The notes beneath the pieces are model-generated. The model was not told the DNA's origin and ran no database searches. It was given only the letters and a program-made list of their open reading frames with translations. The translations under genes were made by a program, and so were the position numbers. DNA of 64,000 bases. Source: Candidatus Latescibacterota bacterium (lineage in GTDB: Bacteria; Latescibacterota; UBA2968; UBA8231). The DNA is taken from NCBI GenBank assembly GCA_965219385.1, contig CBDCNM010000002.1:1544936-1608935 (forward strand), read 5' to 3'. Shown piece by piece: positions 1-64,000 of this stretch. The stretch's first letter is position 1; each line of letters begins with the position of its first letter.

Positions 1-1063
1 TAAATCGATCAATAGCAACGCGATCCTGCCACCGTGGTTCCACATTCTTCACCAACTTTTCCTCAATCCATACCCGGCTTGCCCACAAACCTTGCGGATC
101 TTTGGCTTCTTGTTCATGGACAGGGCCGAATATTTCACTCACTGCGTCCTCAGACCAGCCAATGGTGGTTGCGATCAGAGAAGCGCGATGCCGGAATGCA
201 CCGGCAAAGGATGTGCCGGGGACGACAGGCTCTCCAGCGGAGTGCAGATGAACCATGTCTGGAGCTTCTGGATCAGAAGGTGAACTACGGATTAACAGGG
301 ATGTACGCAGGATGAAATCCGCTTCAAGGCGAAAGTATTGTCGTTGATCAGATGGCAATGGATGTGGCGTCGAATTACTCGCGGGACGAGACCAGACCGA
401 GCCACGTAGCCACGCCATGACATCCTCTGGATCGTTCATCTGCAAATCGCGTATCTCCCAGGACGCTACCTTGCCGCGACCATAGCCCCGGCGGGTTCGT
501 GCGCCCAGTCGGATATCGCCTGTTTTGAACCCATGTAAGAGAGCTAAGAACAACTTCCCTAATTCATTATTATCGTCTCCGTCTCCCTTACGAATAATGC
601 ACTCCAGATCCAACTTAAATTCAGTCCCGCGTTCGACAACTTCCACGTCGAATTTTGCCTTTGCAGCGGCAGAACCCGATTGGGTGTCCACACGCACGCC
701 ATCGCGGATTGATGTCCATGCTTGCTCGCTGGCACAGGCAGCATCGGCAACGATTAAGGCACTCATGGTATCCTTTTCATCCGCTCCGCCGAAAAGCCGT
801 TTGAGCACCTGGCCCTCATCCCCCTCTTGGTATTCCGCCCAGGGCAAACTCTGCCGGGCCAGAAAACTCCGCGCCGCTCCAGCGATGGATGCACCCGGAA
901 TAAAGGGCTGTCCATCCGCATCCTTCAGAAGGCACATATCCGCTATACCTGTTTCGTCTCCCCCAAAGTGCGCCACACTGTCCAGCTCCCACTTACCCCG
1001 AGCATACAAACGGCGCACAATGGCATCCTTAGCTTCAGATGTTTCTGTCTTCGTATTTGCCAT
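1..1063 (-). CDS. cas7: Type III-D RAMP, tandem Cas7-Cas7 (Csm3-like) fusion; partial, runs off the window start
   Basis: Read by hand on the minus strand from ATG at 1063 (RBS AAGGA): MANTKTETSEAKDAIVRRLYARGKWELDSVAHFGGDETGIADMCLLKDADGQPFIPGASIAGAARS, G-loop RLGARTRRGYGR, then a second RAMP unit EPVVPGTSFAGAFRHRA...RVAIDRF. Not in the ORF track because it has no stop in the window. Confidence 0.88.
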   Translation of the reverse strand, partial: MANTKTETSEAKDAIVRRLYARGKWELDSVAHFGGDETGIADMCLLKDADGQPFIPGASIAGAARSFLARQSLPWAEYQEGDEGQVLKRLFGGADEKDTMSALIVADAACASEQAWTSIRDGVRVDTQSGSAAAKAKFDVEVVERGTEFKLDLECIIRKGDGDDNNELGKLFLALLHGFKTGDIRLGARTRRGYGRGKVASWEIRDLQMNDPEDVMAWLRGSVWSRPASNSTPHPLPSDQRQYFRLEADFILRTSLLIRSSPSDPEAPDMVHLHSAGEPVVPGTSFAGAFRHRASLIATTIGWSEDAVSEIFGPVHEQEAKDPQGLWASRVWIEEKLVKNVEPRWQDRVAIDRF

Positions 1064-1074
1064 GCTATTAGTCC

Positions 1075-1717
1075 TTATTTATCCCTTGACTTACGGCGCA
1101 GTGCTGTAAGTAGATGATCGAGAAATACTGTACACATCTTCGCGCTGTCATCCGAGACCAGTTTGTCAATCATGGTTTGGCGCATATCGGCGTAGCGACC
1201 TTCGACAAGCTCTTCAACGCGACTTTCAATCAATTGCCGAGTTAAGGACTCTGGTTCAGTCCATGCCTTTTTGAACAAATTGCACAGTGTCATTTGGCGC
1301 GACAGTCCGGGGATGTCGGCGTTTATCCGACAGTTCATCAATCCTTCCTCTGCCGGCTTACGTAAGTTATTTAAGCTCTCAACAGGCGCATCTTGTTGGA
1401 GAAACAGACGTAGCCGGCCGAGAAGGGCATTGCTTGGAACGTTCTGCGTCCGCTCAGCGCAGGTCATGGCACGCTGTTGCATCTCAGCCAAGCAACGCGA
1501 TCGTACAACGCCATACAGCAGGTCTTGGACACTCTGTGGTATCTTCGAGTCTGGCGCGCTGGGTATATTTTTCTCATCCAGTTGGATTTCTTCCCACAAC
1601 TGAAGATTGCCCTGTCGATTGACTGCAATGCGGCCATACCCCTCTTCCTTGCGTAACCCTAGGCCATCGTGCTCCAATTGCAAGAGATGCTTCTGATCGA
1701 GAGCTTTATCAGCCTTA
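1075..1717 (-). pseudogene. csx10: 3' part of cas7-cas5-cas11 (csx10-like) fusion gene, downstream of the IS: Cas5 G-loop plus helical Cas11-like domain
   Basis: ORF 1075..1683 contains GLGLRKEEGYGRI (RAMP G-rich loop) followed by a helical region with PSNALLGRLR. It rejoins the 5' part in frame when the IS and one TTA are removed. Confidence 0.85.
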
Positions 1718-2622
1718 GAGTCTCTAACAAAACCTTGGAATCGCGTATAGGCTTCATTATATTCTTATCCTCTTCGGTATTGCTTCTACCGTCTTGATAT
1801 GGAGGTGTTTTTGATGGCCAAGCCGTTACTCGACGATGGGTTATGGGCCTTGATTGAACCGGTTTTGCCCCCCGTAACCGTTGGCCCCCAAGGGGGGCGG
1901 CCTCGGCTGGATAACCGTAGGGTGCTGACCGGCATTCTCTTTGTGCTCAAGACGGGTATCCCTTGGGAGTATTTGCCTCAAGAGATGGGGTGCGGTTCGG
2001 GGATGACCTGTTGGCGTCGCCTGCACGCTTGGCAACAAGCCGGGGTCTGGAAAAGAGTCCATCATATCCTGTTGAACCGACTGAGGGCCGCCGACCGGAT
2101 TGATTGGTCTCGTGCGGTGGTCGATAGTGCCTCGGTGCGGGCGGTTGGGGGGGGGCGCACACCGGTCCCAATCCGACGGACCGCGGCAAACCCGGTAGCA
2201 AACACCATGTAATCACCGATGCCCAAGGGGTGCCGTTGGCGGCGGGGGTGACGGGGGCCCATCGGCATGATGTGACGCAGCTGTTGCCGTTGGTGGATCG
2301 CATACCCCCGGTGGCCGGTCGGGTCGGCCGCCCGCGTCGTCGGCCGGATCGGGTGCAAGGGGATCGGGCCTATGATTCGCAAGCCCATCGGCGCGCCTTG
2401 CGTAAGCGGGGCATCGGCTCGGTGTTGGCTCGGCGAGGGCAAGCCCACGGCAGCGGCTTGGGCGTCTATCGGTGGGTGGTGGAACGAACGTTGGCATGGT
2501 TGCACCAATTCCGTCGGCTTCGAGTCCGCTGGGAGCGACGAGGTGATCTCCATGAAGCCTTTCTCGACATTGGATGTATTCTCATCTGTTGGAAGTACCT
2601 CAAAGAGTTTTGTTAGGGCCTC
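1718..2622 (+). mobile_element. IS5-family insertion sequence (two-ORF, IS427/IS1031-like), 905 bp, with 3-bp TTA target duplication
   Basis: Terminal inverted repeats GAGTCTCTAACAAAAC (1718-1733) and GTTTTGTTAGGGCCTC (2607-2622), 14/16 match. TTA at 1715-1717 and 2623-2625. Transposase ORFs lie inside. Confidence 0.93.
1799..2616 (+). CDS. tnp: IS5-family transposase in two overlapping frames (orfA/orfB), joined by a -1 shift at a G9 run (2147-2155)
   Basis: orfA has WALIEPVLP...GGRPR...GILFVLKTGIPWEYLP...TCWRRL...WQQAGVW and VVDSASVRA. The -1 frame continues GPNPTDRGKPGSKHHVITDAQGVPL...GDRAYDS...RWVVERTLAWLHQFRRLRVRWER (DDE). Confidence 0.9.
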
Positions 2623-4373
2623 TTAAACACAAAAACACTGCCGGCGGCGATGGCGGGCCATTGCTGCCGCGGTAGGCGTAGGTGGGCATTATACCCGCCG
2701 ATCACTTCCGTGCGGGTATAACTGCACCAAAGTGTCGGTTCCGTGGTATCCAGACCCAGGGCCTTGGCCAGCTCACGCTTGGGAAAACGCGCCTCCGGGT
2801 GGCCGTGGTCGTTGACGGTCAACAACGGGGATAGGGTGGTAATAATCAAACGCACGCCAGGATTAGGGTTATTAGGTGCCTGCTGCTCAACGAATCCGTC
2901 CCACTCGACAAGCCCGCTCAATTCCTTCGGCGCATCATCAACCCATTCAAATTCCGCCTCGCCGTACTGCGCACTACGCGACCGTCCGATCCTTATCGAT
3001 TGTCCCCCTCGTAACCACGTTTTCAGATTCTTCAGATCGTCCGCTGAACCTAGGACAGCCCCTTGAAACGACTGTCCGGCTTGGATGGCTTCATACATAA
3101 AAAACGCACCGCCATCTTTGACATCTGCGCCAAGAGCACGACCTTTGCGTCGGTCGGCGGCGCGGGCGTGGTGGTAGTTCAGCTCCGTCTTGACGGCCTG
3201 CGTCTTCAAACTCTCTAGGCCGATCTTGGCGTAGCGGCGATCGAGTCGCTGCGTGGGTTCCTCCCCCGGCAACTGTTCGACGAAATCCACCAGTCGTTCG
3301 TCGTCCTTGAACTTGCGTATGGAGTGAGGAATGGGGATCATGCGTTGCGGTGGTTCATCGAACTCCTCGGGATCGTCCGCCTCCGGGTAGGCCGTCAGAA
3401 ATCGCAAGCCCCCATCGAGAAAGGCGTGACGAAACGCCTCGTCTTCCGGGGTGTGATCCGGTTGGCCCAGGTAGTGCCAGTAGTGCCAGGAGGCAGCTCC
3501 CCATACATTGCTCCCAGGCACCTCCTGCCGGGTCATAACGGTATTCGGGTCGCCATCTGCCACCGGGATAACCGCTGGCGCTGTCAACTTGAGCCGATAG
3601 CGCAACACATGGGTGGGCGTTCCGCGATTCGAGCGGGGTGAGCCAATCGCCTGCCCTTTTGACGTTTGGGATGGTTGGATGCGGTTGTTCACGGTTATTG
3701 AAGGAAGCGTATCGTCGCTCAGGGCCTGTTCGGTCAGGTCTCGACATTGCCCGTTCTCATCGCGTGCAAGCAAACGACAACAGACCTTTCCGAGACCGCG
3801 GGTGCGTGCCGATCCCATGTGTTGCAGGGCGGCGGCCCCCAGAGATAGCGCATTGAGCAACGCATTGTCGGGAGGCTCAAAGAAACGCACTCGCGCCCGA
3901 AATACCAAACCTGTCTTCAGGGTACGGGTGAGACGGAGCGTATCCTTTTTTGCTGCACCGGTATGGCGGTCAATGGCGGTTTGGGCACGCACAGTGGCAA
4001 AGTGTTGCACGACATCGTCAGGATGAAGTTTCTGAATCTTAGGATGTTGCAAGTAGTTCAGCCATTTTCTTAGAGACGACGCCCCTTGCAACTCTGCATT
4101 TGCAACATACAGGCAAGCATCCCCGGCACCGGGTTTCTGTCCTGACTCGCCGAAAATCTGCTTTGCCGGTATTGGTACCTCACTGCACGACCTCCACGCA
4201 TCGGCAACATCGCGATAGGCTTCGCGCCACAGCCCTTTGAGTCGCCTGCCGGGGAGAATGGGTAGCCCCAAGTCATCAAAGGCCACATCTCGGTCAACTA
4301 CGCCCACACGCCCCTCACCGGCGGCAGAGGTTAGCGGCGATTGCAGTGTGATTTGTAAGACATACTCAGTCAT
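2623..4373 (-). pseudogene. csx10: 5' part of cas7-cas5-cas11 (csx10-like) fusion gene, interrupted by IS5
   Basis: ATG 4373 with AAGGAG RBS. Cas7 motifs GLPILPGRRLKGLWRE and MGSARTRGLG. Cas5-like segment with IGRSRSAQYG and GGYNAHLRLPR...AIAAGSVFVF. The frame ends inside the IS inverted repeat. Confidence 0.88.
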
Positions 4374-4383
4374 TTTTATCTCC

Positions 4384-5979
4384 TTACCCTGCTTTCTCGC
4401 CATCTGTTGCTGGTTTCACTTCTAAATAGAAATCGAGTGCTTCAAGCGGGTCAAAATACGGCGTAGTGCGATCAGGAGAGTCCCCGCCTGTCCAACCTGT
4501 GTTACTTACCGACGACGATGGCAACTTTACGTCACGCCATTGTGCGCCTTCAATGAAGCGTTGGGTCGATGCAGGTCCCTGTGTTATAGCCTGCAAGAGA
4601 CCTTTGGCACGACTGCGGGGCCATCGCGGTGATTGAAATTCTTTCAAAATTGCGACAAAATCGTCCCATCTTTCCGGCACTTGATACGGACGCTGATGCA
4701 GCATTTGTCCTCCTAGGCTGCGATACTGTGCGGCTCTCAGGGCTGAAATGGACCGGGTGGCACCCTCCGGAATGATCTGGAAGTCCAGCCAACTACCGGT
4801 TGGATCAATCGCCTTCCGGCGGTGCGATTTAGCCTCTCCGCAAAGTTCCTCAGCAAAATGATAGGCGCGGGCAAACGGAAACTTCGTAGGTACGATGGCT
4901 ACTCCAGCACAGGCATCAACGGGTCTGTCCTCTCCGCTAACCTTGATCTTACCCTTAGAAAACTCCCGCAGATAGTAGGCCGCCAGATCGAGACCCAGGC
5001 GACCATCGCATACAAATGTCAAATCGTCGCCGCCGTACACGATGGGACGAAGGGGAAATATTTTTTCATCTTCCAGCGACAAATCATCTTTTAGCCTCGG
5101 CAAAGCTTCTCGTAGATATTGCAAAGTCTCCTTTAGGACATTCTGGGACAGAAGCGACACAGAGGCAGAAAACGCCCGGATGTGATGGAGGAAGTCCGCA
5201 TCTTCTCCTGCACTGTTTCCTACATCGATGAGATGTTTGCCCATTCCATTGCCATCAGCATGCACCACGGCAATATGCGACTCTCCCGTACGGCCACCCA
5301 ATTTGTCGAGCTCGATGGCAAAGTGTGGTCCTTCTTTCAAAACCGGTCCAAATTGGTTAAAAATGGCGTTTTGGGCAGCACCAACTTGATTCCGCTTGCT
5401 CTCCGCAGACTGTGATATCCACTCCTCATTGTTTTCCTCGCTGGGTTCGCTTGCAGGGAGTCCAGTCGTAGTACAGGTGCGAACAACGGGTAAACCGTAC
5501 AAGGTGGCTCCAAAGGGCAGTGCCTCCTCGCAACTGGCGAGATCATCCAATGCGCCACGATATGCTTCAGCCAGCGAGTTCTCAACATCTGCATATCCAA
5601 CGGCCACCCGAAGTCCAGGTGCATTTTCGAGTAGCTTGCGGCTCCATGCTTTGACAGCATCTTTAGCAATCTCTTGGCTTTTGCAGAGCAGCGCGGCATT
5701 ACCCCCACCTATATAGATGAGGTTGACATCTTTCGTCGTGTCCACTGGTTTTTCAGATGGAGACATTGAGGGATTCGCCTTGTACGCAGCCCATGCATTA
5801 GTATCAACGGTGCGGCCAGCCTGCTTTATGGCCTCAAGCAAGCCCTCGTCGAGCCAGTATTTTGCCAGATGAGACGCGCCGATATTCTCTTTCAGGCGAT
5901 TGCTCTGAAAGATGTATCGCTGAAGACTCGCAGTGCCTAAGACTACGATGGACTGACCAGTATAAAGAGAAGTTGACAT
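4384..5979 (-). CDS. cas10: Cas10 of type III-D, compact (531 aa), no HD domain, palm2 GGDD intact
   Basis: QRYIFQSNRLKENIGAS N-terminus, YIGGGNAALL palm1, HADGNGMG and VYGGDDLTF cyclase motifs, KFPFARAYHFAEELC; sits among RAMP genes. Confidence 0.92.
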   Translation of the reverse strand: MSTSLYTGQSIVVLGTASLQRYIFQSNRLKENIGASHLAKYWLDEGLLEAIKQAGRTVDTNAWAAYKANPSMSPSEKPVDTTKDVNLIYIGGGNAALLCKSQEIAKDAVKAWSRKLLENAPGLRVAVGYADVENSLAEAYRGALDDLASCEEALPFGATLYGLPVVRTCTTTGLPASEPSEENNEEWISQSAESKRNQVGAAQNAIFNQFGPVLKEGPHFAIELDKLGGRTGESHIAVVHADGNGMGKHLIDVGNSAGEDADFLHHIRAFSASVSLLSQNVLKETLQYLREALPRLKDDLSLEDEKIFPLRPIVYGGDDLTFVCDGRLGLDLAAYYLREFSKGKIKVSGEDRPVDACAGVAIVPTKFPFARAYHFAEELCGEAKSHRRKAIDPTGSWLDFQIIPEGATRSISALRAAQYRSLGGQMLHQRPYQVPERWDDFVAILKEFQSPRWPRSRAKGLLQAITQGPASTQRFIEGAQWRDVKLPSSSVSNTGWTGGDSPDRTTPYFDPLEALDFYLEVKPATDGEKAG

Positions 5980-5997
5980 TAGTATATCCTCACTCGC

Positions 5998-7083
5998 TCA
6001 GATCCAATGCAGGTCATTGCATAGGTATCGATAAAACTCATTGGGTAGCCGACGCCACTTATTCTTTCCCCAGATTTGCAGAGGCTCGCTCGCACTACCC
6101 ATTTCATCCTTCAGTTCGTCTTCGATGAGTTTAGCGGTATTTGGGTGAGCACTACACAGCACTATGGCCCGCGCTTCATCACCACCGAGTTGTCGCGCCC
6201 GTAGAATAGCCTCCATGCCTTTTTGTTTGCTCCGGTCGTGACCAGAATCAACAGTGCATGAAACAACTACAATCTGATACCCCAGCACCGCGACTACATC
6301 GAGTTCAAAAGGCTTGACATTTGGGTCTGTTGTTCCAGCTCGTCGGACGTACACGCTGTGAAAAATTTCATAGTTGTTTCGATCCGAATTGCGCTCGGAA
6401 ATTTTCTTCAGAGCTTCCTCAAAAGCGGCATACGCACCGTACTCGAGAAGATCGGGATCAATAGTTACGCTGCGAAACGCATTCATGCCCTCGTCGCATT
6501 GCTCTTGGCTAGGTGCTCTAGGGGCCGGACATTCTTCCGTCCTATGGCCTCCAATCGATTTACTAAAGTATCGATATTCAAATGGTCCGATCGTAAAGCC
6601 GTCGAGTTCGGCGATTCGACTAAGACAAGGATCAATCCCCCAACGAGTATCCTTTACAAGAGGACCGCTCCGACTTACGATAGTCGGGCCTGATGCGCCA
6701 CGTGGATCAAGATAAGAGGTTTGTAGGCGGACGTTCTGGCTATCTCGTAGTTGGGCTTCGATAGCAGAAACCGTTTCAACACCCATCACCTTGGTGCCGC
6801 CGGTGTAGTGGACGTAAAGATCAGTGGTCTCGGCTGATAAATCTCTTAAGATATGCCTGATATCACCGCGTACAGTCTCGGGATTACCCGCCGACGTTTG
6901 AATGGGATCAAGGAGAGACGCACCTTGACAATACTTCTGTAGCCGGTCTTTTTCAGCCACCGTGCCCGCCGTATGCACAAGTCGAACATGAACAGGTTCG
7001 GGCAGTTTGTCTTTCAAATGATGCCACGCCACCCACACCGGCAATGGATTGGTTCCGACTGTGAGAATGAGTTGTGTTCCCAT
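5998..7083 (-). CDS. CARF-domain effector with C-terminal PD-(D/E)xK-like nuclease (Card1/Can2/DUF1887-like)
   Basis: CARF motifs LILTVGTNPLP and HYTGGTKVM. C-terminal LLEYGAY...FELDVVAVLGYQIVVVSCT...RARQLGGDEA, as in DUF1887/Card1-like REase domains. Lies directly upstream of cas10. Confidence 0.8.
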   Translation of the reverse strand: MGTQLILTVGTNPLPVWVAWHHLKDKLPEPVHVRLVHTAGTVAEKDRLQKYCQGASLLDPIQTSAGNPETVRGDIRHILRDLSAETTDLYVHYTGGTKVMGVETVSAIEAQLRDSQNVRLQTSYLDPRGASGPTIVSRSGPLVKDTRWGIDPCLSRIAELDGFTIGPFEYRYFSKSIGGHRTEECPAPRAPSQEQCDEGMNAFRSVTIDPDLLEYGAYAAFEEALKKISERNSDRNNYEIFHSVYVRRAGTTDPNVKPFELDVVAVLGYQIVVVSCTVDSGHDRSKQKGMEAILRARQLGGDEARAIVLCSAHPNTAKLIEDELKDEMGSASEPLQIWGKNKWRRLPNEFYRYLCNDLHWI

Positions 7084-7127
7084 GACTACCGTTTCCTCCG
7101 TATCAGTGAATAATGGACGGCGACGCT

Positions 7128-9701
7128 CTATGGCTCATAGGGTAACCCGTTCATGTCCGTAACCTCTGGAAGCGCAGCCTTCTTACCTTGCCCTTTCTCA
7201 TTATCGACAAACCACTTGAAATTCTCACCCTCTGGGTTCGGTTTGCGTTCCAGACGTGGATAATGAATGGGCGCGTCGTCTCCCGGGCCGCTTAGAACTT
7301 GTAGAAATCCACTGATAAAAGACAGCTTCTTAAAATGTTCTGATTCGATCTCTACGCGGTCTTCAGGATCGGTAAAGAGCTGAACGGATTTGAGATCGTC
7401 CAAGGATGTCAATCGACGGGATACGGATGTTTCAAGCTCTTCTCCACTCTTAGTGGTTTCGTCATTGACTGGAAGAGGCATATACGCGGCCACCATACTG
7501 GCCTTAAATTTCTGAATACAGTTGTTTCGTTGCCCTTCATCCAAAGTTCCCGGGGAGGATGCATCGAAAGCCGCATAGTAGTTTTTCCACTCTTCTCCGG
7601 TGCCAAGCGGCAGGCATCCATTTACACACTGCTCTTCATCAACCTCCATTCGTACGCTGCCAAAACCCAGTGGCTTGCCATAGCCTAGCCGGAAGTAATG
7701 GCCTTCGGGAAGCGATAGCAACCAAAGCAATGCGCCGATCTCTTCAGGTTGCAGATTTTGCACGTACAGGGATACCTTAAAAACGGTATTGGGCTTGATC
7801 CACCCTCGAATGCTGCGATTTTGAGGATCGGTTTGAGACTCTCCATCAGGACGGCGGTATTCCTGATAACGACCATTACTTTGTTGCTGTGTTCGGTCCT
7901 CAACTGACGGCTTCCAATAGTCTGGTGCTTGATCGGCTTCCAGCCCTTTGTGGTGCCAGTAGTGCTTACGACCTCGTAGGCCCTTGCCTTTACTATAGCC
8001 TGCTTGTTTCTTGTCAAGGCCATCTTCTTGCGGCCTGCCTTGATCATCCTTGGCTACATAAAAACGGCCCTGTGCGGGTTTCGGTTGTCCCAGGATAGCA
8101 AGGGGCAAGGACTTACCAGCAAAGTCCTCGATGATTTCTGGTCGTGCGCCATCCTCACAGACGACTCGCATGCGACCCTTGTAGCCTTGGTCGCTACCGG
8201 ATTTCTGAGGTACCCACCCGAATAGACGATCCGCGGGAGACAACTCACTTCTCTTATTCGCTGGCTTTAGTAAAGAATCGTTTAGTGAGGAATCGAGAAG
8301 GTCTTTGGGGCTGTTGTCATACAACTCACGGGAGATCATGACTGGGAAAATATCTTCAATATCCGTGATATTTCCCTGTGTATCGAATTTGCAGCGGGCA
8401 TATACCATATCTCCCGGTTGCAATTCCATTGCGTCATGTGCGTTTCCGCCCCAGCGGTCTCGGTGTTTACCATCCTGATATAGATGCGGAGACCAGGCCG
8501 TTTCACCAGGGTTATTGCCGGTTTTTTTCCAGGGCTTCACACCTCCTGGCCGCTTAAAGATATCGTTCTCTGAGTGTGCTTCCCGATAGTTTTTGATACG
8601 CCTGCGCCAAGACTCTTTGAGGTGGTCAGTCACTTCAAACGTATCTGATTTGGGATTAAAGAAAATTCGCTCATCGTGTTTGTTACCCATGTTTTGATTG
8701 GTGACCAAAACGCGCCCTTCGACGATTTTTCCTGTAGTCGATGGTTCTTTGGGATGCTTGCTCTTTGGCCAAACTCTGATTGCCTTCCAGAACCAATAGC
8801 CCCGCTGATGCTTAATAAGTTTGACTTCTGCCCAAACTTTGTCCCCAGTCTGAGGATCACACCCCCCTACACACTCCGAATTCAGATTTGGATTCTTGTT
8901 ATAGCGTGTCAGCATCGCAGCGTACATCGCGCCTTTTTCTTCAAATCCGTTTGGACCTTTAACTGTAGCTTGGCTAGTACCGATATACAAACGCGCCACC
9001 AAGTTCTCGGCTCCTTTGCCATTTTCGATAACCGCTGGAATGAGCTTCAGAGCTTCCCTAGTTTCCATGCGATAGGCCAACCGGTCATCGTTGCTAAAAC
9101 AACCATAGCGCGAGTTCGTCACCACTTCATAAGCGCTACGCAACACACCGCGCAGGGACGATTCCGCCAGACGGTTGAGAACATCATAAGTTTGGTGCTC
9201 AGTTGGCGAGCGTTCTTCGCCATCAGTTTTGGGCAATACCAAGGGTGTGACGGTGGTCAGCTTGATGGGCAAATGCCCTGTCCACAGGTCCGGCTTGAGC
9301 GACTCATGGCTGAGGCTGAGGCCATGTTTCAACGGATCAAAATCGCCTGCAAATCCGCCCACTTTTATTGCATCTTGACGCGGAGGAGAAGGGACGAAGG
9401 TATATGGATTGTAAAAGTAGTCGTGTGTTTCGGCGCTTGACGGACTGGACTCTACGGCTTCTTGCGCTGTGGAAGAAACCATGCGGTCCTGTAAACGGAC
9501 GTTCTTTGCCTCGTACCGGTCTTCGTGTCTCGGGGAGGGCCGTTTGTCGAAAACAACGACTGCTCCCTCGACCAGAGATTCTTCCTTACCCTTTAAAGCT
9601 TGACTACTGTTAATGTGAAAGAAGACATCTTCTCCAAGATCATCCACAATGAACCCGTAGCCTTTATCCTTGATCCACTTATTGATCTTGCCAGTTTCCA
9701 T
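7128..9701 (-). CDS. cas7: Type III-D Cas7 with large insertion (TIGR03986-like), fused to an N-terminal cold-shock domain
   Basis: Likely start ATG 9701 (GAAGGA RBS). CSD: GKINKWIKDKGYGFI...DVFFH. RAMP: FYNPYTFVP, ESSLRGVLRSAYEVVTNS, SPADRLFGWV, LRGRKHYWH, LGYGKPLGFGSV. Confidence 0.88.
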   Translation of the reverse strand: METGKINKWIKDKGYGFIVDDLGEDVFFHINSSQALKGKEESLVEGAVVVFDKRPSPRHEDRYEAKNVRLQDRMVSSTAQEAVESSPSSAETHDYFYNPYTFVPSPPRQDAIKVGGFAGDFDPLKHGLSLSHESLKPDLWTGHLPIKLTTVTPLVLPKTDGEERSPTEHQTYDVLNRLAESSLRGVLRSAYEVVTNSRYGCFSNDDRLAYRMETREALKLIPAVIENGKGAENLVARLYIGTSQATVKGPNGFEEKGAMYAAMLTRYNKNPNLNSECVGGCDPQTGDKVWAEVKLIKHQRGYWFWKAIRVWPKSKHPKEPSTTGKIVEGRVLVTNQNMGNKHDERIFFNPKSDTFEVTDHLKESWRRRIKNYREAHSENDIFKRPGGVKPWKKTGNNPGETAWSPHLYQDGKHRDRWGGNAHDAMELQPGDMVYARCKFDTQGNITDIEDIFPVMISRELYDNSPKDLLDSSLNDSLLKPANKRSELSPADRLFGWVPQKSGSDQGYKGRMRVVCEDGARPEIIEDFAGKSLPLAILGQPKPAQGRFYVAKDDQGRPQEDGLDKKQAGYSKGKGLRGRKHYWHHKGLEADQAPDYWKPSVEDRTQQQSNGRYQEYRRPDGESQTDPQNRSIRGWIKPNTVFKVSLYVQNLQPEEIGALLWLLSLPEGHYFRLGYGKPLGFGSVRMEVDEEQCVNGCLPLGTGEEWKNYYAAFDASSPGTLDEGQRNNCIQKFKASMVAAYMPLPVNDETTKSGEELETSVSRRLTSLDDLKSVQLFTDPEDRVEIESEHFKKLSFISGFLQVLSGPGDDAPIHYPRLERKPNPEGENFKWFVDNEKGQGKKAALPEVTDMNGLPYEP

Positions 9702-9838
9702 TTTATTTCCTTCCCTATTTTTCATTTCAAAAAGTTGGCCTACCAATCAGTATTTAAACAGGCAGGCACATCGGTTTCAGTCCTCTGGCGGGCCTGATGG
9801 GTGCAATCCTGGTGAGGATAGAGATTCAGGAGTGCCGG

Positions 9839-10189
9839 TCATTTACCAAACCACTCGGCGGCTTTTTCTTTGGCGTGGTTTTTAATCTCAGGCGTCACAT
9901 GGACCTCCACGATAGCGAGTGCAGCGGCCAACGCAGCCAGATCGTCGCTGAAGCCGACGACTGGGATCAGGTCGGGAATTGCATCGGCCGGCAGAATGAA
10001 GTATCCCAATACCCCGTAGATAACCGTCTTGGCCCAGGCCGGTGTATCAGGAGCCTGTACGGTGTAGTAGAGCGACAGGGCATGTTCGACGACTTCCCGA
10101 CCCGCGGTACGTGCGAAGTTGCGCAACTTACTCCAGAAGCTGTCCTGAGAATAATATTGCTCATACCCCTGATTGATTAGATTGTCCAT
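9839..10189 (-). CDS. YkvA/DUF1232-family small membrane protein
   Basis: FWSKLRNFARTAGREVVEHALSLYY...TPAWAKTVIYGVLGYFILPADAIPDLIPVVGFSDD matches the DUF1232 pattern. Confidence 0.85.
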   Translation of the reverse strand: MDNLINQGYEQYYSQDSFWSKLRNFARTAGREVVEHALSLYYTVQAPDTPAWAKTVIYGVLGYFILPADAIPDLIPVVGFSDDLAALAAALAIVEVHVTPEIKNHAKEKAAEWFGK

Positions 10190-10249
10190 GTTGTTCTTCC
10201 ATTTAATGTTTACTGCGGATTTACTGAAACCGTGTGATCACCTCTTGTA

Positions 10250-10266
10250 TGCAATCCGCGTGCCAA
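10250..10266 (-). promoter_or_regulatory. Sigma54 (RpoN) -24/-12 promoter for the ykvA-cas operon
   Basis: The minus strand reads TTGGCACGCGGATTGCA, matching YTGGCACGNNNNTTGCW with GG-N10-GC spacing, about 60 bp upstream of the ykvA start. Confidence 0.88.
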
Positions 10267-10305
10267 AGACAAAAAGATCTTCTAATTTTCTCAAAAACCA
10301 ATAAA

Positions 10306-10318
10306 AAACAACAGGTTG
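10306..10318. promoter_or_regulatory. Putative IHF binding site
   Basis: AAACAACAGGTTG versus consensus WATCAANNNNTTR (one mismatch), with an adjacent A-tract, located between the promoter and the enhancer repeats. Confidence 0.5.
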
Positions 10319-10365
10319 TGTGATATTTTTTTGACAAAGGAAATAGATGACAACATGCTCAGTCG

Positions 10366-10397
10366 TGCAATTTTGCAGGAATCTCTGCAAGGTTGCA
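10366..10397. promoter_or_regulatory. Two palindromic upstream activating sequences TGCAA-N2-TTGCA
   Basis: TGCAATTTTGCA (10366-10377) and TGCAAGGTTGCA (10386-10397), 20 bp apart, about 100-130 bp upstream of the -24 element. Confidence 0.72.
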
Positions 10398-10402
10398 GCC
10401 AT

Positions 10403-12091
10403 TCACTCACGCCCCTTATGACTCTTTTTTAATGGCAAGCCATGTTTTTCAGCTTTTCTAGTCAGCGTTGTAGAATGGATACCCAGCATCTCTGCGGCAG
10501 GTCCTCTTTCGCCCTGCGTTTGCGACAACGCTTCCTCAATCTTCTGCTTTTCAAACTGTGCCACTTGTTCTTCGAGCGTACCACTACCCGTGCCTAAATC
10601 TGTTGATTCAAAAATATGCCTGGCTAAGTCTTCCTTGTGTACTCGAAATGCACTCCGTGGCGCGTCAATGACGATGCGCTGAACTTCATGTTCAAGCTCG
10701 CGCACATTGCCCGGCCAGGTATAGCGACACATGGCTTCTATAGCTTGGGCATCAAAGCCCACAACCTTGCGTTCGTGTTTTTCATTAAACTGTTCACAAA
10801 ACAGGTCGATTAACTCCGGTATATCTTCGCGTCGTTCTCGCAACGGTGGCATGTAAATGGTCAAAACATCGAGGCGATACAACAGGTCTCCTCGGAAAAC
10901 CCTTTCTTGAACCATGGCCTTCAAGTCGCGATTGGTCGCCGCAACAATGCGTACATCAACCTCTTTCTCCTGTTCATCACTGCCAACCGCACGCACTTTC
11001 TTTTCTTGTAATACGCGCAGCAGCTTCTTCTGCCCCTCATGTGATAATTCTCCTATTTCATCTAAAAAGAGGGTGCCGCCGTCGGCTGTGCGAAAAGCAC
11101 CCTCACGCGGCTCGTCTTGTCCGGTATAAGCACCTTTAGCTGCACCAAATAGTTCTACATCCAAAAGCTCACTTGGGAATGCACTACAGTTAATCGGTAT
11201 GAATGGTCGATCTTTTCTCGTGCTCTGCTCATGCAGTGCTTTAACTGCGCGTTCTTTACCCGTTCCCGTTTCGCCCAAGATCAACACGGTTGCACCATCT
11301 GCATCAGCGGCTTGCCGAATCTGTTCTTTGGCTTTCCGCATTGCAAAACTATTTCCGATCAATCCGCCGGCATTACCCGATGTTTCTCTCAGTCGCTTGT
11401 TTTCTGCTCTTAGACGTGGAACACTCCTCACCTCTTCTTGTGTTCTCTGTAGAATTCGGTCGTAGCTTTCATCGCCAAATACGGATATATCTCTTACCGA
11501 TACATAGGGTAACTCTGCCAACTCAATACGCACATCAGCAGTAGAAATGTGTTGCCCGCTTGATGTGGGGATTTGCGCTTCACAAACTGGTGGAAAGAAA
11601 AAATCGTGATTCATTTCAATCTCTGGCGGAGTAACCAGCACATGATACAGGCGATCTTGGGGGCGACCGAAAAACTGAACAGAAGCCCCGAGCAAGTATC
11701 CCATTGACTTTCGCCCGCCCGCGAGAGAACAATGTAAGGCGCTGTTAGCATCTCGTGTCCAATTCTCAATCCGTCGGAAAATTTGATCCCGGGCCAAACG
11801 ATTCTCTTCCGAGGTGCGGATATCGTCTAAAAAATTACCCTCGGCATCTTCAAATACAAGGATATGCTCGGGGCCGAAAAGGACCGTATTGGGATCGATA
11901 TCGCAGTCCACCAACATCTTTTCAAAGCGCCCTTCGTCCAAAAGGCGTTCCTGACAGGTTGCCTTGCCCATGGTTGTCGTCATCACAAATACTTCATCGA
12001 TGGGCACATGGCGCTGGACACGCAATGCCCAGAAGGTCTCTGTCATAACTTGTGGTGTGTTGCCGATCACAGCGATTAGTTTGTGCTTCAT
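10403..12091 (-). CDS. CARF (Cas_NE0113/Cami1-like) sensor fused to sigma54-dependent AAA+ activator and Fis-type HTH
   Basis: N-terminus IAVIGNTPQVMTETFWAL...LDDIRTSEEN...SLAGGRKSMGY...FGRPQDRLYHVLV. Walker A GETGTGKE, ELFG..GAYTGQ loop, Walker B LFLDEIGE, FRGDLLYRL, WPGNVRELE, C-terminal HTH AAEMLGIHSTTL. Confidence 0.9.
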   Translation of the reverse strand: MKHKLIAVIGNTPQVMTETFWALRVQRHVPIDEVFVMTTTMGKATCQERLLDEGRFEKMLVDCDIDPNTVLFGPEHILVFEDAEGNFLDDIRTSEENRLARDQIFRRIENWTRDANSALHCSLAGGRKSMGYLLGASVQFFGRPQDRLYHVLVTPPEIEMNHDFFFPPVCEAQIPTSSGQHISTADVRIELAELPYVSVRDISVFGDESYDRILQRTQEEVRSVPRLRAENKRLRETSGNAGGLIGNSFAMRKAKEQIRQAADADGATVLILGETGTGKERAVKALHEQSTRKDRPFIPINCSAFPSELLDVELFGAAKGAYTGQDEPREGAFRTADGGTLFLDEIGELSHEGQKKLLRVLQEKKVRAVGSDEQEKEVDVRIVAATNRDLKAMVQERVFRGDLLYRLDVLTIYMPPLRERREDIPELIDLFCEQFNEKHERKVVGFDAQAIEAMCRYTWPGNVRELEHEVQRIVIDAPRSAFRVHKEDLARHIFESTDLGTGSGTLEEQVAQFEKQKIEEALSQTQGERGPAAEMLGIHSTTLTRKAEKHGLPLKKSHKGRE

Positions 12092-12209
12092 GCCTTTATC
12101 TTGCTCCTTTAAAAAATCTGTGTGAATCCTCGGGCCGCGTAGCGCCGCACTGCTTCGGCCATACGGCTGGGGGCGCTCGACACGGTCCGACTGCCCACTA
12201 CGACGGCGT

Positions 12210-12626
12210 TCAGCGACGGGTGCGCGGGCCGTTCAGCATGGTCCCAATCAGAGTATAGCGAACACCCAACTGATAGACAACGAGCAGAATGACGACAACC
12301 ACGGTGCATACCAGTGCGAGTTTCAAGTGAACGTTGAGCGGCCAGCTCAGGACCAGCATCTGCCCGCCGATCACCAGCGGCAAGTGCCACAGATACAGCC
12401 AGTAGGACGCATCCGACATATAACGTACCCAGAAACGCTCCTTGGCGGCGACCCAGCGGAAGAGTCCCATCAATCCGAAGCACTTTGCAGGTTCGGTGGT
12501 GTATCCCCATTTGTCGTGCACCGGCCAGAATTCGACAGTGGGCAGAAGAAAGAGGCCGGCGTGCAGCACGATTCCCAGCAACATGGCGAAGGCGCGCAGC
12601 GCGTCCAGGTCGTGGAATCTGGTCAT
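12210..12626 (-). pseudogene. Acyltransferase-3 (OpgC/NolL-like) remnant with large in-frame internal deletion
   Basis: The N-terminal motif RFHDLDALRAFAMLLGIVLHA joins almost directly to the C-terminal motif RYMSDASYWLYLWHLP...VRYTLIGTMLNG. Only 138 aa. Confidence 0.7.
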
Positions 12627-12645
12627 AGCTCCTTTGAAAATCAGC

Positions 12646-13602
12646 TCACATTAAAGCGTATTGTCCCATCCCAAAGCTGGTCCACTTGCCGACGTGCATG
12701 GGCACGCCGAGTACCAGCAGCGGGTGGAATAGCTCAAGGTCGCCTTCAAAAACCACATCCCCTGTAAAACCGCTCACCGTCATGCGCCGGTTCTTGCGGT
12801 TTGAAAACCGTTCCCATGTGCGCCAGGTCAAATTGTGATACGTAGTTTGAACGCCTTCTGCCGGCGCGATATAGTCGCTGTAATTCAAGTCCGGCGGGTC
12901 AGCAGGCGCAGACAGGTCTGCGTGAAATGTAGCCAGCGCCGAATACCGCCGCAACAGCCCGCGCACCAGCACGGGAAAATCCAATCCCCGTTGCAACACC
13001 CGGTCTGCTTTGAGTTGCGTGGGCGTGACAAATGAAAGGCGAACCTGTGAACCCACCTGATCGCGCATCAAGTCCATCGCATTCAGGTGCGGCACATCCT
13101 GCTGCAAGGTCTCGCTCGCCCCGTCGTAAATCAACTGCCACGACCCATCGGCGTGCAGGGCTTCGCCCGAAATCAAATCGCACTTGCCACGTCCACGCCC
13201 GACACCTGTTTCACCCATGCGCTGAAACGTGTAAACGAAATAGGACGTATAATTCAGCGCCTTGCCAATGAGTATCAAACCAATCGCAAACCCATCGCCG
13301 GGCGCGTAATCGGTTTTGGTCTCCAGCGGTGGTTCAATCAAGTATGGATGGGGTGCGTCCTTATAGCCGCGGAAGATGCCCTGCGCACCGGTCACGGGCG
13401 TATCAAATATGTATGGATACACGCACTGCTCCCGGATCAAACACCGCTCGCAATCCCTGTGTTGCACAATGCAAACCGCGTGCTTAAACGCAACCCCAAA
13501 AGCCCCTCGCAATGTGGAGCCTTTATAGGGTGGCAACCGCATGTGGCCGCGCGCTTTGAAGTGCAGGCGCAGGTGCGCGAACTTCAGGTCGAATTTGAAC
13601 AT
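12646..13602 (-). CDS. cas6: CRISPR pre-crRNA processing endoribonuclease Cas6
   Basis: ATG 13602 with GGAGG RBS. LPPYKGSTLRGAFG, cysteine cluster C..HRDCERCLIREQCVYPYIF, APHPYLIEPP, and terminal G-loop HVGKWTSFGMGQY. Confidence 0.9.
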   Translation of the reverse strand: MFKFDLKFAHLRLHFKARGHMRLPPYKGSTLRGAFGVAFKHAVCIVQHRDCERCLIREQCVYPYIFDTPVTGAQGIFRGYKDAPHPYLIEPPLETKTDYAPGDGFAIGLILIGKALNYTSYFVYTFQRMGETGVGRGRGKCDLISGEALHADGSWQLIYDGASETLQQDVPHLNAMDLMRDQVGSQVRLSFVTPTQLKADRVLQRGLDFPVLVRGLLRRYSALATFHADLSAPADPPDLNYSDYIAPAEGVQTTYHNLTWRTWERFSNRKNRRMTVSGFTGDVVFEGDLELFHPLLVLGVPMHVGKWTSFGMGQYALM

Positions 13603-13663
13603 CGACACCTCCTTTGCACAAGGTAGTGATCCTTTCAGTTCCAGATCGGATTTCACTGTCACA

Positions 13664-14857
13664 TCAATTTCTCCAGGTGGCGATAAATCCGTCCACGTCC
13701 AGCCCCTCGGGCATTTCCTCAAAGAAGTAGGGCATAGGCCCGGACTGAAAACCCGGCACGTACTGTTCGGTAGCAGCCTGCAGCCTTTTGTCCAGCGGCG
13801 CGAAGCGCTGCCACACCACCTCCAGTTCCTGCTTTGAAAAGCGCGGGCCGATCTGCTTTTCCTGGGTAAAGTCGCCGCCGTAGCCGGAGCGGTCGGGATG
13901 GCTGCCAAAGAGGATCTTGTAGACCAGCTTGGACAGGAGGATGACGCACACAATGCGCCCCACCTCGCCGGGGTGGAAGTGTTCGATCCCGGCGCGAAAG
14001 GTGTCCTCGTCCCGCTCGATGAGGGCCCGGTACACCTCTTCGATCCGGTCGCACTCGGCCGCATAGAGCGCCTGGTGGCGCCCGAAGATCTCCTGGAACT
14101 GTGGTTTCAGGTGCCGCTCGAAACCCTCCGTGTAGTACATCCCGGGGACATAGGAGTAATTCCCTCCCCCGAAGGCCCGGTAACCCAGGTGGATGGTGCG
14201 CCGGGGCTTGCTGCTGTAGTTGCTGCCCCAGTGCAGGATGGTATTGGTGTAGACCGCCCCATCGCCGGCCTTGAGTTCCACCGGCATGCTGGCGGGCAGA
14301 GGCACGGAGTTGTCTTCCTGCAACTGGCGGTTTTCCTCGTCGGTGTTGGAGCGGCGATGGCTGCCGGGCACCACCCAGAGCACATCGTCGTCGTAGAGCG
14401 GGACATTCCACTGCAGGTACGCCGGATGATTGTTGAGCAGGTCCAGCTGCAAGCCGTTGAGGGGCGCCTGGTCGATGGGGTGGATGTCGCGGTGCCAGCG
14501 GGCCGGGCCGTGGTCGCGCACCGGACTGCACATCATCATGTAGCGATGGACCCCCACATCCGGCGCCTGCATCAGCTGGCGGCACACCCCCAGGGTGGTC
14601 TCGCCCAGGCAGAATTCCACGGTGTCGGCCGTGTCCGCGTCGATCAGTCCCTCGAAGGACACCAGGCGCGGCTGGCCGTCGACTTCCCAGCGCCCGCCGG
14701 GCGGATCCTCCGGCTGGCGCTCCTGCGCCCAGATCTGGCGCTGGCGGTCCACCAGTTTCTCGTAACTGACACGCAGCTTCTCCAAGCGATCAGGCGCGAT
14801 GGCCTGAGGCACGATGACGTAGCCGTTGTCCAGCAGTTGTCGTGGATCGACTTTCAT
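13664..14857 (-). CDS. Phytanoyl-CoA dioxygenase (PhyH)-family Fe(II)/2OG oxygenase
   Basis: NGYVIV, WHRD, VVPGSH, ELKAGD...ILHWG, RRTIH. Confidence 0.85.
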   Translation of the reverse strand: MKVDPRQLLDNGYVIVPQAIAPDRLEKLRVSYEKLVDRQRQIWAQERQPEDPPGGRWEVDGQPRLVSFEGLIDADTADTVEFCLGETTLGVCRQLMQAPDVGVHRYMMMCSPVRDHGPARWHRDIHPIDQAPLNGLQLDLLNNHPAYLQWNVPLYDDDVLWVVPGSHRRSNTDEENRQLQEDNSVPLPASMPVELKAGDGAVYTNTILHWGSNYSSKPRRTIHLGYRAFGGGNYSYVPGMYYTEGFERHLKPQFQEIFGRHQALYAAECDRIEEVYRALIERDEDTFRAGIEHFHPGEVGRIVCVILLSKLVYKILFGSHPDRSGYGGDFTQEKQIGPRFSKQELEVVWQRFAPLDKRLQAATEQYVPGFQSGPMPYFFEEMPEGLDVDGFIATWRN

Positions 14858-15129
14858 GTTTTCTCCTCTCTATTCGCGGGGTGGAGCGGATCGGCCAGCG
14901 ACACCGCCCCCGGGCTTTCGACCAGGTACATGGCTTCGGGTAGACCAGTATAGACAATGCAAAGTAGATCATCAAGGCATCGCCCTCAGACAGTTGTGAA
15001 ACCGCTTCTATGGCACCGCGCTGTTTTTGCTGTATATGTTTTTGGTGTATATTTGGAACGTGCTTTTGCAACTGGTTCAGCAATGATAATCACAATCCTG
15101 TGCTACTACTCCAAAAGGGGGATTGCACC

Positions 15130-15897
15130 ATGTCACTCAATGGCAAGAAGGCCCTCGTCACCGGCGGGCGCCGCAATATCGGCCGCGGCATTGCCCTGGC
15201 TCTGGCCCAGGCCGGCTGCGACGTGGGCATCAACGACCTGGAACGGGACGACGACGCCGACAAGACCCTGGAACTGATCCGGGGCCAGGGTCGGGAAGCC
15301 GACTTCTTCCAGGCCAATATCGCCGACCGGGCCCAGGTGGAAGCAATGTTCACCGCCTTCACCGCCCGTTTCAACCGCCTCGATATCCTGATCAACAACC
15401 CCTATGCCGGGAGCGGGGCCCCCTTCCTCGAAATCACCGAGGAAGACTGGGATCTGACCCTGGACGTCTGCCTCAAAGGCTTTTTCCTCTGCAGCCAGCA
15501 GGCCGCCCGCATCATGGTGCAACAGGGCCAGGGAGGCAGCATTGTCAGCACCTCTTCGGTCCACAGCCGCCGCGCCTGGCCTGGCGATACGGCCTACGGA
15601 GTGGCCAAAGCCGGCGTGCTGCGGCTCACCGAGAGCATGGCCCTGGACTTGGGCCCCCACAATATCCGCTGCAACGCCGTGCTGCCGGGCCACATGGACC
15701 TGAGCCGCGTTTTTGGCGCCCAGGCCCCGTCCGTGGGCAGCGCGCCCGACCACCTCAAAGCCAACATCCCCCTGCAGCGCCGCGGTACCCCCGAGGACAT
15801 TGGCCGGGCCGTCGCCTTCCTCTGCTCGCCGGCAGCCGGCAATATCACCGGCGTCTCCCTGCCAGTGGACGGCGGCCTCTTGACCACCGGAGTCTAA
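15130..15897 (+). CDS. Short-chain dehydrogenase/reductase (SDR)
   Basis: ALVTGGRRNIGRGIA, LDILINN, YGVAKAG (YxxxK), ITGVSLPVDGG; ATG 15130 after an AAGGGG RBS. Confidence 0.9.
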   Translation: MSLNGKKALVTGGRRNIGRGIALALAQAGCDVGINDLERDDDADKTLELIRGQGREADFFQANIADRAQVEAMFTAFTARFNRLDILINNPYAGSGAPFLEITEEDWDLTLDVCLKGFFLCSQQAARIMVQQGQGGSIVSTSSVHSRRAWPGDTAYGVAKAGVLRLTESMALDLGPHNIRCNAVLPGHMDLSRVFGAQAPSVGSAPDHLKANIPLQRRGTPEDIGRAVAFLCSPAAGNITGVSLPVDGGLLTTGV

Positions 15898-16060
15898 TGC
15901 CGGCGCGCCCCATCAAAGGCAATGTGCCACCAACCCGTGGAGGGCCAGCCGGTACAGGAACGCGCAATACCTGGCGGCACCGCTGTTCCGAGTCCTGGAC
16001 CTCCAAACCGCACCGCTCTTTCCCCTCGCCCTTCGAGGGCTTTGACGAGGAGGCCGGCTC

Positions 16061-17260
16061 GTGATGGCCATGCCCCCCAACCCCTTGCTCGAAGACCAAT
16101 TGTCCGATCCTCTGTGGGAGCGCTTTCTGCACCGCCCCACCAGCGACCTGGCCCGGGCGAGCCGGCCGGATTGCCTGGGCGACGAGCTCACTCCAGTGCA
16201 GTGGTCCGCGGTTGATTGGGCCGGCCTGGAGAACGAGCGCGCCGATGTTTTTGACCTGGAGGCCCTAAAAGCCCAATTCGACCGCGCCGCCTATCTGCGC
16301 GACGGGTACGCCGTCCTGCGGAGCATCGTGACCCCGCCAGCCATTGAGACCTGGATCCGGGCGCTGCAGTACGGCCAACAGCGCAACGACGCCCTGCTGC
16401 AGTCGGACTGGAGTCGGATAGACTGGCTCGCCCTGGGCCGCCGTCCGCCGGCCCGGACCCTGAGCGCCGACGACATTGCCGGCGCCTCGGGCGGCAGCCA
16501 GAAAGCCCCGCAAAAAACCGACGAGGCCGGCGTGCTGACCCTGCGGCGGCACAGCGTTTTCACCGAGTACTTCCCCGCCGGCCACGTCCCTTTCCTCATG
16601 GACGTGCTGACCCACCCGCACATGCTGCAGCTGCAGCGGCTGTGCCTGGGCACCGAGGCCGTCTATTTCGACCACAACCAGCTCTTGACCCGGCCGCCGG
16701 GTTATGCCGGCGGCGGCTGGCACAGCCACAAGATAGGTGCCGGCCGGGACTGCGGCCCCATCAACGATTTGGCCGAGTACCAGGCCCAGCCCAATACCAA
16801 CCTCACCCTGTGCTACCCCCAGGGCTTCAGCGCCGCTGACGACGGCGGCCTCAAACTCATCCGCGGCAGCCACCTCTTCCGCGACCCGGACCACTGCCGC
16901 GGGGCCACCGACCAGGAGCTCGAGGCCGGCTGGCTCAAGGGGCGCATCCACCCCATCACTGGGAAGCCGCTGTATATCGAACACCTCGAACTACCGCCCG
17001 GCTCCCTCGTCTGCTGCCTGTCGCACGGAGCCCACGGCGTCGCCCCCAAGGGAGCGGACAAAGAGACCCGCTGGTGCAGCCTGTACGCGTACAAAAAAGC
17101 CGACGATACCACCGGCCTGGTGCAGCCGTCCCACGCCGTGCCGCCGCTGTGGGCTCTCAAAGCGCAACGGGGCGAGTTGCCCCCTGTCTTGACCGAGCTG
17201 CTGCGCCCCAGCTTTGACCACGCCCTGACCGGAGGCCGCACCCAGCCCTATCAAGATTGA
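16061..17260 (+). CDS. PhyH-like Fe(II)/2OG oxygenase with atypical HxH motif
   Basis: RDGYAVL, WHSH, GGLKLIRGSH, LPPGS...HGAHGV. Confidence 0.7.
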   Translation: MMAMPPNPLLEDQLSDPLWERFLHRPTSDLARASRPDCLGDELTPVQWSAVDWAGLENERADVFDLEALKAQFDRAAYLRDGYAVLRSIVTPPAIETWIRALQYGQQRNDALLQSDWSRIDWLALGRRPPARTLSADDIAGASGGSQKAPQKTDEAGVLTLRRHSVFTEYFPAGHVPFLMDVLTHPHMLQLQRLCLGTEAVYFDHNQLLTRPPGYAGGGWHSHKIGAGRDCGPINDLAEYQAQPNTNLTLCYPQGFSAADDGGLKLIRGSHLFRDPDHCRGATDQELEAGWLKGRIHPITGKPLYIEHLELPPGSLVCCLSHGAHGVAPKGADKETRWCSLYAYKKADDTTGLVQPSHAVPPLWALKAQRGELPPVLTELLRPSFDHALTGGRTQPYQD

Positions 17261-17499
17261 AGCACGGACTCCACCGCATTTTGACGCGGACTTCGATGAC
17301 CCCCGGACAAGCCCTTGAAAGACGCCAACAGCGCCTGCGCGACGGCTTTTGCGTCGTCGACGACATCCTCGGCAACGCATTCCTCCGGGAACTGCGCTGC
17401 GACCATAACCAGGTCGCCCTCCTGCGTGAACCGAAACATGCGATCTTGCTGCACCTGGCGAATCGGGCCATATTTATCATGGATAAACAATCAGGATGA
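17257..17499 (+). pseudogene. Possible N-terminal fragment of a PhyH-family gene
   Basis: RQQRLRDGFCVVDDIL resembles PhyH N-termini, but the ORF ends at 80 aa. Confidence 0.35.
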
Positions 17500-17636
17500 A
17501 ATGGTTTCCAATTGTAGTCGTCGGCTTCTGCGCCAGTTGTGGCAGCGATCCGCTGGCGTCCACCGAGGAGGAGGTCCTGGGGACGTGGATGGCGGAATTC
17601 AGATCGACAAACAGGCTATGAGAAAGGACGTCCACC

Positions 17637-19082
17637 ATGGCAGATGCGGAATACCTCCTCAGCGATGAAGAAATCCAGCGGTTTATCGTGGACGGGTACA
17701 TCCTGGTCCGCGCTGATTTTTCTTTTCCGCTGCATCAGCATATTTATCAAAGACTCGAGGAACTCTTCGATAAGGAAGGCAATGTCGGCAACAATATCCT
17801 GCCCCGGGTTCCGGAGATCCAGCAGGTCTACAACCACCCCGCGGTGCAAGGGGCGCTGCAGAGTTTACTGGGGCCGGACTACATCATGAACCCGCACCGC
17901 CACTGTCACCTCAACCCGCCCAACAGCAAGGGGCAGTCCTGGCACAAGGACTGTTATGTCTTCGACCACAACACCCGCCATCCCCGCTTCCACTGGCTCC
18001 TTGCTCTTTACTACCCCCAGGATGTGAGCCCGGATATGGGACCGACCGGGGTGTTGCGGGGCCAGCACCTCTACGAGTGGATCTCCGATCCCGATCCGGC
18101 CCAGTGCACCGAAGAGGAAAGCCCCATGTGCGGCCCGGCCGGGACCGTGGCCCTGGTCCACTTCGACGCCTGGCATCGGGCCATGGCCAATACCAGTGAG
18201 CGCAAGCGCTACATGCTCAAATTCCAGTTCGCACGCCTGCGGGAACCCCGCACGGCGGCGTGGAACCACACCACGGCGGCGTGGGAGCCTCCGGCAAAAA
18301 GCCGGGCCGCGGCGCTGGATGTGTGGAACTGGCTGCGGGGTTGCCCGGGGGTGGAGACGCCGGACCAGGGGGAAAATGGGAGGATGGCGTCGAGGTTGCT
18401 GGAGGAGTTGCAGAAGGGTGAGGAAGCAGGGCGCCTGCAGGCGGCCTTTGAACTGGGGGCCCTGGGCGCGGCCGTGGTGCCGGATCTGCTGGAGGCCCTG
18501 CGCCGGGAAGCCCGAGAGGTGGTGGACCGCATCGAGGACAAGACCCCGGACAATGCCCACGGCACCAACCCGACCGCCTGCCGCGCGGCCCAGGCCCTGG
18601 TGGCGGTAGGCGCGGCGGGGGTGCCGCGCCTGATCGCGGCCCTGGCGGACCAGCACTGGCTGGTGCGCGCGGCGCTGGTGGACGTGCTGGCCACGCTGGG
18701 CCCGGCCGCCGAAGCAGCCATCCCGGCGCTGATCGAACGTCTCCAGGACGAGCACTGGTGGGTGCGGCGCAATGCCGCGGAGGCCCTGGGAAGGATGGGT
18801 CCGACCGCCGGTGCCGCGTTGCCCCTGCTGGTGGCGGCCCTGCGCGATGAGGACTGGCGGGTGCGGGGGGGGGCGGCCCTGGCCCTGGCCCAGATCGGCC
18901 AGTACGCGGAAGGCGCCACCGAGGCCTTGCAAGGGGTCCTGGAAGACGAGAACCGCTACAACCGGTTCTACGCCGGACTAGCCCTGCGCCGCATGGATCG
19001 TCCCGAGGCCAGGAAGGTGCTGCTGGACAGCCTCCTCACGGCCCGCTGGTGTCCGGTGACGACGCCTGAAACCACCTTTTGA
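17637..19082 (+). CDS. PhyH-family oxygenase fused to C-terminal HEAT/PBS-lyase repeats
   Basis: FIVDGY, WHKD, AWHRA; repeats LADQHWLVRAA, LQDEHWWVRRNAAEALG, LRDEDWRVRGGAALAL. Confidence 0.85.
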   Translation: MADAEYLLSDEEIQRFIVDGYILVRADFSFPLHQHIYQRLEELFDKEGNVGNNILPRVPEIQQVYNHPAVQGALQSLLGPDYIMNPHRHCHLNPPNSKGQSWHKDCYVFDHNTRHPRFHWLLALYYPQDVSPDMGPTGVLRGQHLYEWISDPDPAQCTEEESPMCGPAGTVALVHFDAWHRAMANTSERKRYMLKFQFARLREPRTAAWNHTTAAWEPPAKSRAAALDVWNWLRGCPGVETPDQGENGRMASRLLEELQKGEEAGRLQAAFELGALGAAVVPDLLEALRREAREVVDRIEDKTPDNAHGTNPTACRAAQALVAVGAAGVPRLIAALADQHWLVRAALVDVLATLGPAAEAAIPALIERLQDEHWWVRRNAAEALGRMGPTAGAALPLLVAALRDEDWRVRGGAALALAQIGQYAEGATEALQGVLEDENRYNRFYAGLALRRMDRPEARKVLLDSLLTARWCPVTTPETTF

Positions 19083-19123
19083 CTCCAAGGTTTTGATTCC
19101 CGTGAAGGCGGAGTATTGCGGCA

Positions 19124-19861
19124 ATGAAAGAACAACTCGAGTTTTACCAGGAACATGGCTACCTGGTCGTCCCCGATGTCCTGAGCGCTCACCAGGTAGA
19201 GGTGCTCAACCAGGCGATCAATCAGAATCAGGCGGAGCATCAATCCCTGTGGATCGTGCGCGAAGAGGGCCATACCCGGCTCAACGTCCATATCCTGATG
19301 GCCCACGAGGAATTCGATCCGACCATGCGCCCCCCGGAGCTGCTGGGGCTGATGGAGGCGATCATGGGGCCGGATATCTGCGCCGAAGAGCACTCGGTGC
19401 GGATCCGCAATCCCCACCTGGACGGCCCCGGCTGGTGCCACTGGCACCGCGACAGCGGCGGGCCTTTGTGGGAGCCGCCCTACTACACCCGTTATCTTTC
19501 CGTGGTCTTTTACCTGAGTGACGTAGATGATACCACCCACACCTTCAGCGTGCTGCCCGGTTCGGCCCAGTCCGACGAGCGGCCCCCCCTCGAGGCCTAC
19601 GACCTGTCCAGGGCGCACCACATCACCGGTTCGCGCGGCACGGCGGTACTGTTCAACGCGGCGATGTTCCACGCCGGCAATGTGCGCCGCACCGAGGTGG
19701 AGCGCCGCACCATCCACATCTACTGCGGCCGCGCCACGGACCGCTATTTGAGTAACTACACCATCTTTCCGCGCCGCCTTCTGCAGGCCGAGGACGAGGC
19801 GGTGCGCCGCTACTACAGCCGACCCAACCTGATAACCCGGTTGATGATCGACCACTTTTGA
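19124..19861 (+). CDS. PhyH-family Fe(II)/2OG oxygenase
   Basis: FYQEHGYLVV, WHRD, VLPGS, MFHAG, ERRTIH. Confidence 0.85.
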   Translation: MKEQLEFYQEHGYLVVPDVLSAHQVEVLNQAINQNQAEHQSLWIVREEGHTRLNVHILMAHEEFDPTMRPPELLGLMEAIMGPDICAEEHSVRIRNPHLDGPGWCHWHRDSGGPLWEPPYYTRYLSVVFYLSDVDDTTHTFSVLPGSAQSDERPPLEAYDLSRAHHITGSRGTAVLFNAAMFHAGNVRRTEVERRTIHIYCGRATDRYLSNYTIFPRRLLQAEDEAVRRYYSRPNLITRLMIDHF

Positions 19862-19979
19862 TGGTTTTTAGTACGGCGCACCCAGCCCCTGGCCTGAAGA
19901 TCGGCAATACAAAAACGGACGGACGATTGCTGCCGTCCACCTAGGACGAAGCATCGCAAAAATCCGCTGGAGAGCCTGC

Positions 19980-20246
19980 GTGAATGAAAACGCGTCGGGG
20001 GAAAGCCTTTACAACGGCATAGAGCTTCCAGCTTCCTGGCCGCCAGGAGGTCTGGACGAGAACGCGCACGAGCCGCTGCCCGTCCCGTACCTTGAGGACC
20101 CCCCTGCGGCGATCCCCATCAACTTTCATCTGCAAACCGGGAAGCTGTTTTCGTTCTGGGTCACCGACGATCCGGGGGGGGCGAGTTACGGGTACGGGGC
20201 TGCGGGGGGACCGGGTTTTACCCGGGGGAGGGATTTGCCGAGATGA
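19980..20246 (+). pseudogene. Internally deleted remnant of a beta-propeller glycoside hydrolase (GH32-like) gene
   Basis: N-terminal LYNGIELPASWPP...PVPYLEDPPAAIPI is fused straight to C-terminal FHLQTGKLFSFWV...ASYGYGAAGGPGF, with the catalytic core absent. Family recognised from memory. Confidence 0.55.
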
Positions 20247-20283
20247 TCCCCATTCAAAAAAGGAGACTGAAGGAGAACGGGAC

Positions 20284-21264
20284 ATGAACTATCGAATCCT
20301 GGGACAGACCGGACTGAAGGTGTCGGAGATCGGCCTGGGGGCCTTTCCGATCGCCGGGATGCGGGAACGGCCGGACGGGTCGCGGTTCGGGTGGACCGGG
20401 ACGGATGACGCCGAGTCGATTGCGCTGATCCACCGGTGCGAAGAGCTGGGGATCAATCTGATCGATTCGGCCGAAGGGTATGGCGAGGGCCACAGCGAGG
20501 CGTTGACCGGGCGGGCCCTGAAGGGGAGGCGGGAAAAATGGCTTGTGGCGACGAAGGTGCAGCCCAACCGGGGCCTGGAAACACAGACGCCGGACGAGGC
20601 AGCGGCGAGGCAGCGGATTGTGGAGGCGTGCGAGGGGAGCCTGAGGCGGCTGCAGACCGATCGCATCGACGTGTACCAGCTCCACGCAGTGCCCTACACT
20701 TGGGCGATGCCGGCAGTGATGGAGACCCTGGCCAAGCTCCGGGATGGGGGGAAGGTGCGCTGGTACGGGATTTCGACCAACGAGCGCGAGGCGATCGATC
20801 AGCTCCAGGCGCTGGGGCCGATCCACGTGCTTCAGATCGGCTACAACCTGCTGGAGCGGACGGCGGACGAACTGCTGCACTGGGCAAAGCACGAGGATAT
20901 CGGCACCTTGATCCGGGTGCCGCTGGCCAAGGGGATGCTGACGGGGAAATACGTCGGGAAAGGGGCGGAGCGGATGCCGGAAAACGACCTGCGCTACGAA
21001 CGGTTCAACCGGCCGGAGACCATCAACGGACTTGAGAAGCTGCCCGGGTTATCGTTCCTGGAGACCCCCGAACGGACCATGGCGCAGGCGGCGCTCCGCT
21101 TCGTGCTGGACCACCCGGGGGTTTCGTGCGCGATTGCGGGGGGGAAGAACCGGCGGCAGGTGGAGGAGAACGCCGCGGTATCGGATCTGCCTTTGCTAGC
21201 CCAGGAGGAGATGGAACGGGCGCTTCCAATTGCGGATACCATCCAGACGCCGGGGTGGATATAA
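20284..21264 (+). CDS. Aldo/keto reductase
   Basis: YRILGQTGLKVSEIGLG, IDSAEGYGEGHSE, ATK, SLRRLQTDRIDVYQLH, PLAKGMLTGKY; GGAG RBS. Confidence 0.92.
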   Translation: MNYRILGQTGLKVSEIGLGAFPIAGMRERPDGSRFGWTGTDDAESIALIHRCEELGINLIDSAEGYGEGHSEALTGRALKGRREKWLVATKVQPNRGLETQTPDEAAARQRIVEACEGSLRRLQTDRIDVYQLHAVPYTWAMPAVMETLAKLRDGGKVRWYGISTNEREAIDQLQALGPIHVLQIGYNLLERTADELLHWAKHEDIGTLIRVPLAKGMLTGKYVGKGAERMPENDLRYERFNRPETINGLEKLPGLSFLETPERTMAQAALRFVLDHPGVSCAIAGGKNRRQVEENAAVSDLPLLAQEEMERALPIADTIQTPGWI

Positions 21265-21266
21265 CC

Positions 21267-23402
21267 ATGGACGCAGTGCGGATCGAGACGGCGCCGGAGG
21301 CCGATGCCCTGCAGCGCCACGCCGCCGCCCAGCTGCAGGACTACCTGCGGCAGGTGTTCGGGGTCGAGGCGAGCATGGACGCCGGCGCCCAGCGCGCCGA
21401 AGGGGCGCGGATCCTGCTCGGCCAGGTCGCCGATCCGCACATCGGCCGGTCGTGCCGCTCCCTGCCCGGGCTGAGTAGCCAGGGACATCTCCTGCGCCGC
21501 GTCGATGAGCGCACCCTGCTGCTGGCGGGGGGCAGCAGCGCTGCCGTGGCCTGGGCGGTCTATGAGCTGGCCGAGCGCTGGGGGGTGCGCTTCCTGCTGC
21601 ACGGCGACGTCCTGCCGCCGCCACGGGGACCCTTTCATCTTCCCGACCTCGACCTGACCCTGGAACCCGAGCTGCCCCTGCGCTCCTGGCGGCAGTTCAA
21701 CGACCTGCCCACCGGGCCGGTCCTGTGGACCCTGGCCCAGCAACGCGCCTTCATCGGCCAGGTCTTCAAGCTCAAGTTTAACGGCATTTACTTGTGCCTG
21801 TGGCCGCAGCACCCCTTCGTCGATTTTGAGGTCGGCGGCGTCCGTCGGCGCACGGCGACACTCCTCTTCGGGCAGCGGATCCCGGTCGATGACGACACCA
21901 CGGGGCGCCACCTGCTGCCGGAGGACATGGCCGTCCTCGACAACCCGGAGTTCGCCGGCGCGCAGACCTGCGAGGAGAAGCTGCACGCCGGGCGCCGGCT
22001 CCTCGACGGCCTCCTGGAGACGGCCCGATTCTACCAGCTGCACACCAGCCTGCAGCTGCAGTCCCTCGAGTTCCCGGTGGAGTTCCAGCCTCTCCTGCAG
22101 GAACCGGCCACCGGGGTGCAACTCGGCGGGCTGACCTGCTCGGAGCGCGGCGACCTGACGGGGCCGCGGCACGTCGCCCTCATGGAAGCCAACCTCAACG
22201 CCTATCTGGATCAGCTGGGCGACCGCATCGACGAGATCGGCCTGTCGATCCCCGAACATCCCCAGGCGGAGCGCCACTTCGAGGCCTGCTGGCGCGCCCT
22301 CGACGCGGACTACGGCCTGGAGGCCGACCACCCGCTCGAGCGCCTCCAGGCCCTGGCCGAGGGCAACTACCTGGTGCCCGGCGGATTGGAGCGGGCGCGG
22401 CGCGAGTTCCGCTCGTCGATCTCGATGCTCCACTTCTTCGACCGCTTCTTCCGCCGCGACACCGAGGTGCTGGGCCGGGCCCGCGATCTGGGCGTCGACA
22501 TCCACCTGACCCTGGGCGGCAACTCGGAGGCCCTCTTTCCCGTGCTGGAGAAGGTCCTGTGGCCCGGCGCCGGCGTGTTCACCTCTCTGGCCTACACCTC
22601 GTCCCGCGCCGTGCGCGCCGTGCGCGCCATGCACGCCATGGAGCACCTCGATGCCTCGCGGCTGCCGGCAACCCTCATCCTCACCTTCCAGGACGACAAT
22701 GTCGGCTCCCTGCCCCAGGTGGCCACCGAGAGCATCCACCAGCTGCTGAGCCAGGCCCGCCGTCTGGGCTGGCGCGGCTTCTTCACCCGCCACTGGCCGA
22801 TCGGCGATCTCGACCCGGTGGCGGCCTACGCGGCCAAGGCCTGCTGGGATGCCAGCGCCACCCCGGCCCTGGCCTACCACGACCACTTTGGCACGGTCTA
22901 CGGGCGGGACGCCGCGCCCGACATGCAGCGGGCCATGCGCCTCCTCGAGGACGCCACCGTGATCCTCGACCTCGACTTCCTCGGCCTCTTCTTCCCGGTC
23001 CTGGGCACCATGAGCCGGCTCCTCGAGGCCGACGCACCCATGCCGGAGGGGTTGTTCCATATCCGCGCCCTGTACGAGGAGGTGGAGCGCATTCTGGCGC
23101 GCGCCGCCGGGCTTGTCGACGGAGAGGCCGGGCGCGTTGAGGTTGCCTACTGGCAGGGCCGGTTGCGCTTTGCGGTGCAGGCTCTGGTGGCGAAGGATCT
23201 GCTGCACCAGGCGGGGATGGCGCGGCAGGCCGGGGACGCGGCGGCCGCACGCCCGCTCGTGCGCGGCGCCGTAGACGCGGCCCGCGCCGGGCTCGAGGCG
23301 ATGGCCGGCGTGGCGCGGGACGAATCGGATGCAAACTCCGTGGCCGCCTACCACCACTTCTTCGTGCGCCAGGTCGAGGCGGCGGCAAGGGACTCGACAT
23401 GA
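21267..23402 (+). CDS. Hypothetical glycoside-hydrolase-like protein (GH20/GH67-type N-terminal domain)
   Basis: HAAAQLQDYLRQVFG, LLLAGGSSAAVAWAVYELAERWGVRFLLHGD, EPELPLR; long ORF with coding-like codon bias. Confidence 0.6.
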   Translation: MDAVRIETAPEADALQRHAAAQLQDYLRQVFGVEASMDAGAQRAEGARILLGQVADPHIGRSCRSLPGLSSQGHLLRRVDERTLLLAGGSSAAVAWAVYELAERWGVRFLLHGDVLPPPRGPFHLPDLDLTLEPELPLRSWRQFNDLPTGPVLWTLAQQRAFIGQVFKLKFNGIYLCLWPQHPFVDFEVGGVRRRTATLLFGQRIPVDDDTTGRHLLPEDMAVLDNPEFAGAQTCEEKLHAGRRLLDGLLETARFYQLHTSLQLQSLEFPVEFQPLLQEPATGVQLGGLTCSERGDLTGPRHVALMEANLNAYLDQLGDRIDEIGLSIPEHPQAERHFEACWRALDADYGLEADHPLERLQALAEGNYLVPGGLERARREFRSSISMLHFFDRFFRRDTEVLGRARDLGVDIHLTLGGNSEALFPVLEKVLWPGAGVFTSLAYTSSRAVRAVRAMHAMEHLDASRLPATLILTFQDDNVGSLPQVATESIHQLLSQARRLGWRGFFTRHWPIGDLDPVAAYAAKACWDASATPALAYHDHFGTVYGRDAAPDMQRAMRLLEDATVILDLDFLGLFFPVLGTMSRLLEADAPMPEGLFHIRALYEEVERILARAAGLVDGEAGRVEVAYWQGRLRFAVQALVAKDLLHQAGMARQAGDAAAARPLVRGAVDAARAGLEAMAGVARDESDANSVAAYHHFFVRQVEAAARDST

Positions 23403-23658
23403 GCAGGATCGACCACCTACCAATCCTGTTCGCACCGGGACGCGGTCGAGGTCGCGCGCTGGCGCCGGCCGTGAGTCTCAGCCGGACGAATACATCGGAT
23501 CGCGGCCGAACACAGAGGCTATCGCTTCGAAGGGCATCCCCCAGCGCCTCAGAAACAGCGGCTTTTCGACCGCGTCGGTGCGACCCCGGCCTTTCACACA
23601 AAATCCAGTAGTATCAAAGGTGTTCCACAAGTCGCGCGCGATGGGGAATTCCACGGAG

Positions 23659-26600
23659 TCAGTTTTTGACCGCAAAGAGAATTTTGTAGAGCACCGGCAC
23701 GAACAGCAAGGTGATCACAGTGGCAAAAAGCAAGCCCACCATGATGGCCACCGCCATCGGCTCCCACATCAGCCCGCCGCCAAAATAGAGGGGAATAAGC
23801 CCCAGCGTCGTCGTGCAGGTGGTCAGCAGGATGGGGCGAAAACGCTGCTGAGCCGCGGCGACAATCGCCTCAATAGACGCCCGTCCGGATTGATCCAGTT
23901 CGATTTGTATGCGGTCTATGAGCACGATCGCGTTGTTGATGACGATACCGGCCAGCGAGATCAATCCTAGAAAGGCGAAAAAACCAAAGAACGACCGGAA
24001 GACAAGCAGTCCGGCGATGACCCCGATCAGGCCGAGCGGAATGGTGCTCAGCACGATAAAGGTCTTGCGCAAGGAGTTGAACTGAACAATCAACAACGCC
24101 AGAATGATAAAGCCGGACAAAGGCAGCTGGGCGACGACCGCGCTCATGGCCTCACCGCTTTGCTCCGACTCGCCGCCCAGCTCGTAGCGATAGCCCTGCT
24201 TCCACGATTCGCTGTCTTCCCTGTCTTCCTCTAGCCAAGGGATGAGCACGTCGGTGATATCCTGCGCGGTAAAACCGCTTTTGGCGTCGCAGGTCACGGT
24301 CAAGGTTCGGTACAGATCGCGCCGTTTGATCTTGGCGAGTTGCCACTGAGGCACGATCTGCGCCACTTGTCCGAGGGGCACATTGTTGCCCGACCCCTGG
24401 GCGTAGATGTTGATGCTCTCCAATTGGCGCACATCGACGTCCTGACTGCTCTCGTTGCGCAGGACAATGGGGATACTTTGGTCTCCCTCGCGGAAAGCAC
24501 CCGTATTGAACCCCGTGAGCGCGGTCTGCAACGAAAGGGCGATATCCTGGTTAGTCAAGCCGGCGTTCTGGGTCTTGGACTGGTCGATGTCAACGACGAC
24601 TTTTTTGATTTTAGGCCCCCAGTCGTCGCCGATGTTCTGCGCACTGGCCATTTCGTTGAGCTTTTGCTTGATGCGCCCGGCGAGACCGAACAGTTCGTTG
24701 GGATCCGGCCCTGTTATCCGCACGGCCACGTCACTGCCGCCTCCGCCCCCCGCCAACCGCGAAACCCGTATTTCGGCGTCGGGAAAGGAGCGGAAACAAA
24801 AGCCGTCCAGGCGGTCGATTACCCATTGGTTGTCCTCCCCCGAACTGGTATTGAGCAACATATGGGCATAACCCGAATTGGCTTCGCCCGCCTGATAACC
24901 CAGGTCGTAGGGAGGCGGCCCCTCGCCGACAAAGGTCGCCCAGTCCGTTATCCCGCGCCGCCGGTGTGCGCCCACCAGGAGGCTATCTGCGATGTACGAC
25001 TCGATCCGTTCTACCCGCGCGGTCGTCGTCTCGATCTTGGTGCCCAAGGGCAAATTCAGATTTACCGTCAACAGATTGCGTTCGCTGTCGGGAAAAAAGA
25101 TAAACGGCAAAAAACCAAAGCCGAAAAGCGATATTACAAACAAACCGGCGATGATCGCCGTACACGAATAGGGGCGCTCAAGGGCCTTGAGGAGCAGCTC
25201 TTTATACTGGCCGTTGAGGCGATCGATAAAAGTGCTTTTCCCGGACTGAGAGGCCTGTCGTTTCACTCGAATGAAAAACACCGCCAACAAAGTGACCATG
25301 GTCAGGGAGAGCAACCAGGAAGAGAGCAGGGCTATGGTAATTACACTGAAAAGCGGTCCCATCATCTCGCCCATGATAGACGCGGCCAGAAAGAAGGATA
25401 AGAAGGCGGCTGAAGTGGTCAGCGAAGAGACCAAGAGCGGCACGGCCAGCTCACGAGCCGATTCAATGGCAGCCTCTTTGGCCTCGGTGCCCTTTTCCAT
25501 TTTGACCATAATCGCTTCGGACACCACGATGGCATTATCCACCAGCATGCCCAGCGCCATGATCAACGCCGCCAGCGACACCTGGTTGAGACCGATATCG
25601 AGCACCCCCATGATGAAAAGGGTCGCGACAATGGTCATGGGAATGAGGCTGGCCACCACTAGACCTGTGCGCAATCCCAAAAAGATCAGCATGGATAACA
25701 GCACGATAGCGACGCTTTGCAAGAGATTGTTGGTGAAGTTGGCGACCGATTTCTCTACCTCAAAGTCTTGGGAGGCCACTCTGTTGAAGGTTATGCCCAG
25801 AGGCAGCCGCGCTTGATGGAGGGCTACCAGTTGGTCTATCTCCTTTCCCAGCTCGATGATATTGGCCCCTTCGCTGAGCGCCACGGAGAGCGACAGCCCC
25901 GGCTGCCCGTTGATCTTGACCAGGCGCTGTCTGGGTGTCTCATACTCCCGCACGATGCGGGTTATATCCCCGAGGTACACCCTCCCGCCCTTGCCCACCG
26001 CGATCAACGTCCTCCCCAGATCGTCTAGGTCAGCGTAACTGCCGGTCGGTTCGAGCACGAGGCGTTCATCCTCCAGGCTGACCTCGCCGCCGGAAAAAAC
26101 GATATTGGTACTGGCGATGTTGTTCTTGATCTTTTGGGCCGAAAGGCCCAACTCCGCCATCCTGGCGTCGTTGAACTGCAGGTATATTCGCTCTTCTTGG
26201 ATGCCACTTATTCTTACCTCAGCAGCATCGGGTAGCTTGATCAGGTCGTCGCGCAGGTCCTTGGCGCAGGCCTCGAGTTCGGCAAAGGTGAAACCATCTC
26301 CCGTCAGGCCGATCACGATGCCGTACACCGCCCCGATCCCACCGTCCAGGACCTCGGGGCCATAGGTGCCTTCGGGCAGGTCCGGGCGAATGGTCTCCAT
26401 CTTGCGGCGCAATCGATCCCATACGGCCTGGAGTTCTTCTGGAGGTACTTCCTGTTCGAGCTCTACCGCCACTACCGACAGGCCGGTCCGCGACTCACTG
26501 CTAACGGTTTTCAGTTCGGGCAACTCCTGCGCGACTTCTTCGATCTTGCTGGTAATCAGGGCCTCGACTCGCTCGGGACCAGCGCCGGGGAAGCTGGCTA

Positions 26601-26742
26601 CCACCGAGGCGACGCGGACCGTGTAGGGGGGCATACTGTCGCGCGGCATGTTTTGATAGCCAGCTAGGCCCAGCAGCCCAACGACGAGCAAGACCACGAT
26701 GGTGACGCGGTTATTTTCCAGGGCAATTTGGGTGAGGTTCAT
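23659..26742 (-). CDS. RND efflux permease (AcrB/AcrD/AcrF family)
   Basis: 1027 aa; FPGAGPERVEALIT, ALGMLVDNAIVVSE, GIVINNAIVLID, RFRPILLTTCTTTLGLIPL. Confidence 0.95.
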   Translation of the reverse strand: MNLTQIALENNRVTIVVLLVVGLLGLAGYQNMPRDSMPPYTVRVASVVASFPGAGPERVEALITSKIEEVAQELPELKTVSSESRTGLSVVAVELEQEVPPEELQAVWDRLRRKMETIRPDLPEGTYGPEVLDGGIGAVYGIVIGLTGDGFTFAELEACAKDLRDDLIKLPDAAEVRISGIQEERIYLQFNDARMAELGLSAQKIKNNIASTNIVFSGGEVSLEDERLVLEPTGSYADLDDLGRTLIAVGKGGRVYLGDITRIVREYETPRQRLVKINGQPGLSLSVALSEGANIIELGKEIDQLVALHQARLPLGITFNRVASQDFEVEKSVANFTNNLLQSVAIVLLSMLIFLGLRTGLVVASLIPMTIVATLFIMGVLDIGLNQVSLAALIMALGMLVDNAIVVSEAIMVKMEKGTEAKEAAIESARELAVPLLVSSLTTSAAFLSFFLAASIMGEMMGPLFSVITIALLSSWLLSLTMVTLLAVFFIRVKRQASQSGKSTFIDRLNGQYKELLLKALERPYSCTAIIAGLFVISLFGFGFLPFIFFPDSERNLLTVNLNLPLGTKIETTTARVERIESYIADSLLVGAHRRRGITDWATFVGEGPPPYDLGYQAGEANSGYAHMLLNTSSGEDNQWVIDRLDGFCFRSFPDAEIRVSRLAGGGGGSDVAVRITGPDPNELFGLAGRIKQKLNEMASAQNIGDDWGPKIKKVVVDIDQSKTQNAGLTNQDIALSLQTALTGFNTGAFREGDQSIPIVLRNESSQDVDVRQLESINIYAQGSGNNVPLGQVAQIVPQWQLAKIKRRDLYRTLTVTCDAKSGFTAQDITDVLIPWLEEDREDSESWKQGYRYELGGESEQSGEAMSAVVAQLPLSGFIILALLIVQFNSLRKTFIVLSTIPLGLIGVIAGLLVFRSFFGFFAFLGLISLAGIVINNAIVLIDRIQIELDQSGRASIEAIVAAAQQRFRPILLTTCTTTLGLIPLYFGGGLMWEPMAVAIMVGLLFATVITLLFVPVLYKILFAVKN

Positions 26743-26770
26743 GATATAGTCCGTTCAGGCCGGGCGCGTC

Positions 26771-27877
26771 TCACTCTTGCAAAAGGCGCACCTTCATCCC
26801 GTTCAAGAGCGATCTGAGGCCCGCGGTTGCGACCAACTCCCGTTCGGCGAGACCTTCTTCCACAACAAAACCGTCCGCTAACAGTTTGCCGATGCGAATC
26901 GGCCGGCGGTGGACAGTACCCAAGCCCTTGTCGACACCGTCTATGACAAAGACAAACCAGCCGTTGGCGTCTTCCCCTACTGCTTTGACGGGCACCACGA
27001 GCGGGTCCGATGGCCCGCCGGTGCCAAAGCGAAATTCCACTTCGCCGGCCATACCGGGCCGGATGGCGGGGGCGGGGGTGTCGAGTCGCACAATGACCGG
27101 ATACGTGCTGGAGGCGTCGAGCGCGTATGCTATCTCGCGCACCTGGGCCGCAAAATCCACTCCGGGCAGGGCTGAAAAACGCACGCGCACCGGTTCTCCG
27201 GTCTGGATTTGGACGATATAGCCTTCGGGCACCCCTACCTCCATTTCGATATCTTCGCCCGCGCTCAACTCCACCAGGGGCGCGCCGGCCTGGATCACTT
27301 CGTTGATCTCGTGGTGGACCGCGGTGACTATGCCGGCAACAGGGGCGTATATCTCATTGTATCCTAGCTGGCGCTCCTGCAAATCCAAACTCTTCTGGGC
27401 CGATTCGTAACTGGACGTGGCCGAGGCAAAGCCGTTTTTGGCCTGTTCGTATTCGGCGAGGGAGACATTGTTGGCCTGGTAGAGCTGGCGCACGCGAATG
27501 AGCCTGGACTGGGCATTGGCCTTTTGCACCCGGGCGTTTTCCAGCGCCGCCTTGGCCCGTTGATGCGCGAGGACCGCATCCCGGTTGTCGAGCGTGGCAA
27601 TGCGCTGACCCGCCTCGACTTGGTCGCCCACCTTTACGCCGATCAATTCGATGAGCCCACCCGTTCTAAAGCTGAGCTTGGCTTCGATGCCGGCTTTGGC
27701 GGTGCCGGCAAAACGCTGGCTCTGGACGGCGCTGGCGGGACGGACCTCAGCGTATTTTACCGGGCGAATGGGTTCGGCGACCTGCGGTTCGCCGCCGCAG
27801 CCAACCCACAAGCCCATTGCCAGAATATGGACCCCGACAGCTCCGAAATTTCGCTTTGGCATAGTACCTCGCTTCAT
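26771..27877 (-). CDS. RND periplasmic adaptor (membrane fusion protein), lipoprotein
   Basis: Lipobox-like WVGC; LSFRTGG, VKVGDQVEAGQRIA, IYAPVAGIV, IRPGMAG. Confidence 0.92.
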   Translation of the reverse strand: MKRGTMPKRNFGAVGVHILAMGLWVGCGGEPQVAEPIRPVKYAEVRPASAVQSQRFAGTAKAGIEAKLSFRTGGLIELIGVKVGDQVEAGQRIATLDNRDAVLAHQRAKAALENARVQKANAQSRLIRVRQLYQANNVSLAEYEQAKNGFASATSSYESAQKSLDLQERQLGYNEIYAPVAGIVTAVHHEINEVIQAGAPLVELSAGEDIEMEVGVPEGYIVQIQTGEPVRVRFSALPGVDFAAQVREIAYALDASSTYPVIVRLDTPAPAIRPGMAGEVEFRFGTGGPSDPLVVPVKAVGEDANGWFVFVIDGVDKGLGTVHRRPIRIGKLLADGFVVEEGLAERELVATAGLRSLLNGMKVRLLQE

Positions 27878-30264
27878 GGTGCATTCTTTCTTGTGGAGAA
27901 GAAGGCCGTCAAGCGCCCGACAAAGGCCTCCTGCTCCTCTGAAGTCATGAACATGGTGTAGCCCCCGATGCTGTTTTCTAGCTGCAAATGGCTGACCAAA
28001 TATTCATAAACGGCCCCGGCCTCGGCCTGACGGGCGGAAAGGGCGGCTCGTTGGGCATCCACCAGTTGGGCGATTGCGAGTTGGCCTTTTTGATAGGCAT
28101 CCTGCACCAGTTCAAAATTCTTTTGGGCGCTTGCAGCCGCCACCTCGGCAAAGTGTATGTTGGTGCGCCTGGAAACCAGGTTCGTCATCCGCACCCGGAC
28201 GGCCTGGGAGAGCTGCTGGCGCAAACTCTCCTCCTGGAAGCGGAGCTGCTGCTGCTGGATCGCGGTCTGGTCGATGGCGATCTTGCGCTGGTTGCCCTGA
28301 AAGAGGGGATAGGTGAAGTGGAGGGCTAGATTCCAGGTGGCGTCGAGGGGAGCGGCGGAGACCGGCGGCATCCCCTTGCCGGCGCGCCAGAAGGTGTAGT
28401 CGGCCTGTCCGCGCAAAGCTACCGTAGGCAGGTAGTACAGCCGGCGGTTCTGCTGCTGCTGGCGTTCGGCTGCTTTCACATTGGCCGCTAGCTGTTTGAG
28501 CGAAGGCATGTTTTTCAGGGCCTCGGCGATGAGAAAATCGGTCAGGATCTCCACATCGCCGGCCCGGTCAATCAGGCGACCGATACGGGCCGGGTCGAAG
28601 CGGCCGAAGAGTTCGTCGGAAAGCCGGGCATCCACCACCTCGAACTCCTCGCCGATATCCGCCCGGTTGAGCAAGCGGTTGAGTTGCACTTTGGCCAGGT
28701 AGAGGGCGTTGAAGGCCTCAATCGAGGCCTGGGTGGCCCGGGCCACTTCGCTCTCCCAGCGGAATACGTCGGCAACGCCGGCATAGCCGACGGCATTGCG
28801 GGTGCGGGCGATCTTCAGATTGCGGCGCGAAGCTTCGAGATTTTCGTCCTGAATGCGCACTCCAGTCTTGGCCAGCAGGATATCGAAATAGGCCGTCGCC
28901 AAGTTCAGTACCACGTCCAGTGCGACCAGATCGGCTCGATGGCGGGCGGCCTCGGCTAGGTACTGCTGGATTGCGATGTTGGCGAAGACCGGCTCGGAAA
29001 ACAGTACCTGCTGCACGGTACCCGTGCCCGCGCCGGTGCGCTCGGACTGTTGACCCAAAGCGCGCTCGGCGACATTTGGGTCCACCTGCAACAGGGTGGT
29101 CGAGGCCTCTACGGTGGGCAAGAGGGACGATTTGGCTCGGCGCATATCCTGGCTGGCCAGATCGACGTTGCGCTTTTCGATGCGGAGGTCGAGGTTGCTC
29201 TGCAAGCCCTCTGCGATAATCTCCCGTAAACTCAAGCGTCGATCGCTAGCGGGTTCGTCGGCTTTGAGGAAGTGGGCGGAAAACAGCGTTGCAAAGGAGA
29301 GGTCGAGACCGATCTGTCGGACCGTTGCGGCATTCAGCACCCATTGCTCGTCGAAATTGCGCCGCACGGGCATCGCCGCCAATTCCTCCCCCAGCGCGAC
29401 CCCTTCGACGATCAGGGCTAGGTTGCGGAAAATCTGGTCTCGGCCGTTCTCGTCGCCGATACAGGCCATCATCCCCGCATCCACATAAGGCCGGCTCATG
29501 GCAAAGGAAGGCAGCTGGCGCTCGGCGAGGGCCGCGGCCAGCGGGGCGATCTTTTCGGGTGCGCGCTCAAAGACCATCGCCAGATAGACCGCGTCAACCG
29601 CGCCGCTCAGCGTCGGGAGGGGCGCTTCCGTCTCCCAAAAAACCAACTCCACCTGGGCCCCGTAAGGCGCTGCAAGGCGGTCGAAGAAACCCTCGTAATC
29701 CAGCGTGCCTTTCAGGTTTTCACTGATGATGACGGCCAGATGCGAAAAGGGATGGAGGCGGTAGAACGCCGCCAATTCCTTTTGGATCGAGTGGGTACTG
29801 AGAACGTAGGTAAAATTGCGCACCCCGGAGACGCCGGGATCGACCAGGGGCATCTGCTGCAACTCCACGTCCAGTATCCCCACGGCGATCGTTGGTTTGG
29901 GCAAGTCACCTTGGGCGGCCAGCATCGTGGCGCTCACCGGCCCGGCGGCAATGATCAGATCGACCGCAGGGTCGTTGGCCAGGGATAGATAGTCTGCGTG
30001 CCCGGCGGTAAAACGCCGATGCTCGGGGAGGAAGTGGACCGACTTGTCGGCCCCCAACACCTTGTGGATTTCCTCCTGCAGGAGGGCGAACACACTTTTG
30101 GCATCGGTTGCCTCGGCCCTGAAATCGAGCAACAGACCGATGTAGAGATCGCTCTTTTCAATTTGGGCGTGCGCCGGCAACACCGGCAGTGCCAAGCCCA
30201 TAATCAGAACGGCGGATATAGCTATTCCCAGCATCGCAGGGTCCACTCCAATGGGCTTGGGCAA
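27874..30264 (-). CDS. TolC-family outer-membrane factor with N-terminal periplasmic-binding-protein-like domain
   Basis: C-terminal OEP repeats (LSLREIIAEGLQSN, YFDILLA, YQKGQLAIAQLVDAQ). The N-terminal ~340 aa resemble ABC substrate-binding domains. Confidence 0.82.
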   Translation of the reverse strand: MPKPIGVDPAMLGIAISAVLIMGLALPVLPAHAQIEKSDLYIGLLLDFRAEATDAKSVFALLQEEIHKVLGADKSVHFLPEHRRFTAGHADYLSLANDPAVDLIIAAGPVSATMLAAQGDLPKPTIAVGILDVELQQMPLVDPGVSGVRNFTYVLSTHSIQKELAAFYRLHPFSHLAVIISENLKGTLDYEGFFDRLAAPYGAQVELVFWETEAPLPTLSGAVDAVYLAMVFERAPEKIAPLAAALAERQLPSFAMSRPYVDAGMMACIGDENGRDQIFRNLALIVEGVALGEELAAMPVRRNFDEQWVLNAATVRQIGLDLSFATLFSAHFLKADEPASDRRLSLREIIAEGLQSNLDLRIEKRNVDLASQDMRRAKSSLLPTVEASTTLLQVDPNVAERALGQQSERTGAGTGTVQQVLFSEPVFANIAIQQYLAEAARHRADLVALDVVLNLATAYFDILLAKTGVRIQDENLEASRRNLKIARTRNAVGYAGVADVFRWESEVARATQASIEAFNALYLAKVQLNRLLNRADIGEEFEVVDARLSDELFGRFDPARIGRLIDRAGDVEILTDFLIAEALKNMPSLKQLAANVKAAERQQQQNRRLYYLPTVALRGQADYTFWRAGKGMPPVSAAPLDATWNLALHFTYPLFQGNQRKIAIDQTAIQQQQLRFQEESLRQQLSQAVRVRMTNLVSRRTNIHFAEVAAASAQKNFELVQDAYQKGQLAIAQLVDAQRAALSARQAEAGAVYEYLVSHLQLENSIGGYTMFMTSEEQEAFVGRLTAFFSTRKNAP

Positions 30265-30350
30265 AATGAACTAACCGTCAATGGATGCAAAGTATACGTA
30301 GATTCCCTCCCGCGCGTTCGTGAAGCGACTCAAGCCAATTGTGAGGATTT

Positions 30351-31157
30351 TCATTTTCCCGCTGGTTCCACCCAGTGCCTGAAGAGCGGCTTGACCGCGT
30401 CCGGCAGCCCGTCGAAGACCTCGACGGGCACCAGGGGCACCAGGTTTTCATCGCGTCCCGTCTCTTCCACCTGGCGCTTGCGCTCGTCCGACCCCGGCCG
30501 CAGCACGTCGAGGTTGAGCCACCAGGGGGCAAAGCGCACCACCACGGCCACGCGCGGCGCCGACGAGCGGTTGGGGCCGATGGCGTGCCACAGGCGGCTG
30601 TCCATCACCAGGACCGAGCCGGCCGGACCCGTGGCCTGCACCTCGGTGGGATAGGGCGATTCCATGTCCACGGCCATGTCCCCCGAGGGGTTGTTGCGGG
30701 CCCGGTGGCTGCCGGAGACGACCGGGGTGCCGCCGTTCTCGATGGTGAAGGGACTCAGCATCCAGATGGTGGTCAGGTGTCCGACCGCATCGGGGTAGGG
30801 CGCCGGGATGTGGCTGGTATTGAGCTGGTTGAAGGGCCAGTCCGCGTGCAGGAGACCGCGCTGGTTGCCCGGAAAGGTGGACAAGCAGGTGGTGAAGGAG
30901 ATGCGCACGTGCTCGCCGAGGAGGGCTTTGCACAATCCGAGGAGGCGCGGTTCGGCCAGGTAAGGCGCAAGGGACTGGTCGTAATTGATCAGGCCCGACA
31001 CCTTGCCCAGACTCTGGCGCGGATCCGGGTTGCTGTGGTTTTTTATGGTGGCGAGGATGCTGTCGCGGATGGCCCCTACCTTGTCTGCGGGGATGACGTT
31101 TTCGAGTACGCACCAGCCGTCTACGGCCAGGCGCTGCAGCACAGGTTCGAGGTGCAT
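30351..31157 (-). CDS. PhyH-family Fe(II)/2OG oxygenase
   Basis: DGWCVLENVI, LHADWP, ENGGTPVVSGSH, GPAGSVLVMDSRLWHA. Confidence 0.88.
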   Translation of the reverse strand: MHLEPVLQRLAVDGWCVLENVIPADKVGAIRDSILATIKNHSNPDPRQSLGKVSGLINYDQSLAPYLAEPRLLGLCKALLGEHVRISFTTCLSTFPGNQRGLLHADWPFNQLNTSHIPAPYPDAVGHLTTIWMLSPFTIENGGTPVVSGSHRARNNPSGDMAVDMESPYPTEVQATGPAGSVLVMDSRLWHAIGPNRSSAPRVAVVVRFAPWWLNLDVLRPGSDERKRQVEETGRDENLVPLVPVEVFDGLPDAVKPLFRHWVEPAGK

Positions 31158-31160
31158 GGT

Positions 31161-32522
31161 TCAGTTCCCGTGTTTGACGGCCACTTCCCAGTTGCCCGGC
31201 TCGAAGTCGCAGTAGAAGAGGTAGGTCTCCAGGCCGGCGCTCTGGGCCGCGGTGAGGGCCTGGTCCAGCTCGTTGGGAGTGAGGACCCGGCCGCTGTGAT
31301 GCGAGTCCAGCCAGGGCCGCACCCGCCCGGCATCGCCCACCTGGTCGATCATCCGGCGCACCTGGTCGGCCACTGCCCCGGTGAAAAATTCGGCCGGAAA
31401 GGGCGCGCCCAGGTGCGTCAGGGCGATGGTGTCGGCAAAGCCGGGCTCAATGTGGCGGAGGATGTCCCCGAGGCGGTCAATGCGGGGCAGTTCAAAGCCG
31501 AAGAGCCGGTAGGCAAAGCGGAAGAGCAGGTCCTCGGCCAGGTGGGGGTTCCAGGTCTTGAGGGTCTGCACCCAGCGGTAGACCGTGCCGTAGAGGCCGT
31601 CCACCCCGCCCATCCACAAATAGATCTTGGGCAGCAAAAAGTCGGCGTGCCGCGCCAGGCGACGCAAATCGTACCCGGTCAGCGGAGTGAAGGCCGGCAG
31701 GCGCGAGCCCACGCCCATGCACAGGGCAGGGCTCACCTCTCTTACCCCCTGGCACAACTGCTGGATATAGGATGCGATGGAGTCCTGCTTGAAGCGCAAC
31801 CACGCGGCAACGCGCTCCTCGCCCGCCGCTGCGGACAGCGCCTCCAGGGGTTCGCCCGGGTGCTCCAGCATCCGCTCCACCGCGGCCCCGTCCAGGGCGT
31901 GGAGCCAGTGCATGAGGGTCGTGGCCGCCTGCTTCAGGTCCCCGAAATCATACCCCAGCTCCCGGGCCTTGTTTTGGCAGCAGGGGCCAAAGCAGCCGAA
32001 CAGGTTCAAATTGTCGTCCATGAAACCGCCGGCGATCTCGTACCCGAACTCGGGTCCGTCGTTGAGGAACCCCTCCACCTGGGGGAAATTCCGCTGCACA
32101 TCCCGTATGCGGCCCAGGTAGAAGGGGAGGAATTCCGGGCCGTTGGCGCAGGCCCCCCAGTAGCTTTTGACCCGGGCGAGGGCGTGGTCGGGCCGGAGCA
32201 CGTGCTTGGTGTGGAGCCGGCCATAGACCTCGGAGGCGCCGCTCATGTGGGGGTTGGTGCCGTAGGTGTAGATGTGCATACCGCGGTCCTGGGCCGCCTT
32301 TAGACAAGCCCGTATGGTCCCTGCGCGGGCCATGGCATCGGGCGGCGGCGGGCAGCCTTTGATGGCGCCGTGGTAGTTGCGCGGGTCGGGCTCGAGGGGC
32401 AAGGGGGTGCCAAAGGCCAGGGTGCGGGCTCCGGCCTCCTCCATCTTGTCCAGGTACTCGTCGATGTAAAATTCGTCGAGGAAGCCCCAGCCCGACTTCA
32501 TGACCCAGGTATCCAGCGGCAT
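31161..32522 (-). CDS. Hypothetical protein, possible TIM-barrel glycoside-hydrolase-like fold
   Basis: 453-aa ORF with strong coding bias; GFLNDGPEFGYE and GCFGPCC motifs; in an operon with sugar genes. Confidence 0.55.
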   Translation of the reverse strand: MPLDTWVMKSGWGFLDEFYIDEYLDKMEEAGARTLAFGTPLPLEPDPRNYHGAIKGCPPPPDAMARAGTIRACLKAAQDRGMHIYTYGTNPHMSGASEVYGRLHTKHVLRPDHALARVKSYWGACANGPEFLPFYLGRIRDVQRNFPQVEGFLNDGPEFGYEIAGGFMDDNLNLFGCFGPCCQNKARELGYDFGDLKQAATTLMHWLHALDGAAVERMLEHPGEPLEALSAAAGEERVAAWLRFKQDSIASYIQQLCQGVREVSPALCMGVGSRLPAFTPLTGYDLRRLARHADFLLPKIYLWMGGVDGLYGTVYRWVQTLKTWNPHLAEDLLFRFAYRLFGFELPRIDRLGDILRHIEPGFADTIALTHLGAPFPAEFFTGAVADQVRRMIDQVGDAGRVRPWLDSHHSGRVLTPNELDQALTAAQSAGLETYLFYCDFEPGNWEVAVKHGN

Positions 32523-32525
32523 GAT

Positions 32526-34085
32526 TTACTCTCCGAATTGAAAGGCGTAAATCCGCATGGAGGCAAACTCGAAGTGCAGCCGCACGGACTTTTGCGCGAC
32601 GTCGGGATCGATGCGCTCCTTGCCCTGCCAGCGGACCGGGGCGTCGAGAAGGTCCTTGGTCAAAGTCTGGCATTGGGCAAAGGTGTAGCCCTCGAGGGGC
32701 TGCTCGTCTTCCCAGGCCAGCAATTGCACCCGCAGGCGGGCGTCGGGCCCGGTGGGCTCGATGTTGAGCGCGAGATTGGAACCCGTAAAGCGCAGGGGCC
32801 GGGTGCAGAAATGGCCGCCTCCGGCACCGGCTTCGATGCCGACGATGCGGTCGCGTTTGAGCACCACGCGGCCGACGCGGCTGGCGATTTGTTGTTTTTC
32901 TTCGGCGCTTAGTTCGACGCTGGAACCGCCGTGGGGGCCGTTGCCCGCGCGGTAGTAGAGGGCGTAGTGATCCTGGTCCACGGGTACAAAGCCGGGCGCC
33001 ACACTGATAATGAAGCAGTCGAACTCGCCGCGCTCCCCCAGAGGGATGAATTGCTCGCGGGTGGGGCGGCACCAGGTGCGGTTGTCGCGACTGGTGCAGA
33101 CGCACCAGGTGCGGTTGTCGCGACTGGTGCAGACCATGGGATGGAAACTACCTTCGTAGTGGTAGTAGAACGAGGGGAAGAGAAAGTGGGCGTGGGCCGC
33201 GTCGGGATAGCGGCTGTAGGCGCTGTTGTACACGTCGACGTTGAGGCCATCCTGGAACTCGGCCTGCAGGGCCACGCCGGTGAGCTCCCAGTTGCGATAA
33301 TCGCGCGATTCGAGCCGGCCCACGGCGCGACCCCGGCGCTCCGGGTCCACCTTGAAGCCGCCCACCTCCAGCCCACCGTGGGTACCGGTCGTGCGGTGAT
33401 AGGCCACGTAGCGGTCTAGGTCGGGGTCCCAGCAGGCCGAGTTCTGCGAGTCGCAGTACTTGCCCAGGAAGTTGTCGTAGTAGCGCCGCCAGCGCAAACC
33501 GTCGGGCGAGGCGGCCCCGCGCAGCACGCCGACGTTGTGGGTGAAGGGCTGCTCGAAGACGTGGGGGCCCTCCCAGTCGGTGTAGATCATCTTGTAGCGT
33601 TCTTCCTCGGGCGCAACGGGATCGATAAAGACATTGCCCATCTCCGGCGATATGGCATTGAAGCCGCCGTCGAAGACGATGTTGTTAGCGGTAGAACCCT
33701 TGAATTCGACCAAGTCCAGCCGGCGGCGCTGGAAGTGGAGGCCGTCCTCGGATTCGGCGTGGCTCACCAGCAGGCCGCGGTGGTCCGGGTGGCCGCTGTT
33801 GTACCACATGCGGAAGCGGCCCCCGTCGCGCAGCACCGACACCCAGGCGGACGAGATCTCCCAGGGGGCCTGGCCCTCGAAGAGGGGTGCGCCGTGTTTT
33901 TCCACCGGGGCATTGACCCAGCGGATGCCCCAGGGGTACTGATCGGGCCGGGCGCCCATGGCGATGAAGAAGTCATCGAAGAGCAACTGACGCTCGGCGC
34001 CCACCTCGATGGTAGTGGGCCGGCGCCGGGCTTTGTGGGTGTTCTCGGCCAGGTTGAAGTTTTTCATGTCGTGGGTGATGGACAT
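32526..34085 (-). CDS. Beta-propeller glycoside-hydrolase-like protein (GH32/43-like)
   Basis: RQLLFDDFF, RFRMWY, Asp-box-like repeats AESEDGLHF, ASPDGLRW, TSRDNRTW. Confidence 0.65.
   Translation of the reverse strand: MSITHDMKNFNLAENTHKARRRPTTIEVGAERQLLFDDFFIAMGARPDQYPWGIRWVNAPVEKHGAPLFEGQAPWEISSAWVSVLRDGGRFRMWYNSGHPDHRGLLVSHAESEDGLHFQRRRLDLVEFKGSTANNIVFDGGFNAISPEMGNVFIDPVAPEEERYKMIYTDWEGPHVFEQPFTHNVGVLRGAASPDGLRWRRYYDNFLGKYCDSQNSACWDPDLDRYVAYHRTTGTHGGLEVGGFKVDPERRGRAVGRLESRDYRNWELTGVALQAEFQDGLNVDVYNSAYSRYPDAAHAHFLFPSFYYHYEGSFHPMVCTSRDNRTWCVCTSRDNRTWCRPTREQFIPLGERGEFDCFIISVAPGFVPVDQDHYALYYRAGNGPHGGSSVELSAEEKQQIASRVGRVVLKRDRIVGIEAGAGGGHFCTRPLRFTGSNLALNIEPTGPDARLRVQLLAWEDEQPLEGYTFAQCQTLTKDLLDAPVRWQGKERIDPDVAQKSVRLHFEFASMRIYAFQFGE
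33069..33134. repeat. Exact 33-bp in-frame tandem duplication
   Basis: GCACCAGGTGCGGTTGTCGCGACTGGTGCAGAC occurs twice (33069-33101, 33102-33134). Confidence 0.95.
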
Positions 34086-34100
34086 GGGGAGCCTTCCGGA

Positions 34101-35096
34101 TCACGGGTTGTGCGCCAGGCCCTGGAGCAAGCCGCGCATGTGCCCGACGCAGAAGGCGATGTACTCCCGGCCCTCGGGGCCGTCGGTACTGAGCCGCATG
34201 ATGTGGTCGTAGTCGATGGCGCCCTCGTAGCCCACCCGGTGCAGGGCGCGGGCCACCTGGTACATGTCCAGGTCGCCGTCGTCGGGGATGACCTCGGCGT
34301 AGCCCTTTTGCGCCGGAATGGTGCCCTGCACATTGCGGAAGTGGACGTGGAAGATCTTGTTCCGCGCCCCGAAGTGCTGGATGCCCTCGAACACGTCTTC
34401 GCCCGACTCGTAGCGAGTGCCGACGCAGAAGGTCATGCCGTTGTTGGGGGAGGAGACCTCCGAGAACAGACGGTCGAAGGCGGCGAAGTTGCACAGCACC
34501 TGGGGCACGCCGCCCAGGCTGGGCACGGGCGGATCGTTGCCGTGCATGGCGATTTTGACCCCGGCGCTTTCGGCCACCGGCATCACCGCGCTGAAGATCT
34601 TCACGGTGCGCTCCCAGACCTCCTGGTGGGTGGGCGCCCCTTCCGGCGGCGGCTGGTCGAGTATTGCGCCCAGGTCCATCTTGAGGTGGCGGTAGCCGCC
34701 GCGGCCCTCGACGTAGGTGTGCACCGAGTCGGGGAATGGAGCCAGCTGGCCGGCCTGGAAGGCCTGGATGCCCATGACCGGAAAGCCGAACCGGCCGCAC
34801 AGTTCGGCGTTGACCTGCAGGTTTTCGATTTCCTGCTCGGCGCCGGGCTGGCCGAGGAAGGTCTTGATGCAGTCGCTGTTTGCGGTGTTGGCGCGCTCGA
34901 CTTTGAGGCCGGCCTGGTCGAGGCGCTCCACCACTGTTTCCAGACCCTCGCGGTTGGCGCGGCCTCCGGCTTCGGTGTAGCCGGGGCAGATGTCGAGGGT
35001 TATGTCGACCACGTCGACGCCGACCTGGCGCAGGAAGCGCAGATCGTCGGGGCGGTCGAGCCAGTCGGGGCTGATGCGGGTGCCGATTTTCATCAT
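34101..35096 (-). CDS. Mannonate dehydratase (UxuA-like)
   Basis: VMPVAESAGVKIAMHGNDPP, NGMTFCVGT, KIFHVHFRNV, DGDLDMYQV, DYDH. Confidence 0.78.
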   Translation of the reverse strand: MMKIGTRISPDWLDRPDDLRFLRQVGVDVVDITLDICPGYTEAGGRANREGLETVVERLDQAGLKVERANTANSDCIKTFLGQPGAEQEIENLQVNAELCGRFGFPVMGIQAFQAGQLAPFPDSVHTYVEGRGGYRHLKMDLGAILDQPPPEGAPTHQEVWERTVKIFSAVMPVAESAGVKIAMHGNDPPVPSLGGVPQVLCNFAAFDRLFSEVSSPNNGMTFCVGTRYESGEDVFEGIQHFGARNKIFHVHFRNVQGTIPAQKGYAEVIPDDGDLDMYQVARALHRVGYEGAIDYDHIMRLSTDGPEGREYIAFCVGHMRGLLQGLAHNP

Positions 35097-35178
35097 GGTT
35101 TGTTCTCCCAATCTGTCCACTTCCCGGATGGGTGTATTGACAAAAGGTGAAGCTACGTGCTTTCTTTTGGGCTCTTAA

Positions 35179-36129
<951 letters not shown>

Positions 36130-36276
36130 CCCAGAGATTCTCGAGGATCACCGATCTTCTCGAGAAGGGCTATAAAATCGGCTCCTCCCGGCTTTCCGAC
36201 CGCTCCGGCGCTGACAAAGGCCCGCTGTTGTCCCGGCCGTCCCATTCCACCTGGGTATTTTGATATATTTTTAGCT

Positions 36277-37062
36277 ATGACCTACCTGCGACTGTTCTAC
36301 GTGTTTCTGCGCATCGGCCTGATGAACGAACTGGCCTACCGGGCCAATTTCTACGTGCAGCTGCTGCAGACCCTGCTCAACCTGGGCACGGCCCTGGGCG
36401 GCCTGGCCGTGGTCTTCGGACACACCCAGACCCTGGGCGGCTGGCAGCGGGCTGAACTCATCGCCCTTCTGGGGGTGTATTTCCTGATGGGTGGGGTTAT
36501 CGGACTGGTGATTCAGCCCAGCATGGAGCGGCTCATGGCCGATGTCAGGCAGGGCACCCTGGACTTCACCCTGACCAAACCCGAGGACGCCCAGGTCCTG
36601 GTGAGCGTGGGGGAGGTGCGGATCTGGAAGCTGGCCGACGTGTTCCTGGGGCTGGTGGTGCTGGTCGTAGCCCTGGTCCAGATCGGCGCCGACATAGGCC
36701 TGCGCCAAGCTCTGAGTTTTGCCGTAGCGCTCGGGGCCGGCGGGGCCATCGTGTACAGCTTCTGGCTGACCCTGACCACCCTGACCTTCTGGTTCGTGCG
36801 GATGGAGAACATCCTGGTTATCTTCCAGCACGTGTACGACGCCGGGCGCTGGCCCGTGAGCATCTATCCCCGCTGGCTGCGCGCGGTCCTGACCTTCCTG
36901 GTGCCGGTGGCCTTTGCCGTGACCGTGCCTTCGGAGGCGCTGGTGGGCCGGCTGCGGCCAGAGGTCCTGATGGGCGCGGTGGTTATGGCCGCGCTTATGC
37001 TTGCGGGCTCGCGGCTGTTCTGGCGGTACGGGGTAAAGCATTACTCGGGGGCTTCGGCGTAA
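36277..37062 (+). CDS. ABC-2-type transporter permease (DUF990-like)
   Basis: AYRANF, VRQGTLDFTLTKP, GRWPVSIYP, YSGAS C-terminus; multiple transmembrane segments. Confidence 0.85.
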   Translation: MTYLRLFYVFLRIGLMNELAYRANFYVQLLQTLLNLGTALGGLAVVFGHTQTLGGWQRAELIALLGVYFLMGGVIGLVIQPSMERLMADVRQGTLDFTLTKPEDAQVLVSVGEVRIWKLADVFLGLVVLVVALVQIGADIGLRQALSFAVALGAGGAIVYSFWLTLTTLTFWFVRMENILVIFQHVYDAGRWPVSIYPRWLRAVLTFLVPVAFAVTVPSEALVGRLRPEVLMGAVVMAALMLAGSRLFWRYGVKHYSGASA

Positions 37063-39196
37063 TTGTAAAGACCGGTCCATTGCCGCAGTCAGGCATGACC
37101 AATAGTGCAGGACCGCTGATTCCACCTTCCTCCAGCTGATTGATTTCAGGCTGTTCCACGCGGCCCCGCGCCAGGTGGTAGAGGCGGATATTCGCCGCTT
37201 TTTTTACCTCCTCGAAAAGCCCGGCCGGCAGGAATTTTTTTCCTTCGGGCAGCACCAGAGCAAGGCCGACCTCCCCGGATTGCAGCCTCAAGATCCGCAG
37301 CCCGGGGGCCTCCAGGGCGTGCGGCTCGAACCAGGCGCCCCTGAACGGCTGGAGGGCGGCATTGAGGCAGCGCAGCACCTCGAAGGAGGGCCGCGGATTG
37401 CACAGGTTGTCCAGCAAGCCATGGCGCGCGTCCATGGTGCGGTCCAGGTCGACCAGGGGCTCGACGTAGAGGCGGGCGGACGGCAACAGCAGCGCGGCGA
37501 AGAGGGCCTCGGCGGTTTGCAGGGCATTGGCGTTGTCGTCCCGTCCCGGCAGCTCGAAGAGCAGGTCAATGCGCTCGATCCGGTTCGGGGGGCCCAGGCC
37601 GCGCAGGGCCAGGGTCGCGTCCCACGGACTCGCGTCCCGGTCAATGCGGCACAGGGCCGCGGCGCAATCCAGGCCGCTTTGCTGCAGGCCCTGATCCAGG
37701 GCGGGCAATTCGGCGGGCCGATAGCCGATGCGGGTGCGCGGGTGCTGTTTGCCGGCCGCGCGCGCGGTGACCACCGGCGCCAGGCTGAGGGGCCGGGGGC
37801 CGTTTTGGAGCCTTTCCGCCCAGGCGGGAGGCGGACACAGGGCGCCCGGCACCTGCACTTCCCAGGCTTCGACCAGGGCGCCGTGTCGCTCCTGCATATC
37901 CTCCAGGGGCATTGCCGCGGACCACAGGAAAAAAGCCTGGATGCCCACCCCCTCCCGGTGCAACAGTTCCAGGCGGGGGCGCTGCTGCGAATCTTCGAGA
38001 TCGGCAAAGGGGACGCGGACCCGGGAGAGGCCCAGCTCCAGGCAGGAGAGCAGGGGATAGTCGTTGCGCACCGGCTGGCGCACCACCGAAGGCCAGGCCA
38101 GAGGCACTTCGGTCCGCAGACTGAGGGGGTGGACGAGGGTGAGGCCCGCGGCCGTGTCCGCAGAGTTGGGTGGGAGGGGGGTTAGCAGGCGCGCCGGGCC
38201 GGATTCGGGCGCCAGGGCGCCCCGGGTGCGGATGAAGTGCAGGTCGATCCGGTCGGCGAACACGCGGCACAGGTAGAAGCCGAGCTTGGCCGCATCGTCG
38301 CGGCCCTGCTCCGGGGGCGGGCCCCCGGCGAAGAGGTGGCTGAAACCCGGCCGGGTGAACGAGGTGGAAGGCGTCACCCGGTAGCGGGTGGGGCCCAGAT
38401 TGTCGCAAAAGGCGAAGTGGACGTGACCGCAGAAGAGCAGCTCCACCGCAAAAGCCCGCAACCGGCCCAGCAGCCAGGTGCGGGCCGGCTCGCCCAGGTT
38501 GTCGTAGTTTCCCAGGTGGGGTTCGCCCGCTTCGCCCAGGTAGGGAGGCAGGTGCCAAAAGGCGCAGATGCGCGCCCCGGCGTGCGTTTCCAGGTCGTCC
38601 TCCAGCCACTGGCGCTGCGCCGCGGCCTCGGGCATTGCCGCGTTCATGATCTGGGAGTTGAGCACCACGCAGTGGAGATCCTGGTGATCAAAGCTGTACC
38701 AGGAGGGACCGAAGCGACGGTGGTAGGCTTCGAGGCTTGCAGGCGTGACCGGGCGGGCCGGCATGGTGGGGTCGGGCTTGTCGCCTACGTCCTGGTTGCC
38801 GGCCACCCGCCGCACCTCTAGGCCGCAATCGCGCAGCTGCTGCACGGCTTCGTCCTGGGCGCGGACAAAGTCCGGGGTTTCGGGGTATTCCTGCACCAGG
38901 TCGCCCAGGTGCACCACAAAGGCCGGCTCCAGGGCGGCCACCTGGCCCAGGGCTGTGGCCACGCGGGCGCTCTGCTTGCGCCGCGACTCGAATTCCAGGG
39001 GCCGCTCTCCGGGATCCAGCATGTAGTGGGTGTCGGCGATGACGACGAATTCAAAGCGGGCTTCGGGGAGAAGGGAGCGGTCGAATGATCGGGTTGCAGG
39101 CGCCGGGGTCAAGGGCTTGAGTCCGGGAAAGTGGCTTGCAGGTCTTGGCTGGGACGGCAACATTTTAAACATAGGCAAAGACGGTTTGTCGCTCAA
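36995..39196 (-). CDS. Calcineurin-like metallophosphoesterase with long C-terminal extension
   Basis: ADTH, HLGDLV, AGNQDVGD, FWHLP, FCGHVH motifs. Confidence 0.75.
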   Translation of the reverse strand: MSDKPSLPMFKMLPSQPRPASHFPGLKPLTPAPATRSFDRSLLPEARFEFVVIADTHYMLDPGERPLEFESRRKQSARVATALGQVAALEPAFVVHLGDLVQEYPETPDFVRAQDEAVQQLRDCGLEVRRVAGNQDVGDKPDPTMPARPVTPASLEAYHRRFGPSWYSFDHQDLHCVVLNSQIMNAAMPEAAAQRQWLEDDLETHAGARICAFWHLPPYLGEAGEPHLGNYDNLGEPARTWLLGRLRAFAVELLFCGHVHFAFCDNLGPTRYRVTPSTSFTRPGFSHLFAGGPPPEQGRDDAAKLGFYLCRVFADRIDLHFIRTRGALAPESGPARLLTPLPPNSADTAAGLTLVHPLSLRTEVPLAWPSVVRQPVRNDYPLLSCLELGLSRVRVPFADLEDSQQRPRLELLHREGVGIQAFFLWSAAMPLEDMQERHGALVEAWEVQVPGALCPPPAWAERLQNGPRPLSLAPVVTARAAGKQHPRTRIGYRPAELPALDQGLQQSGLDCAAALCRIDRDASPWDATLALRGLGPPNRIERIDLLFELPGRDDNANALQTAEALFAALLLPSARLYVEPLVDLDRTMDARHGLLDNLCNPRPSFEVLRCLNAALQPFRGAWFEPHALEAPGLRILRLQSGEVGLALVLPEGKKFLPAGLFEEVKKAANIRLYHLARGRVEQPEINQLEEGGISGPALLVMPDCGNGPVFTITPKPPSNALPRTARTAASPQA

Positions 39197-39327
39197 TGCC
39201 CAGGGGGAGGAGTAGGGATTATTGGAAGATGGAAATTTGCGCTCCTCCTCAGTATATTTGTTCTAGCTGGTCCTGCCACCAGAAGGGTTCTCAGGCGCCG
39301 TAGTCAAGTGAAAAGTGAAGTTTCCCT

Positions 39328-39816
39328 GTGCTGAAGCGAGTAATGGGCAAAATTTTCGGGTTCGAGAAGGAAATCCGTGGACTGCGCGAACAGGTCGAGA
39401 AGTTGAGCTGGGACACCTCGTTTGGCATGTGGACCCGGGGTGCGTTTTTGCAGTTCTGTCACGTCATGCCGCGCGGTTCACGGATCGTGGCGTTTATCGA
39501 TCTGGACGACATTCACGGTCTGAACGAGCGTCTGGGCTACACCGAGGTCGACCGGCGGGTAAAGGCGACCTTTTTTTCGATGTTTTTCCGGCGCAGCGAT
39601 GTAATGGCGAGGTGGTACTCGGGCGACGAAATCGTCATCCTCTTCGACGCGGACCGGATCGGGGCCGAGCGCAAGATGGCCGAGCTGGAGAAATCCGCCC
39701 ATAACCAGGGGTTGAGTTTCAAGTACAGGATCAGTGCGTGGGAGGTGGGAAAGACCTCCATCGAAGACGTGATCAAGAGGATGTCCGATCAAATCGCCGT
39801 GCAGAAAAGCGAGTAG
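39328..39816 (+). CDS. Small GGDEF-like domain protein (degenerate SGDEI)
   Basis: VAFIDLDDIHGLNERLGYTEVD...ARWYSGDEIVIL. Confidence 0.72.
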   Translation: MLKRVMGKIFGFEKEIRGLREQVEKLSWDTSFGMWTRGAFLQFCHVMPRGSRIVAFIDLDDIHGLNERLGYTEVDRRVKATFFSMFFRRSDVMARWYSGDEIVILFDADRIGAERKMAELEKSAHNQGLSFKYRISAWEVGKTSIEDVIKRMSDQIAVQKSE

Positions 39817-39915
39817 AACAGCTGCGGGAGGCGGGATCGAGGTGGGCGTTTTTTGTGTTTTGCGATATGGATCCGATTCTGGAGCTGGCCCAGCGCCACG
39901 GACTGGTGGTCTAGG

Positions 39916-40329
39916 TTATTTGAGTTGCGCCCCGGGCCACTGGTCGTCGCTGGAGGTCACGTCCACGGTGATGCCGTCGGGGTCTTCGACCTTAAAGGCC
40001 CCTTCCTCGAGGTTGTGGACATCGAGGGGGACCTTGCCGCCCAGACCGTCGGAGAAGATTTCGTAGCCCAGGTCCAGGAGGCGCTGAGCGGCCTGCTCCA
40101 GGTCGGGCACCCGGACGCCGATGTGGAGGTAGTCCAGCATGCCGCCAACGTGCGCGGGCCGCTCGGGGCCGTTGTGCTGGAAGACGCGGAAGTTGTGGTG
40201 GCCGTCGCTCAGATCGTAGCAGTTTTCCTGCTCGGAGAAGACCGGAATTCCCAGGCCGTCGCGCCAGAAGCGAATGGTTTTTTCCAGATCGGTGGCGCGG
40301 ACTCCGACGTGAACCAGGGTGCTGGACAT
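39916..40329 (-). CDS. VOC/glyoxalase-family protein
   Basis: HVGVRATDLEKTIRFW, HIGVRVPDL, EDPDGITVDV. Confidence 0.85.
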   Translation of the reverse strand: MSSTLVHVGVRATDLEKTIRFWRDGLGIPVFSEQENCYDLSDGHHNFRVFQHNGPERPAHVGGMLDYLHIGVRVPDLEQAAQRLLDLGYEIFSDGLGGKVPLDVHNLEEGAFKVEDPDGITVDVTSSDDQWPGAQLK

Positions 40330-40362
40330 GATCCTATCCTCCTTTGTTTTGTGGAACGGCAT

Positions 40363-40998
40363 TCAAGCTCTGTAGGTAATGCTGACCTCTGCCCCTATCA
40401 GAACAGCGGGATCGGTCTGACGCGGGCCGTGGGAGATCAGGCGGATTTCCACCTGGTTCTGGCCCTGCACCAGAGGCGGGCAGTCCAGGTCGTGCGGAAA
40501 GCCGTAGTCCTTCCCGGTCCGTACATCCCACTCGATACTGCCCCTGGGGATGTCCTCGCCCGGCCGCCCGATCAGCAGCTCGGGGTGCTGGTTGCGGAAC
40601 CTGCCGTAGTCCGGCGCCATCGGGTCCTTCTGGTAATGGCTGTTCATCCGGACCCGCGGAAAAAATTCCACCCCGGCCCGCCGGCACAGATTGACCAGGA
40701 CCGTCAGCGGCCCGCCGGCGGTCTCCATCAGGTGCCGGGTGTTTGCGGCCACCTTCCTCAAGTCGTCGGGGAGCTCGGCAAGATCGTATCCCTCTCCCAC
40801 GATCTCTCCGACGCGGGTTTCGTGGTGGTAGACCTCGTGATCGCCCACACTCCACCACAGGGATGCGGGGGTCCCCGCCAGTGCCTCTACCATTTTCTTC
40901 TGGATGATCTCGGGGGTGAGGTGGGGATCGTGAGTCATGATCCACGCATCATCCGTGAAGACGAGGGGGCGTTCCTCTTTGGTTTTCTTTCCTGTCAT
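40363..40998 (-). pseudogene. Probable internally deleted GHL10-like glycoside hydrolase remnant
   Basis: The N-terminal half (CRRAGVEFFPRVRMNSHY...HPELLIG...DYGFP) joins abruptly to a C-terminal beta tail (PLVQGQNQVEIRL...EVSITY). Confidence 0.5.
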
Positions 40999-41264
40999 GG
41001 CAAATACCTCCTAGGCCGGGCGCAGTACTGGCCCCGATGAACCGCAGGGGTACTTTAATATACAGACTGTTCACCTCCAGCCATAGTACCACAACCGACC
41101 TGGAGGACCGCTCCCGAACCACCCCCACCGCTGGTAGTCACGCTTTGGGGTCACCGGGAATTTCCAGACAACCCCCTCTCACCCCTACCTTGACACCCCG
41201 TCTCCTGCCCGCTAGATTCCTCCTGCGGCAACCCCGATTTTTCTACCTGTAAGGAGCGTATTCC

Positions 41265-42011
41265 ATGACCGAAGAAGAAAAATTCACGTTCGATCTCGAA
41301 GGCTACCTCATTATCAAAGACGTACTCAGCCCGCAGCACTTAGAGGAATTAAACGCCCTGGTAGACCAGTACGTCGACAACTGGGACAACGATTCCGCCA
41401 ACGACCTGAACAAGATCAGCAGCTGGGGCGAAGCCACCAAAAAACTGATCGACCACCCCAAAATCGTACCCTATCTGGTCGACCTCATCGGCCCAAGATT
41501 CAGAATCGATCACGACTACGCCATCATCATGAACCAGGGCGATACCCGCGGCGGGTTGCACGGCGGCCCCAGCCTGGACGGCGACCACTGGTACAGCTAC
41601 CGAGATGGCGAGATGCGCAACGGCCTGAGCGTGGTGACCTTTTTCCTGGCGGATGCCAACGAAGGGGACGGCGGTTTTGCCTGCGTGCCGGGGAGTCACA
41701 AGACCAATTTCCAGCACGGTCTCTCCAGGGACGTGAGGATCTTCGAACGCCCGGCCCACTACGTGGTCCAGCCCGCGGCCAAAGCCGGGGATGCCCTGTT
41801 CTTTACCGAGGCCCTCATCCACGGGACCATGCTCTGGCGGGCACAACACCAGCGCCGCACCCTGCTCTACAAGTACAGCCCGGGGTATTCGACCTGGGCC
41901 AAGGAATTCTACAACCTCGACAAGTACGGCGAGCTGACCGAGCAGCAAAAGCGCGTCATGGCCACCCCGTCCATGCACGAACACTCCGAAGTGGTCCAGA
42001 GCGACCCGTAG
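41265..42011 (+). CDS. PhyH-family Fe(II)/2OG enzyme with HxG motif
   Basis: FDLEGYLII, GGLHGG, GGFACVPGSHK, AKAGDALFFTEALIHGT, RRTLLYKY. Confidence 0.85.
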   Translation: MTEEEKFTFDLEGYLIIKDVLSPQHLEELNALVDQYVDNWDNDSANDLNKISSWGEATKKLIDHPKIVPYLVDLIGPRFRIDHDYAIIMNQGDTRGGLHGGPSLDGDHWYSYRDGEMRNGLSVVTFFLADANEGDGGFACVPGSHKTNFQHGLSRDVRIFERPAHYVVQPAAKAGDALFFTEALIHGTMLWRAQHQRRTLLYKYSPGYSTWAKEFYNLDKYGELTEQQKRVMATPSMHEHSEVVQSDP

Positions 42012-42248
42012 AGCATATCCACCCAGGGCCAGCACATCGGCTGGAGCCAGGGGCATGGAAGGCCACGCCGGCATCTTTGCCGGCCCTTCCTACACCAAAG
42101 CCTTCGTGCGCCTCAAGGTCCTGGTCTTCGACACCCTCCCCACAAATCCCAAACACCACGCCGATCTGCAGATAATTTGTTTGAGCCGGAGGGCTGGACC
42201 GTGTAAATCGTATTGACAATCACGATGTGATTGTATATCATTTAGATC

Positions 42249-43511
42249 ATGAACGATTTACACGATCTGGTGCCTCGCATCCAAACCCCTCTTCTCGCAC
42301 AAACCCTCCAGAACCACCCGGTTGTCATCCTGCACGGCGCCCGACAGACAGGCAAGACCACCCTGGCTAAAATCCCTTCCATAGGCGGCCGGCGAACCTA
42401 CCTGTCCCTCGATGACTTTGCCGTCCTGGATCGGGCCCAAAGAGACCCGGCCGCGCTGTTTTTGGGCCGCGAGTCCATCACCCTGGACGAGGTCCAGCGC
42501 CGGCCCGACCTGCTCCTGGCCATAAAGGCGGACATCGACCGCCGGCGCGTGTCCGGGCGGTTCTTATTGACAGGGTCCGCCAACCTGCTGTTGATGAAGA
42601 AGGTCTCCGAAAGCCTGGCAGGGAGGGCGGTCTACTTTCACCTGCCGCCGCTCACATGGGCCGAGATCGAGCGCAGAGATTTTGGTCAAGCGCTGGAAAC
42701 CATAGTCGCCAGCCCTTCTGCCGAAGAGGTTCTCCTGGGTTTGGAGGGGGCACCACCCCAGCCCGTGCGGCCCCTGACAACCGCCCTTTTTGCCGGGGGT
42801 TATCCAGTGCCGGCTCTAATGAACGAGGCTTCGTTCAGGACGCAGTGGTTTGATGGCTATGTCCACACCTATCTGGAACGCGACCTGAGGGATTTGTCCT
42901 CCACCGACAATCTGGTTGAATTCCGCCGGCTCATGCAACTTTGTGCCGTCCAGAATGGACGCTTGTTGAACACCGCCTCTCTGGCCAACGACGCGGGTAT
43001 TTCTCCTGCCACCGCCCGGCGTTACCTAAACATCCTGGAAGTATCGTTTCAAGTAAGGCGCATCCCGGCCTATGCCGTCAACAGGGGCAAACGCCTGATC
43101 AAAGCGCCTAAAATGTTCTGGGCGGACACCGGACTCGCCGCTTTTCTGGCCGGCCTGGACGCCGAAGAGACCCTGGAGGACAGCAAGGAATGGGGATTCT
43201 GGCTGGAAAATTGGGTCGGGATTCACCTGCTGGCCTATGCTTCGTTGAAAATTCCCAGGGTCTCGGTTTCCCACTGGAGGACATCGGGTGGGCACGAAGT
43301 CGACTTTGTCCTCGAAGCGGGCAAAAACCTGATACCCATCGAGGTAAAGGCGGCATCGCGGCCTTCGGGAAAGAATCTGCGCGGCCTGGAGATCTTTCTC
43401 GACACCTATCCCGATGCTCCTTTTGGCATCGTGGTTTGTTTATGCGAAGCGGCCGTGGCGCTCTCTTCCAGGATAATCGCCGTTCCCATATCCCAATTGC
43501 TCTTATCGTGA
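42249..43511 (+). CDS. AAA_14 ATPase with DUF4143 and C-terminal PD-(D/E)xK-like domain
   Basis: GARQTGKTT, LDEVQR, FLLTGSA, ESLAGR, GGYP, DTGL, EVDFV...IEVK. Confidence 0.9.
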   Translation: MNDLHDLVPRIQTPLLAQTLQNHPVVILHGARQTGKTTLAKIPSIGGRRTYLSLDDFAVLDRAQRDPAALFLGRESITLDEVQRRPDLLLAIKADIDRRRVSGRFLLTGSANLLLMKKVSESLAGRAVYFHLPPLTWAEIERRDFGQALETIVASPSAEEVLLGLEGAPPQPVRPLTTALFAGGYPVPALMNEASFRTQWFDGYVHTYLERDLRDLSSTDNLVEFRRLMQLCAVQNGRLLNTASLANDAGISPATARRYLNILEVSFQVRRIPAYAVNRGKRLIKAPKMFWADTGLAAFLAGLDAEETLEDSKEWGFWLENWVGIHLLAYASLKIPRVSVSHWRTSGGHEVDFVLEAGKNLIPIEVKAASRPSGKNLRGLEIFLDTYPDAPFGIVVCLCEAAVALSSRIIAVPISQLLLS

Positions 43512-43591
43512 AATCGCAGAGTTCACCTGTTGCAACTGGGACGCGAGCAATTTCGCCAAGTCCCGGTTGCATTTTTGCTCCTTGACGAGGC

Positions 43592-44470
43592 ATGCCCGAG
43601 CAAAAAAAAGCCTACCTCTACGGCCTTGCCACGGTGCTGCTGTGGTCCACCGTGGCCTCGGCTTTCAAGCTCTCCCTTCGCTACCTGGACCCCATCCAGC
43701 TCCTGCTCTACTCCAGCGCCTTCTCCCTCCTCGCCCTGGGCGCTGTCCTGATCGTCCAGGGCAAGCTCAAGCTGGTCTTTTCAGCTCCCCAAAGACACTA
43801 CCTGCAATCCCTTGGACTGGGCTTTCTGAACCCCTTCCTCTACTACCTGGTCCTGTTCAAGGCCTACGATTTGCTGCCGGCCCAGGAGGCCCAGCCCCTC
43901 AACTACACCTGGGCCCTCACCTTGACCTTTCTATCCATCCCGCTCCTCAAGCAAAAGATCGGCTTCAAAGACATCGCCGCCGGCCTGGTGAGCTACTCGG
44001 GGGTCGTGGTCATTTCCACCCACGGCGATGTCCTCGGCCTGCACTTCTCCAATCCCCTGGGCGTGGCCCTGGCCCTGGGCAGTACCCTCATCTGGGCCCT
44101 CTACTGGATCTACAACGCCCGCAGCGATTGCGACCCGGTGGTCGGCCTCTTCCTCAACTTCGCCTTCAGCCTGCCCTTCACCCTGGTCTTCACCCTGCTG
44201 TTTTCACAGGTCCAGGTGTCCAGTCTCCACCACCTGCTCGGCGCCGCCTACGTGGGGTTCTTCGAGATGGGTTTTGCCTTCGTGCTCTGGCTCTGGGCCC
44301 TGAAGCTGTCTGAAAACGCTGCAAAGGTAGGAAATCTGATCTTCATCGCCCCCTTTCTCTCTCTCGTCTTCATCCACTTCCTGGTCGGCGAAGAAATCCT
44401 GCCCTCGACCTTTACCGGTCTGGTCCTCATCGTCGCCGGCCTCCTCATTCAACGCCTCAAGCGAGGATAA
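43592..44470 (+). CDS. DMT/EamA-family transporter
   Basis: LWSTVASAFKL, LLPAQEAQPLNYTW; about ten hydrophobic segments. Confidence 0.9.
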   Translation: MPEQKKAYLYGLATVLLWSTVASAFKLSLRYLDPIQLLLYSSAFSLLALGAVLIVQGKLKLVFSAPQRHYLQSLGLGFLNPFLYYLVLFKAYDLLPAQEAQPLNYTWALTLTFLSIPLLKQKIGFKDIAAGLVSYSGVVVISTHGDVLGLHFSNPLGVALALGSTLIWALYWIYNARSDCDPVVGLFLNFAFSLPFTLVFTLLFSQVQVSSLHHLLGAAYVGFFEMGFAFVLWLWALKLSENAAKVGNLIFIAPFLSLVFIHFLVGEEILPSTFTGLVLIVAGLLIQRLKRG

Positions 44471-44648
44471 TTCCAAGGAGAAGCGACACCCTGCTACAGG
44501 TGCCGGTTCGGGTCGGCGCAGTTGCGCCTGGAGATAGCCGACCTGGGCGAACCTCCCTTCGCCGTATCCATCAAGGTTCGCAAATCTTCTTGATTCCGCA
44601 CGAAATACCTTTTGAATGCAGGTCATGCCTTGAGTATCTTAGTGGGTC

Positions 44649-46757
44649 ATGAAAAGGACTGACCTGTACAAACCAAACCTGCTTCTGGGGTTGTTTCTCG
44701 TTCTGAAGATGACCGCTCTACATGCCGAGGTCTCCCCGGCCGAAGACCTCGTCACCCTGGAAGAAACCGTGGTGACGGCCTCGCGGGCGGACCAGACCCT
44801 GGGGGATCTTCCCGCCCACGCGACCATCCTCACCCGCGCGGATATCCGCCGCTCGCCGGCCCGGACCCTGGACGATTTCCTGCGCCAGGTGCCCGGCTTC
44901 AGCCTCTTCCGCCGCTCCAGCAGCGCGGTGGCCCACCCCACCACCCAGGGGGTATCCCTGCGCGGCATCGGGGCCAGCGGGGCCAGCCGCACCCTGGTGT
45001 TGCTGGACGGCATGCCCCTCAACGACCCCTTCGGCGGCTGGGTGCAGTGGAGCAAGGTCCGCCTGCAGCACCTGGAGCGGGTCGAGGTGCTGCGCGGCGG
45101 CGGGGCGCACATCTGGGGCAACTACGCCCTGGGCGGCGTCATCCACCTTTCAACCCCGCAACCCCGGGAAGGGACCCTGGCCCTCTCGGCGGCGGGCGGC
45201 GACAGGGAAACCGCCGACCTGGACTTTGTCGCCGCCCGACGCTTCGGTGGTGTGGGCCTGGGCCTGGAAGGCGCCTACTTCACCACCGGGGGCTACCCCA
45301 TCGTGCGCCCGGACCAGCGCGGCGCCATCGACGAAGAGGCGAACTCCGAAAACCAGAGCCTCCGGATCAAGCTGTCCCGCGAGTTTTCAGAGGATGCCGA
45401 CCTCTTCCTGCACGCCGGCGGTTTCGACGAAAAGCGCGGCAACGGCACCCCCCTCACAAAAAACAGCACCCGGGCCGGGTACGCCGGAGCGCGCCTCATC
45501 CTGAGGACGGCGGACAAGGGCAGGTGGACCCTCACCGGCTTTGCCCAGGTGCAACAATTCGAGAGCGCGTTCTCCTCCCAGGCCGCTGACCGCAGCTCGG
45601 AGCGCCTGGCCCTGGACCAGTTCGAGGTGCCCTCCAGTGCGCTGGGCGCCAGCCTGGAGTGGCTGAAACCGCTGGGCGCCCACCTGCTCACCGCCGGGTC
45701 GGACTTTCGCCGGGCCACGGGGGAGACCAACGAGGACTTCCGCAACCTGACCGGTCGCTTCACCCGGCGTCGCCAGGCCGGCGGGGACCAGCAGCTGGTG
45801 GGCTTTTACCTGCAGGATATCTTCGCGCCCGCGCCCCGCTGGCAGCTCACCGTGGGAGGCCGGGTGGACCACTGGCGCAGCTTTTCGGGCCAACGCCGCG
45901 AAGAGGACCTGGAGAACCCGCAAACCCTGCGCGACGACACCTTTGCCGAGCGCAGGCACTGGATCGTCAACCCCAAGGCCGGGCTCCGCTTTCACGCCAC
46001 CGATCACCTTTCCCTGCGCGGCGCCCTCTACCGAACCTTTCGCGCCCCCACCCTCAACGAACTCTTTCGCCCCTTCCGGGTGCGCAACGATATCACCGAA
46101 GCCAACCCGGACCTGGACCCGGAGCGCCTGCACGGCGCCGAAATCGGCGTGGACCTTTTTGCCCCTTCCCTGAGGGGCCGCCTGACCGGGTACTGGAACC
46201 GGGTCGAGGACCCCATCTTCAACCTGACCCTCGCCGCCAACAGTACGGGCGCGGTGATCAATCCCTGCGGCTTTGTGCCCCAGGGTGGAAGCTGTCGCCA
46301 GCGACACAACCTGGAGCGCGCCCGCATCCGCGGCCTCGAAGCCGAATTGAACTACCACAAAGGGCTGTTTTGGAGGGGCTCTCTGCGCTATCTTTTCACC
46401 CACGGCGGAATCACCGCTGCACCCGCCCGGCCCATTCTGGAGGGCAAGCGTCTGCCGCAGGTGCCCGCGCACCGCCTGGTACTGCAGCTGGGCTATGCCC
46501 GTCCGACCCTGGTGCGGGCAACGCTCCAGGGACGCTACCTAGGCAAGCAGTACGAGGATGATATCAACACCCTCGAACTGGGCGACTTCGCGGTGGTGGA
46601 CCTGTCCCTGGCACGTCCTCTCAAAACCGGGACCGAGGTGTTTTTGCGGGTGGAAAACCTCCTCGACCAGTTCTATGCCGTGGGCCGGGCCAGCAGTGGC
46701 ATTGTGACCGAAGGCGCGCCCAGGCTTTTCCACGGAGGGTTGCGAGCGCAGTTTTGA
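44649..46757 (+). CDS. TonB-dependent outer-membrane receptor
   Basis: TonB box ETVVTASR; plug SLRGIG..SRTLVLLDGMP, ERVEVLRGG, ALGGVI; FRAPTLNEL; terminal Phe. Confidence 0.92.
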   Translation: MKRTDLYKPNLLLGLFLVLKMTALHAEVSPAEDLVTLEETVVTASRADQTLGDLPAHATILTRADIRRSPARTLDDFLRQVPGFSLFRRSSSAVAHPTTQGVSLRGIGASGASRTLVLLDGMPLNDPFGGWVQWSKVRLQHLERVEVLRGGGAHIWGNYALGGVIHLSTPQPREGTLALSAAGGDRETADLDFVAARRFGGVGLGLEGAYFTTGGYPIVRPDQRGAIDEEANSENQSLRIKLSREFSEDADLFLHAGGFDEKRGNGTPLTKNSTRAGYAGARLILRTADKGRWTLTGFAQVQQFESAFSSQAADRSSERLALDQFEVPSSALGASLEWLKPLGAHLLTAGSDFRRATGETNEDFRNLTGRFTRRRQAGGDQQLVGFYLQDIFAPAPRWQLTVGGRVDHWRSFSGQRREEDLENPQTLRDDTFAERRHWIVNPKAGLRFHATDHLSLRGALYRTFRAPTLNELFRPFRVRNDITEANPDLDPERLHGAEIGVDLFAPSLRGRLTGYWNRVEDPIFNLTLAANSTGAVINPCGFVPQGGSCRQRHNLERARIRGLEAELNYHKGLFWRGSLRYLFTHGGITAAPARPILEGKRLPQVPAHRLVLQLGYARPTLVRATLQGRYLGKQYEDDINTLELGDFAVVDLSLARPLKTGTEVFLRVENLLDQFYAVGRASSGIVTEGAPRLFHGGLRAQF

Positions 46758-46790
46758 ATTTTTCTACAGAATTCTTTAAGGAGGTCTACC

Positions 46791-48755
46791 ATGTCCAGAA
46801 CGCGCCGTTTTCCAGCGCATTTGATCCTGTCTCTTGGCCTGAGCGGCCTGCTCGTCCCTGGCTTTCATGCCGACCCTAACGGCGAATGGCGCTCCTATGG
46901 CGGGGCAAAGACCAGTTCCAAGTACGCCTCCCTCGAGCAAATCAACCCGGACAATGTCGCCGACCTGCAAGTCGTCTGGCGCTGGAACTCCATCGATAAC
47001 CCGGTCCTGGCGGCCCACCCCGAACTGTGGACCATGGTGAACGAGGCCACCCCTCTCGCCATCGGCGGGGTGCTCTACACCAGCACCGCCCTCGGCCAGG
47101 TGGCCGCCCTCGACGGGGTCAGCGGCCAGACCATCTGGACCTACGATTCCGAAACCCACAAGGACGGCACCCCGGCCAACACCGGGTTTGTGCACCGCGG
47201 GGTCTCCTACTGGGAGGACGGGGAGGATCAGCGGATCATCTTCGGCACGGGCGACGCCTACCTGATCGCCCTGGACGCCAAAACCGGGAAACCCATCCAG
47301 GGATTCGGCCGCAACGGCCGGGTAGATCTGACCAAGGGTCTGCGCCGGCCCTTTGAACGGGCGTTCTACTCGGTCAACTCACCGCCCGTGATTTGCGGCG
47401 ACGTGGTCGTGGTGGGCGCCACGGTCCTGGACGCCTTTGCCGTGGGCATGGCGCCCCACAAAACCATGCCGCCGGGGGATGTCCGCGGCTTTGACGCGCG
47501 CACCGGCGAACAACTGTGGGTCTTCCAGTCCATCCCCCAGGAAGGCGAGTTCGGCAACGAGACCTGGGAAAACGACTCCTGGGAAACCACCGGCAGCACC
47601 AATGTGTGGACCATGATGAGCGCCGACGAGGAACTGGGCTACGTGTACCTGCCCTTCAGCACCCCCACCAACGACTACTACGGCGGGGAACGCCCCGGCG
47701 ACAACCTCTTCGCCGAAAGCCTGGTGTGCCTCAACGCCCAGACCGGGGAACGCGTCTGGCACTTCCAGATCCTGCACCACGGCCTGTGGGACTACGATCT
47801 GCCCGCCGCGCCCAACCTGGTCGATATCGCGGTCGACGGCAGGAAGATCAAGGCCGTGGCCCAGATCACCAAACAGGCGTTCTGCTTTGTCTTCAACCGC
47901 GAGACCGGAGAGCCCATCTGGCCCATCCAGGAACGCCCGGTCCCCCAATCCAGCGCACCCAGGGAAAAATCATCGCCCACCCAGCCCTTCCCCAGCAAAC
48001 CCCTGCCCTTCGACCGCCAGGGATTGACCCACGACGATTTGATCGACTTCACCCCCGAACTGCGCCAGATGGCCATCGACATCGTCGAAGATTACGACTA
48101 CGGGCCGCTCTACACCCCGCCCTCGGAAAAGGGCACCCTCGTCATGCCCGGCATCATCGGCGGGGGTAGCTGGGCCGGCGCCGCGGTGGATCCAGACCGG
48201 GGCATCATCTACATTCCTTCCTATACCTATCCGGCCACCATAACCCTGAAGGAAAGGGAAGACGCGGACTACGCCTACACCGGCGAACTGGTACTGGGCT
48301 TGAAGGGGCCGCGCGGTCTGCCCCTGACCAAAGCCCCCTACGGCCGCATCACCGCCATAGACCTCAACACCGGGGACCACAAGTGGATGAAGCCGGTCGG
48401 AGATGGACCGCGCAACCACCCCACCTTGCGGCACCTCGATCTGCCGCCCCTGGGCTGGGCCCAGCGCAACTTTCCCCTGCTGACCTCATCCCTGCTCTTT
48501 GCCGCAACCCAGGCGCAGTGGGATGGACTCGGCAATTCGCCCCGGGGCAATGCCATCGAAGTCGAATTTCAGGACACCAATGCCTTTCTATGGGCTTTCG
48601 ATCCGGAGGACGGCAGGCAGATCGCCAGAATACAACTGCCCAGCAATGCGCAGGGCGCTCCAATCACCTACACGGCCGGCGGCAAGCAGTACATCGCCAT
48701 CCCCATAGGAGGGGCCAATCAGCCCGCCGAGTTGATCGCCCTGAGCCTGCCGTGA
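46791..48755 (+). CDS. PQQ-dependent dehydrogenase (glucose/quinate-type)
   Basis: YASLEQINPDNVADL, EATPL, HRGVSYW, WHFQILHHGLWDYD, PITY..GGKQYI. Confidence 0.9.
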   Translation: MSRTRRFPAHLILSLGLSGLLVPGFHADPNGEWRSYGGAKTSSKYASLEQINPDNVADLQVVWRWNSIDNPVLAAHPELWTMVNEATPLAIGGVLYTSTALGQVAALDGVSGQTIWTYDSETHKDGTPANTGFVHRGVSYWEDGEDQRIIFGTGDAYLIALDAKTGKPIQGFGRNGRVDLTKGLRRPFERAFYSVNSPPVICGDVVVVGATVLDAFAVGMAPHKTMPPGDVRGFDARTGEQLWVFQSIPQEGEFGNETWENDSWETTGSTNVWTMMSADEELGYVYLPFSTPTNDYYGGERPGDNLFAESLVCLNAQTGERVWHFQILHHGLWDYDLPAAPNLVDIAVDGRKIKAVAQITKQAFCFVFNRETGEPIWPIQERPVPQSSAPREKSSPTQPFPSKPLPFDRQGLTHDDLIDFTPELRQMAIDIVEDYDYGPLYTPPSEKGTLVMPGIIGGGSWAGAAVDPDRGIIYIPSYTYPATITLKEREDADYAYTGELVLGLKGPRGLPLTKAPYGRITAIDLNTGDHKWMKPVGDGPRNHPTLRHLDLPPLGWAQRNFPLLTSSLLFAATQAQWDGLGNSPRGNAIEVEFQDTNAFLWAFDPEDGRQIARIQLPSNAQGAPITYTAGGKQYIAIPIGGANQPAELIALSLP

Positions 48756-48762
48756 GAAAAGC

Positions 48763-49758
48763 CTACTCCTCACCTTCTATCTCATCATAGAAATCCACTA
48801 TGCTACCCTTATCCTTGGAGGCGTTAAACGCCATGCCCGCCCGCGGGTGCTGATTCAACAGACCAGTGATCATGTAGGGTAAATCGAAACCCCACATCAG
48901 CTTTTCCCGCAAAGGCTCGATGTCGCCCTCGATGCACTGCAGCAAAGGCCGCAGACGGAACTTGGGGTTGTGCAGAAAACTCAGCAACAACTCCATCTGG
49001 CAATTGCCGGCGCCGCGCCCCAATCCCGCCATGCTCGCGTCGAGCATGTTGGCGCCCTTGATCGCCGCCTCGATGGTATTGCCAAAGGCCAGCTGCCGGT
49101 TGTTGTGGGCGTGCATGCCCACCTGCTTGCCCACCGGCTCCATGAACGAGAGGAACTTATCCACCAGCGCATCCACCTGCTCGCAGTAGAGGGCCCCGAA
49201 GCTGTCCACCACGTAGACCGCCTCGACCTCGGAATCCGCCAGGAGCCGCAGCGCCTCGTCCAGATCGCGCTCCTGAACGGTCGAAATCGCCATCAGATTC
49301 AGGGTGGTCTCGTAGCCCTTGTCGTGGGCATCCTTGATCATGTCCAGGGCCAGGGGCATCTGGTGGATATAGGTGGCGATCCGGATCATGTCCACCACGC
49401 TTTCCTGACAGGGCAGGACGTCCTCTTTGTAATCGCTTTTTTCGGCATCGGCCATGACGCACAGCTTCAAGTCCGTATCGTTGTCGCCGACGATGCGGCG
49501 TATATCGTCTTCGTCGCTGTGCTTCCAGGCGCCGTTTTCGTCCGGAGGAAAGATCTTCTTGGAATTTCTGTAGCCAATCTCCATGTAGTCGATACCGCCC
49601 GACACGCAGGCATCGTACACCGCTTTCACGGTTTTGTCCTCAAACTTGTGGTCGTTCATCAGGCCTCCGTCGCGGATGGTGCAATCTATGATCTTGATTT
49701 CCGCCCGGTAGGATATCCACTTGCCGGCAGGGGTTTTTTGCGGGTTGGTTTCCTGCAT
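48763..49758 (-). CDS. DRE-TIM (HMGL-like) aldolase, 4-hydroxy-2-oxovalerate aldolase-like
   Basis: DCTIRDGG, VDSFG, HAHNNRQLA, GLGRGAGN. Confidence 0.85.
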   Translation of the reverse strand: MQETNPQKTPAGKWISYRAEIKIIDCTIRDGGLMNDHKFEDKTVKAVYDACVSGGIDYMEIGYRNSKKIFPPDENGAWKHSDEDDIRRIVGDNDTDLKLCVMADAEKSDYKEDVLPCQESVVDMIRIATYIHQMPLALDMIKDAHDKGYETTLNLMAISTVQERDLDEALRLLADSEVEAVYVVDSFGALYCEQVDALVDKFLSFMEPVGKQVGMHAHNNRQLAFGNTIEAAIKGANMLDASMAGLGRGAGNCQMELLLSFLHNPKFRLRPLLQCIEGDIEPLREKLMWGFDLPYMITGLLNQHPRAGMAFNASKDKGSIVDFYDEIEGEE

Positions 49759-49957
49759 GGTTTTTCTCCTTCAGGTTTGAAATCTGGATCCTCCACTTCG
49801 GTGAAAATGACGCTTTTCTTCACCGGTTAAAGTCTGATACCGCAGCAGCGCCAAATAATAAAAAGCTCTTCGCGCCGGCCCCGGCCCTGGACGAGAGACT
49901 GAGGCGGGAACTCGAACAACTCAAACAGGCGCTGAAGGCGTTTGAGGAGACGCGCTG

Positions 49958-51244
<1,287 letters not shown>

Positions 51245-51394
51245 GGTCTATTCTCCTGTTATTTGATCCAGCGCATGTCCTCGCCACGCACCGCGTAACT
51301 TCACGGAATCGGCGGTTGGCCATGCGGGGCTTGAGGTCCAAATAGGTACGGGTATTTCGTGAAGTACTGATAGTAGACCCCGATGGCTGCAGTG

Positions 51395-53026
51395 TCAATA
51401 CTCATACGCGAGGTTCGAGGCTTGCGCTTTCTTGTGCAAATCCGCCAGAAAACCCAGAATCCACTTATTGCTGATCTCGAGAGCAGAATAGGTCCACCAC
51501 CAGGTTTCAGCATACGGGAAATCGTCCCGGGCGAACCACGACCCCCGATTTTCCAGGTAGGGCGTAAGAGCCTCGACGAGAAGATCTACCAGCTCCAGAT
51601 TCGTTATCCCGAGTGCGTCCCGGGTGGAAAAAAACTGATCCCGTATGCTGGTATCCCGCGCTGTTGCGCCGCTTATGAACTCTTTATCTGCCCAGCCCTT
51701 GTGGTTGGTCAGGCGAAAAATGACGCCGGTCCGCCGCAGAGACTTCAGCATATCCGCGCGCGGCAGGCAGGGCGATTCGATCAATTCGTGCGGTTCGCGC
51801 TCCGACGAAAAGACCATGTCGTGCCGCCGCGCTATCTCGAGTAGTTCCGTGCCGGGCAATCCTCTCATCACGTGACAACAAAGCAAGTGCGAAGTCCCCG
51901 AGCGGAGCTTTTCCAGCATGTATTCAAGGGTGCGCTCTATCGAATGGATGTCTTCCCCGGGAAGCCCGATGATCAGATCTATTTTTGCGTATAAGCCGTA
52001 TTTTTGAATCAGGGCGAAGGTGGTTTCGAATTTTTCCAGTTTGATGCCGCGGCGCACCTGACGCAAAATCTCCAGATTTATGGTTTGCACGCCGACGCCC
52101 AGGATGATCTCGTTCCACGGGTACAGGTCGTTGAACCGGGCGAAAAGGGCGGCGATCTCCTCATCTATGAAACCTGGTATCAATTCAAACATCAACTTCG
52201 TCTCAAAGCGCTCCTGGATCAGGCCCTTCAGGATGGCTTTGGCGTGGTCCAGATCGGAGGTGAAGTTGGCGTCAACGAAGCGAATGTTCTTTACTCCTTT
52301 ATTGATGAGGTAGCGCACCTCGTCGAGGGTGCGTTCGACGCTGGCATAGGAAATCCGGCTCATGTCTTTGTGGTATATACAGTACGAGCACCGCAGGTTG
52401 CACCCCCTCTGCGTCTCTACGTTGGCTTCTACCCTGGGGCGCTGCAAAACGGCGTCGTCCACTACTCCGCTCAGAAAAGGAGAGGGGATATCGAGTAGGG
52501 ACTTGAACGGGGTGCGTTTTTGGTTGACCTCCAGGCGATCCGAACCGGGTTTGCGGTAGGCCAGACCCGAAATTTCCGCCAGCTCCGGTGCGCCCCCTTC
52601 CAGGTATTTCAACAGCTCGAGAAAGGTCCGCTCGCCTTCCCCGGAAATGCAAAAATCCATCTCGAAGTCGTCGAACTTTCCCTCCTTTAGATAATCTGTC
52701 GCCATCTCGGGACCGCCCCATAAGATTTTTGCGTTCGGGGCTTTCTCCCTGATCGCCTCGGCCAATTTCCCGAAAACCTTGATATTCCACATATAACAGG
52801 AAAAGCCGACGAGATCCGGCTCGAAGGCCAGAATCTGGTCAATCAATGGAGGGATCCTGGCGGATTCGTGGACGACGGTGATCAGGGGATGCTGGATAAC
52901 GGGTATATCCCATCCGTGCCGTATGGTGGAGTCGCTGTATGCATAGGTCTTGAGGTTGTACAGAGACAGGCTGAAACCATTATCGGAACCCGAAATACCC
53001 ACGAGTACTGCTCTCTTTTTCTTCAT
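51395..53026 (-). CDS. B12-binding radical SAM protein
   Basis: VGFSCYMWN, WGGPE, GEGE, RGCNLRCSYC (CxxxCxxC), LIIGLPGE. Confidence 0.9.
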   Translation of the reverse strand: MKKKRAVLVGISGSDNGFSLSLYNLKTYAYSDSTIRHGWDIPVIQHPLITVVHESARIPPLIDQILAFEPDLVGFSCYMWNIKVFGKLAEAIREKAPNAKILWGGPEMATDYLKEGKFDDFEMDFCISGEGERTFLELLKYLEGGAPELAEISGLAYRKPGSDRLEVNQKRTPFKSLLDIPSPFLSGVVDDAVLQRPRVEANVETQRGCNLRCSYCIYHKDMSRISYASVERTLDEVRYLINKGVKNIRFVDANFTSDLDHAKAILKGLIQERFETKLMFELIPGFIDEEIAALFARFNDLYPWNEIILGVGVQTINLEILRQVRRGIKLEKFETTFALIQKYGLYAKIDLIIGLPGEDIHSIERTLEYMLEKLRSGTSHLLCCHVMRGLPGTELLEIARRHDMVFSSEREPHELIESPCLPRADMLKSLRRTGVIFRLTNHKGWADKEFISGATARDTSIRDQFFSTRDALGITNLELVDLLVEALTPYLENRGSWFARDDFPYAETWWWTYSALEISNKWILGFLADLHKKAQASNLAYEY

Positions 53027-53233
53027 GCCCTCGCTCCTTCAAAGACAGGAACCATCCCGAACCATCGGCGTCTCCTTAGCAGGATCGCCGCCCCGGGTAG
53101 GGTAGATTCCTGGACACGGAAGCTACATCTTTGTATTATTTTTACAATCATCTCCTCCCAATGTCCCCGACCTGCGTTGCTGGTCATCGTTTAACAATTT
53201 AATCACAACAAGATCGAACGTCCAAAAATCCAC

Positions 53234-56200
53234 ATGCCCTCCGCTCTACTGCGCGCCTTTTTTATTCTTTTAATCGCCGCTGCATCCCGGCTGCCGGCCT
53301 CTCCCCTCCAGATCCTGGCGCAGGGCCCCGAGGGCCTCACCCTGGAACTTGAGCTGCCGCCGCCCCGGCTGGAGCAAAAAAACTTCGCCGGTCAGACCTT
53401 CGACGACCTGGTCGCGCCCGGCTATGCCCGGCTCGATTTGTCCGGCCAACCAGCCCTGCCCTTCATCGCCGAACTGCTGGCTGCTCCCCCTGATGCCCAG
53501 ATCCAGGTGGAAATCCATCCGCTCCACTACCTGGACATGGGGGATGTATTTTTTGTTCCCGCGCCCCGGATTCCCGCCGACGCGCCGGATGAATTGGTCT
53601 ACGAGCCCGAGAGCGCGCATTACCAGCAGGATGTCTTTGCGCCCGAACTTGCCGCCGTCACCCAGTACCTGGGCAGCCTGCGCGGCGTGCCGGCCCACGC
53701 CCTGCGCATCTATCCTTTCAGCTACAACCCGGCGCGCCGCACCCTGCGGGTCTACGACCGTCTGCGGATCCAGGTCCGCTTTCAGGGTGGAAGCAGCTCC
53801 AAGTCCCTTTCCCAACCACCTTCTCCCCGTGCTTCAGGCCTCTACAAAGCCTTTTTGAACGCCCCGCGGGCCGCAGCCAGCCCCGCCCCCAGGGCGGCAA
53901 GGCCCGCAGCCGTCAACTGGTACGACCCCAGCGCTCCCTGGATCAAGGTATTTATCAACCGGGAGGATGGCCTCTACCGCATCGATCCGGCCTGGCTGGA
54001 ACGGCGCAATATAGACCCTGCGAGCCTGGACCCCCGCACCTTCCGGCTTCTCTACCAGGGCGAGGAACAGCCCGTCTATGTGCGCGGAGAAGCGGATGGA
54101 CTTTTCGACGAAGACGACTACCTGATCTTTCACGGCCGCTTCCGGCGAGACGAAAAAAACTTCGACAGCCCGTACGGCCGGCGCAACATCTACTGGCTGA
54201 CCTGGGGCAAGGAACCGGGACAACGGCTGCAGGAGCGCTCCGGAGCCCCGGTCAACGAGTACCCGCAACAGCGTTCGTACTGGACCACGGTCCATCTGGA
54301 GCAGGACTTGGAATACGATCCCCTGCCCGCTGCTCCGGACAACCAGCGCGATCACTGGTTTTGGGGTAAGCCGGTAAAAGCGACCAAACCCGATGTGCCC
54401 GGCTCCCGTTCACTGGTCGGGACCCTCGACGATCCGGACACCCACACCGGCTACAATGCCCGCATCCGCGTCGCTCTGCACGGACACTCGAGCCTGGGAC
54501 ACCACACGGTGGTGCAGCTGAACAGCCGGGGACTCGATGATCGGATTATCGACGAGCGCATCTGGGAGGGCCAGGTCGAATTGCTGATCGAAAAGGAGAT
54601 TCCGGCCTCCTACCTGAACAACGGCAAGAACCGGATCCTCCTCAAGGCCTTTGCTGACCAGTCCAAGTTCGACCAGGTCTACATGAACTGGTTTGAAATC
54701 GACTACCTCCGCTTCTACCGGGCCCGGGCCGGGTACCTGGACTTTGTGCAGCCGCCCTCCAGCGGCCACCGCATCAGCATTTCGGGTTTTGACCACCGCC
54801 GGATCGAACTCTACGACCTGGCTCACGGCATCCGCTTTGTCGACGTGGAACTCGACAGCGCCGGAGTGAGCTTCGGCGTGACCTTTGAAGACGTTGCGGA
54901 CACGCCGGCCCTGTACGTCGCGGCCGACAGCCTGAGCATAAGGACCCCCACGGGACTCCTGGATCAGGCCTCTTGGCTGCGCAGTCCCGCCCGCCAAGCC
55001 GACTATCTGATCATCACTCACAGCCGTTTCTTGCGCTTTGTGCAACCGCTGGCCGAGCATCGTCGCACGGCCGGCCTCGAGGCGGAGATCATCAATGTCC
55101 AAGACATCTACGACGAATTTTCCCACGGCCTGACCGCCCGCGAAGCCGTCCGCGACTTTATCCACTACGCCTATCACAACTGGCAGATCCCGCCCGCCTA
55201 CGTCCTGCTGGTGGGGGACGCCAGCATCGACTACAGAGAAACTTTTGTTCCCACCCTCTACTACAAGTCCAGGGCGCGCGGCCGCGCGCCCAGCGACTAC
55301 CTTTACACCCTGGTGGACGGAGACGATATACTCTCCGACTTGAGCATTGGCCGGCTGCCCATCGAAAACGGCAATGAAGCCGAGTGGATGGTGGAAAAAA
55401 TCACGGCCTACGATCGGGATCCAGAGCCGGGGGCCTGGCGCGGCAGAGTACTCTACCTGGCCAACCACCACGAGGCCCTTTTCATCCAGCCCAGCAATCA
55501 ACTGGCCGCCCGCTACACCGAACCCCTGGGCCTGGAATCGGTCAAGATTTTCAACCCGGACGAAGCACCACTCCCCAACCCCACGGGCGTGGCCTTTATA
55601 GACGCCTTCAACCGCGGCGCCCTCCTGCTCAACTACAATGGTCACGGCAGTGTCAACGCCATGGCCTTTGTGCTTGGTATCACACCCGACTGGGACTATC
55701 TGAGTCAACTCAATAACAACCGACGCCTGCCCCTGGTGCTGGCCTTCTCCTGTCTCAACTCGTTATTCGTCCACCCGAAGGTGGAGAGCCTGGGCGAGGC
55801 CCTCACCAGTAAAGAAGACGGCGCCATCGCCTATATTTCGGCCACGGCCAAAAGCTTTGTGGCCCAGAACAACCTCCTGGGCGACCGTCTCTTCAACCAG
55901 TTCTTCGCCGAGGGCAACCTGGAGTTTGGTCCCACCCTGGACGTGGCCAAGGCCCAGGTGCTGGCCGCGCACTACAGCTATGACGCCGCGGTCCTCACCA
56001 TGCAGTTGTTCGGCGATCCGGCCCAAAAACTGGCCCTGCCGCAGAGCGCCGACTACACCCCTGTGAGCCTGGAAATCTCGCCGCGGCAGGTCGTTGGCCA
56101 CTCCACCCTGAACATCCAGGTGATCCTGCGCAACAACACCCGCATCACCCCGGACAGCCTGGCCGTAGCAGTGCTGGGCTACGGTCCTGAGGAAGCCCTA

Positions 56201-58774
56201 CCCGAGACCCTGTTTTACGCTCCCCAGGATCCTTTTTCCGGCACCCGGACCCTGTCCTTCGACTGGCCCGTGCAGGACCGCCGCGGACCCTACCGCCTCG
56301 AGGTGTGGCTGGATCCGGAGGACAAGGTGGCCGAGGTAGACGAACACAACAACCGCCTGCAGCGGGAGCTGGACATCCTCGAACCTTTGATCCCCACGCC
56401 CCTTTTCCCGGGACCCGACGCCGTCCACCCGCCCCGGGACCTGAGCCTGGAAGCCGTTCTGCCTTTAAGCGCGGCGTCTTCGACCTGCGAGTTCGTCCTC
56501 TCCACCGATGCGGCTTTTACAGCCGAAAAACAGGTGGATGCGGCGCTCGTCTCCCCCGCAAACGGTCTGGCGGTCTACCGTCCCGAATTGTCCGCCGCCG
56601 AGCAGACCTATTTCTGGAAGGTCCGCCTCCTCACCGGCGCGGGCGCAGGCCCCTGGAGCCCCTCCCGTAGCTTCCACATCTCCGAGGTGGAAGCATTGCC
56701 CATGCCCACGTGGAGACAGCAAAGCGCCCAGTTGCTCACCGGTTCGTCCCAGGACCTGGTGCTGGGCCCAGAAGAGGGGCACCTGACGCTGGCGGCGGCC
56801 TCCCTGCCCTTCCGGCCCTCCAGCGCCACCCGGGAAGACGGTTTCACCGTGCGCGACCTGAAGGGATCCGGGGTGCTGTGCACGGACGGCACTTACCTCT
56901 ACGCCAAGCGCTGGTACAACGACGGCACGACCATTTATCCGGGCACCGATTTTTTCACCCGCGTCGGCAGCGGTTTCAACGATACCCGGCGCGACCTCAA
57001 CTACGGCGTTCTGGCCGATTCCACCACGGCCGGCATCTCGGCGACCTACCACAGCGATGGTTGCATCTACAACGACAGCGGCAGGGCCTTTGAGCTCGAG
57101 CGGATTCGGGTCGAGACCGGCGAGCTGGATACCGTGGAAGTGGCAGAGGGATTGATCGAGTGGCAGAGCGGCCAGATCGTCAACGGCCACTCACTGTTCA
57201 CGTCGGACGGACGCTACATCTACAACGTGGCCATGAGTTCGGAGGCCGGCATGCGCACCGAGTGGAGAATCCGGGTCTTCGACCCGGGCGCCGACTGGGC
57301 CCTGGTGCGGGAATTCACCTCTCCTCCCACCGAGAACGGCTTTACCTTCAAGTGGACCGACGGGGTCCTGGCCGACGGCGAGCGGCTCTACTTCGTCGAG
57401 CACAAAGGCCAGCGCCGCATCCGCATGGTAGACGCCTTTGACGGCCGCTTTCTGGACGAGTGGACCAGTGACCAGGACACCACCCGCATCATCACCGGGC
57501 AGTACGACTGGATCAACAACAAGGTCTGGCTGGGCGATCTGTGGAGCTCGGCGATTTTTCGCTACACCGGACTGGGACGCGTCGAAGCGGGCCGGCTCAC
57601 GTCCCGGACCGTGGGCCCGGCCGCCGCCTGGCACCGCCTGGACATCGCCGGGCAGGCCACCGGGGGTGCCCGGCTCACCGTGGACCTGCAGGTCCGCGAC
57701 GCGGGCGACACCTGGGTCACTCTGCCGGATTTTGCCGGCCTGTCCGCTGGCACCTCCGCGGACCTGAGCGATCTCGACGCCTCCAGGTACCCCGAGATCC
57801 GCCTGCGAGCGGATCTTGCGGGCAGCCCCGAGACCGTGCACCTGGAGTCCTGGGCCCTGGAGTTCACCCCCCTGCCATCCCTGCAGCTAGAACAGCCACA
57901 GGCCCGGCAAGACTCGTCCGGCCTGCGGGTCCAGGTCCAGGTCCGCAACCTGTCCGCCGAGGAGGTCGACGGCGCCCGTCTGCGCCTGGAGCGCGGCAAC
58001 CAAACCCTGGTGACCGAATTGCAGCTGGCCCCGCTGCAGCGCGGCGAGACCCGCCGGGTCGCCATCGACAGCCTGGCCCTGCCGCCTGTGGGGGCACGGC
58101 TGTTTGTCCGGGTTCTCACCCCCCTGCCGGATGCACATCCGGCCGACAACCGCCTCGAAATTCCCCTCCTGTTCGAGGGGCGTGCGCCCCTGATCTTCCG
58201 ATCCTGGCCCGGCGAAAATACCTTTCTCGACGGCGATCCCCTGCGCCCGGGTCAGGGCCTGGTGATCCAGGCCCCGGGGATTGCCGACGGCCGCATCTTC
58301 CTGGCCGTGGACGACATCCCCGTGGAAGCCGATTCCATCCTGGTGCCTAGCGCCGGGGACAAGGGCCTCCGCATTCTCTACCGGCCGCAACTCCCCCCGG
58401 GCGCCCACACCTTGCAGGCGCGGCTGTACCTGGGACAGGAGGAGGTCGGCTTGCGCCAGATCCGCTTCTTCCTCAGCGCCGCACTCTCCATCGCCAATCC
58501 GCTGATCTACCCCCATCCCGTGCGCCAGGGCGCGACCTTCACCTACGTGCTGTCGCACGACGCCGAAGTGGCCGTGGAGATCTACAGCCTCAGCGGCCGC
58601 CTGGTGCGCCGCCTGGGGCCACAGGTCCAGCCCGCCGGCTTCCAGCAACTGCCGTGGGACGGCCGCGACCAGTCCGGCCGGTCCCTGGCCAACGGCACCT
58701 ACCTCTACCGGATTCTGGCCGTGGACGGCGACGGCGAAGCCCGCTTCCACGGCCCCCTGAGCGTGGTGCGATAG
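53234..58774 (+). CDS. Large secreted C25 (gingipain-like) cysteine peptidase with propeptide, CARDB and FlgD-Ig C-terminal domains
   Basis: Signal peptide; DYLIIT, DIYDEFS, YVLLVGD, IGRLP, NYNGHG, FSC, LFGDP; C-terminal YPHP...IYSLSGRLVR...WDGRDQSGRSLANGTYLYRI. Confidence 0.82.
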   Translation: MPSALLRAFFILLIAAASRLPASPLQILAQGPEGLTLELELPPPRLEQKNFAGQTFDDLVAPGYARLDLSGQPALPFIAELLAAPPDAQIQVEIHPLHYLDMGDVFFVPAPRIPADAPDELVYEPESAHYQQDVFAPELAAVTQYLGSLRGVPAHALRIYPFSYNPARRTLRVYDRLRIQVRFQGGSSSKSLSQPPSPRASGLYKAFLNAPRAAASPAPRAARPAAVNWYDPSAPWIKVFINREDGLYRIDPAWLERRNIDPASLDPRTFRLLYQGEEQPVYVRGEADGLFDEDDYLIFHGRFRRDEKNFDSPYGRRNIYWLTWGKEPGQRLQERSGAPVNEYPQQRSYWTTVHLEQDLEYDPLPAAPDNQRDHWFWGKPVKATKPDVPGSRSLVGTLDDPDTHTGYNARIRVALHGHSSLGHHTVVQLNSRGLDDRIIDERIWEGQVELLIEKEIPASYLNNGKNRILLKAFADQSKFDQVYMNWFEIDYLRFYRARAGYLDFVQPPSSGHRISISGFDHRRIELYDLAHGIRFVDVELDSAGVSFGVTFEDVADTPALYVAADSLSIRTPTGLLDQASWLRSPARQADYLIITHSRFLRFVQPLAEHRRTAGLEAEIINVQDIYDEFSHGLTAREAVRDFIHYAYHNWQIPPAYVLLVGDASIDYRETFVPTLYYKSRARGRAPSDYLYTLVDGDDILSDLSIGRLPIENGNEAEWMVEKITAYDRDPEPGAWRGRVLYLANHHEALFIQPSNQLAARYTEPLGLESVKIFNPDEAPLPNPTGVAFIDAFNRGALLLNYNGHGSVNAMAFVLGITPDWDYLSQLNNNRRLPLVLAFSCLNSLFVHPKVESLGEALTSKEDGAIAYISATAKSFVAQNNLLGDRLFNQFFAEGNLEFGPTLDVAKAQVLAAHYSYDAAVLTMQLFGDPAQKLALPQSADYTPVSLEISPRQVVGHSTLNIQVILRNNTRITPDSLAVAVLGYGPEEALPETLFYAPQDPFSGTRTLSFDWPVQDRRGPYRLEVWLDPEDKVAEVDEHNNRLQRELDILEPLIPTPLFPGPDAVHPPRDLSLEAVLPLSAASSTCEFVLSTDAAFTAEKQVDAALVSPANGLAVYRPELSAAEQTYFWKVRLLTGAGAGPWSPSRSFHISEVEALPMPTWRQQSAQLLTGSSQDLVLGPEEGHLTLAAASLPFRPSSATREDGFTVRDLKGSGVLCTDGTYLYAKRWYNDGTTIYPGTDFFTRVGSGFNDTRRDLNYGVLADSTTAGISATYHSDGCIYNDSGRAFELERIRVETGELDTVEVAEGLIEWQSGQIVNGHSLFTSDGRYIYNVAMSSEAGMRTEWRIRVFDPGADWALVREFTSPPTENGFTFKWTDGVLADGERLYFVEHKGQRRIRMVDAFDGRFLDEWTSDQDTTRIITGQYDWINNKVWLGDLWSSAIFRYTGLGRVEAGRLTSRTVGPAAAWHRLDIAGQATGGARLTVDLQVRDAGDTWVTLPDFAGLSAGTSADLSDLDASRYPEIRLRADLAGSPETVHLESWALEFTPLPSLQLEQPQARQDSSGLRVQVQVRNLSAEEVDGARLRLERGNQTLVTELQLAPLQRGETRRVAIDSLALPPVGARLFVRVLTPLPDAHPADNRLEIPLLFEGRAPLIFRSWPGENTFLDGDPLRPGQGLVIQAPGIADGRIFLAVDDIPVEADSILVPSAGDKGLRILYRPQLPPGAHTLQARLYLGQEEVGLRQIRFFLSAALSIANPLIYPHPVRQGATFTYVLSHDAEVAVEIYSLSGRLVRRLGPQVQPAGFQQLPWDGRDQSGRSLANGTYLYRILAVDGDGEARFHGPLSVVR

Positions 58775-58775
58775 T

Positions 58776-60242
58776 TCACTGCTGCATCCGGGGCGCGGCG
58801 CCGATCTGAGACCCCCCACCGCCCACGAGCATGTGCCAGTATTCCCGGCACAATCCCCAGGCAAAGAGCCGCAGAGCCAGGATATAGGCGGCGAAACCCG
58901 CCAGAAAGGCCTGGAGCAAAACGGCCAGCGGCAGGCCGCCAGACCCCAATTTGACCAGGAGCACTACCGCCAGGACCATGGCGGTAACCAGTCCGGGCCG
59001 CACCAGCGCGCCCAGATAGGCGGCGAAACCGAGTCCGATCAAACGATTGACCAGGTGCTGGGATACAACGAGGAAAAGCAGGGAGAAGAGGAAGACGCCC
59101 GCGGCGATTCCGGCCGTGCCGAAGCGCACGCTGAAGTAGAAACCCGGCAACAGGACCAGCAGGCTGAACAGGGTCCAGCGGAAAGCCCAGTGGGACTTGT
59201 CTTTGGCCAGGAAAACAGAGCCGACCGTGGTGCCTATAGCCTTCAGCATGCAGGTCAGGGCGAGCAGGCGGAAAGCGCTCCCGGCCGGCGCCAGCTCCTG
59301 GTTCACCCACTGCAGGATCTCGGCGGGAAAGACCAGCGCGCCCGCCAGCAGCGGCCACGCCAGCAAGGCAATGCCGGTGGCGGATTTCAGATAGCCCTGG
59401 CGCAGCCGCTCGTCCTCTTCCTGGACGCTCGCCAGGGCGGGGAAAAGAACCTGGTTGACGGTTTGGGCCAGGCGGGCGTACGGCAGCATGGTAAACCTGT
59501 AGGCAAAGCTGTAATAACCCATGGCCTTATCGCCCAGAAAGTACATTATGAAGAGGTAGTCCAGGTTGGCGTTGAGGTAGTTGAGCCCATTGGCGCCCGT
59601 GATGTTAAACCCAAAGCGCAGCAAATTTCGCAGATAGGCCATCCCGAAGACGAACCGGGGGCGCCAGGCCGCCGCCCACCAGAGGCCAGCCAGCAGGGCG
59701 ACCTCGCGGGTGATAGCGTTGAGGATAGGGGCCCACGGGCCGAGTCCCGCTGCCAGGGCAACCACTCCAACCCCTCCCGCCCAAAGCACGGCGACGATTT
59801 CAGCCACGGCGATGGAACGGAAGCGGAGCTCCCGCTGTAGACGAGCCCGCATCACCCCGGAGACTGCGGCAAAGGGGATCAGCGCGGCCAGCGGCACCAG
59901 CACAGCTTGAAACCCAGGGGCATCCTGGGCAAAGCTCGAGACCAGGGGGGCTCCCGCAACCAGCGCGACCACAATCAGCAAACCGAGCCCCAGATTGGTC
60001 CAGAAGGCGGTGCTGAAGTGGCCCTCTTCGGCCTCGCGGAACCGAACCAGGGCCATGCCCAGACCCAGATCCCCCACCAGGGCCAGCAGCAGCACCACCA
60101 CCAGGGCTCCCTGGAACTGGCCCATTACTTCCAGGGGCAGGTGTTTGAAGAAGAGGAAGGTGACCAACAGGTTGGCCGCGACCGAGGTGCCGGTCCAGAA
60201 AATCCCGCGGATGGTTTGCGTGGAGAGGGATTGTTTTTCCAC
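58776..60242 (-). CDS. Wzx-type polysaccharide flippase
   Basis: DLGLGMALV, STAFW, LQRELRFR, MGYYSFAY, VLFPALA; many transmembrane segments. Confidence 0.88.
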   Translation of the reverse strand: MEKQSLSTQTIRGIFWTGTSVAANLLVTFLFFKHLPLEVMGQFQGALVVVLLLALVGDLGLGMALVRFREAEEGHFSTAFWTNLGLGLLIVVALVAGAPLVSSFAQDAPGFQAVLVPLAALIPFAAVSGVMRARLQRELRFRSIAVAEIVAVLWAGGVGVVALAAGLGPWAPILNAITREVALLAGLWWAAAWRPRFVFGMAYLRNLLRFGFNITGANGLNYLNANLDYLFIMYFLGDKAMGYYSFAYRFTMLPYARLAQTVNQVLFPALASVQEEDERLRQGYLKSATGIALLAWPLLAGALVFPAEILQWVNQELAPAGSAFRLLALTCMLKAIGTTVGSVFLAKDKSHWAFRWTLFSLLVLLPGFYFSVRFGTAGIAAGVFLFSLLFLVVSQHLVNRLIGLGFAAYLGALVRPGLVTAMVLAVVLLVKLGSGGLPLAVLLQAFLAGFAAYILALRLFAWGLCREYWHMLVGGGGSQIGAAPRMQQ

Positions 60243-60246
60243 TGTG

Positions 60247-61422
60247 CTAGGCGAATTCCCGTTTCAGAATCAAGCCATCGACATAGAATTTAGCCGCCCA
60301 GCTCAGATAGGCATAAGGGACGTAACGTCCCCAAACAGGGCGCGATCCGGCAATGCCGCCCCTGATTCCCGGATTGGCGCCGTCCAGCGACTGGGTCCGC
60401 TTTACCTGGTCGAGCAAACGGAAGGCGGCCCGAGCAAAGCGAAAATCCTGGTTGAGGCGGCACAGCTTCAGCCAGACGATGGCCAACTGGGCATTGCCCA
60501 CCAGACAGGAGGACCTGTCCCGGGATTCCAGGTTTTTGTCCAGGGTCGCAGGCAGGTAGGCCGATTCCGCCAGGGAGCCGTACTTCAGCATTATTTTTTG
60601 TGCTGCTTCGGTGACCACCTCCAGGATCCGCCGGGCCTCGTCCCCACCCAGGTGGATCGCGGCCTCCAGCAAACCGCGCAGGGTGTAGGCAATGGTGTGG
60701 GTGAAGGGGATATCCCGGGGCGCAAAGCTCATGTACCTGAACCAGCTGTCTTCTCTGCCGGCGGTCAGAATCCACTCGATATTGCGCTGGGCTGCCGTCC
60801 TGTACTGGTCGTCGCGCGTAGAGTTGTAGACTTCCAGCAAGGCCCACGCCACGCGCGCGTGGTAGGTGTGAGGCACCCCCATATAAGCGTGTTTACTCCA
60901 CTTCCCGTCCTCGTCCTGCACCCTCAGGAGCCAGTCCGATGCCCGGGTGGCCGCCTGCAAAAAGCGCTCGGCGCCAGTTGCCCTGTAGAGCGCCATCCAG
61001 CCCAGTACGACCTGCCCGGTATTGAAGACGATCGGGTGGTCGTTGAGGCCTATTCCGCCCCTGACCCCACCACAGGGCAACTGGATGTCGACTTCCCACT
61101 CCCCCATCCTCAGGGCCTTCTCCAGGTGGGCCTCACTGCCGCACAGCCGAGCGTAGCGCAGAAAAGTAGGGATGATGTAACCCGTAACCTCGGGATAGGG
61201 CGGCATCCAGCCCCTTTTAAAGAAATAACCCGCGGAAACCCCGCCGCACCCTGTGACCTCCTGCGCTCTGCAGAGCCAGTCTACGGCGGCTTGCAGGTGA
61301 TCCTGGTCGGAGCGGACCTCGTTGCCGGCCTTGAAAAGGCCGCGCAAAACCACCGGCCAGTGAGAGGGGCGGATTGCGACGCGAGCCCATTCGCATGCGT
61401 TTATGGCTGTTTTTCTTATCAC
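60247..61422 (-). CDS. Alpha/alpha-toroid protein (prenyltransferase/squalene-cyclase-like repeats) of polysaccharide loci
   Basis: AVDWLCRAQ, YPEVTGYIIPT, FNTGQV, WLLRVQDEDGKW, SWAAKF. Confidence 0.65.
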   Translation of the reverse strand: MIRKTAINACEWARVAIRPSHWPVVLRGLFKAGNEVRSDQDHLQAAVDWLCRAQEVTGCGGVSAGYFFKRGWMPPYPEVTGYIIPTFLRYARLCGSEAHLEKALRMGEWEVDIQLPCGGVRGGIGLNDHPIVFNTGQVVLGWMALYRATGAERFLQAATRASDWLLRVQDEDGKWSKHAYMGVPHTYHARVAWALLEVYNSTRDDQYRTAAQRNIEWILTAGREDSWFRYMSFAPRDIPFTHTIAYTLRGLLEAAIHLGGDEARRILEVVTEAAQKIMLKYGSLAESAYLPATLDKNLESRDRSSCLVGNAQLAIVWLKLCRLNQDFRFARAAFRLLDQVKRTQSLDGANPGIRGGIAGSRPVWGRYVPYAYLSWAAKFYVDGLILKREFA

Positions 61423-61682
61423 TGAGAGCAGTGCCGCCGGGGCAAAAATGCATGAGAAGCGAGGACGATGTGCAGTATTTCACCCGCGCTCGGGGCGCAC
61501 CAGGAATTTTAAGAAGGCTTCTAATATATTGAATTCGGCGGCCGGGACCAAGCTTGCCGCCCTATCTGGCGAGACCTTTCCCCTATTGAATAAACTTCGA
61601 TAAAATATTATTTTACATTGTATTTAGAGTATTTAGAATTATTAATCAACCAGGGGCGGGGTCGTCGCGATAAGGAGCTGGT

Positions 61683-62591
61683 ATGATAAAGAAAATTGCC
61701 GCCAGAGTACTGCCCGAACGGGCCTATGGCACGGGAAGACAACTGGTGCGCAAGTACAGACGCTACAAACACCAGGGCCGGCCGAAACTTTCCGAAAGCG
61801 ATTTTTGCAAGATCCTCACCCGCGACCTGGAGGTGCGGGAAGGGGCGGTAGTTTTCGTTCACAGTTCCATTGACCAGATGAATCTGGATTTTCCGTTTTA
61901 TCGCGTTCTATCCACTCTTCGAGACCTCGTGGGAAAAAGCGGCACCATGCTGTTCCCGACCTCCCAGCTTTCCGAAAGGCCGGAAGACTGGTTGCGCCGA
62001 GAAGAGGTATTCGACGTTGGTAAGACCCCTACGACTATGGGGGTCATTGCCGAATTTGCCCGGCGCCAAAAAGGCGCCGTGCGCAGCCTGCATCCAACCA
62101 ACTCCGTGGTGGCCCTGGGAAACCGCGCCAGAGAGCTGGTAGAGGATCACCCCCGATCGATCTATCCTTGCGACCAGCACAGCCCCTTTTATAAAATCGT
62201 GCACTACGATGGTCTCATCATCGGCCTGGGGGTCAGCACCGAGGTCCTGACCTTTGTCCATTGCGTCGAAGACAATTTGCGGGAGCGCTTTCCCGTCGAG
62301 ACCCGACGCCGCGAGCTTTACGCGGGGAGGGTCCTCGACGAAAACGGCTGTGAGCAGATCGTGAAAACCCTGGTCGCGCACAAGAGGATTCGCTGGCGTC
62401 GGGTATCCAGGTACATGCGGCGACACGTTCCAGAAGATATGTGCCGCGATCTAAAGATAGACGGAGTAAACTACTACACCGCCCAATCGAGGGCTCTCTA
62501 CGCAAAAATGGAAGAGCTGGCGATGCGCAACATCACCATCTACTCAAGGCTGGTGTACACCACGCGCCCTTTTGCGCATTTGTCCGGCTAG
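61683..62591 (+). CDS. AAC(3)-family N-acyltransferase
   Basis: VFVHSS, GTMLFPT, MGVIAEFAR, RSLHPTNSVVALG, TFVHCVE. Confidence 0.85.
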   Translation: MIKKIAARVLPERAYGTGRQLVRKYRRYKHQGRPKLSESDFCKILTRDLEVREGAVVFVHSSIDQMNLDFPFYRVLSTLRDLVGKSGTMLFPTSQLSERPEDWLRREEVFDVGKTPTTMGVIAEFARRQKGAVRSLHPTNSVVALGNRARELVEDHPRSIYPCDQHSPFYKIVHYDGLIIGLGVSTEVLTFVHCVEDNLRERFPVETRRRELYAGRVLDENGCEQIVKTLVAHKRIRWRRVSRYMRRHVPEDMCRDLKIDGVNYYTAQSRALYAKMEELAMRNITIYSRLVYTTRPFAHLSG

Positions 62592-62609
62592 GTTGGCAAG
62601 GGAGAAGGC

Positions 62610-62921
62610 GTGGAAAAACGGGAAGATATAATTCAGCTGATTTTTGCCGTGGTCGACCAACTCAATCTGCAGCGCTTCGAAGACCAGCGGCTGGAAAAAT
62701 CGGTGGAGGCCCCTCTCTTCGGCGGGGCGGGCAAGCTGGAATCGCTGGGATTGATAAATCTCATCGTGGGCATAGAGGAAAAGGTGGCGGAGGCGTTCGC
62801 GGTCCCCATCAACCTGGCCGACGAGAGCTCGATCTCTCCCGGGGATAATCCCTTCCAGACCATCGGGTCGCTCGCCGACCACATCGCCGCCTTTTTAAAG
62901 GGCCGATCCGATGCCTCCTGA
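62610..62921 (+). CDS. Acyl carrier protein
   Basis: LFGGAGKLESLGLINLIVGIEE (phosphopantetheine Ser), PFQTIGSLADHI. Confidence 0.8.
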   Translation: MEKREDIIQLIFAVVDQLNLQRFEDQRLEKSVEAPLFGGAGKLESLGLINLIVGIEEKVAEAFAVPINLADESSISPGDNPFQTIGSLADHIAAFLKGRSDAS

Positions 62922-64000
62922 AGCCCGCACCTGTCTGCTGATTGCCGATTTCACCATCGACAATTTTGCCGGGTATCTGAACAACGATAGAGAATCGCCC
63001 GCGGTCGACGCCGTGGTTGCACCGCCCGGGCCGGTGGGGCAAACCCTGGCCCGGCCGCCGACCCAAACCCGGGACATTTGTTGCGTGTGGACCCGGCCAC
63101 AAGGGGCCATCCCTTCGTTTAATAAGCGGCTGATGTACGAAGCAGTCCCCGCAGAACAGATTCTCGAGGAGGTCGACCAGTACGCTGCCCTGCTGCTCGC
63201 CGCCAGCGAAAACTTTCGCTCCTTGTTCGTCCCCACCTGGCAGTTGCCCACCTTTAACCGCGGCTGCGGCATGATCGATATGCGGAGCGAGATCGGCATT
63301 GCCAACACCCTCATGAAAATGAACCTGAGGCTGGCGGACGGCATTGGTGAAGCAACCAATATCTTTCTGTTGAACGCGCAGAAATGGATTGAAGAAGCAG
63401 GTTTCGGCGCGTTTGTGCCAAAACTCTGGTACATGGGCAAGATAGCCTTTGGCGACCAGGTGTTCGCCGCCGCCGCCAAAGACCTGAAAGCGGCCTTGAG
63501 GGGCCTGGGCGGCATGGCCAAGAAATTGCTCGCCGTCGACCTGGACAACACCCTCTGGGGCGATGTGGTGGGCGAGGTGGGCTGGGAAAAAATACGGTTG
63601 GGCGGGCACGACCACGTGGGCGAGGCCTTCGCGGATTTTCAGAAGGCGCTGAAGGCCCTGACCAACCGCGGCATCCTCCTGGGCATAGTGAGCAAAAACG
63701 AGGAGTCCGTAGCCCTGGAAGCCATCCGCAAACACCCGGAGATGATGCTCGGCCTGGACGACTTTTCCGGCTGGAGGATCAACTGGCGGGACAAGGCGCA
63801 AAACCTGGTCGATCTGGTCGCGGAACTCAATATCGGGCTGCACTCGGTCGTTTTCATCGACGACGACCCGGTGGAGCGCACCCGGGTGCGCGAGGCCTTG
63901 CCCGAAGTCATGGTCCCCGAGTGGCCGCAGGATCAAACCCTGTACGCCTCCACTCTAACTGCCCTTCCCTGCTTTGACGCGCCGTCCTTCAGCGCCGAAG
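62911..64000 (+). CDS. FkbH-like HAD-IIIC glyceryl transferase/phosphatase; partial, runs off the window end
   Basis: Read by hand from ATG 62911: MPPEARTCLLIADFTIDNF...KKLLAVDLDNTLWGDVVGE...GIVSKNEE...INWRDKAQN...VFIDDDPVER. Confidence 0.88.
   Translation, partial: MPPEARTCLLIADFTIDNFAGYLNNDRESPAVDAVVAPPGPVGQTLARPPTQTRDICCVWTRPQGAIPSFNKRLMYEAVPAEQILEEVDQYAALLLAASENFRSLFVPTWQLPTFNRGCGMIDMRSEIGIANTLMKMNLRLADGIGEATNIFLLNAQKWIEEAGFGAFVPKLWYMGKIAFGDQVFAAAAKDLKAALRGLGGMAKKLLAVDLDNTLWGDVVGEVGWEKIRLGGHDHVGEAFADFQKALKALTNRGILLGIVSKNEESVALEAIRKHPEMMLGLDDFSGWRINWRDKAQNLVDLVAELNIGLHSVVFIDDDPVERTRVREALPEVMVPEWPQDQTLYASTLTALPCFDAPSFSAE

What the first reader, a model, noticed from the sequence alone, without database searches (positions are those of the whole stretch)
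1..12091. Candidate self-amplifying type III CRISPR circuit: a CARF-sigma54 activator upstream of a sigma54-driven cas operon
Seen in sequence: a CARF + AAA+ enhancer-binding + HTH gene (10403-12091) ends immediately before two palindromic enhancer-like sites, an IHF-like site and a consensus sigma54 promoter. That promoter points into ykvA-cas7-CARF nuclease-cas10-csx10-cas7. Established knowledge: Cas10 with GGDD makes cyclic oligoadenylates (cOA), CARF domains bind cOA, and sigma54 promoters are silent without an activator. RtcR is the known CARF-sigma54 activator, but it controls RNA-repair genes. Inference: target recognition makes cOA, cOA switches on the activator, and the activator transcribes more effector complex and nuclease. 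That would be an infection-inducible positive-feedback loop. I know of no characterised sigma54-dependent, cOA-gated cas operon.
Basis: partly seen in the sequence, partly recalled or inferred. Interest (0 to 1): 0.95.

Follow-up and report, generated by a model that had tools for sequence, protein, structure and literature searches.

The report
CARF–sigma54 activator guarding type III CRISPR
A regulator that joins a CRISPR alarm-sensing domain to a sigma-54 transcription motor sits next to a conserved sigma-54 promoter in front of type III CRISPR genes, which suggests these bacteria switch the defence on with its own alarm molecule.

Summary
Window 10403-12091 (-) encodes a 562-aa protein with a CRISPR-type CARF domain (Cas_NE0113; CARF5 by PADLOC), a sigma-54 AAA+ domain and HTH_8. 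Downstream lie two palindromes (TGCA-N4-TGCA, 20 bp apart), an IHF-like site and an exact TGGCAC-N5-TTGCA promoter. The promoter faces a type III-D-like operon: DUF1232, a multi-RAMP protein, a Can2-like nuclease, Cas10 with GGDD, Csx10, Csx7, Csx19, Csm6, PrimPol, Cas1 and a 26-repeat array.

In the 5.8-Mb genome this is the only one of 30 sigma-54-like sites with the palindromes upstream. In 11 of 11 related Latescibacterota loci with downstream sequence, the same enhancer/IHF/-24/-12 layout follows the activator gene. Behind it lie III-A, III-B or III-D operons, all with GGDD Cas10; one locus carries non-CRISPR cargo.

The regulator-promoter-CRISPR link is therefore strongly supported. Activation by cyclic oligoadenylate (probably cA4) and positive feedback remain inference.

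In this genome a 908-bp IS splits the csx10-like gene, so this copy may be impaired. CARF transcription factors (Csa3, RtcR and RtcR-like regulators of defence operons) are known, and my searches found no report of this CARF5 form. I rate it a new variant of a known kind.

The parts
12646..13602 (-). cas6 (318 aa from ATG 13602; the listed 472-aa ORF starts too early)
   Evidence: PF10040 CRISPR_Cas6 7.6e-18. The start was set by an RBS and by homologue N-termini. A cas6 gene is adjacent to the activator in 13 of 13 loci.
12210..12626 (-). 138-aa ORF between cas6 and the activator, possibly an acyltransferase-like remnant
   Evidence: ORF, sequence read. The resemblance is recalled and was not tested. 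It is absent from the related loci, where cas6 abuts the activator.
10403..12091 (-). CARF(NE0113/CARF5)-sigma54 AAA+-HTH_8 activator, 562 aa (P0001)
   Evidence: Domains. Walker A GETGTGKE, L1 loop GAYTGQ, Walker B LFLDE and FRGDLLYRL. CARF model pLDDT 87.6, with top fold matches to cA4-binding CARFs.
10385..10398 (-). distal enhancer-like palindrome CTGCAAccTTGCAG
   Evidence: It lies at -132 from the T of TGGCAC. A distal site is found in 10 of 17 aligned promoters by the regex TG[CT]A-N4-TGCA.
10365..10378 (-). proximal enhancer-like palindrome CTGCAAaaTTGCAC
   Evidence: It lies at about -112. It is present at the aligned position in 17 of 17 promoters: 15 by the regex and 2 as the variant GGCAAAAATGCC.
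10306..10318 (+). IHF-like site (AAACAACAGGTTG on the + strand)
   Evidence: It has 1 mismatch to WATCAANNNNTTR (consensus recalled). A match with up to 1 mismatch starts 43-53 nt upstream of TGGCAC in 17 of 17 promoters, and 2 of these are perfect. The genome has two HU/IHF-family genes, both below the himA cut-off.
10250..10265 (-). sigma-54 promoter TGGCACGCGGATTGCA (-24 GG / -12 GC)
   Evidence: Exact match and the only one in the window. TTTGGCAC and TTGC are invariant in 17 of 17 aligned promoters.
9839..10189 (-). DUF1232 (YkvA-family) small membrane-type protein, first gene of the sigma-54 unit
   Evidence: PF06803 1.2e-12. It is the first gene after the promoter in 9 of the 10 cas10-linked loci, at 73-84% identity, whatever the type III subtype.
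7128..9701 (-). cold-shock domain + TIGR03986 multi-RAMP protein (about 857 aa from ATG 9701)
   Evidence: PF00313 CSD residues 18-84; TIGR03986 7.9e-87, above cut-off; partial Cas7-11e match. Start codon.
5998..7083 (-). Can2-like CARF + DUF1887 nuclease (P0003, 361 aa)
   Evidence: phmmer match to PDB 8q3y, E 1.6e-21, over both the CARF (5-131) and nuclease (258-347) parts. 8Q3Y belongs to the Can2 preprint 10.1101/2023.09.18.558242 (search listing).
4384..5979 (-). short Cas10 (531 aa) with GGDD, no HD domain
   Evidence: PF22335 palm2 8.9e-9. The sequence VYGGDDL is visible.
2613..4403 (-). csx10-like gene, 5' part (596 aa)
   Evidence: RAMP 5.5e-17, TIGR02674 1.9e-10. It continues as one ORF in L011.
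1714..2621 (.). 908-bp insertion sequence that splits the csx10-like gene
   Evidence: 25 copies in the genome, 24 of them at 99.7% identity or more. DNA run X2 shows about 20-fold higher depth here and has a contig that joins 1713 to 2622. Another copy carries a DUF4096 IS4/5-family ORF.
1075..1683 (-). csx10-like gene, 3' part (202 aa)
   Evidence: Matches the C-terminal end of TIGR02674. With the IS removed in silico, the two parts form one 810-aa ORF.
1..1063 (-). csx7-like RAMP gene (487 aa; runs off the window's left end)
   Evidence: RAMPs 8.8e-27, TIGR02581 5.9e-25. Full length.

Best explanation
The 562-aa protein is a bacterial enhancer-binding protein whose sensor is a canonical CRISPR-type CARF domain.

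Proposed mechanism, with the basis for each step:
1. The protein binds through HTH_8 to the tandem TGCA-N4-TGCA palindromes just behind its own gene. This is inferred from strict co-occurrence.
2. An IHF-like bend brings it to sigma-54 holoenzyme waiting at TGGCAC-N5-TTGCA. This is inferred from a conserved site.
3. ATP hydrolysis opens the promoter. This is a property of the family.
4. Transcription then runs into DUF1232 and the type III effector operon. That operon encodes the multi-RAMP protein, the Can2-like nuclease, Cas10, Csx10, Csx7, Csx19 and Csm6, and possibly PrimPol, Cas1 and the array.
5. The switch is cyclic oligoadenylate made by GGDD Cas10 on target-RNA recognition, most likely cA4. 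It would bind the CARF dimer and release or assemble the AAA+ ring. This is inferred from the CARF5 type, the fold matches and the Can2 neighbour.

The outcome would be infection-induced amplification of the effector complex and its cOA-activated nucleases.

Basal sensing would come from read-through from the constitutively expressed cas6-activator unit, or from the genome's second Cas10 module.

The CARF domain may also cleave cA4 and so time the response.

The cassette cas6 / activator / enhancer-IHF-sigma54 promoter / DUF1232 behaves as a portable regulatory module. It is found attached to III-A, III-B and III-D operons.
For: Domain architecture.
-.
- Walker A, Walker B, R-finger and an L1 loop (GAYTGQ, or GAFTGA-like in the second subfamily) are kept in 13 of 13 aligned homologues.

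The CARF domain.
- PADLOC CARF5--CARF 4e-69 over residues 1-229.
- AF2 model pLDDT 87.6.
- Foldseek top matches are cA4/cA6-binding CARFs: Crn1 Sis0455 9e-7, Sso2081, Cad1, Can2, Csm6, Card1.
- Motifs GxTPQ...TE and AGGRK are invariant across fusion and stand-alone relatives.
- Homodimer prediction scored 0.82 against a best control of 0.00. Runs agree in at least 59% of contacts and partner pLDDT is at least 84. In calibration the mark was reached by 20 of 30 solved homomers and 1 of 23 monomers. Solved CARF dimers exist, so this pass may come from likeness.
- Cad1, a member of the CARF5 clade, binds and cleaves cA4 and is a hexamer (PMC12669630, passages).

Promoter.
- Exact -24/-12 box.
- It is the only 1 of 30 genomic sigma-54-like sites with the palindromes upstream.
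- rpoN is present here and in 5 of 5 other carriers tested.

Comparative evidence.
- TGGCAC-N5-TTGC lies 137-280 nt after the activator stop in 11 of 11 related loci with downstream sequence.
- Five loci have a second copy, giving 17 promoters with the same layout.
- Control: 0 of 4 loci with stand-alone NE0113 proteins have such a promoter within 500 nt downstream.

Downstream genes.
- A cas10 operon follows in 10 of the 12 loci with downstream sequence (13 loci in all).
- NCBIfam identified III-A in L007 and L010, III-B in L006 and III-D in L012. For this I submitted 30 of the 81 ORFs called.
- tblastn showed that L011 and L014 match the own III-D-like set at 70-86% identity.
- L009, L013 and L015 were assigned by ORF layout and a GGDD-bearing ORF.
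- GGDD is present in 9 of 9 of these Cas10s and in the own one.

Basal expression.
- No terminator-like hairpin lies between the activator stop and DUF1232.
- The genome has a second GGDD Cas10 in a I-G/III hybrid locus.
Against: - Nothing is measured: no ligand, no DNA binding, no transcription start.
- Sigma-54 promoters are normally very tight. In 8 loci cas6 also lies behind one. The first round of sensing therefore depends on unproven leakage, read-through or another cOA source.
- The own subfamily has GAYTGQ instead of GAFTGA.
- The closest folds are ring nucleases, so the domain could mainly destroy cOA.
- In L004 the same cassette drives FGE-sulfatase-like, ankyrin, Ser/Thr-kinase and DUF4407 genes, with no cas10 within 9 kb.
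- In this genome the csx10-like gene is split by an IS. The complex, and by polarity the genes behind it, may be defective.
- The 13 loci come from two families of one phylum and are kin, not independent samples.
- Seven more distant fusion clusters exist, but I could not see their contexts.
Confidence: 0.55

Rival explanations
1. The wiring is the same, but the CARF ligand is not Cas10's cOA. Candidates are RNA ends with 2',3'-cyclic phosphate or linear A2>P produced by Csm6, Can2 or ring nucleases. A protein partner is also possible, as reported for RtcR.
For: - RtcR, the only studied CARF-sigma54 activator, is reported to respond to tRNA fragments or to RtcAB binding (PMC7790460 and PMC9650030, abstracts in the listing).
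- RtcR-like regulators of CoCoNuT operons are predicted to sense cyclic-phosphate RNA (PMC11090510, passages).
- TaqCad1 is activated by its own cleavage product A2>P (PMC12669630, figure-legend passage).
Against: - The CARF domain here is not of the RtcR type. RtcR profiles align only to residues 227-552.
- It keeps the basic AGGRK motif that RtcR-type domains mostly lack (PMC4012209 passage).
- It resembles cA4-binding CARFs in fold.
Confidence: 0.15
2. cOA binding switches the activator off. The apo protein would keep the operon on, and strong signalling would shut transcription down to limit self-damage by Can2 and Csm6. This is negative feedback.
For: - Type III systems commonly include brakes, namely ring nucleases (PMC8284326 abstract).
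- The sequence says nothing about the sign of the response.
- This reading would remove the bootstrapping problem.
Against: - Sensor domains of enhancer-binding proteins usually hold the AAA+ domain inactive until the signal arrives (established knowledge of NtrC1, DctD, XylR and RtcR; recalled).
- Known CARF effectors are switched on by cOA.
- A constitutively active activator would make the costly sigma-54/enhancer/IHF layout pointless.
Confidence: 0.1
3. The CARF domain works chiefly as a ring nuclease or is vestigial. The promoter would then answer to other physiology through sigma-54 or the activator's level. Expression would be sigma-54-dependent but not cOA-gated.
For: - The top fold matches are Crn1 ring nucleases.
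- NCBIfam names TIGR02584 a ring nuclease.
- The L004 cassette drives non-CRISPR genes.
Against: - The ligand-site motifs are invariant across 16 sequences down to 36% identity. That argues for a selected binding function physically coupled to the AAA+ domain.
- The fusion is kept in at least 10 clusters at 50% identity.
Confidence: 0.1
4. In this particular genome the circuit is a relic. The IS in the csx10-like gene has inactivated the effector operon, so the regulator and promoter are intact but drive a defective system. This is compatible with any of the mechanisms above for intact relatives.
For: - A 908-bp IS with 25 genomic copies splits an otherwise 810-aa ORF.
- L011 carries the gene uninterrupted.
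Against: - DNA run X2 holds a contig with the empty site at the same depth as the flanks, so uninterrupted alleles exist in a population.
- All other genes of the locus are open.
- The array has 26 repeats.
Confidence: 0.35

Closest known systems
RtcR (CARF-sigma54 AAA+-HTH activator of the rtcBA RNA-repair operon)
   Same: Same three-part architecture. Same logic of a CARF sensor gating a sigma-54 promoter next to its own gene.
   Different: - The CARF domain belongs to another clade. RtcR models match only the AAA+/HTH part: NF038308 scores 283 bits against a cut-off of 650, over residues 228-501, and PADLOC RtcR profiles cover residues 227-552.
- The target is a type III cas operon, not rtcBA.
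- The predicted ligand is cOA, not tRNA fragments or RtcAB.
RtcR-like CARF-ATPase-HTH regulators next to R-M systems and CoCoNuT superoperons (Makarova 2014, PMC4012209; Bell 2024, PMC11090510; passages read)
   Same: A predicted sigma-54 co-activator encoded at the 5' end of a defence operon, with a proposed feedback loop through the products of the defence nucleases.
   Different: Those proteins carry RtcR-type CARF domains and regulate restriction-type systems. Here a CARF5/NE0113 domain is joined to the AAA+ module and linked to cas10. Both cases are predictions only.
Csa3 (CARF-wHTH transcription factor; binds cA4; regulates type I-A and Cmr loci in Sulfolobales)
   Same: A cOA-sensing CARF domain coupled to DNA binding, with transcriptional control of CRISPR genes, including feedback on type III interference (PMC8844856 and PMC8699464 abstracts; PMC9704534 passages).
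   Different: Csa3 is a simple winged-helix factor acting on ordinary promoters in archaea. Here the output is an ATP-driven enhancer-binding protein acting on a sigma-54 promoter in bacteria.
Cad1 and other CARF5-clade effectors
   Same: Same CARF clade by PADLOC and by fold. Cad1 binds and cleaves cA4 and works as a hexamer built from CARF dimers (PMC12669630 passages).
   Different: The effector domain is a sigma-54 AAA+ ATPase with HTH_8 instead of an adenosine deaminase. The PADLOC CARF5 profiles that this protein matched are named CARF, CARF_TM and CARF_ADA only.
Stand-alone Cas_NE0113 / TIGR02584 proteins (about 380 aa)
   Same: 35-45% identical CARF domain with the same invariant motifs. 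They lie in type III loci. In G004, for example, one sits between cas6 and an HD-cas10, the same slot as the fusion. Makarova 2014 predicted them to regulate transcription (PMC4012209 passage).
   Different: They have no AAA+ or HTH_8 module, and 0 of 4 loci have a sigma-54 promoter behind them.

Membership tests
Bacterial enhancer-binding protein (sigma-54 activator, NtrC-type AAA+) | Sigma54_activat AAA+ domain with Walker A, Walker B and arginine fingers | tested here: met
   PF00158 1e-62, AAA_lid_14 4.6e-21. GETGTGKE, LFLDE and FRGDLLYRL are present.
Bacterial enhancer-binding protein (sigma-54 activator, NtrC-type AAA+) | GAFTGA loop that contacts sigma-54 | tested here: inconclusive
   The own subfamily has GAYTGQ in 5 of 7 members (the other two have GAYSGQ and GTYTGQ). 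The second subfamily has GAFTGA, NAFTGA, GAFTDA, NAFTNA or GAFTNA. The threonine is kept in 12 of 13. Whether Y/Q variants work is not testable here.
Bacterial enhancer-binding protein (sigma-54 activator, NtrC-type AAA+) | C-terminal Fis-type HTH and upstream activating sequences about 100-150 bp from the promoter | tested here: met
   HTH_8 1.9e-9. Tandem palindromes lie at -132 and -112 from TGGCAC and are conserved. Binding itself was not tested.
Bacterial enhancer-binding protein (sigma-54 activator, NtrC-type AAA+) | rpoN in the genome and a -24 GG / -12 GC promoter at the target | tested here: met
   rpoN found: (5 of 5 other carriers). Exact TGGCAC-N5-TTGCA.
CARF superfamily, NE0113 / CARF5 group | Family profiles above curated cut-off | tested here: met
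   PF09623 scores 117 bits against a cut-off of 23. TIGR02584 scores 167 bits against 80.65. PADLOC CARF5--CARF 4e-69.
CARF superfamily, NE0113 / CARF5 group | Rossmann-like CARF fold with conserved motifs after strands 1 and 4, dimer with the pocket on the two-fold axis | tested here: met
   Model pLDDT 87.6. 54 PDB chains match at E of 1e-3 or better, and the listed rows are led by CARF proteins. G10, P13, Q14, E18 and A124-K128 are invariant. The predicted dimer interface includes residues 123-129 and 150 (0.82 against 0.00). That pass may reflect likeness to solved dimers.
CARF superfamily, NE0113 / CARF5 group | Binds (and possibly cleaves) cyclic oligoadenylate | not testable with these tools
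   Inferred only from relatives (Cad1, Crn1).
RtcR family | RtcR-type N-terminal CARF domain and full-length match to RtcR models | tested here: not met
   NF038308 matches only residues 228-501 at 283 bits (cut-off 650). No RtcR-domain Pfam family appears among the 14 hits. PADLOC RtcR profiles align only from profile position 152 onward.
RtcR family | Adjacent rtcB/rtcA target operon | tested here: not met
   The downstream genes are DUF1232 and cas genes.
Csa3 family | CARF + winged HTH, no ATPase | tested here: not met
   An AAA+ domain and HTH_8 are present instead.
Type III CRISPR-Cas (III-D-like) locus | Cas10 with cyclase GGDD, RAMP subunits, cas6, array | tested here: met
   Cas10 palm2 and GGDD. 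Csx10, Csx7 and TIGR03986. Csx19. Cas6. A 26-repeat array whose reverse complement ends in ATTGAAAC, so it reads in the same direction as the operon (the significance of that ending is recalled).
Type III CRISPR-Cas (III-D-like) locus | All effector genes intact | tested here: not met
   The csx10-like gene is split into 596-aa and 202-aa parts by a 908-bp IS.

The most novel reading that the evidence does not exclude
Transcription through sigma-54 would be a distinct output class of type III cOA signalling in bacteria. A CARF5 sensor, possibly self-timing through ring-nuclease activity, would gate an ATP-driven enhancer-binding motor. The effector complex, its cOA-activated nucleases and a conserved DUF1232 membrane protein would then be made in bulk only after a target RNA has been seen. 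The sensor-promoter cassette would be a mobile regulatory module that has been plugged in front of III-A, III-B and III-D operons, and at least once in front of a non-CRISPR kinase/FGE-sulfatase-like/ankyrin gene set. That last case would put other defence cargo under CRISPR-guided, sequence-specific control.
Probability: 0.45. Interest if true: 0.8.

Novelty: new variant of a known kind. Interest (0 to 1): 0.7.

Why it matters
Known cOA outputs are almost all allosteric enzymes. The only studied transcriptional output is archaeal Csa3.

A cOA-gated sigma-54 activator would show that bacteria can keep a costly or self-toxic type III system nearly silent and induce it by its own second messenger. 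That would give a switch-like, amplifying immune response.

It would also be a compact, orthogonal part for engineering: RNA-guided detection converted into tight transcriptional activation.

E. coli has sigma-54 and IHF, so the prediction can be tested directly with a reporter. The cassette's association with three type III subtypes and with one non-CRISPR cargo bears on how regulatory modules move between defence systems.

Tried and rejected
- Expression evidence. One RNA-labelled run (X1) held only 0.06 of the sampled words. It is kept as contigs. Laid on window 1-16000, it gave 7 short pieces: the IS, 196 nt of DUF1232, 191 nt of cas6 and bits at 14.2-15.5 kb. This cannot show a start site, a strand or silence, and DNA carry-over is possible. 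I draw nothing from it.
- Metagenome scan with the CARF domain. It gave only 3 loci at 37% identity, apparently stand-alone forms. I did not analyse them further.
- Literature access. Makarova et al. 2020 (PMC7498327), the CARF census most likely to list this architecture, is not held. Its text and supplements may bear on the novelty claim. As a proxy I used the names of the PADLOC CARF profiles matched; I recall, but did not check, that they derive from that census.
- Contexts of the seven distant fusion clusters.
- Sequence search of the CARF domain against PDB sequences. It gave only a marginal hit (7z55, E 0.21). The fold search was needed.
- A sigma-70-like hexamer pair at 10353-10325 (9 of 12 matches). 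It is no better than the shuffled-sequence expectation, so I ignore it.
- Covariation between HTH sequence and palindrome variants in L006 and L007. I rejected this because the same loci also carry canonical palindromes at their second promoter.
- G094 (324-aa ORF on a short contig) was not resolved.

Full report
WHAT IS THERE

All genes of the finding lie on the minus strand. The ORF 10403-12091 encodes a 562-aa protein with these domains:
- an N-terminal Cas_NE0113 CARF domain (PF09623 1e-33; TIGR02584 5e-49, above its cut-off);
- a sigma-54 interaction AAA+ domain (PF00158 1e-62) with its lid;
- a C-terminal Fis-type HTH_8.

Five nucleotides after its stop codon, the minus strand reads CTGCAAccTTGCAG (10398-10385), six bases, then CTGCAAaaTTGCAC (10378-10365). 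The centres are 20 bp apart. After an A/T-rich stretch comes TGGCACGCGGATTGCA (10265-10250). This is an exact match to the sigma-54 -24/-12 consensus and the only match with up to one mismatch in the window. Between them, 10318-10306 matches the recalled IHF consensus WATCAANNNNTTR with one mismatch.

The genome encodes one rpoN, about 18 full-length enhancer-binding proteins and two HU/IHF-family proteins, both below the himA cut-off.

THE OPERON BEHIND THE PROMOTER

The genes, in order:
- DUF1232/YkvA (9839-10189);
- a cold-shock-domain + TIGR03986 multi-RAMP protein (7128-9701);
- a 361-aa CARF + DUF1887 nuclease that matches solved Can2 structures in both halves (8q3y, E 1.6e-21; the entry belongs to the Can2 preprint);
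- a short Cas10 with VYGGDDL and no HD domain;
- a Csx10-like gene;
- a Csx7-like gene.

Beyond the window's left end the same strand carries Csx19, a CARF-HEPN Csm6, a TPR-PrimPol, Cas1 and a 26-repeat array. The reverse complement of the array's repeat ends in ATTGAAAC, so the array reads in the same direction as the operon.

Upstream of the activator lie cas6 (318 aa from ATG 13602) and a 138-aa ORF.

IS IT MORE THAN CHANCE?

In the whole 5.81-Mb genome there are 30 TGGCAC-N5-TTGC sites. Only this one has the palindrome motif TG[CT]A-N4-TGCA within 260 nt upstream, and it has two. It is also the only pair of such motifs 15-25 nt apart on its 4.5-Mb contig.

RELATIVES

A search with the CARF domain, restricted to proteins of similar total length, gave 361 hits. 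Of the 120 listed, 104 carry both PF09623 and PF00158.

A scan of species-representative genomes returned 12 Latescibacterota loci with the fusion, at 59-85% identity in the CARF domain. It also returned 4 loci from other phyla with stand-alone NE0113 proteins.

Within the phylum, 19 of 168 genomes match the CARF domain. Of these, 14 are fusions, from two families.

Scored against 1.84 billion representatives, at least 10 clusters at 50% identity span both the CARF and AAA+ domains. Seven distant ones (35-39% identity) were confirmed by Pfam. I could not see their genomic contexts.

CONSERVED PROMOTER ARCHITECTURE

- In 11 of 11 related loci with sequence after the activator gene, TGGCAC-N5-TTGC follows 137-280 nt after the stop codon. 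The twelfth related locus, L008, ends inside the gene.
- Five loci have a second copy 1.3-1.7 kb further on, so that one promoter precedes cas6 and one precedes DUF1232.
- The 17 promoters align with invariant TTTGGCAC and TTGC.
- All 17 have a proximal palindrome at about -112. It matches the regex in 15, and two carry the variant GGCAAAAATGCC. A distal palindrome is present in 10.
- All 17 have an IHF-like match with up to one mismatch starting 43-53 nt upstream of TGGCAC. Two of these are perfect.
- Control: none of the 4 stand-alone NE0113 loci has such a promoter within 500 nt downstream.

WHAT THE PROMOTERS DRIVE

tblastn with the own proteins and NCBIfam on 30 of 81 called ORFs show:
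- the own III-D-like gene set in L011 and L014 (70-86% identity);
- Csm1-Csm5 plus a CARF protein (III-A) in L007 and L010;
- Cmr1, Cmr2, Cmr3, a CARF protein and Cmr4 (III-B) in L006, and by ORF layout in L009;
- Cas10, Csx7 and Csx10 (III-D) in L012, and by layout in L013 and L015.

All nine of these Cas10s have GGDD. L005 ends after cas6.

L004 is the exception. Its promoter faces FGE-sulfatase-like, ankyrin, Ser/Thr-kinase (mad6/PD-T4-6-like) and DUF4407 genes, with no cas10 within 9 kb.

A cas6 gene is adjacent to the activator in 13 of 13 loci. DUF1232 is the first gene of the effector unit in 9 of the 10 cas10-linked loci.

The regulator, its sites and the promoter therefore form a cassette that is linked to type III systems but independent of their subtype.

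THE SENSOR

PADLOC places residues 1-229 in CARF5--CARF (4e-69). The RtcR-type profiles align only to the AAA+/HTH part, as does NCBIfam's RtcR model (283 bits, cut-off 650). The protein is therefore not an RtcR.

An AlphaFold model of the domain (pLDDT 87.6) matches cOA-binding CARFs best: Crn1 ring nucleases Sis0455 and Sso2081, Cad1, Can2, Csm6 and Card1.

The motifs GxTPQ..TE after strand 1 and AGGRK after strand 4 are invariant across 16 fusion and stand-alone sequences.

A homodimer prediction passes: 0.82 against a best control of 0.00. Runs agree in at least 59% of contacts and pLDDT is at least 84. In calibration the mark was reached by 20 of 30 solved homomers and 1 of 23 monomers. 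These motifs lie at the interface. Because CARF dimers are solved, this shows likeness rather than proof.

Cad1, a member of the CARF5 clade, binds and cleaves cA4 and is a hexamer (PMC12669630, passages). Three CARF dimers on a hexameric ring is also what an active enhancer-binding protein would need. That last point is my inference.

The Can2 homologue in the operon points to cA4 as the messenger. Can2's cA4 activation is taken from the preprint's abstract in the search listing.

THE MOTOR

Walker A, Walker B and arginine-finger motifs are intact. The sigma-54-contacting loop reads GAYTGQ in the own subfamily and GAFTGA-like in a second subfamily.

The two subfamilies share 60-72% identity in the CARF domain but only 47-48% overall. 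L011 combines a subfamily-2 activator with an effector operon 75-86% identical to the own one. The modules have therefore been reshuffled.

MOST LIKELY MECHANISM

Target-RNA recognition activates Cas10, and cA4 accumulates. It binds the CARF dimers of the activator, which sits on the tandem palindromes. The AAA+ ring assembles or is released. With an IHF-type bend it remodels sigma-54 holoenzyme at the -24/-12 promoter. DUF1232, the effector complex, Can2 and Csm6 are then made in quantity.

Status of each step:
- Shown: the parts, their order, their conservation and their exclusive co-occurrence.
- Inferred: DNA binding, the ligand, the sign of the response and the feedback.

The activator gene itself lies upstream of the sigma-54 promoter, so the loop amplifies the effector, not the sensor.

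The weak point is the first round of sensing. No terminator-like hairpin separates the activator gene from DUF1232, so read-through could give a basal level. The genome also has a second GGDD Cas10, in a I-G/III hybrid locus at C2:2.61-2.63 Mb.

THIS GENOME'S COPY

A 908-bp IS (25 copies, 24 of them at least 99.7% identical) sits at 1714-2621 and splits the csx10-like gene. Without it the two halves form one 810-aa ORF. A DNA run holds a contig with the empty site. The regulatory cassette is intact, but the effector operon of the assembled genome may be impaired. Experiments should use an uninterrupted relative.

WHAT IS KNOWN

- RtcR is the studied CARF-sigma54 activator.
- RtcR-like CARF-ATPase-HTH proteins next to R-M systems and CoCoNuT superoperons have been predicted to act through sigma-54, with feedback (PMC4012209 and PMC11090510, passages read).
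- Csa3 is a cA4-binding CARF-wHTH factor that regulates CRISPR loci (PMC8844856 and PMC8699464 abstracts; PMC9704534 passages).
- Makarova 2014 lists NE0113 as an effector-less CARF family predicted to regulate transcription.

I found no paper joining RpoN/sigma-54 with Cas10 or this CARF family. In one search none of the 15 papers listed, out of 236 found, contained RpoN. The 2025 classification paper has no mention of sigma, NtrC or RtcR. The 2020 CARF census was not available.

I therefore rate the finding a new variant of a known kind. It is well supported as an architecture and untested as a mechanism.

Noticed in passing
window 1714-2621: A 908-bp IS (IS4/5-like; another copy carries a DUF4096 ORF) is present in 25 near-identical copies in the genome. 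Here it is inserted in the csx10-like gene. One DNA run contains the empty-site allele.
   Followed up: yes
window 7128-9701 (-): A cold-shock (CSD) domain is fused to the N-terminus of a TIGR03986 multi-RAMP protein, with a partial Cas7-11e match. The fusion is conserved at 75-86% identity in L011 and L014. An RNA-binding CSD on a type III backbone subunit is unusual.
   Followed up: partly
window 9839-10189 (-) and 8 related loci: DUF1232/YkvA is the first gene behind the sigma-54 promoter whatever the type III subtype (III-A in L010, III-B in L006 and L009, III-D in the rest). It may itself be a transcriptionally induced membrane effector.
   Followed up: partly
L004:11945-20100: The same cas6-activator-enhancer-sigma54 cassette faces two FGE-sulfatase/PvdO-like proteins, an ankyrin protein (PDC-M72A-like), a Ser/Thr kinase (mad6/PD-T4-6-like) and DUF4407 instead of cas genes.
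   Followed up: partly
G000:C2:2613871-2628591 (L028/L029): A second CRISPR locus: type I-G (Cas3g, Csx17, Csb1, Csb2) followed by a minimal type III module (489-aa Cas10 with GGDD, Csm2, Csm3, Csm4, CARF TIGR02710) and a Cas4-Cas1 fusion.
   Followed up: partly
L002:15691-17667 (-), left of the window: A TPR + archaeo-eukaryotic primase (PADLOC PrimPol 'adaptation polymerase', 2e-79) lies directly upstream of cas1. No cas2 was recognised in the 685 nt between cas1 and the array.
   Followed up: no
L002:4658-4796 and 7708-7840: Two two-repeat mini-arrays whose repeat differs by one base (AAGCC instead of AATCC) from the 26-repeat array at L002:12022-13934. IS, ankyrin and WD40 genes lie between them.
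   Followed up: no
window 12210-12626 (-): A 138-aa ORF between cas6 and the activator. Its termini look like the two ends of an acyltransferase-3 membrane protein, so it may be a collapsed remnant. This is my recollection only, with no family search. It is absent from related loci.
   Followed up: no
L011-L015 and L048 versus own and L004-L010: Two AAA+ subfamilies (GPTGSGKE with GAFTGA-like loops, versus GETGTGKE with GAYTGQ) are attached to closely related CARF domains and use the same palindromes. This suggests domain or module shuffling.
   Followed up: partly
L011:12437-13066: An EcsC-family gene (PADLOC PDC-S29, 2e-87) is inserted between DUF1232 and the multi-RAMP gene in L011. It is absent from the own locus.
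   Followed up: no
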